Shown one piece after another: positions 1 to 64,000 of a DNA stretch of 64,000 nucleotides; position 1 is the first letter of the stretch; every line of letters starts with the position of its first letter. The DNA comes from Haliotis rufescens (Eukaryota): assembly GCF_023055435.1 (NCBI RefSeq), contig NW_025963802.1:26412001-26476000 (forward strand). The letters run 5' to 3'. A program made the translations under genes and the position numbers. The notes beneath the pieces were generated by a model that saw nothing but the letters and a program-made list of their open reading frames with translations, was not told where the DNA came from and searched no databases.

Positions 1-92
1 TTGCATGTATGTAGCAGATGTATAGGAAAATCACTTGAGTTGAATACATTTTCAAAAACAGGGGCCAAAGAATTTGAGAGAAATTTCCTGAC

Positions 93-287
93 CTGAAATT
101 CTATGAGTTCATCAAATAACTCTGCTGGAGATGCATGGAAGTTGAAAAAGAAGGACTCATTCCAAAAAGGACTGTTGGTTGACTTCTTGACACGTGTCTG
201 TTTGGTCTGGTTGAAGGTTGTGACACGGGAGACAGGCTGGATGTTGGCACCTTGTAGCTGACGGGCCTCAATCACCTTGATGCGGAT
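93..287 (-). CDS. Ferlin (dysferlin/myoferlin-type) exon encoding the C2B domain: [65 protein letters not shown]
   Basis: ttgcag acceptor and gtcagg donor, 195 bp, phase 0-0. The translation matches the ferlin C2B pattern (IRVxVIExRQL.G.NI.PV...QTK.TR.....P.FNE..FFN...SP.ELFDE). The gene continues beyond the left edge of the window. Confidence 0.93.
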
Positions 288-3199
288 CTGCAACAAGCAT
301 CATACATGTTAATGCTGCACAAATAACCCATTACCACTATCATGATTTCATGTCTAAACAAACATTTGTTCCCTGTAATATGCACTGTAGTTGAAGGTCA
401 GTGGCACATTTTGGTCCTTGTGTGACAGACATCTCATATATAGCAATGGAAGACGCCAAAACTGCAGCTTGAAATCGTACTTGGACAAGTTGCAGTACCA
501 GAACTTGAAGGCCTTCTGAGGGTCAGACAATGTTATCACAAGAGACATGAAGTATGATGTTCTGCTTCATTGATATGTAGCGTAAAGAAAGATCTTCAAC
601 AAAACTATCTGTGAAATAATTACTATTAAATAGTTAAGAAGGTTCCCATGGAAGGGACGCAGTAGACAAACATGATCAAGTAAAGAAAGTATGGTAACAA
701 GTGAAAGGATGAACTTGTAAACAAAAGATGAATCTTTTACTATATTTATGTTGTGTCTGTATCTACATCTCTTAACAAAAAAGGGCACATAAAAAGTATA
801 GTATCTTTATAGATAGTAGATATTTCATTTGAGGTACTGACATCATCTGGGCCATGATGGTTTCTGTGTAGCTCTGGGCCTAGAAACGATCGCAGCCCTA
901 AAATTATCGTAAAGTTTTGGTGAAGACATCGAAGGCTATCGTAGCCTATTTTTTAAACTATCGTAGCCCTAAGTAACATATAGTCTACTTTACGTCCAAA
1001 CATTGACATTCCATTTTGTTAAACTGTGTGATTTAAATTGACACTTCAAAAACACGAGAACGCATCAAAGATTTAACATCAGAAATGTCCTTTATCGTGA
1101 AAGTGATCCACATAACGATAGAGCCTATAACTTACAAAATATTTCTATCCAAGTCCATGCTGAAGAAGTGTGAAACAACATACCTTTTATAATAATTTTG
1201 GGAAGGATAAAAACGGAAGGTATCAGAAGGCTATAGTAATGGCCGTGACCGTATTGATAACTCAGGGTCTAATCTTAGTTCATACACTAGTTGAGAGTGG
1301 TTTCCCTTTGTGATCGCCCAGCGAGATCTTGCTCAATGTGTCCATTTTCATAAAGTGTGGTGTTCTGCTGTCACAGTGTTTCTTGATCGAATTTATGTAA
1401 ATGCTTTAGTCTTTATTTTAATGGTTTTAACAATTGAATTTTAACTTTACAGTGTAGTATTTCTTGATTTGACAAGGAAATACATGTGATCAGATATTTT
1501 GTATAGTATATTTGTATAAAGAGTACATTTCATATTTTTCCAGCCAAAGTAATTGTACTTTGTTTTGTTTTAAAAACAACACCTAGGTTATATATATTAT
1601 TGAAAGACAAATATTTGATATCAAGTGATTAAATATTATCTGTTGAACATTTGCATGCTTCAAAAACAGGGGCTTAACGGCATAGATGTATTCCATTAAA
1701 TATTGCAATTTATTGAAATTGTGACAGCAAAAGGTAAGCACAGATTTTCGTATCATATTTTAGAGAATGACGATTTGCAAAATCAAATTTTAAAAAATGG
1801 AATCCCATGCTTGTTTGGATTTAAAATGTTGTCAAAAAGTGGGATATATTGAACATTGTCCAAAATTCACTTTCCAATATATATTTGCAGAAATATGAAA
1901 TAGACATTTTCACCACAATAATCTCACACATTTACAATGAAGCTATTTCGCTCCTCAGACAGATAAAAATTAAATCAGACAAATCAGTTTATTAGCTCTA
2001 CTGAATTTAAAAGGATAGAAAAGGACTACATTATATGTATGTTCGTGTTCCATGAGACAACATAACTTGACAATTCCTAAATATCTCCTGTGTGAACGAA
2101 AATTAGTGTCCCTTTCAAATTTGGAAAAGAATTATGGATCTTGAAAGATACAAAAATAATTACATCATCTAAATACAAAAAGCTTGATATTGTATTTGAG
2201 TCTTTTGTTTAATCGTGAAATATATTGGATATAAACATGACAAACTTATCAAGCATACAGTGCTGCTTCATGAATTTTTTGTTTTGAATGTTTCCAGGTA
2301 TAATGTTGGTGTTTGTTCTATACACCCGACTTTTGACATAAACACATAAAACATGCAGCATTGTCAAATTGACCCCATATACACCATGTAACATCAGACT
2401 TGATCACGCATCTGAAATGCTGAACGCCTGCTGTTCGATCAAAGGTCTCACCTAGTCATTGTCATTTAGAATAACGTCCCTTACTTTCGTCCTTGACTTT
2501 GTATGCGATGTTTACATAAAGTTCCATGTCCACGAGAGCACCAGTTGAAGGGAAAATAGTTAAGTATCTTTTTGCGTGTTATTTCAATTCTAATAGCTAT
2601 AGTGTGCATGGTTACACTACACTTATTGATTATAACATTTATTGGGTTTGAAAAATGCCTGGCACATGAATGCTATTTGTGTTTGGGTAGTCATGGCATC
2701 TTTTATCATACGACCAAAATGTCTACATGTAGGTCATATGTAGGATTGTACGGAATGTCATTCAAATTGTTGCGTGTCAAACAGAGTGACCTGACAATGT
2801 GATCATGAACTCCGGGTCACTTTTCCATGTTGTTGTTATTGTCAGTGGCTGGGAAATCCCTGTGACATCACTGGGAAACACCCCGCTTTTAAAATCTCTG
2901 ACACAAATGAGTTCTCTGTCAGAGTTACGATAGGTATCGTAACCTTGTACAATCTGCGACATATTTAAAATAGTTTCGAAAATGTATCTTATATTAAACT
3001 TAAGATATCACATCTTTAAACGTAAGTTGTTTAGATTAATCGTAGCTAAGATCATTTGTAAAATCTAGACCCTGATCCTTTTAAAGTAAGTCTGTAGGTT
3101 GGCGAAATGAAACATGAAATCCTTCATACGGCACTGAAATACATCACAGATGGCATTCTGGGCTGCAGTGAATATGTATCGATCTTGTGAGGATATTAT

Positions 3200-6120
3200 G
3201 TTCAATCGGATTCTGAATTAAAAACACATGGAATATATTTACTAAATGATCAATTATTTAGCTATTACTATCCGTAAAGAGATTATGAATTTAAAAAAGT
3301 TAGGACGACTACAACAATACTCAGGTAATAACTTATTTCTTTCTTGTTATAAACATATACACTCGAACATATAGTGGTATTCATCACCCACTTCTCCAGA
3401 ATTCCAAATAGGACATTTTCTAACCTGGAAGGGAATATTTTTCCAACGCCCCACTTCAACTTGCAGCCTTGTATTACGAGTTCTTAACTTACGAAAAGGC
3501 TGAGAAGTGTTAAATGGTAATAAAATATAATTTTTATCCCCCGCCGCGCGAAAGCGCGAAGCGGGGGATATAGTATTCACGACCGTCCGTACGTCCGTCC
3601 GTACATCCCACCTGTTTGTTGCCGCGATATCTCAAGAACTAAACACTGGATTGTCTTCATATTTGGAACTATGGTGTATATACAGACTCCGCAGACACCA
3701 GTCGGTTTTGGTGACCTTGATCCCATTTTCAAGGTCACAGCAGACAAATCTGCTTTTAGAGTTGGAAAACGGTGTTGCCGCGATATCTCAAGAACTAAAC
3801 ACTGGATTGTCTTCATATTTGGAACTATGGTGTATATACAGACTCCGCAGACACCAGTCGGTTTTGGTGACCTTGATCCCATTTTCAAGGTCACAGCAGA
3901 CAAATCTGCTTTTAGAGTTGGAAAACGGTGTTGCCGCGATATCTCAAGAACTAAACACTGGATTGTCTTCATATTTGGAACTATGGTGTATATACAGACT
4001 CCGCAGACACCAGTCGGTTTTGGTGACCTTGATCCCATTTTCAAGGTCACAGCAGACAAATCTGCATTTAGAGTTGGAAAACGGTGTTGCCGCGATATCT
4101 CAAGAACTAAACACTGGATTGTCTTCATATTTGGAACTATGGTGTATATACAGACACCGCAGACACCAGTCGGTTTTGGTGACCTTGACCCCATTTTCAA
4201 GGTCACAGCAGGCAAATCTGCTTTTGGAGTTGGAAAACGGTGTTGCCGCGATATCTCAAGAACTAAACACTGGATTGTCTTCATATTTGGAACTATAGTG
4301 TATATACAGACACCGCAGACACCAGTTGGTTTTGGTGACCTTGATCCCATTTTCAAGGTCACAGCAGGCAAATCTGCTTTTAGAGTTGGAAAACGGTGTT
4401 GCCGCGATATCTCAAGAACTAAACCTCTCGATTGTCTTCATATTTGGAACTATGGTGTATATACAGACACCGCAGACACCAGTCGGTTTTGGTGACCTTG
4501 ACCCCATTTTCAAGGTCACAGCAGGCAAATCTGCTTTTGGAGTTGGAAAACGGTGTTGCCGCGATATCTCAAGAACTAAACACTGGATTGTCTTCATATT
4601 TGGAACTATAGTGTATATACAGACTCCGCAGACACCAGTCGGTTTTGGTGACCTTGATCCCATTTTCAAGGTCACAGCAGGCAAATCTGCTTTTAGAGTT
4701 AGAAAACGGTGTTGCCGCGATATCTCAAGAACTAAACGCTGGATTGTCTTCATATTTGGAACTATAGGCTATATACAGACACCGCATACACCTGTCAGAT
4801 TTGGTGACCTTGACCCCATTTTCAAGGTCACAGCAGGCAAATCTGTTTTTGGAGTTGGAAAACGGTGTTGCCACAATATCTCAAGAACTAATCGCTGGAT
4901 TGTCTTCATATTTGGTACTATGGTGTATATGGCGGGGGATATTTCGTCACTCTGTGACAAATACTTGTCTAAACCCATACAGGTTTAATACAATCGTTTG
5001 TCTTACCCTTTGAAGATAAAGTTGCCACCATTGATCTGTCAACATTTGTTCAACTTGGTGAAATAACCAATTCTCACTGATTACAATCTGACTCTTCCAA
5101 ACAGATGATAGCCATATTCATCTGAAGTATTTCTTCAACAAAGGAGGCTGATATACATTGCAACTATTGATCTCTCATAACTTAGCATAAACAATACATG
5201 AAAGCTTGCTTGGATTTTAAAATTCAGTAAATTACACCAATAAAATAATACGCGTTTTTAAAATAATGATACTGAAGGGAAGGCGCCCTGTTTCACCATA
5301 TAGCATATAGGTTGGAGTGGTTATAAAACCTTCTTAAAAAACATTCTATGTACTAATTCTAACATTTCAAATTACTAGATCCCCCAGACTTCACAACCAT
5401 ATAGCATTATCAGAACAACCATCTGGTCATATGCCTTAATAATCTGGTGGTAAGAGTAAAGTTCAAGCTTTGTTTCATGTTTTGTATACAAAACATTGCT
5501 TTCAAACCTTGTCCTCTGAATGATTTAATAGCAGAATTATACTTATTATTCTTATGAAATATTATCCCAAGATAATTATAACAAACAATTTCTTTTCAAG
5601 ACTGACAAAAAGTCCTATCATTAACTCTGGAAATTCCTTCATATATGCAATTATATCATCAATTTTAACACCTTCACAGGCACTATTTACTGAATATGAT
5701 TCAACATCATTTATACACAATGAAAATAACAGAGGTGACAAATGTTCTCCTTGGCGTAGACCTTTAAAATAGTTTAAAAAATGCAGAATCATTCCTCCTG
5801 ATGATATACATGACTCAATTGTATGATACATATTGAAGACTACTTTAATTGTTTCTCCTAATTTTCCTTTAATAATTAACTTTGCCATAAACCTACCTGC
5901 CAGACATTATGAAAGACATTCTCAAAACTTACAAAAACAGTATGTAATTTTCTATTTTTAGATTTATGTATATCAGGCAAACGATTCAAGAGAAAATATT
6001 ATCTAGAGGAGAATAACTTTTTCAAAAGCCTGCCTGTGCTTCACTAAGAAGTCTATTACTTTCTAAAATGTTATTAAGGCAGTTATTTAGAACAGATGTA
6101 GAAAGTTTTCCAAGACACAA
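3200..6120 (-). pseudogene. Degenerate non-LTR retrotransposon (CR1/RTEX-like RT and C-terminal zinc finger), interrupted by the element at 3531-4968
   Basis: RT motif GLRQGEHLSPLLF (ORF 5562-5888), QAGF remnant near 6030, and C-terminal LQVEVGRW..RKC..GDEYHYMFEC (ORF 3347-3580). Many stops and frameshifts; boundaries approximate. Confidence 0.7.
3531..4968 (+). mobile_element. Non-autonomous Helentron-associated (HINE/pearl-like) element with about 8.4 copies of a 156-bp core repeat
   Basis: 5' T-run followed by hairpin ATCCCCCGCC..GCGGGGGAT, a (CCGT)n-like microsatellite at 3583-3602, a 156-bp tandem array at 3617-4930, 3' subterminal GGCGGGGGAT and a GTCAC-TCT-GTGAC hairpin. Confidence 0.8.
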
Positions 6121-6224
6121 TAATATTGCATTCAGTGAGCAAAGTGAGGTGATGGGATAGCAAGGATTTGATCAAGGGAGGCAATGGTAGAGAACATTGT
6201 CAGGGAAAACCACATAAGAGTGAT

Positions 6225-6552
6225 TATCATTTTCCATGGTATTCAGAAAGACTTGATTTAGCAGCAACAACAACAGCAGGGCTTTGACAGTCAAACTAAA
6301 GAGAGCTCTCGCCTACGGCCTTGGTTTGTTGCGACTCTCTGTGTCACCCTCAGCTATATTTAAGATATTGTTCATTCTGTTCTTGTAAATATATAATAAT
6401 AACAATAATTTATCATAGTGTCTTGTGTTTTAAAAGTACATAACATGTGCTAAAAGCAGTGTTTTAGTCCTACAGCCGGCCTCACTGGGCCTCTAAGGCA
6501 CCTTTACCTTGTACCTTCAATGTCACAGTCATGAATAAAACCTGATATGATA
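6225..6552 (+). mobile_element. Diverged solo-LTR-like relic related to the LTR of the element at 46811-55313
   Basis: Shares GACTCTCTGTG(T/G)CACCCTCAG(C/T)TAT and TGTTCTTGTAAAT with 47584-47648. Bounded by TATCAT...ATGATA. Confidence 0.5.
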
Positions 6553-6690
6553 GAAATCCTCAATTGTTTTCTTAATTAAAACATACAAATATACATTTAC
6601 ACACACAGATTCGTATCCCATGCATAGGGATTCATGCCCTGACCTCTTCCACTGACAAAGTGTTTACTCTCACTTCCATACCTACCCAGT

Positions 6691-9033
6691 ACCTACAAAC
6701 ATGCATCCTGAATACCCTAACTTGCATGTTTCCATATACCCAGCCTTGCATGCCTACCAACAAACATGCATCCTGAATATCCTAACTTGCATGTTTCCAT
6801 ATATCCAGCCTTGCATGCCTACCTACAAACATGCATCCTGAATACCCTAACTTGCATGTTTCCATATATCCAGCCTTGCATGCCTACCTACAAACATCCA
6901 TCCTGAATACCCTAACTTGCATGTTTCCATATATCCAGCCTTGCATGCCTACCTACAAACATCCATCCTGAATACCCTAACTTGCATGTTTCCATATATC
7001 CAGCCTTGCATGCCTACCTACAAACATCCATCCTGAATACCCTAACTTGCATGTTTCCATATATCCAGCCTTGCATGCCTACCTACAAACATGCATCCTG
7101 AATACCCTTACTTGCATGTTTCCATATATCCAGCCTTGCATGCCTACCAACAAACATGCATCCTGAATACCCTAACTTGCATGTTTCCATATATCCAGCC
7201 TTGCATGCCTACCTACAAACATGCATCCTGAATACCCTAACTTGCATGTTTCCATATATCCAGCCTTGCATGCCTACCTACAAACATGCATCCTGAATAC
7301 CCTAACTTGCATGTTTCCATATATCCAGCCTTGCATGCCTACCAACAAACATGCATCCTGAATACCCTAACTTGCATGTTTCCATATATCCAGCCTTGCA
7401 TGCCTACCTACAAACATGCATCCTGAATACCCTAACTTGCATGTTTCCATATATCCAGCCTTGCATGCCTACCAACAAACATGCATCCTGAATACCCTAA
7501 CTTGCATGTTTCCATATACCCAGCCTTGCATGCCTACCAACAAACATGCATCCTGAATACCCTAACTTGCATGTTTCCATATACCCAGCCTTGCATGCCT
7601 ACCTACAAACATGCATCCTGAATACCCTAACTTGCATGTTTCCATATACCCAGCCTTGCATGCCTACCTACAAACATGCATCCTGAATACCCTAACTTGC
7701 ATGTTTCCATATACCCAGCCTTGCATGCCTACCTACAAACATGCATCCTGAATACCCTAACTTGCATGTTTCCATATATCCAGCCTTGCATGCCTACCAA
7801 CAAACATGCATCCTGAATACCCTAACTTGCATGTTTCCATATATCCAGCCTTGCATGCCTACCTACAAACATGCATCCTGAATACCCTAACTTGCATGTT
7901 TCCATATATCCAGCCTTGCATGCCTACCAACAAACATGCATCCTGAATACCCTAACTTGCATGTTTCCATATACCCAGCCTTGCATGCCTACCTACAAAC
8001 ATCCATCCTGAATACCCTAACTTGCATGTTTCCATATACCCAGCCTTGCATGCCTACCTACAAACATGCATCCTGAATACCCTAACTTGCATGTTTCCAT
8101 ATATCCAGCCTTGCATGCCTACCTACAAACATGCATCCTGAATACCCTAACTTGCATGTTTCCATATATCCAGCCTTGCATGCCTACCTACAAACATCCA
8201 TCCTGAATACCCTAACTTGCATGTTTCCATATACCCAGCCTTGCATGCCTACCTACAAACATGCATCCTGAATACCCTAACTTGCATGTTTCCATATATC
8301 CAGCCTTGCATGCCTACCTACAAACATGCATCCTGAATACCCTAACTTGCATGTTTCCATATACCCAGCCTTGCATGCCTACCTACAAACATGCATCCTG
8401 AATACCCTAACTTGCATGTTTCCATATACCCAGCCTTGCATGCCTACCTACAAACATGCATCCTGAATACCCTAACTTGCATGTTTCCATATATCCAGCC
8501 TTGCATGCCTACCTACAAACATGCATCCTGAATACCCTAACTTGCATGCTTTCCATATATCCAGCCTTGCATGCCTACCTACAAACATCCATCCTGAATA
8601 CCCTAACTTGCATGTTTCCATATATCCAGCCTTGCATGCCTACCAACAAACATGCATCCTGAATATCCTAACTTGCATGTTTCCATATACCCAGCCTTGC
8701 ATGCCTACCAACAAACATGCATCCTGAATACCCTAACTTGCATGTTTCCATATACCCAGCCTTGCATGCCTACCTACAAACATGCATCCTGAATATCCTA
8801 ACTTGCATGTTTCCATATACCCAGCCTTGCATGCCTACCTACAAACATGCATCCTGAATACCCTAACTTGCATGTTTCCATATACCCAGCCTTGCATGCC
8901 TACCTACAAACATGCATCCTGAATACCCTAACTTGCATGTTTCCATATATCCAGCCTTGCATGCCTACCTACAAACATCCATCCTGAATACCCTAACTTG
9001 CATGTTTCCATATACCCAGCCTTGCATGCCTAC
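6691..9033. repeat. Minisatellite, 65-bp unit, about 36 copies
   Basis: Unit ACCTACAAACATGCATCCTGAATACCCTAACTTGCATGTTTCCATATATCCAGCCTTGCATGCCT; very homogeneous. Confidence 0.97.
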
Positions 9034-9382
9034 ACCACTCCATGTGTACCCCTATTTACTGAGTTGAGATATATAAACCTATATCTATCCATTACCAAAC
9101 TTAGTCTCTTGTGACTCCAGGGAAACCAGCACACCCATTGGGAAGGTTTTGAACACCAGAACCATAGTACCATAAAACATATACAACCTCAAGCAAAATG
9201 ACATTATTTCTACAGATGCAGCGTGATACAGTTACAATATCAATAATAATTTCATACATATTCATGCTGGGACACTGGAAAAGAGTCTTACTTCGTAATT
9301 TGTATCAATGTCTTTTTATTATCTAGCATCAACTTAAAGTCTATGTGACTTAAGGAGAACCTGTCTTTCGTCAAGCACTGAC

Positions 9383-9472
9383 TTTGTTGTATCTACTGCT
9401 GATGTTGTTTGCTTGTAGAACTGTCTGGTAATACCGCATATTGTCAACACTGGCGTCAGCTGGCACACGCCC
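9383..9472 (-). CDS. Candidate 90-bp in-frame cassette exon of the ferlin (GRVPADASVDNMRYYQTVLQANNISSRYNK)
   Basis: gctgcccttgcag acceptor, AAA|GTCAGT donor, phase 0-0, no stop codon. No homology support. Confidence 0.35.
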
Positions 9473-9939
9473 CTGCAAGGGCAGCACACACAACCAAGAC
9501 ACAGGAATATTGACAGTCAGATAAACATTACACACAACAATTGGGAACAGTCTCTATGGCAATTTAATATATTGATGTCTCAAGTTATGTATTATATTGA
9601 CTAAATGATTCTGAGGACTTCACACTGAGACAGCATATGTCAGCTCTGCTTGACGTTGAAGTGTATCTGCATGAACTATGATGAAATACATTCACTGTGC
9701 AGGGGTAAAGTTGTGTGTTGTTGTTTGTGTGAAAACAACCAACAGAGTACAATAATGAATACAGGGTTCCTACCACAGCATATACACAATCAGGGGGGAG
9801 TGAGCTCAGGATTCATGTCACATCAGCAATCTTTTAGCTGTACAGCAATGAGAAAGTTACACATATTTTAAAATATCCACCAGCAAAGAACAGATTAATG
9901 ATGCTCTATGCGAATATGATTTGATTATGCATAAGCACT

Positions 9940-10435
9940 GAGTCAGTAGACATAGGCTGGAGAGCTTTAATTAGGATGTTATACGTCATTTACCAACAGT
10001 ATGAATGCTAAGTCACTAGACATAGGCTGGAGAGCTTTAATTAGGGTGTTATACGTCATTTACGAACAGTATGAATGCTAAGTCACTAGACATAGGCTGG
10101 AGAGCTTTAATTAGGGTGTTATATGTCATTTACGAACAGTATGAATGCTAAGTCACTAGACATAGGCTGGAGAGCTTTAATTAGGGTGTTATATGTCATT
10201 TACGAACAGTATGAATGCTAAGTCACTAGACATAGGCTGGAGAGCTTTAATTAGGGTGTTATATGTCATTTACGAACAGTATGAATGATAAGTCACTGGA
10301 CATAGGCTGGATAGTTTTAATTAGGGTGTTATACGTCATTTACGAACAGTATGAGTTCTAAGTCAGTAGATGTAGGCTGGAGAGCTTTAATTAGGGTGTT
10401 ATACGTCATTTACAAACTGTATGAGTGCCAAGTCA
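9940..10435. repeat. Tandem repeat, 70-bp unit, about 7 copies
   Basis: CATAGGCTGGAGAGCTTTAATTAGG or a close variant recurs at 9951, 10021, 10091, 10161, 10231, 10301 and 10371. Confidence 0.95.
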
Positions 10436-11159
10436 CATCATTATGTTCGAAAGTGGGTAACATTTCAAGGACAAAATAAATGTGTCTTGTATTACATTCA
10501 TACTCATTGAAAAGTTTGTTTGTGATAAATAATTGTCAAAACATTTTCCGTCTGTTTCTGTCATTACCTTAGGGCAAGGATGTGAAAGTCCTTTAAGAGG
10601 TCAAAGTTATTGCTGATCCACATACATATAGGTGCCACTTACAGTCAGACACTCCACCAGCACTAGCACTTGTCTTGGTTAATGCTTGGGAGTTATCTTC
10701 ACAGCCACACATGGAATGTTGCACACATAGAAAACTCCACAATTGGTCTAAATATTGACCTATACATTGCATACTTGCCCTACAGACAATTATTCCACTT
10801 AAGTATTTCTGCTAAGTGTGCACCATAATGGCAACTAAACATGGACCTAGTACATACAGCAAAATGTCAATCGTAATATTCAAACAAGTTCTCTGATGCT
10901 AATTAAAGATATGACACTTGACAGTATAACAACATACAGCACTAAGTCAGATTGAAGAAACAGTGATATATAACCAAGGCCTATTTGACACTTCCGCGTG
11001 AGAATGACGAGGAAGAACCTACACTCCGTATCTGTTCCTTAACTAACAACTCCAAAGAGAAACAATGAAGATCATCCAAAGGACATCTAACTGCATCTTT
11101 AAAATAATAACATTGGTTTCACTACATATATATCAAGCAAAGATACATAATCTCATGCA

Positions 11160-13052
11160 TGGACATGTGTACATCATACAAGAAACAGGTGATGATAGAA
11201 AATAGACAGCAAACAGAAACAGGTGTTGATAGGCATGAGACAGCAAACAGGAACAGGTGATCACAGACATGGGGACAGCATAAAGAAACAGTTGTTGATA
11301 GGCATGAGACAGCATACAGAAACAGGTGTTGATAGGCATGAGACAGCATACAGAAAAAGGTGATGACAGACATGGGGACAGCATAAAGAAACAGGTGATG
11401 ACAGACATGAGACGGCATACAGAAACAGGTGTTGATAGACATGAGACAGCATACAGAAACAGGTGTTGATAGGCATGAGACAGCAAACAGGAACAGGTGA
11501 TGACAGACATGGGGGCAGCATACAGAAACAGGTGTTGATAGGCATGAGACAGCCTACAGAAACAGGTGATTAAAGACATGAGACAGCATACAGAAACAGG
11601 TGAGGACAGTCATGGGGACAGCATACAGAAACAGGTGTTGATAGACATGGGGACAGCATACAGAAACAGGTGAGGACAGTCATGGGGACAGCATACAGAA
11701 ACAGGTGTTGATAGACATGGGGACAGCATACAGAAACAGGTGAGGACAGACATGGGGACAGCATACAGAAACAGGTGTTGATAGACATGGGGACAGCATA
11801 CAGAAACAGGTGAGGACAGACATGGGGACAGCATACAGAAACAGGTGTTGATAGACATGGGGACAGCATACAGAAACAGGTGATGACAGACATGGGGACA
11901 GCATACAGAAACAGGTGATGACAGACATGGGGACAGCATACAGAAACAGGTAATGAAAGACATGGGGACAGCATACAGAAACAGGTGATGACAGACATGG
12001 GGACAGCATACAGAAACAGGTGATGACAGACATGGGGACAGCATACAGAAACAGGTGATGAAAGACATGGGGACAGCATACAGAAACAGGTGAGGACAGA
12101 CATGGGGACAGCATACAGAAACAGGTGATTAAAGACATGGGGACAGCATACAGAAACAGGTGATGACAGACATGGGGACAGCATACAGAAACAGGTGATG
12201 ACAGACATGGGGACAGCATACAGAAACAGGTAATGAAAGACATGGGGACAGCATACAGAAACAGGTGATGACAGACATGGGGACAGCATACAGAAACAGG
12301 TGATGACAGACATGGGGACAGCATACAGAAACAGGTGATGAAAGACATGGGGACAGCATACAGAAACAGGTGAGGACAGACATGGGGACAGCATACAGAA
12401 ACAGGTGATTAAAGACATGGGGACAGCATACAGAAACAGGTGTTGATAGACATGGGGACAGCATACAGAAACAGGTGATGACAGACATGGGGACAGCATA
12501 CAGAAACAGGTGAGGACAGACATGGGGACAGCATACAGAAACAGGTGAGGACAGACATGAGACAGCATACAGAAACAGGTGAGGACAGACATGGGGACAG
12601 CATACAGAAACAGGTGAGGACAGACATGGGGACAGCATACAGAAACAGGTGATTAAAGACATGGGGACAGCATACAGAAACAGGTGTTGATAGACATGGG
12701 GACAGCATACAGAAACAGGTGAGGACAGACATGAGACAGCATACAGAAACAGGTGAGGACAGACATGGGGACAGCATACAGAAACAGGTGAGGACAGACA
12801 TGGGGACAGCATACAGAAACAGGTGATGACAGACATGGGGACAGCATACAGAAACAGGTGAGGACAGACATGGGGACAGCATACAGAAACAGGTGAGGAC
12901 AGACATGGGGACAGCATACAGAAACAGGTGATGACAGACATGGGGACAGCATACAGAAACAGGTGAGGACAGACATGGGGACAGCATACAGAAACAGGTG
13001 AGGACAGACATGGGGACAGCATACAGAAACAGGTGAGGACAGACATGGGGGA
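11160..13052. repeat. Minisatellite, 35-bp unit (34-bp variant), about 54 copies
   Basis: Unit CATGGGGACAGCATACAGAAACAGGTGATGACAGA; explains the overlapping Cys-rich ORFs. Confidence 0.97.
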
Positions 13053-13689
13053 CATAATTTAACTTCAAGAGAATAAAAATTGTAGTCTTGATTTCATATA
13101 TAGCTCGCTTGACTTGCAGTAATGGTGCTGATTTACAAGGCAGATGACAGGGCAATATTCCTTTCTATTTTCATTGTAGTTGATTAAAAACAAAACTATA
13201 CAGAGATTCCACGTAAAGGGTGAAATATATGGATCTCTTTTTAGTAATGATCCAAGGAATTGGACCTTTGTTTGTATGATGTCCCTACTGCTCCATGAAC
13301 GCGGCAATATTAAGCCATTGGAAACTATGTTTTTGTCATCAAGGTACAAATATGTTAATTAAGTAAACAGTTTATAACCCTGGGCAAACTTCTATGTGCA
13401 ACGTATAATATTAATTATTGATTAATGTGTCTAGGTATCTAGTTATGCCAGTTCAAACCAGTATGAATATAGTGGAAGAACATAATTGCAATAGATGTCC
13501 GAGACACTGGTCATATATAAACACTTAAACCAGAAATATTGATTAAATGTGTCATATTAAAAATGAATATGACACATTCCATCTAATATCTAATTCAGTT
13601 TCTTGTCTGTCCAATAAGGCTATATCACAACACCTGTCTGTCAAGAGCCCTACATCCCATCAGCTAACTATACTGTTAACAACATCATC

Positions 13690-15470
13690 ACAGCTGACCA
13701 CTCCACCACACAGTTAACCACAGTATCACAGTTAACAACTACTACACATACAGTTAACAACTACAACACATACAGTTAACCACTACATCACAGTTAACAA
13801 CTACTACACATACAGTTAACCACTACTACACATAAAGTTAACCACTACATCACACTTAACAACTACTACAAATACAGTTAACCACTGTATCACAGTTAAC
13901 AACTACTACACATACAGTTAACATCTACAACACATACAGTTAACATCTACAACACATACAGTTAACCACTACATCACAGCTAACAACTACTACACACACA
14001 GTTAACCACAACATCACAGCTAAAAACTACTACACACACAGTTAACCACTACATCACAGCTAACAACTCCTACACACACAGTTAACCACTACATCACAGC
14101 TAACAACTACTACACACACAGTTAAGCACTACATCACAGCTAACAACTACTACACACAGTTAACCACTACTACACATACAGTCAACCACTACTACACATA
14201 CAGTCAACCACTACTACACACAGTTAACCACTTCATCAGTTAAGAACTACTACACATACGGTTAACCACTTCATCAGTTAACAACTACTACACACACAGT
14301 TAACAACTACATCACAGCTAACAACTACCACACATACAGTTAACAACTACTACACACACAGTTAACCACTACATCATAGTTAACAACTACCACACATACA
14401 GTTAACAACTACTACACACACAGTTAACTACTACATCATAGTTAACAACTACCACACATACAGTTAACAACTAAATCACAGTTAACTACTACACCATAGC
14501 TGACCACTACATCACAGTTAACAACTACCACACATACAGTTAACCACTACTACACATACAGTTAACCACTACTACACACACAGTTAACCACTTCATCAGT
14601 TTAGAACTACTACACATACAGTTAACCACTTCATCAGTTAACAACTACTACACACACAGTTAACAACTACATCACAGCTAACAACTACCACACATACAGT
14701 TAACAACTACTACACACACAGTTAACCACTACATCATAGTTAACAACTACCACACATACAGTTAACTACATCACAGTTAACTACTACATCACAGCTGACC
14801 ACTACATCACAGTTAACAACTACTACATATACAGTTAACCACTACATCACAGTTAACCACTACTACACATACAGTTAACCACTATATCACAGTTAACAAC
14901 TACTACATATACAGTTAACCACTACATCACAGTTAACCACTACTACACACACAGTTAACCACTTCATCAGTTAACCACTACTACACATACAGTTAACCAT
15001 TACTACACATACAGTCAACCACTACTACACACACAGTTAACCACTTCATCAGTTAAGAACTACTACACATACAGTTAACCACTTCATCAGTTAACAACTA
15101 CTACACACACAGTTAACAACTACATCACAGCTAACAACTACCACACATACAGTTAACAACTACTACACACACAGTTAACCACTACATCATAGTTAACAAC
15201 TACCACACATACAGTTAACTACATCACAGTTAACTACTACATCACAGCTGACCACTACATCACAGTTAACAACTACTACATATACAGTTAACCACTACAT
15301 CACAGTTAACCACTACTACACATAGTTAACAACTACTACACATACAGTTAACCACTACATCACAGTTAACAACTACTACACATACAGTTAACCACTACTA
15401 CAAATAAAGTTAACCACTACATCACAGTTACAACTACTACACATAGAGGTTAACAACTTCCTCACATATT
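13690..15470. repeat. Irregular minisatellite of about 17-22-bp units built on CAGTTAAC, with higher-order blocks
   Basis: CAGTTAACCACTACTACACATA and variants; the block starting at 14221 recurs at 14581 and near 15034. Confidence 0.93.
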
Positions 15471-15861
15471 AACAGTTTAATGACAGTTACAATGGTTGAA
15501 ACAAATGAGATCAATACAACACCACATATTGACAGTAATGAAATACGTAATAACATGACTGTTCTGATAAGCAACACTTCTCAAAAGTACACAACCAGTC
15601 ACTAAAATATCCACATAAACCTTGTTTGAAAAGATGTGACAACTCCCTGCCCCCCACCAGCTGTACTCTGACTGAGGGGGTACTGTTAACCTGGACATCA
15701 TGCCAAACAAAACACTAACTTTGTAATTCAGGAGGCAGGAGGTCATACTAATACTAACACAGTATCAAATGGCATCAGTGTTTTGGCCCACAATAGTAAC
15801 CCAGAGACAATAACCTCAGAACACACTCCCTTTCCTACCCCGGCCCTGAAGCCCTGCCCAC

Positions 15862-16074
15862 CTGTAGATGGAGAGGTTTGTTTGGGTCCAGAAGATCTCT
15901 GCTGCGCTGGCTGCTGGAACCACTGGCAAACTTCTTTGGCATTTTCTTTCTGGGTTCATCATCTGGCACCGCATCCAGCTCATCAGCCCCACCAGAATCG
16001 ACATCATTAGCTGCCTTGGTGGAGGAAGACGCACTCCCTTCCTCCTTGCTTTTCTTCTTCTTTGAGAAAACCAT
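15862..16074 (-). CDS. Candidate alternative first coding exon of the ferlin (MVFSKKKKSKEE...DPNKPLHLQ), giving a C2A-less isoform
   Basis: ATG in a strong AACATGG context, 71 stop-free hydrophilic codons, CAG|GTGGGC phase-0 donor compatible with exon 93-287. The end KPLHLQ parallels KPQDFQ. Confidence 0.6.
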
Positions 16075-18507
16075 GTTAATCAGTGATGTTGGACTGGGTT
16101 ATCATTATCCGTGAAGTACGCAATCCTCCTCGAGAGTCCACACAATTAAGTTCTCATGCTTAACAGGCCTCTTAAATTTGCCATCTGTTCTATGTCTTAA
16201 CTAACACCAGTGACCCTCAAAACACAGCATATCAGCAGATGATTGCTGAAGATTCACCAATAGGCCTTCCTGATCAGTCATGAAGTACACTGCTCCAAGC
16301 AATTAGTGTTCAAGGGGCCTACTCCCTGGAATGTTGGTCACACCAAAGTACTATGTACATGTAAAGATCAAACATGCGGCAGATGGAACTATACCACAGT
16401 GACATACCATACACTACTGCAGCAGCATATAGCGCCGAGAGACTGTGAATATGGTAACTAACATGCAGTTAGCTCAATAGAATAAGCACTGATATATCAC
16501 TCTGGTCCAAGAAGGGTCAGTTGTTCATTTAACAGTAGGTACTTGTAGTAAACCCATCCATCACAGTGTATCATTACCTGACGTTTTCATACACACAGCA
16601 GCCACAACTATCTCCTGCTGGTCAGACAGTGTGACCATCACAAACCCTGGTAGTAATTACAACATCCAAGGATTCTCCACTGCAACCCATCACCTTGATT
16701 CACTAACTGTCAGTTTTCTTCAATGGTAGTCTCTTAGATGTGCTGTCACTCTTCCAGAAACATTTCAGCCATAAACTTCTGGTGAATGTTTCATCTAGGA
16801 CGTTAACTCTCATTGATTTTATCCCTGGTGTCTTTAGTATATGACTTGTCTCTGTGGAAGGCACCAGACAACACTCCCCAATCTCACATACACATGTTCC
16901 AGCATTTCTCATATTCTACTGGAAATCATTTACGTCACTTGTTTCAATTACATTTGTCAATAAATTCTCTTTTCTATTCTGCCACTCATGCATAACAATG
17001 TTTTATTATTCCCATCGTCAGCTGTCGGTCATACTGAATGCTCTTATATCAAACTGCTTTCAATACCGTGTACATTCTTTTATGACCTGCCAATGAATGA
17101 TTCTGCTATAATATGACAGAATGGTTGGTGTGACATTTAGGCATCCTAGCCCAGTGCACACAAGTTGCCTCAGTCAGCACACAAGCAGCTGTGAGATAAC
17201 TAGAGGCTGTAATTTCAGGGCTACAATGTAATGTATGTACATATACCACTGCCTGGTAGTAATGGCTGGGGTAAAGTGTTGACACTGCAGACTAATTGTC
17301 TAATTGGAAGCAGATGATTAACTTACCAGGGTATTTTTCAGGATGTTCATCTAGCTTCTGTTCTCAGCCAAACTTAGTATATCAGGCAGTTAACACATCT
17401 CAGTGATATGCAGAATTTCTGCTTGCTATTTTCCAAGTATGTTGTACAACCATTAATCAAATTAGGAGTTAAACAGTATGTGTACCTACAGCAGATGGTG
17501 CAGCGGGAGATAGGAGGTATGAGTGTAACTGATATGCCCCTTCCTGCTGCTGTTGGCTCATGAACAGCATGGATGTAACTGATAACACATGTAATCAGTT
17601 CTTCCATGTATGTCTTCACAAACCCACCACTAGGCTTACATCACTAGGAATATTCTCAAAGTGAACATGAGCAATTGCTGGTCCAAAATGAAAATTGTAT
17701 CAAAAACTGATATTTGAACCTCTATTCCTACTAGTTATCAGGTTTCTATATACATACCAGATTCACATATACAAATACTTCATACATTAATGAATCATTA
17801 TTCCAAAGTAATCTACATATAAAACGTCAAATTAACATATAACAAAAAGATACACTTGTGAAATTGAGTCAAAATAGGAGATCCCCCACCATAAACACAA
17901 TGACAGTTTAGACCACTAAACTCCATATTGCACTATCGATCAATGAAATGTGAATCCAAGGTATATGTACCAAAAGAACATAACATTTAATCTATATGAG
18001 AGACTATCAACATACACAAGAATGAAAATTGATTAATCAGTTGAAAGAAAAAATAGATGAAAACCCAAAAGAACTCAAAGACGGCATTGATCGTTTCCAT
18101 GTAATGTTGGTCACAATGCCTCCATTACGCAGGTTGGCCTGTTTACGTAGGTGTAATTATGAAGCTGCACAGCCGATGGCAACAGCTGGCCCAAGTGACA
18201 TGCCTGCATCCATACCACCACAATGCAGCAACTTGGTACTGACAAACACACAACTCACACATCATAAACTTGGCTGCGGAAACCCACGACGTCAATACTA
18301 GAGTGGTTTGGTGTGCAAAGGGAAACAACTATATAGTTCCACAGTATTTTCCATGTGAACACTACTTCCAGTGTGAGGCTGTGATACAGCCACATGTGTA
18401 TAACTAAAACAAATTAATAACAGGCTGTAATAACTAATAAGGATGTGTGTATGAAGTGCTGCCCTGGAGGCCCACAGGCTAGCCAACATAACCAGTAGAG
18501 TCCATCA

Positions 18508-19290
18508 AGTGAGTGAGTGAGTGAGTGAGTGAGTGAGTGAGTGAGTGAGTGAGTGAGTGAGTGAGGTTTCACGCTAATGTCAGCAATACACAATGCTTCA
18601 TCAAGGTAGTCTGTAGTCAGTGAGTGAATGTTGTTTCACACTAATGTCAGCAATACACAATGCTTCATCAAGGCAGTCTGTAGTCAGTGAGTGAATGTTG
18701 TTTCACGCTTATGTCAGCAGTACACAATGCTTCATCAAGGCAGTCTGTAGTCAGTGAGTGAATGTTGTTTCACGCTTATGTCAGCAGTACACAATGCTTC
18801 ATCAAGGCAATCTGTAGTCAGTGAATGAATCAATGTTGTTTCACGCTTATGTCAGCAGTACGCAATGCTTCATCAAGGCAGTCTGTAGTCAGTGAGTGAA
18901 TCAATGTTGTTTCACGCTTATGTCAGCAGTACGCAATGCTTCATCAAGGCAGTCTGTAGTCAGTGAGTGAATGTTGTTTCACACTAATGTCAGCAATACA
19001 CAATGCTTCATCAAGGCAGTCTGTAGTCAGTGAGTGAATGTTGTTTCACGCTTATGTCAGCAATACACAATGCTTCATCAAGGTAGTCTGTAGTCAGTGA
19101 GTGAATGTTGTTTCACACTTATGTCAGCAATACAGAAGGCTTCATCAAGGCAATCTGTAGTCAGTGAATGAATCAATGTTGTTTCACGCTTATGTCAGCA
19201 GTCCGCAATGCTTCATCAAGGCAGTCTGCAGTCAGTGAGTGAGTGAGTGAGTGTTGTTTCACACTTAGTACTCAATTCTTCACCAAGGCA
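18508..19290. repeat. (GAGT)n microsatellite followed by about 10 copies of a 67/71-bp unit
   Basis: Unit GTTTCACGCTTATGTCAGCAATACACAATGCTTCATCAAGGCAGTCTGTAGTCAGTGAGTGAATGTT. Confidence 0.93.
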
Positions 19291-19350
19291 GTTTGGAAGG
19301 AAATGAGCATAGACCATGTACAACTGGTGACAGATAGTATAAGCAATGAT

Positions 19351-19770
19351 CCATGCCCCAACCCATGCCCACTTGCCCCAACCCATGCCCACTTGCCCCA
19401 ACCCATGCCCACTTGCCCCAACCCATGCCCACTTGCCCCAACCCATGCCTACTTGCCCCAACCCATGCCCACTTGCCCCAACCCATGCCTACTTGCCCCA
19501 ACCCATGCCCACTTGCCCCAACCCATGCCTACTTGCCCAAACCCATGTCCACTTGCCCCAACCCATGCCCACTTGCCCCAACCCATGTCCACTTGCCCCA
19601 ACCCATGCCTACTTGCCCAAACCCATGCCCACTTGCCCCAACCCATGCCTACTTGCCCCATACCATGCCCACTTGCCCCAACCCATGCCTACTTGCCCCA
19701 ACCCATGCCCACTTGCCCCAACCCATGCCCACTTGCCCCAACCCATGCCCACTTGCCCCAACCCATGCCT
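19351..19770. repeat. Minisatellite, 20-bp unit ACCCATGCCCACTTGCCCCA, about 21 copies
   Basis: Direct inspection; exact 20-bp period. Confidence 0.97.
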
Positions 19771-20229
19771 GGTCACATGTAAATCAATTAACTACCAACA
19801 TACTAGGCATTCAGATTCTTCATTGATCACTCCCAAATAATATTTTTTGGTAAAACTCAAAAATGCATAAATCAATTAAAGATATTATAAACATCCACTT
19901 GCATTAGGGCCAAATAACATTGATGTCAAGGTTGTATTTGAATGACACTGATTCAAGTATCATTTACACATATGCTTGGGTGAATATGTTTAGGCTAAAA
20001 TCACAATATGCAAAAACACAGACGAATCTTACTTTTGCAGTGCCCCTGCTATAAAACTTGTGACCATGTTTGAAGCTGTTCAGAATGAAGGAAGACTTAT
20101 AAAGATGATGATATGAGGACAGTCCCTGCACATACTGGTACAGCTGGCAGAGGACTGGTGTGAGGGATGGCATGTAAGCTGAAAGCTGGAGGAAAGCCCA
20201 GTGTGCATAACCACTGAAACATCATGTGA

Positions 20230-20440
20230 TGGAGTGAGTGGATGTTGGTTTCCATACTAGTTATTGCTACTAATTCAGCTGTATCATGGTGGCCTGTACA
20301 TAATCAGTTTGTGGAAAGGCAAACCAAGGGTAGATAGCAGGAGCAATGATTCCCGCTGATCAGCCAAGTCACAATGCCCGACCACTTGACCATGTTAGTT
20401 ACTCTTACGACAAGCAAAGGTTACTGGCGACTGACTGTAC
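20230..20440 (-). mobile_element. Degenerate SINE copy, same family as 44608-44812
   Basis: Contains CTCTTACGACAAGCA and GAGTGAGT tail remnants. Confidence 0.45.
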
Positions 20441-21933
20441 TCCAGGGGGTGGTTTTCAAATAGGCGGACTTCGTAGGGAAAGGATTGCAATGATTATTCA
20501 GGCAGTTACAGCTTTGTATGCCTTTCTGAGGAGTCATAAATAAGCCTCCTTATCATACCTCCATGTCAGAATGTTCAGATCTGATTGGTTAAATTGATCT
20601 TCATAAAATACAATGTATCACGCCTGGAATGGCAATAAATATCTGAGCAAGAGAACAGATCCTTATAACCCAACGTGGATTTCTGAATAAATCCCTTAAA
20701 CCCCGTTTTGAATCAAAAGTCTGCATGTTTTTTCCAAGTCAGTGAAAGTCATGTGACACAGCACAGGTTAACCTCAGCTCAATAGAGCAGCTGTTATCTG
20801 TCAATTTGTAATTAGTTTGAATTCCTTTACAATGGCAGATTGAAACATGTCATTGAAATAAATTCATTGTGGCAGTATCACGAGGGGTACATGTGATTTT
20901 GGGTATCCTTTGTTAGGTTTTATACCACTCGCCGGACACATAAAGCCACATGTTCCCCTCGTGACACTGTTTATGCACACTTATATTATTGACAGGAAAA
21001 CCTGCAGACAAAATCTGCACCTAAACTTATTTTTATGCTTCCACAACTATATATTATGGTGTCTGGAACTACAGAAGGAACATCAGCTCCAGATCGATAG
21101 AGATACTGCTGGATAGCATGGAAGTAAATCATGAAGGAGTTGTCTCCCTCTACCACATCAGCTGCTGCATCCTGTGAGAGTCTATACCACAGGACACACA
21201 ATTAGGGAGGAGAAAAATGTATATCTGTTACACATTAAAATTCATGTGTTAAATATGCCTTGCTTTGTCATTGCCATCACTATGGACAGAATAGGTTAGA
21301 TGTTTCCCTAGGTTTAACACGAAATTTCTATTTTGAACAGAATTTTTTACACTCTCAAAATGAACTACCAACGTAGTACAGTTGAAATGGTCAATCTAGA
21401 ATGAGTTTCCTGTTGGCCTGATGCACCACCAGCTGTCAGGAGTTACAGCATGGCAGCTTGATGTGGGTTGAAGCTGATTATTACAGTCCTGTTTGAAGTA
21501 CATGAGTTTGTTGATGTTTGATGCTGAGCCTATGTTGCTTAGATTAACTTAGGAATTATTTGGCAGTTTTGTAATAGATGTGTGTGTGTCAACATAGCAG
21601 TCATACTTCTTCATGTGTAGCAATCTCAAATACTTCACAAGATTTTATTTTGCTGTGAACATTTCATGATTTCAGGACACTTTAGTGGACGTGAGGGTGC
21701 ATTCCTGCATTAGCTGTTACCCTCCTGTATACATGGCTGTACCGGAGGTACGCCCTGTAGGATATGTCCTAAAAATAACCCTTTCTATCATAGTTGCACA
21801 TGGAATAAAGTAATTTGCAATGGACTTCACATTTCTTTTAGAGTAGTAAAATACTGTAAAATACACACAATCCCACAGCCTGCAGCTGGTAGCATCTTTA
21901 CTTCCTACAGACAAAGAAACATGTCTAACCTAC

Positions 21934-22112
21934 CTGGAAATCTTGTGGTTTCTGTGATATCTTGCCACGCAGGCGACGAGTGCCCATTTTCTTCTTTTTC
22001 TTCCTCTTTGTCTTACTAGGCTGGCCTGTAGCAGGGTCCACTGGAGCATCTACCATATCCTCCTCCTCCTCCCCTTCCTCCTCTTCTTCACCCACATCAC
22101 CAATCACTGTGC
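21934..22112 (-). CDS. Ferlin exon, acidic/basic C2A-C2B linker ending ...KISQKPQDFQ
   Basis: tgtacag acceptor, gtaggt donor, 179 bp, phase 1-0. KPQDFQ joins IRIKVIE to give the ferlin signature KPQDFQIR. Confidence 0.92.
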
Positions 22113-22721
22113 CTGTACATGTCACAGACTACTACATGGTGTCCTCTTTCACCATACATGTTCAATACACAACACTTCTTTTAATTTTCTATTTACAGAT
22201 TTGACTGACCAACCGCAGCCAAAGTAAAAAAATATATTATAAAACACAAATAGATAAAAGTTATTTGTATTATTAATCGCACATCATAGTCCTAACATTT
22301 CCAATAATATTTGACAAAATGAATTGAATGAAGTCTCCGCCAACAGCAAACACCTCCTGAAGTGCTGAAAGCCTTCCCTGCCAATCTGCTGCATGTTGCT
22401 GTCCTACTCCTGCACATCCTCCACTTACCACAATGAGCCTCCCATGACCCCAACTACTCGACTAACCAAAAACATAATGTCAAATAAATGGCACTTATAT
22501 ATTTAGTCCAACCAACCCAGGCCAATTGATAGGCAAACACCTGTTGCCTTGTCTTATGACCATGAAAGACCACAAGTTCATACAAACAAAATAGTTTAAA
22601 AAAACTGTTCCTGAGGACACAGAATTTTACTGTGCTTTTACACAAGATTTTGAAGAGGTTTTCAAGGTGATCCTCCCTACTAAAAATGATGATCCGCCCT
22701 TGAAGCTGATTGATTCCTCAC

Positions 22722-22797
22722 CTCCTCCCATTACTCCGTCTCCACCTCCTCCTTGGCCCTTGGGTGGAGTGTAGGTGATCTTCACGTTCACCTTGGC
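22722..22797 (-). CDS. Ferlin exon, last strand of C2A: AKVNVKITYTPPKGQGGGGDGVMGG
   Basis: ttgcag acceptor, gtgagg donor, 76 bp, phase 0-1, in frame with both neighbours. Resembles the ferlin C2A end motif (..V.Y.PP). Confidence 0.88.
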
Positions 22798-23843
22798 CTG
22801 CAACACAAACGTGGAGCAGTGTTACATGGGGAGGCAAGGTAGTCATCTTTGTGCTCCAGTCATTCCAAATTTGGACAACATTTTGTTGTTACTTCCTGTC
22901 AGGTTGGGCACTGTAGACCATACAGCAATTTCTTACTCAGCTAATGGAAGCACAGTATTGCTCTTTGTGAATAGTTATCGGATATTTGGTTATCTATTAT
23001 CATTCTTTCTAATACTGAACACATGAAGACTGTAAAAAGAGTCAACAAAATCAAATAATGTCTTCCTGGTCAGCATGATGAGAGTGTGCTCATTCCAATC
23101 GCAGAAGGATTGAAGCTGTTAGCAAGACACAAACATAAAAGTCCTCATAGATACAACCATGGCACTTGGGGATGCAAAAACTCTGGATATCACTGATAAT
23201 TGGCTCAAAAATTACACAACTTCTGTCCGAATAACCTAAATCATGACCTTTAGTGATGTGAATTTCAGTATGCCAAAGAAACAGAACCCTTTAAGTGAAA
23301 AGTTGCAAAAAGCTAAAACATTGATGCTGACACCCTCTAAACACTTTCCCACTGAAACATCTCCCATTTAACCCTCCCACTTAACCCTCCCACTAAACCT
23401 TCCAACATACCAGTCCAACATGAGTCATCTCATACTCAACTAATGGTAGCAAATGTGCTTTCAATGTTGGCCATTTTGAATTCAACAGCTGAACAAGCAA
23501 TGCAGGGAAGACTAGTGAGTTAACTGAATGGCCTGTCACTGTCTGTATCATCTTGCCATGCTAGCAAGTTACATCTCCTGGCAATGGAAACATTCCTGTG
23601 GCCCCTGGGGAATAATACACAATCCTACTTATATTCTTAAAGGAGTTGGGTTAGCAACATGTCTTGAACAACAAAATGAAACTAATTTTGAAACAGAAAC
23701 TTGTGAAAACAGAGTTCCTTTGTGATGAGAAGGAGCGATGACTGTTACTCTGCAATGTACATTATTGTCGTATTATTACAGCAGCATCAACAGCATCCTT
23801 TAAAGTGGTCCTGGATGACACAGGTCACATCAGCAGGCACAGC

Positions 23844-24056
23844 NNNNNNNNNNNNNNNNNNNNNNNNNNNNNNNNNNNNNNNNNNNNNNNNNNNNNNNNN
23901 NNNNNNNNNNNNNNNNNNNNNNNNNNNNNNNNNNNNNNNNNNNNNNNNNNNNNNNNNNNNNNNNNNNNNNNNNNNNNNNNNNNNNNNNNNNNNNNNNNNN
24001 NNNNNNNNNNNNNNNNNNNNNNNNNNNNNNNNNNNNNNNNNNNNNNNNNNNNNNNN
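23844..24056. other. Assembly gap (N run)
   Basis: Continuous Ns. Confidence 1.
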
Positions 24057-25011
24057 GTTGGTGGTTGCTGGTGGCCTACCCAGTACAAGTCATACTTTAG
24101 TGACCCTGATCCCCATCACAGGGAGCTATTAGGACAAGCATTGGGCACTTAGGACTTATTCTGCCCTAGATTTGCCTATTGTCAAACTTTGCTCATAGTG
24201 TATAAATGTTTAATTATGCACACAACACATGTTAATGTGAAAAATCTCATAATTAATATACAAATTCTGATTGCAGTGACACTACAGCCTTGTTTCTGTG
24301 GTGATTGTCAACCACATTTGATTTCAACACCGATGAAACCTATCATTACCGTCCATGAAGAGTGCCTCCACTGATGGCAGATATACGTGCCTGAACAACA
24401 GCTGGACAAGTCTTGCCACACACTGCTGTACCATCAATACACAAACAACAACATTCCCTCACCTAAAATCCTACCACAAACTACACAGAAGTTCTTGTGT
24501 ATAATCTTTTTCTATCCATTTTTATGAATTAGGTCATGTGGTAAGAGTGTGTCCAGTTTTACCTTACAGTGCAGAGGTATTCCAGACTAAGAAGGTGTAG
24601 GATGCCTGACCACCACCGCACTGCAGGCTACGTACACATCTGACAATGATACCAACTGTCCAATATGCCCACTTCAATGTACATAGTTCCTGATATCGAC
24701 AAGGCTAAACTGCTGCCACACAAAGCGTTTTATGATGCAAAATCTCCAGCTGTTGGCATATTCGAGATTTGATTGATCCACTTAGGGCAGTTGTACTACC
24801 ACAACAATACAGTGTAATGAACAAACATTGATTACTACTTACTCACTTACAAAGGTCTGTTTACTGTCAAGATAAATTCATTCAGATTCAAAATTGAACT
24901 GAAAATAGCAAAAAATGACAAACAAGTCTCTTACATGTATTCCTGACATTTATGTGTCACCAAGTAACAACATATTCCCACTACTGGTTTACTCAGTTCC
25001 ACCTTCTGGAC

Positions 25012-27548
25012 ACCTACTGATCCACACACTGGTCTACTGACCCCACCCACTGGTCTACTGACCCCACACACTGGTCTACTGACCCAACATCCTGGTCTAC
25101 TGATCCAGACACTGGTCTACTGACCCCACCCACTGGTCTACTGACCCCACCCACTGGTCTACTGACCCCACCCACTAATCTACTGACCCAACACACTGGT
25201 CTACTGACCCCACACACTGGTCCACTGACCCCACACACTGATCTACTGACCCAACATCCTGGTCTACTGATCCCAAACACTGATCTACTGACCCAACACA
25301 CTGGTCTTCTGACCCCACACACTAATCTACTGACCCCACACACTGATCTACTGACCCCACACACTGATCTACTGACCCCACACACTGATCTACTGACCAA
25401 ACACACTGGTCTACTGACCCAACATCCTGGTCTACTGACCCAACACACTGGTCTACTGACCCAACATCCTGGTCTACTGATCCCAAACACTGATCTACTG
25501 ACCCAACACACTGATCTACTGACCCCACACACTGATCTACTGACCCCACACACTGATCTACTGACCCAACACACTGGTCTACTGACCCCACACACTGATC
25601 TACTGACCCCACCCACTGGTCTACTGACCCCAAACACTGATCTACTGACCCAACACGCTGGTCTACTGACCCCACACTGATCTACTGACCCCACACACTG
25701 ATCTACTGACCCAACACACTGATCTACTGACCCCACACACTGATCTACTGACCCCACACTGATCTACTGACCCAACACACTGATCTACTGACCCCACACA
25801 CTGATCTACTGACCCCACACACTGATCTACTGACCCCACACACTGATCTACTGACCCAACACACTGGTCTACTGACCCCACACACTGATCTACTGACCCC
25901 ACACACTGATCTACTGACCCCAACCACTGGTCTACTGACCCCACCCACTAATCTACTGACCCAACACACTGGTCTACTGACCCCACACACTGGTCCACTG
26001 ACCCCACACACTGATCTACTGACCCAACATCCTGGTCTACTGATCCCAAACACTGATCTACTGACCCAACACACTGATCTACTGACCCAACACACTGATC
26101 TACTGATCCACACACTGGTCTACTGACCCCACACACTGATCTACTGACCCCACACACTGATCTACTGACCCAACACACTGGTCTACTGACCCCACACACT
26201 GATCTACTGACCCCACACACTGATCTACTGACCCAACACACTGGTCTACTGACCCCACACTGGTCTACTGACCCCACACACTGGTCTACTGACCCCACAC
26301 ACTGATCTACTGACCCCAAACACTGATCTACTGACCCAACACACTGATCTACTGACCCAACACACTGATCTACTGACCCAACACACTGGTCTACTGACCC
26401 AACACACTGATCTACTGACCCAACACACTGGTCTACTGACCCAACACACTGATCTACTGACCCAACACACTGATCTACTGACCCCACCCACTGATCTACT
26501 GACCCCAAACACTGATCTACTGACCCAACACACTGGTCTACTGACCCCACACTGATCTACTGACCCCACACACTGATCTACTGACCCCACACACTGGTCT
26601 ACTGACCCCAAACACTGGTCTACTGACCCAAGACACTGGTCTACTGACCCCACACACTGGTCTACTGACCCCAAACATTGATCTACTGACCCCACCCACT
26701 GGTTTACTGACCCAACACACTGGTCTACTGACCCCAAACACTGATCTACTGACCCCAAACACTGATCTACTGACCCAACACACTGGTCTACTGACCCCAC
26801 CCACTGGTCTACTGACCCCACACACTGGTCTACTGACCCCAAACACTGGTCTACTGACCCCAAACACTGATCTACTGACCCCAAACACTGATCTACTGAC
26901 CCAACACAAGTCTACTGACCCCAAACACTGGTCTACTGACCCCAAACACTGGTCTACTGACCCCACACACTGATCTACTGACCCAACACACTGATCTACT
27001 GACCCCACACACTGATCTACTGACCCCACACACTGGTCTACTGACCCCACACACTGATCTACTGACCCCACACACTGATCTACTGACCCAACACACTGGT
27101 CTACTGACCCCACACACTGATCTACTGACCCCACACACTGATCTACTGACCCCACCCACTGGTCTACTGACCCCACCCACTAATCTACTGACCCAACACA
27201 CTGGTCTACTGACCCCACCCACTGATCTACTGACCCCACACACAGATCTACTGACCCCACACTGATCTACTGACCCCACCCACTAATCTACTGACCCAAC
27301 ACACTGATCTACTGAGCCTACCCACTAATCTACTGACCCCACACACTGATCTACTGACCCCACCCACTAATCTACTGACCCCACCCACTAATCTACTGAC
27401 CCCACACACTGATCTACTGACCCCACACTGATCTACTGACCCCACCCACTAATCTACTGACCCAAAATACTGGTCAACTCAGCCCGCACACGGATCTACT
27501 GACCCTGCACACTGATCTACTGACCCCACACACTGGTCTACTGACCCT
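25012..27548. repeat. Minisatellite, 21-bp unit CACACTG(G/A)TCTACTGACCC(C/A)A, about 120 copies
   Basis: Direct inspection; source of the GSVDQC(V) pseudo-ORFs. Confidence 0.97.
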
Positions 27549-29232
27549 GCACACACAGGAGTACTGGGCAACATGCAGGAGTACTGGGGGATATACAGGT
27601 GTACTGAGCAACACGCAGGAGTACTGGGGGATATACAGGTGTATTGGGCAACATGCAGGAGTACTGGGCAACACACGGAGTACTGGGCAACACACAGGAG
27701 AACTGGGCAACACGCAGGAGTACTGGGGGATATACAGGTGTATTGGGCAACACACAGGAGTACTTGGCAACACACAGGAGTACTTGGCAACACACAGCAG
27801 TACTGGGTAACACACAGGAGTACTGGGGGATATACAGGTGTATTTGGCAACACACAGGAGTACTGGACACACAGGAGTACTGGGGGACATACAGGTGTAC
27901 TGGGCAACACGCAGGTGAACTGGGCAACACACAGGAGTACTGGACAGCATGCAGGTGAACTGGGCAACACACAGGAGTACTGGACAGCATGCAGGTGAAC
28001 TGGGCAACACACAGGAGTACTGGACAGCATGCAGGTGAACTGGGCAACACACCGGAGTACTGGACACACAGAAGTACTGGGCAACACACAGGAGTACTGG
28101 ACAACATGCAGGTGAACTGGGCAACACACAGGAGTACTGGACAGCATGCAGGTGAACTGGGCAACACGCAGGAGTACTGGGCAGCACACAGGTGAACTGG
28201 GCAACACACAGGTGTACTGGACACACAGGAGTCCTGGACAACACACAGGTGTACTGGGCAACACACAGGTGTACTGGGCAACACACAGGTGTACTGGGCA
28301 ACACACAGGTGTACTGGACACACAGGAGTCCTGGACAACACACAGGAGTACTGGACAACACACAGGAGTACTGGACAACACACAGGAGTACTGGGCAACA
28401 CACAGGAGTACTGGGCAACACACAGGAGTACTGGACAACACACAGGTGTACTGGACACACAGGAGTCCTGGACAACACACAGGAGTACTGGACAACACAC
28501 AGGAGTACTGGACAACACACAGGAGTACTGGGCAACACACAGGAGTACTGGACAACACACAGGTGTACTGGGCAACACACAGGAGTACTGGGCAACACAC
28601 AGGAGTACTGGGCAACACACAGGTGTACTGGGCAACACACCGGAGTACTGGACACACAGGAGTACTGGGCAACACACAGGAGTACTGGACAACACACAGG
28701 AGTCCTGGACACACAGAAGTACTGGGCAACACACAGGAGTACTGGAGAACACACAGGAGTACTGGACACACAGGAGTACTGGGCAACACACAGGAGTACT
28801 GGACAACACACAGGAGTCCTGGACAACACGCAGGTGAACTGGGCAACACACCGGAGTACTGGACACACAGAAGTACTGGGCAACACACAGGAGTACTGGA
28901 CAACATGCAGGTGAACTGGGCAACACACAGGAGTACTGGACACACAGGAGTACTGGGCAACACACAGGAGTACTGGACAACACACAGGAGTCCTGGACAA
29001 CACGCAGGTGAACTGGGCAACACACCGGAGTACTGGACACACAGAAGTACTGGGCAACACACAGGAGTACTGGACAACATGCAGGTGAACTGGGCAACAC
29101 ACAGGAGTACTGGACAGCATGCAGGTGAACTGGGCAACATGCAGGAGTACTGGGCAACACACAGGTGAACTGGGCAACACACAGGTGTTGGGCAACACAC
29201 AGGAGTACTGGACAACATGCAGGAGTTCTGAC
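27549..29232. repeat. Minisatellite, 20-bp unit ACACACAGGAGTACTGG(G/A)CA, about 85 copies
   Basis: Direct inspection; abuts the 21-bp array and ends about 70 bp from the ferlin exon donor at 29302. Confidence 0.97.
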
Positions 29233-29302
29233 AAACCTACAGGAATCTAACTTTAGTTTAAGATGCCTCAACAGTGAAACAGGTTCAAAATAGAGTTATT
29301 AC

Positions 29303-29408
29303 CTGCAGTGGGCGCTCGTTGGCGTCAACAAGGTTGAGGCTAAGATGGCGTTCCTGACGACCTCCTTTTGCCAATTCACGCAATGGTACTTTGGCGGTAC
29401 CAAGTTGT
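29303..29408 (-). CDS. Ferlin C2A exon: (R)QLGTAKVPLRELAKGGRQERHLSLNLVDANERPLQ
   Basis: ttgcag acceptor, gtaata donor, 106 bp, phase 2-0. Matches dysferlin-type RFLGEAKVPLREV...LLD..K.P. The upstream C2A exons were not found in this window. Confidence 0.9.
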
Positions 29409-32400
29409 CTGCAACATCAATCGTTACATACAGACTGAAGGTAGAATTGAAACTTCTGGATGCAAATGGTCAGCTTGATCATATCAAATTCTTTACTGGA
29501 TACACAACACATGTTACTTGATGTTATTTATGTAAAATCCTCAGCTCAAAGTTTATTTTGATTTCATACTGCTGATCATCTCTCATGGAGAATGGCAATA
29601 TACCAAGGCATTCATGAAATGAAAACAAAAAATGCAATATAGAATTCAATTTTTAACATTTTCATATTAAAGCATTAAGAATGGTGTTGAGGCACTGTAG
29701 CTCACCAGGTACTATCAAAGAGACCTGAATATTATATGTGGTGAAAATGAGTAAAGAGTGTGTCAGCTTCAAAAGTGGTCTGTTTGATGTCATAAGGCTG
29801 AATAATATCAATATAGTATTATTTACTGTTATGGTAACAAGTATTCAGGTAAAGTACCATTGAACAAACTTATAATCATTATATACTACTCAAAACAAGC
29901 AATACCCACCTGTTTTGACAGATTAAATACAGTCAAATAAAAAAGCTGGTGTGCTTTAACGTCTTTAGAGAAATATCTCTTATACACTTTCAGCTCAGGA
30001 ATGGATATATTTAAAGTGGCATCTGCTGTAGGAACTACCGCACTCTAATGGGCGGAGCTTATACGAGTGATCTGACAGGTCAATATGACGTCATGATAAC
30101 ACACAAATTTCATTGGTTAATGTGTAAACGGGTGATGTCATGTAAACATCCCTCCACGTGGGCCGTTTGACAACAAGTACGTAAGTTTTAATGGTAGTAA
30201 ATATCCATCAAACGATCCCCAGACTTTTCAACAACCGTGTTCTTGGTTTCAAAATATACCTGCCATGGTGTCTTCACATCTTCATAAAATGATACTGTGG
30301 AATGTCCACAATTTATCCAACACAGTCCAACACACAAATAATAGTTCTTCCCTAGTCTCTGGACGAGAATGAAATGAACGATGAATAAGAGCAGTGTAAA
30401 TGAACAAAACACCATAATGTGTATCACGGCACCAATAGTAATCCTGTGGTGTACGGTATATCGGCAGTTTATAAATAGCATTTCTCACAACATATACTGC
30501 AATTGGTGATTTCAACAGTGTTTTTTTCCCCGTTGTGTTTGGCTTGCTTTCATCTGGAACCTGGAAGACAACGATCGTGTGAAAAACCCTGGTAATGGTC
30601 CCAAATACTTTCAAGTGATGAAAGTAGTTGTTTTTTTTGTTTCCGTCACATGTTTTCATTTTTTTTGCAAATTCACACTTGTCCAAAAGCTCCTCATGCC
30701 GAAGTCCCTCGATCCTAGAAACTTAGCGGGTGCCATGCATTGACCCAGATCCCCTGTTGATAGGCATGCCACATGTCATTTGCATAAGGCCATCCATATA
30801 TTTTGTATGTGTTTCTCCCCTCAAGCCTCAACTAACAAGAAAGAGGGCGGACAAAATAAAATATATTACTTATTAAAAATGTCTTCCAATAATTGTGTAA
30901 GTTATTTTATGACATTTAAAAAAAAGTTTAAACACTGGGTACTAGAATCTAGTCTATGAATTAATTGAAGAAAGATAAAGTTGTCCTGGTTCTTTTATGA
31001 CAGTGTAATTGTAGATCTGGTAGTATTTCTTTTATTAGATTGGCACACAATTTTCCACAGCGGTAGGAAAAATTGAGACATGAAATTAAATTTTATATTA
31101 TTTCATGTCGGAATGGAGATAAAATATGGACAGCCTCACATACTTCTAGAAGATGTTCAGATAAATATTTGTTCACATTAATTCTGTCATGTGCGTTAAC
31201 ATGGATTTCAACATTATTTTCATCAAGCTTATTCAGGTAACTGGCTACACAGATCTTCATAAACTACTTCGGCATGAACATGTTTGGTCTCAAAGCTCTA
31301 AGCAACAATGTTTCTCTCAGATACATATTTTCTCCATCCATGACTAGCATCTGTCATAATGTCAATGCCTCAACAATCTTCCTGGTCAATTGATTTCAAC
31401 AATGTAATACACACAGCATCATTCACGGCATCATCACAAGATTCCTTCCAAAAGCCCATGTGATCAGGGTTGCGACCTTGGGATGAATTAATAAAGTAAT
31501 TTGCATTTTTAGGAAAGAAATGTTTTCGTGAATACTATTATTAAAAAACATCCTGTACATGGTACTTTGGATTGCACAGTGGATTTCTTTAATTACTTTC
31601 TAAAACTTTTTGTTTTCCCCCTTTCTGACCATGATCTGTTAGCAACCACGCTCCATGAGCGCATCCAAGTTGATTGCTGCTTGTAAACAACTGTCAAGAA
31701 CTTTGCAAGTTTGCTTGTCTTCAATAAGAGCAACAAAACATTTTCATGTGACTCTTAATTTGACGTAGAGTTGTTTGAGATAATCAGGGTGACTTTGGTC
31801 ATTTCCATTATGACATTGGGGACTTTATTGTGGAGAAAGTTCCAATTCAAGATGACATAATTCCAATTGTCAACTCGAATCGATAAGATGGTGTCTCTTT
31901 TCCTGCCCTTGCAAGTGTAACAGAACAAAATAATGATTACACATTTTCCACACTTATAATATCAATGTTTTTTTTCAATTCCAAAAGGATAAAAATATCT
32001 ATCAAAGCTATGCCATGAAAAAATAAAAGTGTTGTTATGGTGCAAGACACCCATCAACTGTTTTAGTTCTCTGGGTTTCAAACGATTGCATTTTCACCTG
32101 TTTCTTTTCTGTAAGAGTATCTGTGAATTCTACTGGCTTGAACAGCTTTGAAACCTCTTGCTTTGCTTCTATACATATCAATACTTCACTAGCTTAGACA
32201 TAGTGGTGTCTGAGAAGAAAATTCAAAAGATTTGACACAATTTGAGCTTTTTCTACTAAAAAAATAACATCACCATGAAAAAGTTCCTGCATAATGACGC
32301 AAGACATCCTCTTAAAGTCCTCTCATCCTCACACTAAATTCCTTCAGTAGGAGAAAGCAACTGAAAATTAATGACAGGTAGATGCCATATAAGGAACCAT

Positions 32401-33611
32401 GCCACAAGCTCACCCATTATGGACCTTTGGTCAGCCAAATGTGGTGCCACCTGGATATGTAAAGTCAACAACTGAAGAAAGAAGCCACTAATATCAGTTG
32501 CTGACATATCATGGATGTTCAAATGTTTTCTGCACAAATATCAAGAGTGAGTTTGGTTTAATTCCACTTTGAACAGTATCTCAGTTACCATAGTTGCCAT
32601 AATAAGCACCCTGGGATTTTAGAATGTCAAACAGACTAAAAGTTGGTGGTGACAGGTTACTAGAGAAGGTAGTCTGTTTATAACAGGACTGTGGTAATGT
32701 AATGCATCATAAATATAGATATATAGATATATAGATCACAGATATACTAAGGATATACAATAGGACTAACAAGTTCGCCAATCCAGTGAAATGAGCACTG
32801 GAATGGTGCTGCTGAGGAACCTAGAAATATAATAAAGGTCAATCCAGGATTTGAAACCACGATGATAGGTGTGACATGCCTGAGGGAGCACCTTAGATGA
32901 CTGCACCACTTGTGTGCCCACAACAAATATTCCCAACTAACAGAGAAACCTAAAAATGAAACTAATTTTCCATGATATTCCTTAATCTGTAAGAATCATT
33001 GTAACAACAGTGTATGACATTGAGTAACATTCAGTCTGGCTCTGTTGTCAGGGGATGGGCAGCAGGTATGTTGAATCCACAACAGTAAATGTCCTATATT
33101 GTTCCAGCCATCTAGTGAGGTGTGATTTGAGAGTGCTCGCAGTGCATAGTCAATTTCTGCCAATACGTTTTTAAAAATGTCTGACATTTCTTTCATATTG
33201 GCCAGCTGGTGCATGAAGCTTGCCACAGGCTGACACAGGAATATAGAAATCAATACTGCCTTCAGTTTTGCCATTGATGGAGCAACAATGTGATGGCATG
33301 AGGTTAAAGTGTGATTTCATACACGTTTACACCCTTAGTCATCATGATCTCCTATTGTGTGATGCAATGGCCTCGTGAAGTGGTGTTGAGAAATGATTAA
33401 AATGTGATTAAAATGTAGATCTTACAATCAAGGCCACACTTAATCAGTTGGCACGATGTTAGTATTTTGTTACTTCATTCAAGAATTCACTTAAATGTAT
33501 ATAACTACTTAAAACGCAAAATTATTTTGACATTAATTCTCATAAATTAATACATCAAGAATAGTAAGTAACACAATAAAAAGTACAAACAACATGAATC
33601 AGCGACATCGA

Positions 33612-33818
33612 NNNNNNNNNNNNNNNNNNNNNNNNNNNNNNNNNNNNNNNNNNNNNNNNNNNNNNNNNNNNNNNNNNNNNNNNNNNNNNNNNNNNNNNNN
33701 NNNNNNNNNNNNNNNNNNNNNNNNNNNNNNNNNNNNNNNNNNNNNNNNNNNNNNNNNNNNNNNNNNNNNNNNNNNNNNNNNNNNNNNNNNNNNNNNNNNN
33801 NNNNNNNNNNNNNNNNNN
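33612..33818. other. Assembly gap (N run)
   Basis: Continuous Ns. Confidence 1.
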
Positions 33819-35083
33819 GTCTGTTGGTGGGAAAGACCTAAACATGTTTTTGGTTGATGGAGGCATAAACTGAAAACATTTGCTTTGTTAGCCATGGAAT
33901 AACTTCCAAAGTATTAATTATGGAAACATTGCTGTATTTCTGACTGGGCATTTATTTGCATCTTTTAGAAACAGACCAAACAAGAAACATGCACGTTCAG
34001 GTGGATAGCTGACACAACTAATAACTCAATTTTTACAGTTGTACAAAACAATAAAGTTTTATTTAAATTGGTTGAGGTAAACCAAACTTAATTCACTATT
34101 TTATGATGTGATAAATGTATTTAAAGAGGATAGCACTGATCCAGATTAGGTTTAATAGATATTACAAAATTACCATGTGAAAACCTACTTTCATTGTCGG
34201 CACAACAATTATACTTGACTTTGATAACACATGTAACAATCACAATATAGCCTTTAATTGTTTGATAGGCATTACATAGAATGTAGTTGATGGATGACAA
34301 AGTAGAGACAATTTATGGATAACAACTTCTTCATTTACTCAATTACTGTAAAGGCGACGTTTTGGTATAGATCTAAAGGCTTTACTGTTCAATTGCCACT
34401 GTAATTAGTGACAACCAACACCAGTAAACACAATCTAGGCCACACAGTCAACACATCTTAAAGGGACATTCTGTCGACAGTACAGTGTTTTTACATCATG
34501 CATGTCACACACTTAGTTCCTGCCGGATTCAATTCTTGCCGACAACAGAAGCGCTGCGCAGAGTAAACTCGCTTGTCATGTTTTTTATTAGAGGCAAATT
34601 GAAGAGAAAGCTTGCATGTTTTTCTCGCGAATGAGTTGACCAATACTAATTGCCAGCTTGACTACATTAGAAGCCAGTGTACATAAAAGCCTAGATTACA
34701 AAATAAATATGCATCAATCTTATGAAGCCAATCACTTTCCTACCCAGAGTTCATTGCGGCCAGCCTAGTACCTCTGTCACATCCTAACATCTTACACAGT
34801 CCATTCAAGCATTTTTCATCTGTTTCAGTTTGGATGAGTCTACACATTTCGATAAACACATCATAAAATATTTAAATTTCATTGAGACAATATCTATGAA
34901 AACCCTTTCCATGTGGATGTTTTATTCTCTATGTGTTGTCATGGAAGCCCTAAGGAGAGCTAGCAATACGTACAGTCTCAATGATGTGTAAAGCTATATT
35001 GTCATGCACCTCATTTTTACAGTTGTAGCAGTATATCTATATAATTATTCAAAACACTATGTAAAGCACACCAAGAAGCATGT

Positions 35084-35304
35084 TGTGGTAACCCCAGACT
35101 ACATACAATCATTTAATAAACAAGACAACCCGGTATTAGAGGGATAGTCAAGATGTACATGTATTTACTCTTCTTGAGTGTTTACATTCATGGCGGAAAC
35201 AGCCGTCGCGAGGGTTCCCAGAATTCCCTGCTAAGGGAGCAGTTATTATGCTTAAGTGGAAATCACGGGGAGTGGCTTATTGTTTAAACTGTTACTCTAT
35301 GACA
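35084..35304 (-). repeat. 3' LTR of the Mag-like element
   Basis: 221-bp direct repeat of 39859-40079, preceded on the minus strand by the polypurine tract. Confidence 0.96.
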
Positions 35305-35659
35305 CTCCTCCCCCATAGTTTTGTTGCACCTTAAACATAACTACCATAATGAATCTACACATGTTGAAAGAACTGACAATTGCTCCAGAAGATGTAAAGT
35401 GTCTCTTCACACATCTCATTGGAACATTTTAAATGAAATTTAACCAATATTGTTCCAGATGTTATTTAGAGTCTCTCATATCACACAATAACTGGAACAC
35501 TTTAACTGAATATGCACTTGCATTAATGATTAAAGATAACTGGATATGCATCTGCTTATGTCTGAATAAGGGAACCAATAACAAGATCCAAAACTATCAA
35601 TCACTGATGGTTCACTTAGGTGACAAATAGTGTGAAATACATCACATTCTCATTACAGT

Positions 35660-38566
35660 TCATAACTCAGCAGCAATCTTTAGATTAAGTCTATCCGGCG
35701 CTTTCCGGATTCTGGAAGAACGACGAAATTCTTGCGCACCACAAGAATCTGACTGAGTAGGAGATAGTGCCTCTGGTAAGACTTGCTGTGGCTCAGGCCT
35801 TGTAGAAGTAACTTCATCTTGCAGGTGAGGGGTACCCGGAAGTACTGGAATGTTGCCAAGTTCAGGCAACATAGGTAACTTGTCGGGTAGTTCTGGTAGA
35901 ACTGATTGTTCATGTGTTGATGGAACTGTTTTATCATGTTGGCTTTCATGCGTCAGAACATGGCGCAACCGCAGGTGATCAATATGGCGCTTGACAACAC
36001 CACCATTGTCAAGACGAACATGGAACGACACTGGACCGGTTCTCTCTGTTATGATTCCTGACAACCATTTGTCACCAGGCCGAAAGTTTAAAACATACAC
36101 AAGATCTCCAACTTGCAAGTGACGGTCCTTTGCATGTGCATCATGTACTGACTTTTGCTGTTCTTGTTTGTTCCTAACTTTACAGCTCATATCTGGATGA
36201 AGAAGATTGAGATGAGACTTCGGTCTTCTTCGAAGAAGTAATTCTGCTGGAGATAACCCCGTTGTAGTCTGCGGGGTAAGTCTGTATCTGAACAAAAACC
36301 GTGCAAGTTTTGTGTCCAATGTGCCCCGTGTCATATGTTTAATGCCAGATTTAAAGGTTTGTACAGCTCGTTCTGCTAACCCATTAGAGGCAGGGTGATA
36401 CGGTGCCACACATGTATGAGTGATGCCATTACGTTTCATAAAGACAGAGAATTCCTCACTTGTAAAACAAGTGCCATTGTCAGTGACCACTTGGTCTGGC
36501 AGTCCATGAGTTGCAAACATATGTCTGAGACAATCAATTGTAGCAGTGGATGTGGCACTGTTCACTGGAAACACTTCCAACCATTTAGAATGTGCGTCAA
36601 TACACACAAGGAACATTTTACCCAGGAAAGGTCCGGCATAGTCTAAATGCAAACGACTCCATGGATGTTCGGGCCATTCCCCAAAGTGAAGCGAAGCCTC
36701 GGCTTGTACTGGACGAGACTGTTGACACACAGAACAGGTTTTCACCTTGAGTTCCAATTCATCATCCATCTTTGGCCACCATACGAATCCACACGCTACA
36801 GACTTCATGCGCGAGATACCTGGATGAGCTTCATGCAACATGTTCACAACAATCTCTCGACCTTGTGGCGGCACAACAATACGATTGCCCCACAAAACAC
36901 AGCCATCAAGGACACTCAATTCATGTTTCCTTTTCACAAAAGGAGTGAAAGACTCCTCTAGAGTTATGCTTGGCCATCCAGAAAGAAGGAAATTTCTTAC
37001 TCTGGAAAGGGTTGGATCTCTGTCTGTCCATTGTTTAATTTGCCATGATTTCACAGGAGAAGCATCCATTGCTTCCAGTAAGAGGATTGTGTCCCCTGGT
37101 AGAGGTGGATTTGGTGGTGTGTATGGTAAGGGAAGACGACTCATGCAGTCGGCATTCGCAAGGGAAGTACCTTTTCTGTACTCGATTGTATAGTTATATG
37201 CAGAGAGGGTTAATGCCCAACGTTGAATTCTGCTAGATGCCATCTGTGAAATGTCCTTGTCCTGACTGAAGATGCTCTCGAGGGGTTTGTGATCTGACAA
37301 CAGAGTAAAGGAACGCCCGTAGATATATTGATGGAACTTCTTAGTTCCGAAGATAATTGCTAGAGCTTCACGATCCAATTGAGAGTAATTCTTTTCTGCT
37401 TGCGACAGAGACCTGGATGCGAATGCTATTGGTTTCTCTTCACCATCATCAGACTGATGTGAGAGGACGGCACCTACCCCATAGGGAGATGCATCACACC
37501 CCAATACAAGTTTCTTATGGGGATCATAATGCGTCAAGAGATCACAAGAAGACAAATGTCCTTTCACCATGTTGAAAGCTTTTTTCTGTTGAGCTCCCCA
37601 TGACCAGGTAACTTCTTTCCTGAGAAGCCGATGCAAGGGCGCCAAGGTAGTGGCGAGATTAGGCAAGAAACGCTGATAATACTGCACGAGTCCAAGGAAG
37701 GATTTAAGTTCAGCAACATTGCGTGGAGCTGGAGCCGACACTATAGCCTTCACCTTTTCATCAAGGGGATGCAAACCCTGCGCATCTATTTTGTGACCCA
37801 AATACTCTACTGAGCCGACCATGAATTTGCACTTCTGTGCGTTCAATCTGAGACCAGCCTTGCTCAGTCTGGAGAGGACTTCCTTCATGTTTTCCAAATG
37901 TTCCTGTTCAGAGGCCCCGGTGACGAGAATATCATCCAAGTAGACACAGATATGGGGAATGTCTTTGAGCAAGCACTCCATAGTTCGCTGGAATACAGCT
38001 GGAGCTGCCGATATGCCAAAGGGTAAGCGCTGGTACTGATAGAGGCCACGATGAGTGTTTATAGTCGTGAGCTTTTGCGACTCCTCGTCAAGGGTTAACT
38101 GTTGGTAGGCTTGACTTAAATCCAGTTTCGTGAAAGTCTTTCCACCTGACAAAGATGCGAACAGATCTTCGATCCGTGGAATGGGGTAAACATTAGTACG
38201 AGCGACCTTGTTGACAGTTAATTTGTAGTCTCCGCAAATTCGTATGTTCCCATTGGATTTAACCACTGGTACGATTGGAGCAGCCCAATCAGAATACTGC
38301 ACTGGCTTGATAATACCCTGTTTTTCAAGGCGTTCAAGTTCATCGTCAACTTTCTGACGAAGAGCATAAGCAACATTCCTGTGCTTATAAAATCTTGGCA
38401 CATTTGAGGTGATCTCAATAGTGACCTTTTGACCCTTGAATTCCCCTATATCATCTTGGAACACATCAGAATAAGAGTTCAAAATGTCTTGTAACCCTTC
38501 ATTTCTCACATTCAAAATTTTCCCCCAATCTAATCTGATGGCCTGAAGCCAATCTCTGCCAAGCAA
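35660..38566 (-). CDS. pol: Pol (protease C-end, RT, RNase H, integrase), separated from gag by a 1-nt frameshift
   Basis: LGRDWL, WAAPIVPV, LDLSQAY, LPFG, YLDD, CDASPYGVGAVL, HHCC, HLDYAGP/VTDNG/NGLAER integrase triad. Confidence 0.95.
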   Translation of the reverse strand: MLGRDWLQAIRLDWGKILNVRNEGLQDILNSYSDVFQDDIGEFKGQKVTIEITSNVPRFYKHRNVAYALRQKVDDELERLEKQGIIKPVQYSDWAAPIVPVVKSNGNIRICGDYKLTVNKVARTNVYPIPRIEDLFASLSGGKTFTKLDLSQAYQQLTLDEESQKLTTINTHRGLYQYQRLPFGISAAPAVFQRTMECLLKDIPHICVYLDDILVTGASEQEHLENMKEVLSRLSKAGLRLNAQKCKFMVGSVEYLGHKIDAQGLHPLDEKVKAIVSAPAPRNVAELKSFLGLVQYYQRFLPNLATTLAPLHRLLRKEVTWSWGAQQKKAFNMVKGHLSSCDLLTHYDPHKKLVLGCDASPYGVGAVLSHQSDDGEEKPIAFASRSLSQAEKNYSQLDREALAIIFGTKKFHQYIYGRSFTLLSDHKPLESIFSQDKDISQMASSRIQRWALTLSAYNYTIEYRKGTSLANADCMSRLPLPYTPPNPPLPGDTILLLEAMDASPVKSWQIKQWTDRDPTLSRVRNFLLSGWPSITLEESFTPFVKRKHELSVLDGCVLWGNRIVVPPQGREIVVNMLHEAHPGISRMKSVACGFVWWPKMDDELELKVKTCSVCQQSRPVQAEASLHFGEWPEHPWSRLHLDYAGPFLGKMFLVCIDAHSKWLEVFPVNSATSTATIDCLRHMFATHGLPDQVVTDNGTCFTSEEFSVFMKRNGITHTCVAPYHPASNGLAERAVQTFKSGIKHMTRGTLDTKLARFLFRYRLTPQTTTGLSPAELLLRRRPKSHLNLLHPDMSCKVRNKQEQQKSVHDAHAKDRHLQVGDLVYVLNFRPGDKWLSGIITERTGPVSFHVRLDNGGVVKRHIDHLRLRHVLTHESQHDKTVPSTHEQSVLPELPDKLPMLPELGNIPVLPGTPHLQDEVTSTRPEPQQVLPEALSPTQSDSCGAQEFRRSSRIRKAPDRLNLKIAAEL

Positions 38567-38582
38567 GTTCTCGCCATCACCT

Positions 38583-39758
38583 TCAAACCACTGTCAGCGG
38601 GAGAGTAGCGGACTGATTTCCATAATTTACTTGAACGTCTGTAGTGCCTACTATCGGTATTCTCTCTCTGTTGTAGGACCGAAGAATAGCATTGGTCTCA
38701 CTTAACTTGGGCCTGTCATCACCCTCCTTCCACACTGAATGGAAAGTACTTGAACTGATCACTGAAGTTGCTGCGCAAGTGTCTATCTCCATAGTTAGCT
38801 TTTTACCATTAACTAACACTTCAATGAGATAGGGCTCCACTCTGTGTCGCTTACCACTCAATCTGTTTTGAGCATGTTGAGTTTCTACCTTAAAAAGTCC
38901 ATATTCATTGTTCTCGTCTACCTGAGATACATCGTCAATACGATTAGCATGATTAGTGGAAGATCTGTTGTCCTTGTAATGGGTACCACGACCATGACAA
39001 CGGCCCCTGTCGCGACCACGACTGTGACCACGACCTGAAGATCTATCATTCATGGCGCTTCGAGAGCGACAAGCACGCTGGATATGACCAACCTTATTAC
39101 AGTTGTTACACACAGCGTTTTTGTAATAGCACTGACTACTGACATGATTTGAGCCCCCACAGCGATCACACTTCCTGCCTGCATTATTTCTCCTGTTAGC
39201 CTCTCTCATCTTGTGCACTGGCCTTGGCAACTGATCTCCCCCTTTAATATCATGCACTTCCTTAGCAGCCATTTCCATTCCTAAACACAAGGAGTAAGCC
39301 TTAGCAAAGTCCAATGTTTTCTCAGTTAACAGTCTTTTTTGCATTGCTTCATTGTTGATACCACACACTAGACGATCCCTTAACTGAGTCTCTAAATCAG
39401 TATATTCACATGTCGATGCCAAACGACGTAGCTCAGCCACATATGCCGATACAGTTTCATTAGGCTGTCTATCACGCATATTGTACCTTCTCCTTTCCAT
39501 CATAATAGTGGGTTTCGGGTGTAAATGTGACTTCATCAGGTGTACTAACGCATCATAAGAATGATCGCCAGGTTTCTGTGGCGTAGACAAGTTCCGTAAC
39601 TTGTATGACTTCGCACCAATCACACTCAACAGAATAGCACGCTTCCTACCCTGATCTGTAATTTCGTTTGCTTCGAAATAATGTCCAAGTCTCTCGACAT
39701 ATTCATTCCAGTCATCAGTCTGAGAATCATATTCATCTATTTTGCCGAAGGTAGCCAT
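38583..39758 (-). CDS. gag: Gag with two CCHC zinc knuckles plus the N-terminal part of the aspartic protease (Mag-like)
   Basis: DWNEYVERL..YFEAN N-terminus, LRDRLVCGI, CDRCGGSNHVSSQC, CNNCNKVGHIQRAC, protease site IDTCA. Confidence 0.93.
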   Translation of the reverse strand: MATFGKIDEYDSQTDDWNEYVERLGHYFEANEITDQGRKRAILLSVIGAKSYKLRNLSTPQKPGDHSYDALVHLMKSHLHPKPTIMMERRRYNMRDRQPNETVSAYVAELRRLASTCEYTDLETQLRDRLVCGINNEAMQKRLLTEKTLDFAKAYSLCLGMEMAAKEVHDIKGGDQLPRPVHKMREANRRNNAGRKCDRCGGSNHVSSQCYYKNAVCNNCNKVGHIQRACRSRSAMNDRSSGRGHSRGRDRGRCHGRGTHYKDNRSSTNHANRIDDVSQVDENNEYGLFKVETQHAQNRLSGKRHRVEPYLIEVLVNGKKLTMEIDTCAATSVISSSTFHSVWKEGDDRPKLSETNAILRSYNRERIPIVGTTDVQVNYGNQSATLPLTVV

Positions 39759-39842
39759 GTTGGTTTAAATACCGGGCGAACGCACGTGGTCTGACCAAGA
39801 TCGTTGTTACTACTCGCCGGCACGACAAACGCACTAAATTGA

Positions 39843-39853
39843 CCTCGTCGCCA
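39843..39853 (-). promoter_or_regulatory. Primer-binding site, complementary to the 3' end of tRNA-Ser(GCU)
   Basis: TGGCGACGAGG is the reverse complement of CCTCGTCG-CCA, the conserved metazoan tRNA-Ser(GCU) 3' end; it lies 5 nt from the LTR. Confidence 0.75.
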
Positions 39854-39858
39854 ATATA

Positions 39859-40079
39859 TGTGGTAACCCCAGACTACATACAATCATTTAATAAACAAGA
39901 CAACCCGGTATTAGAGGGATAGTCAAGATGTACATGTATTTACTCTTCTTGAGTGTTTACATTCATGGCGGAAACAGCCGTCGCGAGGGTTCCCAGAATT
40001 CCCTGCTAAGGGAGCAGTTATTATGCTTAAGTGGAAATCACGGGGAGTGGCTTATTGTTTAAACTGTTACTCTATGACA
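39859..40079 (-). repeat. 5' LTR of the Mag-like element
   Basis: 221-bp direct repeat, followed on the minus strand by the PBS. Confidence 0.96.
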
Positions 40080-41399
40080 CATGTATTCAGCCTCTCTGTT
40101 CTAATTTCAGATTAGGTGCTTTAGCTTGCTAAGAAGAGAAAAGTCTGGTCAATTGATAACCCTACATCCATGGTGTGGTCACAAGGGCAGGATCTTCTCT
40201 CATGGAATAAGGCCAGCGGAGCCGAGTGGGCTCGATAGCTCGATATCCCTGTAAAGACAGTGTATCTCTGTGAATCAGCATCATCTATACCAGCCATTGA
40301 AATAAATACTTTGAGCACTGATTAGTATGAAAATGTAATGTAATGACAAAGACAAGACAGTGATTGGATTACATGATTCATTAATTCTCTTCCGTTCAAC
40401 ATATGGAAACTCAGCTTGACACAATATTTTACCCTGGCATGAATCTAGTCAATAGTCTTCTGTTTCTACAGAATGTAGGTGTGGCACCTAAACAAAGTGT
40501 TTATTCACTTACACATGGCAGTGTTTTAGATTTACAAACAATTTAAACTGATACATGATATCAGCGAGGGATTACAGAAACATGGCATAAAGAAAAATAG
40601 ATTGAAAAGTGAAAATGTCTGCATTTTACTTTGTCTATGCCCAAACAGAGGAACAGTCCAACCGACATGAACACAGTTAACATCCACCTATTCATAAAAA
40701 AACCTTTTGAGCGCTCTATTCAAAACAAAATACAGCACACAGGGGATACAATATGTGTGACTGTCTGTGTTTTATTCATGCATTTTTAACCCTAAATAAC
40801 AATCAGTCCCAAGCAGGCACGCACACTGATGAATGAATGCCAAATGTGACATAAGGGAGACAACTCTTAACAGAACAGTATTCTGTCAACCATGGAATCA
40901 AGATATATAAAATCAGAAATTGACTGATTTTTTTCAAGAAAGAGTTTAAATTTCATTCCACCTTGAAAAAAACCCATGAGAAGCAATAACAAATTAATTT
41001 ATATGAATACAATGGCTACTTAAACACATAATAATTTCTTCAGAATTTTGGGAATATATATGTTAATATTAAAACAAACAGCATCAACATTTTGAAATAT
41101 CTTCTTATCCAAAAGAAGATATCTTTCTTTTTGGTAACATTTACATGGAATTAAATTTTAACAAAATAGTAAGAAGTAGATCATAACATTGCAACACCTC
41201 TTGTAGAACTGTGTACCAACACTCACAGGTGTGGCCGTTGCACATTAAAACAACCCACTGTAACCACAGCACCAATGAATGTCACAGGACCAAGGTCTCT
41301 TTCCGAACAAACATGTCTACATATGAGTCTAAAACCTATGTCATATCAATGAATCTTACACTAAAACTACCCCTGGTTAGAACATGTCTTCAGCAATCC

Positions 41400-41565
41400 A
41401 TGCATGCCATAAGAGGCGACTAACGGGATCAGGTAGTCAGCTTTGATGACTTGGTTGATGAGTCAATCACTGGATTGTCTGGTACAGACACAATTATCTA
41501 CAGACCGCTGTCAAATAGCTCGAACATTGACGGATGCTACGTTAAACAAAAACCTAACAAACAAT
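41400..41565 (+). mobile_element. Partial SINE copy
   Basis: AAGAGGCGACTAACGGGATC..GACTTGGTTGA..CACTGGATTGTCTGG..ACAGACCGC; reverse-complement homologue of 44608-44812, with an AAC-rich tail. Confidence 0.7.
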
Positions 41566-44500
41566 ATCATACCCAAGAGAGCTGCTGTGAGACCCACAAC
41601 GCAACCTTCTCGGCAGACAGTCCATGGAAGGGGTATGTATTTAGATGCTGCAGCCAAATGTTGATGTTTTTTTATTATGGAGATGTAAGCCATTTAATCA
41701 GAGACCTGGCCTGTTTCAAGACATTTGGCAGTGACAACATTTTTTAACATTCATGAGTGCAGTTACATTTATTTTAGGGCTAAGGTGCGCTCATTAAGAC
41801 GTTGGGTGCCGTTGGGTGCTGATGCGCCAGAGAGTGCTAGCGAGTGCCTCCGAATATTTCCCAATGAATGAAACACATGCTGTGTGCGCTTTGTAGCGCC
41901 GCCGTGCATACTGAGGAAGAGGTACGCCGAGGGACAAAAATGGCCGACTTGCACAAATGCGGGGCCTGTGAACATTACATTTTCGACATGGAAGAACTTG
42001 TTAGACATACATGCACTTAATGGTGAAGTTAAATACTTTCACATTAGTGATAACATTTATTGGAAGACTTGTCACTTGTTAAACCAAATAAAACCCAATT
42101 GTTTTAGCTGCATTTAGAAAGCCCTAACAACACTGGGTATTTTTCCTTGTTTGTGAACAAGATAGATGTATAATAATATTTGGTATGAAGTTTTTTATCC
42201 TAATAACACTCATATGATTTCTTTTTGTAATATATTATGAAGTGATATAAACCTTCATTTGTTGAAACTCAAAGAAAACATAAATTCATATATTTTCATA
42301 GGTGTTTGTCTTTTCTTAAATAAATCTAAAACATTGTGATTTGTTGGTTTATTTGTTTGTTGTCCGCCGTTGTAGAAAACCACAATCATGGTTGACGCAA
42401 ACAATATACCAGTTCATGTGAATGATATTGCACGAGTTATTTGTAACTCTATGAATAATGAATTATTTTTATGTGATTTATGAGGCAATATATGATATGT
42501 CTTACCCGACATATTTAATTTATTCCCCTTAATAACTGTCCATAATATACTGAAATTAAATAAATATGAATATTAACATCAAACCATTATGTTAGTGGGT
42601 AAATGAAAAATCTGGAATTCAATTTTAAGAAATAAGATTTTATTTGGGTTCTTAAATCCACACCGTCGTATATAAAGACTGAGGGCTTCAATACAGGTTT
42701 TCTGATAGGCCTAATCATTTCAATTTCGCCCCCATTTCAGCAAATCTGGTGATTAATTTATTTTTATTACCCACCCATACACACGTTATGTACAAACAGT
42801 AATTCAAGAGTATATTATTTCATTATTTATTAATAGTATGGAATAGTTAATAAATTACGTTCGACCCATTTCAAGAGTATATGTAGTAAGACGGAATTTG
42901 ATTTTTTTTAATTCAATAGCAATTTTCTGTATGATTTAAGAACAGTATGGCATCCAAACTTTAGTGGAATTTCCGAAATCAAATAGAGAACCATATGGAT
43001 ATTTGATTTTAGGATTTCCAAAATACTCGGAACATTTTCAAGGTCGTGAATTCTACCACATCACTGATGTATTGATTGCTAAGGGAACAAGATATTTTGT
43101 GAAGTCAAATACGATACATGATCACTGTTCAGTGGAAAGTTAACTTGTGGACAAGATATAAGAAATACAAGATAGTTTATCATTTCTTTATTATAAACAA
43201 TAATACTTTACATAGACAATGTTCAACAATATTACTAAAATCAGACTGCAACGACATTTTGAAAACCGCTAAGAAAGCACCACGGCCTTTTGAACGCAGG
43301 CCTGGTTACTTGTTGCTCCTGCCACTTATTTGACCTATTGTATTGTATTGCCTTTTTGATTGGAAACCTAAAACTGTGAGTTTCAGTATTATTTACTGAT
43401 CAGTCATTGATCATTTACTGACTACACTATTTAGTTCTGTACATACTGTTGTCTGGGTTAACCTTTGTGTTTCAATTTGTTTCACCTCATCACAACATTT
43501 TCAACAAAACTTGCTGGAGTATGCTACCAATAACGTCTTCACCTGTTGCTTCACCAGTCTGCTTGAAATCAAGTTTCCACTGCAACCACTTGTCAAAACC
43601 TAGTCAGTCTATCCAGATAATGAAATATGGTGGCAGGCGAGTGTGGTGGCGTCCGAGTTATGCTGTTCAAATTTTTTGCCTACTTCGATAAGTACTGTAT
43701 TGGGCAGCATTTTCACCATGGTGACAACTTCTTTCGTGCTGCAAAGGTTGAATCAAGGTCAAAGTTCACAATTTCACAAAAAAACAGAAGATGTGTGGTT
43801 GGCCCCATTTAACTTAACATATGTCAAACTTCAATACCATTTGAAAAGAGATGCCAAAATAATGGCCATTATTGGGTTTGTGTCATCAGTTGTGAAGGTC
43901 TTCAGAAGATCATGAAGTTGGCCCAATATCTCTGGGAACTAACAAGTTTATTAAGTGCCTACTCTTTCTGTAAGCATCAATAATTCAAATATTTGTAAAT
44001 AATGTCAGGACATCCAAAACAAGATACTGCTTCTCAATGGTCAGTATGGGGGACAAGATTATATACCTGAAAAGATCAAAAGAAAATATTTTCAAATAGG
44101 TTCACGAAAACTCAATTTTCAACTTTAAACCCCATTATGGTGTCGCCCACATAAAGTACCAGAACATTTAAGGCATAATGAAACATCTAGTTTCCATCAT
44201 AAGGTGCTGAGAGGTGCCATATACACCACATACACAGAAGAGATGATGTGCAGAACAGGTTTACACTGACAATGTTAGCGATCGTGGATCACTTAAATCT
44301 CACATATCGGGCACGCAGTGAAACATGCATACAGAATTGTCCCCCAATTACTGCTATGTGCCCAAGCTGTCCACTGCAGCCACTAGAGGAGGCCATTCAA
44401 TGATTCATGAAAGCACTTCCTTGATGTGCAAACTTCAGGTATGCTAAACCGTGGTAACATCATCCGGTGTTGGAGTATCATCTTTCCTAATAACATCCAT

Positions 44501-44607
44501 GGTTGCCTTCTAACAACAACGACCAAATGCTGTCTGTTTTGCACAGAAGAAATTCACCAAGAACATGTGAAAGAACTACACAGTTAAAAATTACTTAATC
44601 AGCCCCC

Positions 44608-44812
44608 GGTTGTTGGTTGGCTTGTTGTTTAATGCTGCACTCAGCAATATTCCAGCTATATGACGGCGGTCTGTAAATAATCGAGTCTGGACCAGACAAT
44701 CCAGTGTATCATATCATGAGCATCTACCCACGCATTTGGGATACAATGACATGCATCAACCAAGTCAGCGAGTCTGACCACCAGATCCTGTTAGTCGTCT
44801 CTTACGACAAGC
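44608..44812 (-). mobile_element. 5'-truncated SINE with a GCTGGAATATTGCTGAG tail ending in (AACC)n
   Basis: Homologous to 41400-41565; its 3' tail is similar to that of the SINE at 63193-63367. Confidence 0.72.
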
Positions 44813-45324
44813 ACACCCCCTGGTGTTGCAACAATATCTGTACAACAACAAGGTATCATTCAAGTCAAGAATGAGCTTTGGTGGGGAATTAAATGTCTTG
44901 TGTAAGTTGAGACTTCAATGAAAACACAGAGAAAGATGGAAATGTTTCATGTTATAATTGCAGTAATAACACAGTTGTGATAGTACTGTAATTGAGCAAA
45001 ATTGATAACCACAAAAACTATGGGCCTAAGAGGTTCCATGATCAGGTATGATCAACCATTACTGTCAAACACATTTATTGTTATCTCACAAAGATAATCA
45101 CAATTATGAAAATGAGTAGCGAGTGTAACCGCCGTGTTCCTGGATGACAGATTCTACCCTACGATGAAGAAGTCACTGCTGCCACTCTGAAGCTGACACA
45201 TTCTGTGAGTGAGTGAATATTTATCGTCACATCGGCAATATTTCAGTCATGAAAAGAAGTTATACATTAAGAATACATATATTTAGATTAAATAAAAACC
45301 TGTCATCAATGGACAATAAAGTAA

Positions 45325-46810
45325 CTAGAAATATTGATACCACCTGTTGTTTATTAAAGATAGCATTTTTCACAAATGTTTCCAGTCTAACCAAGAGGTC
45401 AATAGTACTTCTTTTTTTCTAAAACCACATTGAATATTTGTTAAAAGATTACTGGTTTCTAAATACCATATAAGTCTGCTATTTACCATTCTTTCCACGG
45501 TCTTGCAAATTCAGCTGGCAAGTGATATTGGTCTATAATTAGAAGGATCAGTATGATCCTGGCCAGGTTTTGGTATTGGAATTATGACAGCATTTCGCCA
45601 TGATGAAGGGAAATTCCCCGTTGTCCAGATATTATCAAACATACCGGTAGTTAACCTATGTCTCTAAACAGGAATCAGGTAAATGTTTAAGTAATTGATG
45701 ATGGATATTATTAGAACCTGTAGAAGCATCACGAGCTTGCCCAGAGGCGGTATGCAGCTCATGGTTGGAAAAGATTTCATCATAATCCTCACTATCAATT
45801 TTTCTGTTTTTTTAACTTTACAGTTTGGGGTATAATTTGATGAGGATGAATGTTTAGCTAAAGTTTCTCCCAATTTATTTGCTATATCAGATTTAGCAGT
45901 TGATAATGTACGTGTCACAATCCTTAAGATGGTGAACACCAGATTTAGAACCTTAACATTAATCCTTTGCACCATATTCCCAACCTTAGACATAGGTGTT
46001 CTGAAATCTACACAGTTTCGCCAAGATTGGTGTTTATTTTGTTTAAACATACGACAAGCTTTTGCATTTAAATTTTTAAAGTTATGACAGTTGGGTAGTG
46101 GCAAAAATATTTTTCTGCTTTTTTCCCTGGCTTGTTTACAATCAGTGTTGAACCATGGATTACGAACATGTGGATCAGTAGAAGATTTGGGAAAAAATTC
46201 ATCAGTAATTCCGTTTATAACTTCAGAAAAAAGCTGAATAGGACCAGCAACATTACTGAAACAATCAGGATTTATTTTGTTTGTGCATAATGTTTGAAAT
46301 AAAGGCCAGTTTGCCTTTGTAAAATTCCATCTTGTTGAAGGTGAGGTGAAATGGGGTTTAACGTCGCGTCCAAGATTATTGCACTTACATAGTGACGTGC
46401 ATGCACGTGTGTGTGTGGCTGCTTGTACTAGTCTGGACTGATGCCGATTTATAGTGCTAGCACACTGAGATACCACACCACAGTTTAACATGAATACCCC
46501 ACTCAGACACAGTATACTGACTCCAAGCCGAACAGTCCTTTTTTAGGCCCTTAATGCCGAGCGCCAGACTGGGTAACAACAAGTACCATCTTTAAACGTC
46601 TTTTGGTATGACGCGGCCGGGGATCGAACCCCGGACCTTCCGCTCTCCGGGCGGACGCTCTACTACTAGACCACGGAGGCGGTCCATCTTGTTGAAGGTG
46701 GAATATCAGATGGATTTATTGTTTTAATAATAGTTGAGAAATGGTCATTTCTACAAAGGTCATTGTGGACTGATCATTCAAATACATTGAGAAGGTTAGA
46801 ATCAGTTAGT
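45325..46810 (-). pseudogene. I-group (Nimb/I-like) LINE ORF2 relic, downstream part (end of endonuclease to start of RT)
   Basis: RWNFTKANW, NPWFNTDC, FPSSWRNAVIIPIPKPGQDHTDPSNYRPISL, RSTIDLLVRLETF; frameshifted; interrupted by a SINE at 46344-46683. Confidence 0.85.
46344..46683 (-). mobile_element. tRNA-derived SINE with a Meta-domain-like core, inserted in the LINE
   Basis: A box TGGTCTAGTAG, B box GGTTCGATCCC, core GTCATACCAAAAGAC..GATGGTAC. 17-bp TSD CCATCTTGTTGAAGGTG at 46327-46343 and 46684-46700. A second copy lies at about 56411-56764. Confidence 0.9.
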
Positions 46811-47755
46811 TATCATGGGATAACATTTATACTAAGTTATCTTATAATAATTAGATCTACATCAAGTGCTTTTATGAGTTATCATGGTGTAATATTTATA
46901 CATCATTTCATATAATTATAGTTTAAGTAATAAATATCATTAGGAAAAATGCATATATAAAATATCAGTAGTTTCAGTTAAAGCTTTTTTTAGATGGTTG
47001 CTAGCCTAAGGTAATGGGAGCGCATCTTCTAGACATACTATTCAATAAGACAAGAGTTACGTCTACATAGTTTAATTGATTTGAAGCTTTTAGATAAATG
47101 CTAGCCTAAGGTATCAAGATCCCATCTCCCAGACAAAGGATATTTATTTAAGTATATCTGTCATCACCTACCGGGGTATATTAGAATAACATTATTTCAA
47201 TTAAGACTCATTAAGGATTAGCCCCCATACAAGCTCATCTATAGTGCATTAAGGATTAGCCCCCATACAAGCTCGTCTATAGGGCATTAAGGATTAGCCC
47301 CCACACAAGCTCATCTATAGTGACACCCTAATCTCTTTCAAAGCATCCAGTAAATATGTCAACAAGATTAGTGCCAGTCCAACAGGATAAACAGGATTTA
47401 GTATTCCCCTCTGTCTAGCCATCCATTTAGCTTAGGACACAACCAATCGCGTATCAACCAATCACATTCCTTTCTATTGTTTAAATTTTTGTTAAATACA
47501 TACTGTAGGCAGGTTTTAGGCAGAGAAGGGGTTTGACCAACTTACCAAGCAGACCTCTCTCCCACAGCCCAGAGTGTTGTACCGACTCTCTGTGGCACCC
47601 TCAGTTATTATCTAAGTATATTGTAAATTGTTAATTGTTCTTGTAAATAAAATTGTGATTAGTCTCCTGTGACTCTGGCTCTTTGCTGACTAATTCCCCA
47701 AGAAAACCAGCACGTCATTTGGAAGGTATTGTTCACCCAGAACAGTTCCATGATA
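46811..47755 (+). repeat. 5' LTR (945 bp) containing three 38-bp tandem repeats at about 47209-47322
   Basis: Direct repeat of 54369-55313; CATTAAGGATTAGCCCCCA occurs three times; CCAATC motifs near 47444 and 47458; AATAAA near 47646. Confidence 0.95.
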
Positions 47756-47984
47756 ATTTGGCGGAGAATCATCGTTTTCGGAACCACAGAGTCCAGGAAC
47801 TAACTACGACCAGCTACAAGAACCCATTGGAGGACATGCCCAACCGTGATCATCTGATGGAATAACAAGCAAGCTGCATCTACCTCTGACCTCAACACTG
47901 GATTAAAGACAACCAACTCCTCCAAAGACACCAACAAAGGAAGAAAAAGTCTTCAAATATTGTAAGTAATACATTGTTGAATAC

Positions 47985-50900
47985 TTGTCATCCTTTAATT
48001 TAGTACAGTACATACTAATAGGTGTCATGGCAAATATGGAGTCTGGAATGGAAAGTAACTTTGAAAGTGAAATTCCAACAGTGTCTTTAGTTACGCCCCT
48101 TGCCAACAGTGTAATTCAGGCAAAATTTGGCACAAAAACAACAAATTGTTTAGTAGATACAGGGGCATCCATTTCTTGTATTTCGTCTGCTTTTCTTAGC
48201 ACAGCTTTTGAAAACCTTACTCTTGGAAACTCACCCTTTCCACAGGTTAAAGGTGTTGGCGGCGAATTGCATAAAGTGTTAGGTTCAGTTGTGTTAGATT
48301 TTGTCATTGAGGATCAGGAATTTTCTCAAAGATTCCACATTCTGCCTACACTTCCAGAGGCAGTGATACTAGGTGAAAACTTCCTTGATGACAATGATGC
48401 AGTCTTAGATTATAGCTGTCATTCCTTGATACTTAACAACAGCACCTCAGACAGGCAATATATCAATTTCATAGCCAATTCAGTACAAGAGATTAGTGGA
48501 TTAGCAAAAACAATAGATCAGATTTACATCCCCCCTCAGAGTGAAATTCATTTCAAGGTTAGACTATCAGAGACCAAAGAGGACTCTCTCATCCTCATTG
48601 AACCCATTGCTTCCCTCACTGCTCATTCTGAAGTAGCAGGTGGTAGAACTCTTTCCAAAGTGAAAAGCAAAACTGCTACATTTAGGCTTATGAATCCCTC
48701 CCAAGAAGAAAAGGTTCTTGACAAGGGTACAGTTGTAGGCAAATTTAGTTACATAGAACAGGGCTCTGTTTATGAAATCGACTCTGACCAACCATTCATC
48801 AGTACCGTTCACACCACTGAGAAGAGAGCCAATGACACCAGGGATTACGTTAAAATTGCACAAGAATTAGGATTTGATTTGACCAATACACAACTGACTC
48901 CAGACCAACGACACAGACTACTTAGATTTTTGGGACAAAATAGAAACATGTTTTCAACGAGTCTTGCAGATTTAGGTAAGACTGACATGCACCAACATAT
49001 CATTGACACTGGCAACCACCAACCCGTTAAGAGTAGACCATATCGTCAATCTCCTCATCTCCAAAAAGTCACTGAAGAACTTATAGATGATTTTCTGAAG
49101 TATGATTTGATCGAGGAATCTACTTCTATGTATTCAGCTCCAATTATCCTAGTCAAAAAACGCGATGGCTCATATAGATTTGTTTGTGACTACAGAAAGT
49201 TGAATTCTGTCACTTTACCAATGTCTTGGCCTCTTCCTGTTTTTGATGATGTTATTGATAACATCGCAAATGCACATGCTAAGATCTTCTCAACTTTAGA
49301 CCTTGCTAATGGCTTCTTCCAAGTGCCATTACATGAAGATTCAAAGCATAAAACTGCTTTCGTCACCCATCAAGGCCTTTATCAATTCAAACGATTGCCC
49401 CAAGGTTTGACTAATTCTCCACTTTGTTTTCAACAGCTCATGAGCAAAGTGCTACGAAAATTGCTTTTTAAGGTTGCGCTGATATACATTGATGATTTGA
49501 TAATTTACAGCCAAAACTTTGAAGAGCATCTCCAACATTTGGAGCAAGTATTTTACTATCTGAAACAGGCAAAATTAACACTAAAGCCATCCAAATGCAA
49601 TTTTGCAACGGACAAAGTTTCTTTTCTGGGTCATGTTTTATCATGTGGAGGTGTTCAAGTTGATGACAAAAAGATTGAAGCAATTAGAACCTTTCCAGTG
49701 CCCAAGTCACAAAAGCAGATTCGCTCCTTCTTAGGTCTCACGAACTTCTACAGGAAGTATGTGAAAAATTACGCTCACATAGCGCTACCACTGAATGCCT
49801 TGCTAAAGAAGCATTCGGAGGCAGAACTAGGAAAGAAACCAAAGTTCCAATGGTCACTTGAGTGTGATCAGGCATTCAACACACTCAAACATGCTATGAG
49901 TAATACACCTGTTCTGGCGTATCCAAATTTTGACAAAGAATTTCTTCTTGCAACTGATGCCAGTGATATGAGCATAGGTTTTGTTTTGAGTCAAAAAGAC
50001 GAGAAAAATAATGAACATCCAATAGCTTTTGGTGGTAGAGCTCTTCATGGCAGCGAAAAGAACTGGAGCATTACAGAAAAGGAAGGCTTAGCTCTAGTTG
50101 AAGCCATTAGATCCTTTCGTCCATACCTTGCAAATTCCAAATTCACAGTCTACACTGATCATATAGCATTGAAGTGGCTGAAATCCATCAAGGATGCCAC
50201 AGGTAGGTTAGGACGATGGTCTTTGGAACTTTCTACCTACACTTTTGACATTGTTCACCGCAGCGGCAAAGCCAATGGGAATGCTGATGCTCTGTCACGT
50301 AGGGAATATGAGGAAAATATTAACTGTAATGATCAGACAGAAGAAGATGCTGAGAAAACAGTCTTCTCAGTAACTTCAACTCAGCAAAGCAAATCAACTA
50401 GCAATACAATCTTGCCAAACACCCATTCATCCACACAGGTCACACAGACAACTCAGACTGAGGATATTTGCACACCTATTGTCAATCACTTAGAATCAGA
50501 CACACAGAAAACACATTGGTCAGCCACCTTTGAATATGAAGAGGATTATCAGTCAGTACCAGTTAATGTTGTCGCAGCATTACATGCTTCAAATGCTGAT
50601 GTTACCCAAGACACATTGGTTGAAGTAAGTATAAAAGAACATCCAAATTTACGTCACCTACAAAGGATTTGTCCAGATTTCATCCAAATCTTTGACTACA
50701 AAGAGGATGAAGTCCTTCCACAAAATGAAAAGGATCGTCAAAAGATTCTTATTGAAGCCAATACTTTTGAAATTGATGAAGGCATCCTATACCGATTTGT
50801 TCCACAAAGACAGAAAGGCCACGCAGACAAGTTCATTAAACAGCTGGCAGTCCCAAGAACCCTCAGAAATCAAGTCCTGCAATCCTATCATGACTCAGAG

Positions 50901-53198
50901 TTTGGCGGTTGCCACCATGGGAAAGAAAGGATGCACAACACCATGAGACCTAAGTACTACTGGCCCAAAATGTACAGCGATATTGCTACTTATGTCCAGA
51001 CATGTGAGGTATGTCAACAGACCAAGAGGCACTACCATGGCAAGAAGGCACCACTTCGTCCACTACCTGTAGAAGAGGTCTTCACCCGATGGCACATTGA
51101 CATTCTCGGTCCCCTGCCAACAACACCAGATAAGTACAAGTACATTTTGGTCATCACAGATGCATCATCTAGATGGTGTGAAGCCTTTCCACTTCGGACC
51201 CAAGAAGCCAAAGAGGTAGCAGATGTTTTCGTCAGAGAAATAATTTGTCGTTATGGCGCTCCAAGGACCTTAATTTCAGACAGAGGTCAGAATTTCATGT
51301 CCAAACTTATCAAAGCAATTTGTGAACTTTTGGCAATTAAATTTACCCATACCAGCCCATACCATCCTCAAACAAACAGCTGTGTAGAAAGGCTCAACTC
51401 TTACATCAATCAATCACTAAGAGCCTATTGTAACAAGTCTCAAAATGATTGGCCCCGTTTTATTCCTGGCATCATGATGGCCTATCGGATGGCTCCAAAT
51501 TCATCAACTCAAAAATCCCCATATGTTATGCTTTTCGGCCGGGAAATGAGAGCTCCACAAGATGTAGCATTAATTCCAAAAGAAAATTTAGGCCACAATA
51601 ACAAAAGTTATCTTTCCAATTTGCTTGAGGAGCTTGAAATCACTAGAACAATCGCAGCTGAAAACACTGCTCGGGCTAAGGAGGTGTATTCAGAACAATA
51701 TAATAGAAAGGCTAAAGAACCAGAATTCGCCCCAGGTCAAAGAGTTTGGCTTTACTGTCAAAAAGTTGAAAAAGGCCTTTCCAACAAATTAACCAAAAAG
51801 TGGTATGGTAGCTATTATATCATCCATACAGGTCCAAATTATACCTACAAACTGCGCCGATGTTCTGACGACAAAATTCACAAACCACTGGTCCATGCCA
51901 ACCGTCTGAAGCCATATTTTGATCCTGCTGATCGTCCACAGTATCCTCCAGAACCATACCTCAATAACCCCAGTAACATAGATTCAGGAGTCATGGATGA
52001 CAACGAGGAACCAGTCAATGATACTCATCTTGACAGCAACAATTCCCCACCAACAAGTTCAACTTACCAGGCAACTGATCAATCACCTCCACAACAGAAA
52101 GGTAAGAAGGTCAATTCCAAAACAAAGGCAGGTACTTCCAGCAACAAGAGTCAGAAGCAAAAAACCCCAACAAAGAAGAAAAACCCTGCTTCAAGTACAA
52201 CAGAAAAACCTACCAGTCCCACGGCAACCATGAAGGAAAATCATGCCACACCAGGTCCTAGTGCTCCAACCAAGGTAAATGAAAAGGTAAATAAAGGGAA
52301 AAGAGGAGTGAATAGTAAGCATCACCAGCCCAAATCCAGAAAACAACCCGACGACAGCCAGGTACAACCTCCAAGTCCAACATCAGGTAATCAAACCAAG
52401 GACATCCCTCAGGTCTTCAATCCAGAGGACATCCACTCAATTGTTAGTTCCAAGAGAGCAAATGGCAAAATCTACTACAGAGTGAAATGGAAGGATCCAG
52501 AAAGAGGAAACACATGGGAGTATGGCAGCAGCATTCCAGACTCCATTCGGAGAGAATTTCACCTCAAAAGAAGTATGTCAGGAAAACGACGAAAACGTCC
52601 ACTGAAGAATCATAAGTTTTTCGACCAAAAGGATTCAGCACAAGACAATAAATCAGTCAATGTTCTGTCAGGGAATACAATGTCAGGGAATGTCCAGCAA
52701 GAGAACACCAAACCATGCATAGAATTAGACGTCAAACCATATCCAATTTTTCCAAAACACCTTCGAAATGTAGATCATGAAATAGAAAGAGTAATGGGCA
52801 TTGAAATTATTCAAGGAGACTGCTATGTCAAGGTCTCATATGGAGATGATCATCATGATTACCAAACACGCTATTTTGAAAGTGTTCCTCTCCACCTCAT
52901 ACAGCGCTACCTTGATGATAGCTGGAAGGATCTTTCTAAGTGGCCCGTTAAAGTAGACAGTTGTCCATATGATCCGACTGAACTACCAATCTATAAATCC
53001 AAAAGGGTTATTTTTCCACATGGGGACTTGGGAAACATCGACAGGTTTTACTACCGTGCTACAAGCATACACTATAGACCCAGTTCACCATTTTATGATC
53101 AACTCCCCATATATGTTTGTGAATGCCAATTGAAAATATTCCTGTGCAAAATACAAAATCTCCTAAATAAACGGTGCAAATCACGAAACAGTTATTAG
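47985..53198 (+). CDS. pol: Pol polyprotein PR-RT-RNase H-IN-chromodomain with a C-terminal extension (first ATG at 48027)
   Basis: LVDTGA, ILGENFL, YSAPIILVKK, LDLANGFFQ, LPQG, YIDD, TDASD..EKE..TDH..ADALSR, H..H..C..C, HIDILGP/ISDRG/VERLN, YYRVKWK..TWE; no internal stop codons. Confidence 0.96.
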   Translation: MSSFNLVQYILIGVMANMESGMESNFESEIPTVSLVTPLANSVIQAKFGTKTTNCLVDTGASISCISSAFLSTAFENLTLGNSPFPQVKGVGGELHKVLGSVVLDFVIEDQEFSQRFHILPTLPEAVILGENFLDDNDAVLDYSCHSLILNNSTSDRQYINFIANSVQEISGLAKTIDQIYIPPQSEIHFKVRLSETKEDSLILIEPIASLTAHSEVAGGRTLSKVKSKTATFRLMNPSQEEKVLDKGTVVGKFSYIEQGSVYEIDSDQPFISTVHTTEKRANDTRDYVKIAQELGFDLTNTQLTPDQRHRLLRFLGQNRNMFSTSLADLGKTDMHQHIIDTGNHQPVKSRPYRQSPHLQKVTEELIDDFLKYDLIEESTSMYSAPIILVKKRDGSYRFVCDYRKLNSVTLPMSWPLPVFDDVIDNIANAHAKIFSTLDLANGFFQVPLHEDSKHKTAFVTHQGLYQFKRLPQGLTNSPLCFQQLMSKVLRKLLFKVALIYIDDLIIYSQNFEEHLQHLEQVFYYLKQAKLTLKPSKCNFATDKVSFLGHVLSCGGVQVDDKKIEAIRTFPVPKSQKQIRSFLGLTNFYRKYVKNYAHIALPLNALLKKHSEAELGKKPKFQWSLECDQAFNTLKHAMSNTPVLAYPNFDKEFLLATDASDMSIGFVLSQKDEKNNEHPIAFGGRALHGSEKNWSITEKEGLALVEAIRSFRPYLANSKFTVYTDHIALKWLKSIKDATGRLGRWSLELSTYTFDIVHRSGKANGNADALSRREYEENINCNDQTEEDAEKTVFSVTSTQQSKSTSNTILPNTHSSTQVTQTTQTEDICTPIVNHLESDTQKTHWSATFEYEEDYQSVPVNVVAALHASNADVTQDTLVEVSIKEHPNLRHLQRICPDFIQIFDYKEDEVLPQNEKDRQKILIEANTFEIDEGILYRFVPQRQKGHADKFIKQLAVPRTLRNQVLQSYHDSEFGGCHHGKERMHNTMRPKYYWPKMYSDIATYVQTCEVCQQTKRHYHGKKAPLRPLPVEEVFTRWHIDILGPLPTTPDKYKYILVITDASSRWCEAFPLRTQEAKEVADVFVREIICRYGAPRTLISDRGQNFMSKLIKAICELLAIKFTHTSPYHPQTNSCVERLNSYINQSLRAYCNKSQNDWPRFIPGIMMAYRMAPNSSTQKSPYVMLFGREMRAPQDVALIPKENLGHNNKSYLSNLLEELEITRTIAAENTARAKEVYSEQYNRKAKEPEFAPGQRVWLYCQKVEKGLSNKLTKKWYGSYYIIHTGPNYTYKLRRCSDDKIHKPLVHANRLKPYFDPADRPQYPPEPYLNNPSNIDSGVMDDNEEPVNDTHLDSNNSPPTSSTYQATDQSPPQQKGKKVNSKTKAGTSSNKSQKQKTPTKKKNPASSTTEKPTSPTATMKENHATPGPSAPTKVNEKVNKGKRGVNSKHHQPKSRKQPDDSQVQPPSPTSGNQTKDIPQVFNPEDIHSIVSSKRANGKIYYRVKWKDPERGNTWEYGSSIPDSIRREFHLKRSMSGKRRKRPLKNHKFFDQKDSAQDNKSVNVLSGNTMSGNVQQENTKPCIELDVKPYPIFPKHLRNVDHEIERVMGIEIIQGDCYVKVSYGDDHHDYQTRYFESVPLHLIQRYLDDSWKDLSKWPVKVDSCPYDPTELPIYKSKRVIFPHGDLGNIDRFYYRATSIHYRPSSPFYDQLPIYVCECQLKIFLCKIQNLLNKRCKSRNSY

Positions 53199-53337
53199 CT
53201 GTATCTTGTTATGTTTTCTTGTGTCCAGTCTTTTCACTATGGGTCGCCAGTTGAGAACAAATGGCATCAGCCTGATCATCTGAGTTATTTGTATCACAAC
53301 AAATTTTGAGCATTGACCTGATCAACCAATCTCAAAA

Positions 53338-53740
53338 ACCAAGCGAAACGAACCGAAACCGAAACCGTACCAAAACGAACCGAAACCGTAACAAAACGAA
53401 TCAAACCGTACGGCAAATCAAACCGAATTGAAACGAACCGTATCACGAAAATGAAGTGAACCAAACCAAACCATACCGTGAATCGAAACGAAACGAACCT
53501 TATGGTGAATTAAATGAAATGAACCAAACCAAAGCAACCGATACTGCGAATCGTACCGAAGCAAATCAAACTATATAGCAAACCGAATGAAACCGAACTA
53601 CATTGCATTGAACCGAATTGAACTGAACGAAAATCGAAACGAAGCAAAGCGAAACAAACCAAATTAAAATAAACCAAACCTAACAAATTGACATGAACCA
53701 AAACAAAAAAAAGGCAAACCAAATAGTTACGAAAACTAAC
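53338..53740. repeat. Low-complexity AAC(C/G)/CGAA pentamer-like tract in the 3' UTR of the element
   Basis: Repeated AAACG/AACCG/AAACC units. Confidence 0.8.
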
Positions 53741-54368
53741 AAAGAATTCTAAAAAGGATATACACCTTTTGTATACCGTATTAGCGTAATAAACCAATGC
53801 ACTTGTTATATGCACATGCACATAGATGCATATATAATGCGTCTAATGATTGTATCCAAAAATAGAAGGATATTACTATTTTTCATGATATACTTTTGTA
53901 ATTTGCCGCCAATACATCTTCCTGGTCATGACACCGTTTAGTAATATTTATGTACCGATCTTTTACATCATAATTATCATATTTGTTTTATTTTCTAGTT
54001 ATTACAGACAAACTGAGAAAGTATTTATATATGACATAGTATTTGAACATGCTAACTCTCTTTTCTTTGTTTCCATGTAAAACCTCCATGGACACAGCCT
54101 ACTATCTTACAACCCCAATCCAGGATGTGGAACTCAAGGCCTCCTTCATCACCCATAAAACTACCAATACAGACTGCCCAGACAAGCCAGCTCCACATCC
54201 AGAATCCCTGATGACAGCATTTTTATATTATGTTTCCTTATATCAAAGAGACTCTATAATAATTATTATTCACTACTACCAGTTTAACTTTATACATTGT
54301 CCATCTAAGCCTTAATTATTTTTTTTTTACACGTTTGGGGTCCAAACTTTTTCAGACGGAGGGGAAGT

Positions 54369-55313
54369 TATCATGGGATAACATTTATACTAAGTTATCT
54401 TATAATAATTAGATCTACATCAAGTGCTTTTATGAGTTATCATGGTGTAATATTTATACATCATTTCATATAATTATAGTTTAAGTAATAAATATCATTA
54501 GGAAAAATGCATATATAAAATATCAGTAGTTTCAGTTAAAGCTTTTTTTAGATGGTTGCTAGCCTAAGGTAATGGGAGCGCATCTTCTAGACATACTATT
54601 CAATAAGACAAGAGTTACGTCTACATAGTTTAATTGATTTGAAGCTTTTAGATAAATGCTAGCCTAAGGTATCAAGATCCCATCTCCCAGACAAAGGATA
54701 TTTATTTAAGTATATCTGTCATCACCTACCGGGGTATATTAGAATAACATTATTTCAATTAAGACTCATTAAGGATTAGCCCCCATACAAGCTCATCTAT
54801 AGTGCATTAAGGATTAGCCCCCATACAAGCTCGTCTATAGGGCATTAAGGATTAGCCCCCACACAAGCTCATCTATAGTGACACCCTAATCTCTTTCAAA
54901 GCATCCAGTAAATATGTCAACAAGATTAGTGCCAGTCCAACAGGATAAACAGGATTTAGTATTCCCCTCTGTCTAGCCATCCATTTAGCTTAGGACACAA
55001 CCAATCGCGTATCAACCAATCACATTCCTTTCTATTGTTTAAATTTTTGTTAAATACATACTGTAGGCAGGTTTTAGGCAGAGAAGGGGTTTGACCAACT
55101 TACCAAGCAGACCTCTCTCCCACAGCCCAGAGTGTTGTACCGACTCTCTGTGGCACCCTCAGTTATTATCTAAGTATATTGTAAATTGTTAATTGTTCTT
55201 GTAAATAAAATTGTGATTAGTCTCCTGTGACTCTGGCTCTTTGCTGACTAATTCCCCAAGAAAACCAGCACGTCATTTGGAAGGTATTGTTCACCCAGAA
55301 CAGTTCCATGATA
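54369..55313 (+). repeat. 3' LTR (945 bp)
   Basis: Direct repeat of 46811-47755. Confidence 0.95.
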
Positions 55314-55840
55314 AGTGACAAATCCAGAGAAGAGTAGGTCCCAGTTGTAAGATACTGATAAGTGCTTGAGTCATCATTAAATATACATAGGCCATTATTG
55401 AAATCTTCAAGTGCTTTACCTTAATACATAGTGTTTGTGTTTTTACCTGCCCAGAGTGGGTTTTGGCCATTTAGATCACCTATGATTATACAAGGTTTGG
55501 GGAGTTGATCATTGAGAGCTTGAAGATCAGTCAGCTGAAGAGCTGGAAGAAGGCGGAATATACAGTGAGAACAAATTAAAAACGACGTTCAAAGTAAGTC
55601 AAACTGCAACGGCTTGTAGATTGGTGTTAAGTATAACAGGGCTGTGGATAACATCATTCTTAACAATGACTGAAGATCCTCCAGTGGCCCTTTCACCCAT
55701 AGGAAAAATAATGATATGCATTAAACTGATGTAAGTTAAAAATATCTGTCTGCTTTAGATACGTTTTCTGAAATCCTGAACTAAGAGCTGTAAATTGTTA
55801 ATATTACTTCTCAGTCCTCTACAATTCCATTGTACTATGT
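55314..55840 (-). pseudogene. I-group LINE ORF2 relic, upstream part (AP endonuclease)
   Basis: IVQWNCRGLRSN, IIGDLNGQNPLW, TYSSLDLS; the reading frame continues across the LTR insertion into LTDSNLLNVFE at 46810. Confidence 0.85.
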
Positions 55841-56410
55841 GTAGAAGCTATCTCTTCGGAGGAATGACGGGAGATCTACCCCTCACCTTCCTTGAAGGCA
55901 ACAAGCTGTGTGTCCTATGATGACGTTGATCACTGTTGTCAGTCACCTTCATATATTAAAATTCAAAATACATCACGCACACGAAACGTTTTGAATTCTG
56001 TTGGAAATTCCCTCCTCTGTGATATCATCCACTGTCATTTTAGACAAAGCAAAATTTCCGTGTGTTTAGAAATCTGAATATCGGATATTTAGTCGAAGGA
56101 TTGAATTTCAAAAATAGCATATTATAGTGATCACGGAAATCTGGAACCTGGAATCGTTTAGAATGTTTTGGAAATTAGCAAACATGAACGCTGAAGTGCA
56201 TTTTCCGCCATATTGGATAGTGCTAACAAAATCACATTTCATGTATGCGGGTTATCAGACACCTATTAAATCACGTACATTTCAAACTCAGCTGCTATAC
56301 ATGCATCCCTGAATTTCTCATACATTTTGGAACCAAATGACAAATGGTCTTAGTCACAAAAACAAATTATCGAGATGGCATCAAGCGAAATAAATTAGGT
56401 GTGCAAACGA

Positions 56411-56764
56411 GGTGAGGTGAAATGGGGTTTAACGTCGCGTCCAAGATTATTGCACTTATATAGCGACATGCATGCACGTGTATGTGTGTGTGTGTGGCTG
56501 CTTGTACTAGTCCAGACTAATAGCGATTTATAGTGCTAGCACACTGAGATACCATGCCGCAGGTTAACATGAATACCCCACTCAGACACAGTATACTGAC
56601 TCCGAGCCAACTAGTCCTTGTTTTAGCCCCTTAATGCTGAGCGCCTGCCAGGGTAACAACAAGTACCATCTTTTAACGTCTTTTGGTATGACGCGGCTGA
56701 GGATTGAACCCCGGACCTTCCGCTCTCCGGGCAGATGCTCTACCATTAGACCACGGAGGCGGTC
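56411..56764 (-). mobile_element. tRNA-derived SINE, second copy of the 46344-46683 family
   Basis: Colinear high similarity along the full length; flanked by GGTGAGG repeats. Confidence 0.88.
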
Positions 56765-57769
56765 GGTGAGGAAAGGAACACTGTGCTCGGAAAACTGTAC
56801 TTTTTGTGATGTAACTTCAGATTTTACACTCTCCTATTTTGAGAGATCTATTCGTCTAATTGTTGCATACATTGGCTGACGCATTTGAGAATATTTGTGG
56901 GAAGAGTTTCGTACCACGATTTTTATGGAATTAAAAATATATACATTACAATGATCAGGTAAATTCAACAGAAATCGTAAAAGTTTCCGACCTGTGTGAT
57001 GCCATGACTGATGCAAAGTCACGCACAATGACGACGATAGTTATCTGCATTTCTGACAAGTTCTCTTGGTTAGATTGGAAAACATAAAAACAAATAACAG
57101 TACACAGATTGTCTGATTGTTTCTGATTACTTACATGACACATTTATGTATAGACCATCCCTCAATCAACGACGAAAATCCTCCTCATGTGGGTTCTTTG
57201 ATCTTATCTAGTTTGCACTATCATCATCGCCTTTGTAATCCACTGATGGCGGAAACGTTTTTAGGTTCAGGTGGAGGGTCACATTATTTATGAATAGTAA
57301 GCAGTACGTCGGACGACGTCATTCATGACCGTTGTACTATGTATTAATGTGCCACTGCGATCATGAGAACAGACAAAATGCATCGATTCGATGCTAAAAA
57401 AGTGCAATTTTAGGGTGTGTAAGAAACAGATTACTGCCCTTTGTAATCTCTTTGTAATACACTCTCTACATCACAACAGCATCGGAATAAACAAACATCA
57501 GATGCAGGGATAACACTGGTGCTGTCATAACAATTGACATGTGCTAATTGTACATAGCAATTCAGCACATTTTTCATCAAATTAATATATTTACCTTGAA
57601 TATATTAATCTTAATGACTTACTATGTACATACAAGTAATCATGTGAACAGCAAATTTCTTGAAGCAAAGCAACTTCCAAACACTCAGTTGAATGAGTAC
57701 ATTACATTGTTTTCTTTCTAAATACAAGATGTAAGTGTGTAGACATTTCATTATATTTTTACCACATCC

Positions 57770-58417
57770 CACAAAATGCCTTTCTTGTATAACACATGAC
57801 CTCAGCATGATGGAGCATGATGTAGCCCATGGGCAGATTCTGCATCAACACAATGCCCTGTAGTATAACATATGACATCAGCATGATGTAGCCCATGGGC
57901 AGATTCTACATCAACACGATGCCCTGCATGTATAACACATGACCTCAGCATGATGGAGCCCATGGGCAGATTCTACATCAACACAATGCCCTGCATGTAT
58001 AACACATGACCTCAGCATGATGGAGCCCATGGGCAGATTCTACATCAACACAATGCCCTGCATGTATAACACATGACCTCAGCATGATGTAGCCAATGGG
58101 CAGATTCTACATCAACACGATGCCCTGCATGTATAACACATGACCTCAGCATGATGGAGCCCATGGGCAGTTTCTACATCAACACAATGCCCTGCATGTA
58201 TAACACATGACCTCAGCATGATGTAGCCAATGGGCAGATTCTACATCAACACAATGCCCTGCATGTATAACACATGACCTCAGCATGATGGAGCCAATGG
58301 GCAGATTCTACATCAACACAATGCCCTGCATGTATAACACATGACCTCAGCATGATGGAGCCCATGGGCAGATTTTACATCAACACAATGCCCTGCATGT
58401 ATAACACATGACCTCAG
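57770..58417. repeat. Tandem repeat, 67-bp unit, about 9-10 copies
   Basis: Unit GTATAACACATGACCTCAGCATGATGGAGCCCATGGGCAGATTCTACATCAACACAATGCCCTGCAT. Confidence 0.95.
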
Positions 58418-59350
58418 TTCAAAGGCAGTCAGTCCATCTACCCAGTACCCTTCATGTATAGTGTAAAATACATACAACAATGAATCCATATAGACCATAT
58501 ATTAAACCACATACCTACCCCAAGAAGTACTGTTTTAGAAGCACACCACCATGTAGGGCTGAGTTTTAACCGTGCCTTGCTTCTCTAATTGCAGATGGTG
58601 ATATTTATATATAATAGAAGGCAGTGACCTTACTACCAGTGGTACATCCAGTTGCCTCCCAGCAGGCTGTCACTGCACACTACACATACAGATTACTGAG
58701 AATCACGGAGTCTGAATAAGCATGACAGATTCTGTGGCAAAAGACATTTACATGTAAATATGAAACGATAATAGAAACATTATTCACTTGCATTTTCCTG
58801 ACTCCTGCTTGTGAATGTGTGTTCCAATGTGTGACAAGCCTGGGCTAAGCCTCCTTACTCTGTCATTACAGGAGATTTGTGGGGCTTTCCAATCAAATAA
58901 TATTTGACCTGAACAACTTCAACTAAAATCATGGTTATGTTATGAAACCCATTCTGCCATATTCTTATTGCTTGATTAACTCAGAAATGTTCAAATGATT
59001 TAGGCATCATGTAATGAAAACATAAATAGTCACCTTGAAGAATGAGTACAAACACATGACCAAGGCAAAGCTCTCAACTATTGTGACTATTTGCATCTCA
59101 AGAACAGCATCTCAGTCTCAAGTACAACAATGGCATTAAATTCTTGACTTGTGTTACAGAGAAGTTCATTTATATCTATTTTTATGTGTAGTCTCTTTTC
59201 TCAAAGAGAAGTCAAAACTTTTCCAAAAATACTTAACAATGAGATTCCTCCATACCAGTTAAGATCTGACATCTGACTTGATTTGAAAAGAAGTAAAACC
59301 ATCCAGACTTTCTGTGGTCAGGAGATATAGCAGTAACCAATATTACATTG

Positions 59351-60243
59351 AACAAGAGTATAGTCGACGAAGTCATCTATATCCCCCGCCCATTTTAACA
59401 CGTTATGGTCCCAAACCAGGTAACTGACCAAACATTTCTCTTAGGCCATGTCAAAATAGCTGCAATGGAAATTCTAAAAGAAACATTAATAAAATTCCTA
59501 AATATCAAATCGCACCAGTTCAGTATGTGCTTTATATATAGACATGCAATATTTGACAAGGAAATATTTAACAGTTTTTGAGTTATGCTCCGGAAACGAA
59601 CACCACCCTTATAGAACCTAAGTCCAACTTGTTGCCATGGAAACGTAAAACATTAATTTTTTATAAAACTCCTAAATAGCAAAAGGCACCAGTTCAGTAT
59701 GTGTCGGGTAAACATGCAAAGTTTTGTAAGAAATTATTTAACGGTTTTTGTGTTACGCTCCGGAAACGAACAGCACCCTTATAGAACCTAAGTCCAACTT
59801 GTTGCCATGGAAACGTAAAAAATAAAAACTTATAAAATTCCAAAATAGCAAAAGGCACCAGTTCAGTATGTGCCTAGTAGACATGCAAAGTTTTGTAAGA
59901 AAGTATTAAATGGTTTTTGAGTTACGCTCCGGAAACGAACGCTCCGGAAATGAACAGCACCCTTATAGAACCTAAGTCCAACTTGTTGCCATGGAAACGT
60001 AAAAAATATAAATTTATAAAATTCCTAAATAGCAAAAGGTACCAGTTCAGCATGAGTCTGATAGACATGCAAAGTTTGTAGAGAAATATTTAACGTTTTC
60101 TGAGTTATGCTCCGGAAACAATTTTGGGACGCACACGCACACATGCACGCACACACGCACACATGCACGCACACACGCACACACGCACACATGCACACAC
60201 GGACGGAACCCATTTCTATATCCTCCGCCAACATTGTTGGCGA
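59351..60243 (-). mobile_element. Second Helentron-associated (HINE-like) element with about 4 copies of a roughly 170-bp core
   Basis: ATATCCCCCGCC subterminal motif as in 3531-4968, GCTCCGGAAAC-marked repeats at 59587, 59757, 59927 and 60109, a CA/CG microsatellite at 60128-60207, and a CGCCAACA-T-TGTTGGCG hairpin. Confidence 0.72.
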
Positions 60244-61184
60244 CGCAAAAACGGTAGAACAACAGGGCCGATGATCTCGTCACGGTAGCGCTGTCCATTG
60301 AGATTTCCCTCTACCATTATCAAACGGGTCCTCTGTCTCGCTGAAATCCCACCCAATACAATAACGCTGCCGCCCCCGAACCGATCTTCTTCCATGACAC
60401 AATGATTGACGAAACGTTCACCTCGATGTCGGTACGCTCGAATCCGACCATCCCTGTGGCTGAGGTGCAAATGAGACTCGTCAGTAAATAGAACTTGTCC
60501 CCACTGCATGGCTGTCCAGCGTAGATGCTGTCTGCACCACTGTAGACGTGCTTGACGGTGGTTTCCTGTCAAAATTGGACGTCTGACGGGTCTTCTTGTG
60601 ACAATCCAGCGACGACGTACGGTTTGTGAAGATATTCGTTGAAGGCTAGGGATGCTTCTTGCAGTCACTGTTGCTGGCTGGAATCGATTTCATAGGTGTG
60701 TTGTTCAAATCCAGTTGTCTTTTCGATTATTGGTTATGTGTGGCCTGCCACTCCGAGGATGGTCTATGACTGCATTCGTCTGGTGTTTCTGTTGACGTTA
60801 AATTGTCTTGCAACATCACGTTGACTCGTTCCTGCTTGAAGCATACCATTGGCTTGCAGACGCTCATTTTCAGACAGGCATGGCATTTCGTAATGTTGAA
60901 TAATTGTGTAATTTTGTTGTTTTTCTGAGTGGTTGTTGTCAGCACGATGATAAACAATGCATATGGAATCCCGTTAGTGCACGTTTTTATCCCCATTCTT
61001 GGGGAGTTGAATGCATCGGGCTTGCATAAAAGTCAACTTTTGCATGGAATGCATGCTTTTCTGTAGCAGTTGCATTTTTGTGACTTGATTCCATACATGT
61101 ACTACAATGTTGAAAACCAAACTTTACTTGTTTGAAAAATACACTAAAATATTGGTGTCACAGGAACTTTTGTTGTTGAGTATA
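60244..61184 (-). mobile_element. 5' half of a Tc1/mariner transposon (frameshifted transposase starting at ATG 60886)
   Basis: MPCLSENERLQANGMLQAGTSQRDVARQFNV HTH, VLFTDES, GGGSVIVLGGIS, GNLNGQRYRDEI; truncated before the second Asp. A TA-flanked TIR-like end lies near 61156-61184. Confidence 0.85.
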
Positions 61185-61364
61185 TAATCACCTGTTAACT
61201 ATTTTACAAGGTATATTTCTAACTTGAATGAAATTATTTTCACTACAAGAATTACAATATTATTAATGTTTATTGAAATGATTATTACACATTAAACCAT
61301 TGTTTAGCTGTGCATTTTAAATGTGTATTATGATTACATGTGTGTACTTCTTTGTCTCTTTAAG

Positions 61365-61760
61365 ATCCCAGAGCTGGCAGAGCACTTTGGACTTGATGTG
61401 GCCCAGACACAGCTTGAGTGGAGTCAAGTTAAGGGGCTGTATTCTGGGGAACTTGACACCAGTTCACAATCAACCACCCTGAAGACACTGACCAGCCTCA
61501 AGCCTCAACTTGGGAATATATACCCAAACAAACATTGTGAAACTTTTATCTATCCATGCAAGTGTAATTCTGTCTACCTCTGAAGTTGATAGAGTATTTT
61601 CCAGAGTGAAGATGATAGTGGCAGATCACAGGAACAGACTGAGCATCCAGAATTGCAACAGACTTCTGATGATAAGAATGAAAATGCCTCTTCTGCATCT
61701 GACATTGTCCTGAACATAGTTGTGGGCAAATACTCTTCCAGGAAAAAGAGAAGAGTATGA
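61365..61760 (+). pseudogene. hAT transposase C-terminal dimerisation-domain relic
   Basis: YPN...STSEVDRVFSRVKMIVADHRNRLS..N.LLMI matches the hATC motif S..ER.FS....I....RNRL; frameshifted. Confidence 0.75.
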
Positions 61761-62106
61761 ACTGTATTAGCTGTGTTTATGTGAACATGGGGTGAGATTT
61801 ACAATGAAGCTTAATAGTGGAATGATGTACAATTGAGTTGTGAAAATGTTATAAAGTGTCTACATTGGACCTTTGAACTAATTGCCTTGTTGACCATGTT
61901 GACTTTTTGTGGTGAGAAATACGTACAAGGACAAAATTATGACAGTAATCATGATAATAAATGAAGATCTTAACACAATTTTCTCATATTGAAATCTTGA
62001 ATTAAAATTAGAGTACTTTAATAATGGAACTTATGAACAAAGTTATTAAACATTTGTTTTTATTAATTTTGTTATTTTATCATTAATCCTGCCAACATCA
62101 AACAAA

Positions 62107-64000
62107 GTTATTACTGTTAATAATTCTAAGAATACTACCTATATTACATATCTGCCATAAATCCTGTAATTTGGCTTCAATTACACAAACTCAAATTTTC
62201 AGATATTCAACAGACGTCCTCTTCACTGTCAATTACACACACTTAGTTGCCGCCAAGTAGTTTCATAACTACCCACATCCTGACGTCACAATGGCGGCCA
62301 TATCACTTTTTCCCCTCATCGCCAACTAGAGGTAGATGAATTGGGGAGGTGGGAGGAAGTAATTCGTATGTAATAGAAGTAGTATTCTTAGAGTTATTAA
62401 CAATAACTATTGTTGGATAATTCTTATGAAACTTCTACCTCTATTACATATCTGCCAGAATATACCAGAGGGACCCCCGTTTGATCTGCCTCTAGTAAGT
62501 CCCTGTGTAATTGACAGCAATCCTCTTCTGGAAACCATAATGTACTGATTCTCATCCTACTGAGATAATTTCCTCTGAAATTCCCCTTAAGGACTTGAAA
62601 ATGAGAATGCTATGTCAATAATCCGTCAAATATGTGATATTATCACTAGATTTACCGTTATATTTGCTGATTTTGACCATAGCAAACCTGGAATCTGACG
62701 CATCTGTGAATAGATGATGTTCTGGCGTAGGATAAGTCAGCGGGATGCCACTCATCACATGTTCTCTGTGATTCCACCATTGAAGGTCTTGTAGCAAAGT
62801 GGGAGGTAACTGAGACTGGAATTCTACGCCCTTCAATCGTATAGAGTTGACCCATGTCTGTTGAGGACGTAGCCTCAGTCTTCCTCTGAAGGTCACATTC
62901 GTAGAGATGTCAAGTTGCCTAGCAGACACATCCACCACCTCAGCAACTTGATGGGTTGACTTGAGATTGATTGGATCATCATTTATAGTCTTGTCGAATC
63001 GATCCTCTGGTGGACATAGATACTCCCTGTCAAGCTGGAATCTTTCTCTGATGTATAAAATGTGTGTCGTAGTGTCAGCCATTGATTGCGAAGCGTAGAT
63101 ATTTCCGAGATGATGGGTGTATCGGGACATGAAGATATGCATCTGTAAGATCTAGGCTGATAAGCCAGTCTACCTTCTTCAACGTCAACCGCGGGGGCGG
63201 TCGGGTAGCCTAGTGGTTAAATCGTTCGCTCGTCACGCTGAAGACCCGGGTTCGATTCCCGACATGGGTACAATGTGTGAAGCCCATTTCTGGTGTCCCC
63301 CGCCGTGATATTGCTGGAATATTGCTAAAAGCGGCGTAAAACCATACTCACTCACTCACTCACTCACTCAACGTCAACCGCAAGTTCTGTATCATGGATT
63401 TTGGAGGCTTCACTAGATATCTCTTGTTGAGGGTCTTTATATCTATTATCACCCTCACCTTGGTTGTGTTCTTCTTCGGGACTAAAGAGACTGGGGAATT
63501 AAAACCTTTGGTGTTGTTGGACTCCTTTAGTTGACTCCGAAATGGCTCGCTTCTTCCGTAGTTTCCTGATGGCCAATGCTGCAGCTGCTAACTTGGCACT
63601 GGTCAGGTAAAATCTTCGACCCATGGCATGAATGTTCAGGCTCGGATGTTTCCTGAAGTGTAGCTTCTAACCATGAGCCACAACGCCTAGAATCCAGTGG
63701 TCAGGCACAACTTGCTACCAATTTTCTACGTATGACAGAAGGCGCCCTCCCACTGGGCCTGGGGTCGGTGTTATGTTGAAAAACGGTAGGCATAAATACC
63801 AATCCATAGACGTAACCAGGACAAAAAGGTCTATAATGTCAGAGGGGGGTAAGGAAGTCAGAATTTTCTTTCCCCTTTGCCGCTTGATCTTCCAGGGCGA
63901 TTATATCCCTATTTCTTGTAGTCTGGCTGGCGAAAAGAGTCCTGCGAAGATTGTAGCTTGTCGTACCTCCGCCTCGGTTGGAACGAATCCTGCCCGGAGG
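62107..64000 (-). mobile_element. Internally deleted DIRS-type retrotransposon relic, extending past the right window edge
   Basis: GGRL..YVENW..DHWILGVV, LVPKK..RVIIDIKTLN, DWLISLDLTDAYLHVPIHPSSRKYLRF, LQWW..SGIPL, LFTDAS; direct and inverted terminal repeats at 62107-62457. Confidence 0.8.
63193..63367 (+). mobile_element. tRNA-derived SINE with an (ACTC)n tail, inserted into the DIRS RT
   Basis: A box TAGCCTAGTGG, B box GGTTCGATTCC; 14-bp TSD TCAACGTCAACCGC at 63179-63192 and 63368-63381. Confidence 0.92.

What the first reader, a model, noticed from the sequence alone, without database searches (positions are those of the whole stretch)
46811..55313. Young Gypsy element with an intact Pol but no gag: possible Pol-only or bipartite retrotransposon family
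Seen: the two 945-bp LTRs look identical and the 5.2-kb ORF is uninterrupted with all catalytic motifs. Only about 270 bp separate the 5' LTR from a well-placed ATG (GTCATGG, 48027), and the protease DTG follows about 43 codons later. No capsid or CCHC ORF is visible upstream, downstream (53200-54360) or antisense. Established: Ty3/Gypsy replication needs Gag, and typical non-autonomous derivatives lose pol rather than gag. Inference: this copy moved recently using Gag supplied in trans. Pol has its own start codon, which suggests a stable architecture (e.g. a gag-only partner sharing the LTR) rather than a random deletion.
Basis: partly seen in the sequence, partly recalled or inferred. Interest (0 to 1): 0.85.

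Follow-up and report, generated by a model that had tools for sequence, protein, structure and literature searches.

The report
Gag-less but Pol-intact young Gypsy element
This is a very recently inserted Gypsy-type retrotransposon that keeps a complete enzyme gene (Pol) but has no coat-protein gene (gag), so it must borrow Gag from another element; that lifestyle is documented in plants (Tos17, BARE2), and I found no report of it in animals.

Summary
Two 945-bp LTRs (46811-47755, 54369-55313) are 100% identical. A 270-bp leader with stops in all frames precedes an ATG at 48027. A 1723-codon ORF then encodes PR-RT-RNaseH-IN-chromodomain with its catalytic motifs. No gag or CCHC exists in any frame, by ORF listing, Pfam, tblastn with 14 relatives' Gags, or profile comparison.

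The insertion is genuine. It splits the endonuclease domain of a decayed LINE, whose frame closes across a 3-bp duplication (AGT).

Relatives at 37-44% Pol identity carry gag directly upstream of pol and an F-type env, so this copy has lost gag and has no env. A tight subfamily (81-57% identity) shares a family-specific C-terminal extension. The 66% relative starts with the same five residues (MANME).

Best reading: a Pol-competent, Gag-dependent element, like Tos17 or BARE2 in plants.

Whether the whole family is gag-less, or has a gag-only partner, could not be tested.

I rate it a new variant of a known kind, of moderate interest.

The parts
46808..46810 (+). Left copy of the 3-bp target-site duplication (AGT)
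   Evidence: The same AGT lies at 55314-55316. The minus-strand LINE frame reads ..DLS|LTD.. in frame once the element and one AGT are removed.
46811..47755 (+). 5' LTR, 945 bp, ends TATCATGG...CCATGATA. It holds a 38-bp x3 tandem repeat at 47209-47322 and an AATAAA at 47646-47651.
   Evidence: 100% identical to 54369-55313; tandem repeat; sequence read. The poly(A)-signal role of AATAAA is inferred.
47759..47770 (+). PBS-like TGGCGGAGAATC, 3 nt after the LTR
   Evidence: Sequence read. The matching tRNA was not identified, and the window holds no tRNA gene.
47756..48026 (+). Leader without coding capacity. It has stops in all three frames, two short uORF ATGs (47836, 47857), and an intron-like GTAAGT (47964) ... 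ACTAATAG (ends 48022).
   Evidence: The intron reading is inference only.
48027..53198 (+). Pol ORF, 1723 codons plus stop, with ATG in the context GTCATGG. Domains: PR 48117-48389, RT 49152-49637, RNase H 49851-50240, IN zinc finger 50850-51029, IN core 51078-51368, SH3 51735-51917.
   Evidence: Translation, Pfam, motifs, 579 homologues.
52431..52541 (+). Chromodomain C-terminal to the integrase, followed by a basic GKRRKRP..KFF motif conserved across the clade
   Evidence: Pfam Chromo E=0.002-0.02, below the gathering score. 37 weak PDB chromodomain sequence hits. Confident beta-beta-beta-alpha fold in the AF2 single-sequence model. Motif conservation.
52644..53195 (+). Subfamily-specific C-terminal extension (residues 1540-1723). 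It contains a second chromo-like beta-beta-beta-alpha module at about 52764-52943.
   Evidence: Only P0001, P0121 and P0122/P0128 share it among 1.84 billion representatives. AF2 pLDDT is 71-82 over the module. Foldseek's best hits are tandem chromodomains, HP1 and chromoshadow domains, all weak (E >= 0.05), with no capsid.
53199..54354 (+). Non-coding 3' internal region with no env ORF. It includes a degenerate AACCGAAAC-type repeat at about 53330-53700.
   Evidence: Three-frame translation is full of stops; TRF output; ORFs there have no Pfam hit.
54355..54367 (+). Polypurine tract GACGGAGGGGAAG
   Evidence: Sequence read.
54369..55313 (+). 3' LTR
55314..55316 (+). Right copy of the target-site duplication (AGT)
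55316..55588 (-). Host context, right flank: endonuclease domain of a decayed LINE interrupted by the element
   Evidence: Pfam Exo_endo_phos_2 E=2.5e-4 on 55424-55588(-); frame analysis.
45667..46809 (-). Host context, left flank: continuation of the same LINE ORF (end of the endonuclease domain, ..DLCRNDHF.., and the region after it), itself interrupted by a SINE-like insert at 46339-46684
   Evidence: The motif reading is from my general knowledge of LINE endonucleases; no Pfam hit was obtained for these pieces.

Best explanation
The element is a gag-less and env-less derivative of the chromodomain-bearing Ty3/gypsy clade of marine invertebrates, whose full members are gag-pol-env elements.

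Shown: it was reverse-transcribed and integrated as an LTR-leader-pol-LTR unit very recently. The LTRs are identical and the 3-bp TSD is clean. It encodes a complete PR-RT-RNaseH-IN-chromodomain polyprotein from its own AUG.

Inferred: because it has no capsid or nucleocapsid gene, its RNA must be packaged and reverse-transcribed inside particles built from Gag of a related autonomous element in the same cell. It brings its own cis signals (PBS, PPT, LTR ends) and probably its own enzymes. It would thus be a 'Gag parasite' of the Tos17/RN304 or BARE2 type.

Also inferred: in this subfamily Pol became translatable without Gag (own AUG, conserved MANME start). Its gag-bearing relatives instead make Gag-Pol by reading through an in-frame UAG. 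Independent translation is what would let a gag-less form persist rather than be a dead end.
For: The structure and the absence of gag come.

The gag profile (8 Gags of relatives) compared with the Pol family profile, which includes full-length P0001, gives hhalign probability 0.2%.

Bona fide integration: the flanks are the two halves of a LINE endonuclease domain, and the frame is restored with a 3-bp TSD.

Ancestral state: L006 and L009 (42% Pol identity) have gag (PF03732, CCHC) ending in UAG, directly in frame with pol. L004 and L009 also have a Baculo_F-type env. The tree nests the window element, with P0001, P0128 and P0126 (support 100), among these gag-bearing elements.

Lineage-level signal: P0001 (66% identity, also an intact 1730-aa ORF) starts with the same MANME. 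P0003, P0126 and P0127 start within 3 residues of it. The ATG has a purine at -3 and G at +4.

Precedent: Tos17 and RN304 lack gag without any remnant, and Tos17 is active (PMC3977881). BARE2 cannot make Gag, is packaged into BARE1 VLPs and outnumbers BARE1 (PMC3735527).
Against: No second copy of this family could be examined. A one-off deletion therefore cannot be excluded.

Proteins in the database start at the first ATG after a stop, by gene-caller convention. Pol proteins of the wider clade likewise begin with a Met shortly before the protease, and the in-frame ORFs of gag-bearing L009 and L006 have their first Met 12 and 48 codons after the gag stop. A shared start is thus weaker evidence than it looks.

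No candidate Gag donor was identified. The only gag in the window belongs to an unrelated element.

Two uORF ATGs precede the pol ATG.

A 3-bp TSD is, to my knowledge, shorter than the 4-6 bp usual for Ty3/gypsy.
Confidence: 0.5

Rival explanations
1. One-off deletion derivative. A normal gag-pol(-env) parent lost gag either by template switching during the very reverse transcription that produced this copy, or by a deletion soon after integration. The copy is then a dead end and there is no gag-less family.
For: Internal deletions are common among LTR-retrotransposon copies (general knowledge). The nearest relatives with known context all have gag. Only one copy could be seen. The in-frame TAA 62 codons before DTG lies at about the same distance as the gag stop in L009 (52 codons) and L006 (71 codons), so a deletion ending just upstream of the old gag stop would give this picture.
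Against: The deletion would have to remove all of gag without remnant and leave a Kozak-good ATG. The 66%-identical P0001 shares the identical first five residues. With 949 bp of identical LTR sequence, little time was available for a post-integration deletion.
Confidence: 0.3
2. One reading: a stable bipartite system, with this Pol-only element paired with a gag-only element carrying the same LTR, PBS and leader.
For: Gag-only LTR elements exist in plants (TR-GAG, PMC4350172). Pol has its own conserved start. There are no gag remnants.
Against: No LTR-gag-LTR partner, or any other copy of the LTR or leader, exists in the 64-kb window or in the 70 fetched loci. No such pair is documented for Ty3/gypsy in the papers searched. 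A related autonomous element as donor explains the data as well and is simpler.
Confidence: 0.1
3. Retrocopy of a spliced pol mRNA. The parent family expresses Pol from a subgenomic RNA in which gag is removed as an intron (as foamy viruses do, from my general knowledge). One such RNA, still carrying R-U5-PBS and PPT-U3-R, was reverse-transcribed and integrated.
For: This would explain in one step both the clean loss of gag and a Pol with its own conserved AUG. Splice-signal-like motifs exist in the leader (GTAAGT at 47964, ACTAATAG ending at 48022). Env-carrying relatives presumably use a leader splice donor for env mRNA (general knowledge of retrovirus-like elements).
Against: The nearest gag-bearing relatives use in-frame UAG readthrough, not splicing. 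The candidate donor is still present, so it was not the one used. There are no transcript data and no parent element to define an exon junction.
Confidence: 0.07
4. Assembly artefact: gag was dropped by a collapse or chimeric join inside the element.
For: The window is repeat-rich and has two N runs.
Against: The N runs are at 23.8 and 33.6 kb, far from the element. The outer junctions are consistent (TSD, LINE frame). The leader-to-pol stretch is unique sequence with no repeat that would favour a collapse.
Confidence: 0.03
5. Pol itself supplies the structural function: the subfamily-specific C-terminal extension, or another Pol region, acts as a capsid or nucleocapsid substitute.
For: The 184-residue extension is confined to this subfamily and is conserved in it.
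Against: The predicted fold of its confident part is chromo-like. Foldseek returns only weak chromodomain, chromoshadow and HP1 matches and no capsid. There is no Pfam or PDB sequence hit to Gag, no CCHC, and the gag profile against the Pol profile gives probability 0.2%.
Confidence: 0.02

Closest known systems
Tos17 and RN304 (rice, Ty1/copia)
   Same: Pol ORF intact, gag completely absent without remnants, and LTR/PBS/PPT intact. Tos17 is demonstrably mobile and is inferred to use the Gag of a related autonomous element, Lullaby (PMC3977881).
   Different: They belong to a different superfamily (Copia, with IN before RT) and a different kingdom. Here the element is Ty3/gypsy of an invertebrate, derives from an env-carrying clade, and its Pol ends in chromo-like modules. 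Mobility here is inferred only from identical LTRs.
BARE2 (barley, Ty1/copia)
   Same: It cannot make its own Gag, is packaged into the VLPs of its autonomous relative BARE1, and is evolutionarily successful. Its pol is thought to be translated from a downstream AUG (PMC3735527).
   Different: BARE2 keeps the gag sequence and lost only the start codon. Here the gag sequence is gone altogether.
Chromodomain-carrying 'ancient errantiviruses' of Cnidaria, Mollusca and Annelida (PMC13524379)
   Same: Pol domain order with a chromodomain after the integrase. The relatives fetched here (L004, L009) have gag, pol and an F-type (Baculo_F) env, as that paper describes.
   Different: This copy has neither gag nor env. 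It also has an extra C-terminal extension found only in its own subfamily.
TR-GAG elements (plants)
   Same: They show that LTR elements carrying only one half of the coding capacity can persist (PMC4350172).
   Different: They are the mirror image: gag only, with no pol.
LARD / TRIM non-autonomous LTR elements
   Same: They depend on proteins supplied in trans.
   Different: They encode nothing, whereas this element encodes a full Pol.

Membership tests
Ty3/gypsy (Metaviridae) LTR retrotransposon | Two LTRs, a PBS after the 5' LTR, and a PPT before the 3' LTR | tested here: met
Ty3/gypsy (Metaviridae) LTR retrotransposon | Pol domain order PR-RT-RNaseH-IN | tested here: met
   Pfam positions; 579 Ty3/gypsy-type homologues.
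Ty3/gypsy (Metaviridae) LTR retrotransposon | A gag gene upstream of pol | tested here: not met
   The element is therefore a defective or non-autonomous derivative, not a complete member.
Ty3/gypsy (Metaviridae) LTR retrotransposon | Target-site duplication of 4-6 bp | tested here: not met
   Only 3 bp (AGT) are duplicated. The LINE frame supports exactly 3 bp.
Chromovirus-like elements (chromodomain after the integrase) | Chromodomain C-terminal to the integrase | tested here: met
   Pfam Chromo is below the gathering score (E 0.002-0.02). It is backed by 37 weak PDB chromodomain hits and a confident chromo fold.
Chromovirus-like elements (chromodomain after the integrase) | Phylogenetic placement inside the Chromovirus genus | not tested
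   No reference chromoviruses were included in the tree. PMC13524379 places the invertebrate chromodomain clade basal to chromoviruses.
Errantivirus-like (env-carrying Ty3/gypsy) | A third ORF encoding an envelope protein | tested here: not met
   53199-54354 has no ORF. Relatives L004 and L009 do have a Baculo_F env.
Gag-deficient, Pol-competent non-autonomous LTR elements (Tos17/RN304, BARE2 type) | Intact pol ORF together with intact cis elements | tested here: met
Gag-deficient, Pol-competent non-autonomous LTR elements (Tos17/RN304, BARE2 type) | No translatable gag | tested here: met
Gag-deficient, Pol-competent non-autonomous LTR elements (Tos17/RN304, BARE2 type) | Mobilised in trans by the Gag of an identified autonomous partner, with several independent copies | not testable with these tools
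Only identical LTRs and a clean TSD speak for recent mobility.
   None in the window or in the fetched loci. The genome was not searchable.

The most novel reading that the evidence does not exclude
A long-lived, multi-species lineage of Pol-only Ty3/gypsy elements in molluscs that lost gag (and env), evolved independent translation of Pol from its own AUG, and gained a tandem chromo-like targeting tail. It would persist as an obligate parasite of, or in a split partnership with, a Gag-encoding element.
Probability: 0.3. Interest if true: 0.7.

Novelty: new variant of a known kind. Interest (0 to 1): 0.45.

Why it matters
If gag-less copies of this family are numerous and old, it would show that the 'Gag parasite' strategy known from plant Copia elements also arose in animal Ty3/gypsy and errantivirus-like elements. 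It would also show that Pol can be uncoupled from Gag-Pol readthrough. It would give a natural system for asking which RNA signals let a foreign Gag package a genome. It would also warn annotators that 'intact' LTR elements scored by Pol domains alone may not be autonomous. If it is a single deletion copy, it is an ordinary by-product of retrotransposition.

Tried and rejected

2. The search for related loci with the single Pol in genome contigs and viral contigs found nothing.

3. I considered the contig length of P0001 (6763 bp, against 6.6 kb for a gag-less interior). I rejected it as real evidence, because Logan contigs of the other relatives in the same list, whose gag status I could not check, are also often only 0.4-1.9 kb longer than their ORF.

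4. The neighbouring complete Gypsy (35084-40080) as Gag donor is rejected. It shows 33% Pol identity, no nucleotide similarity in LTR or leader, and a different PBS.

5. A hidden gag was sought in the LTR, leader, 3' region, antisense strand and Pol C-terminus. Nothing was found.

6. The capsid-fold idea for the C-terminal extension finds no support: the model is chromo-like, and only weak chromodomain matches appear. The single-sequence model of that part was poor.

7. An N-terminal fragment search found only one more internal fragment, P0129.

8. Rfam and tRNA scans of the window found nothing, so the primer tRNA was not identified.

9. Literature searches for 'gag-less' retrotransposons or bivalve cases found no animal precedent.

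10. dN/dS could not be computed because no DNA of any close relative was available.

The N runs were left untouched.

Full report
**1. What is there**

Self-comparison of the window shows one perfect direct repeat, 46808-47756 = 54366-55314 (949 bp, 100%).
- Reading the ends gives LTRs of 945 bp, 46811-47755 and 54369-55313, with inverted ends TATCATGG...CCATGATA.
- A purine tract lies at 54355-54367.
- A PBS-like TGGCGGAGAATC lies at 47759-47770.

Between the LTRs lie three stretches:
- a leader of about 270 bp (47756-48026) with stops in all three frames and two tiny uORFs;
- one ORF from ATG 48027 to the stop at 53196-53198 (1723 codons);
- 1.16 kb of non-coding DNA containing a degenerate short-period repeat.

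Pfam places the Pol domains as follows:

| Domain | Residues |
|---|---|
| Protease | 31-121 |
| Reverse transcriptase | 376-537 |
| RNase H | 609-738 |
| Integrase zinc finger | 942-1001 |
| Integrase core | 1018-1114 |
| SH3 | 1237-1297 |
| Chromodomain (weak) | 1469-1505 |

DTGA sits at residue 44, YIDD at 487, and the HHCC motif is in place. The integrase D,D,E residues sit at conserved columns.

**2. Is gag really absent?**

Yes, as far as sequence can tell.
- The ten other ORFs of 60 aa or more in the element have no gag-like Pfam match.
- No CCHC pattern exists in any of the six frames.
- tblastn with 14 Gag proteins finds nothing better than chance between 46 and 56 kb. The same search lights up the gag of that other element at 38.6-39.8 kb.
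- A profile of eight relatives' Gags, compared with a profile that includes the full-length closest Pol, gives hhalign probability 0.2%.

**3. Is it a real insertion?**

The flanks are the two halves of the endonuclease domain of a decayed LINE on the minus strand.
- The right flank matches Pfam Exo_endo_phos_2 (E = 2.5e-4).
- The left flank continues with the end-of-domain motif (..DLCRNDHF..). That motif reading rests on my own knowledge of LINE endonucleases.

If the element and one copy of AGT are taken out, the LINE frame runs on as ..DLS|LTD... The element therefore integrated as one LTR-pol-LTR unit with a 3-bp duplication (46808-46810 and 55314-55316). Three base pairs is shorter than I would expect for Ty3/gypsy. 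The neighbouring Gypsy in the window has a perfect 5-bp ACATG.

The two N runs of the window are 13 kb or more away and were left alone.

**4. What it descends from**

The Pol has hundreds of relatives, and the named ones come from bivalves and other invertebrates.

DNA of relatives was obtainable only from animal contigs that contaminate bacterial MAGs.
- L006 and L009 (42% Pol identity) have a gag (PF03732, zinc knuckles) that ends in UAG. Pol follows directly in the same frame, 52-71 codons before the protease D[TS]G.
- L004 and L009 also carry a Baculo_F-type env.

This fits the chromodomain-carrying 'ancient errantivirus' clade reported from Cnidaria, Mollusca and Annelida (PMC13524379).

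A quick maximum-likelihood tree (the careful search did not finish) puts the window element in a fully supported group with P0001, P0128 and P0126, on a long branch. This group is sister to P0008 and nested among those gag-bearing elements. Loss of gag, and absence of env, are therefore derived states.

**5. The subfamily**

The members and their identity to the window Pol are:

| Protein | Length / type | Identity to window Pol |
|---|---|---|
| P0128 | fragment | 81% over 574 columns |
| P0001 | 1730 aa, intact ORF | 66-69% |
| P0003 / P0126 | 1019 / 1320 aa | 57-59% |
| P0121, P0122, P0129 | fragments | 39-69% over the aligned part |

- P0001 begins with the same five residues, MANME, while the next dozen residues differ.
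- P0003, P0126 and P0127, from three contigs, all begin within three residues of that point.
- The last 184 residues of Pol have homologues only in this subfamily, among 1.84 billion representatives.
- With a four-sequence alignment, AlphaFold gives pLDDT 71-82 for a beta-beta-beta-alpha module there.
- Foldseek's best PDB hits are tandem chromodomains, HP1 and chromoshadow domains. All are weak (E >= 0.05), and none is a capsid.

I read the Pol tail as chromodomain + basic linker + second chromo-like module, that is, a targeting tail rather than a Gag substitute.

**6. How it most likely works**

Shown: a gag-less unit was reverse-transcribed and integrated recently.

Inferred:
- Its RNA was packaged by Gag from another element, most plausibly a gag-bearing relative with compatible packaging signals.
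- Its own Pol is translated from the AUG at 48027.

Gag-bearing relatives make Pol only as a readthrough Gag-Pol fusion. An independent AUG that is conserved in a 66%-identical relative is therefore what one would expect if the lineage had adapted to life without its own gag.

This is the lifestyle described for two plant cases:
- Tos17/RN304: gag absent without remnant, and Tos17 active, with Lullaby as presumed donor (PMC3977881).
- BARE2: no Gag made, packaged in BARE1 particles, and more abundant than BARE1 (PMC3735527).

**7. What remains open**

I could not look at a second copy.
- The collection scans did not return the close relatives.
- The host genome is not among the tools.

The shared start codon is suggestive, not decisive. 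Database proteins begin at the first ATG after a stop by convention. Pol proteins of the wider clade likewise begin with a Met shortly before the protease, and the in-frame ORFs of gag-bearing L009 and L006 have their first Met 12 and 48 codons after the gag stop.

A single deletion that happened to end near the old gag stop remains a serious rival (0.3). The in-frame TAA here lies 62 codons before DTG, within the range seen in relatives.

The only gag in the window belongs to an unrelated 5-kb Gypsy.

A retrocopy of a spliced pol mRNA would explain the clean loss neatly but has no direct support. Misassembly and a cryptic Gag function are unlikely.

**8. Verdict**

| Item | Verdict |
|---|---|
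| Observation | confirmed |
| Novelty | new variant of a known kind: a gag-deficient, Pol-competent LTR element, here in an invertebrate Ty3/gypsy lineage derived from env-carrying elements and with an unusual double chromo-like tail |
| Interest | 0.45, rising to about 0.7 if a genome census shows an old, multi-copy or multi-species gag-less lineage |

Noticed in passing
window 35084-40080 (-): A second, complete 5-kb Ty3/gypsy. It has 222-bp LTRs that are 100% identical, a 5-bp TSD (ACATG), a gag(CCHC)+protease ORF at 38583-39758 and an RT-RNaseH-IN ORF at 35660-38566. It is unrelated to the gag-less element (33% Pol identity, no shared DNA).
   Followed up: partly
window 45667-46809 (-) and 55316-56100 (-): A decayed LINE (endonuclease domain and the region after it) on the minus strand, with internal stops. 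It is split by the Gypsy insertion and by a SINE-like insert.
   Followed up: partly
window 46339-46684 and 56410-56764: Two ~350-bp repeats, 90% identical. On the minus strand they show tRNA-like A/B-box motifs, so they are probably tRNA-derived SINEs. The left one seems to have duplicated ~15 bp of the LINE (..PSTRW.. appears twice). There is no Rfam hit at gathering score.
   Followed up: partly
window 47964-48022: Intron-like signals in the leader: GTAAGT, then a branch-point-like ACTAAT and AG, ending 4 nt before the pol ATG. This could be a relic of the splice donor for env mRNA, or chance.
   Followed up: no
window 47209-47322 (and 54767-54880): Three tandem copies of a 38-bp unit in the upstream part of each LTR, possibly enhancer-like repeats.
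   Followed up: no
window 53330-53700: A degenerate AACCGAAAC-type short-period repeat fills the place where relatives carry env.
   Followed up: no
window 3617-29244 and 57814-60119: Many satellite arrays, with periods of roughly 20, 21, 35, 65, 67, 70 and 156 bp, and strong strand skews. They make up much of the first half of the window.
   Followed up: no
window 60216-60668 (-): A fragment of a Tc1/mariner-type transposase (weak hits to HTH_Tnp_Tc3_2 and DDE_3).
   Followed up: no
loci L004-L070 (GTDB 'bacterial' MAGs: Sedimenticola TCF1, Rubritalea, Stappiaceae, Nitrospirales and others): Dozens of contigs filed under bacterial MAGs encode animal-type Ty3/gypsy gag-pol(-env) elements. These are host DNA contaminating symbiont or environmental bins.
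   Followed up: partly
L009 4744-5883, L006 1285-2403: In the nearest gag-bearing relatives, gag ends in UAG followed by G, and pol continues in the same frame. This suggests stop-codon readthrough rather than frameshifting. More distant relatives (L008, L017) have overlapping -1 frames.
   Followed up: partly
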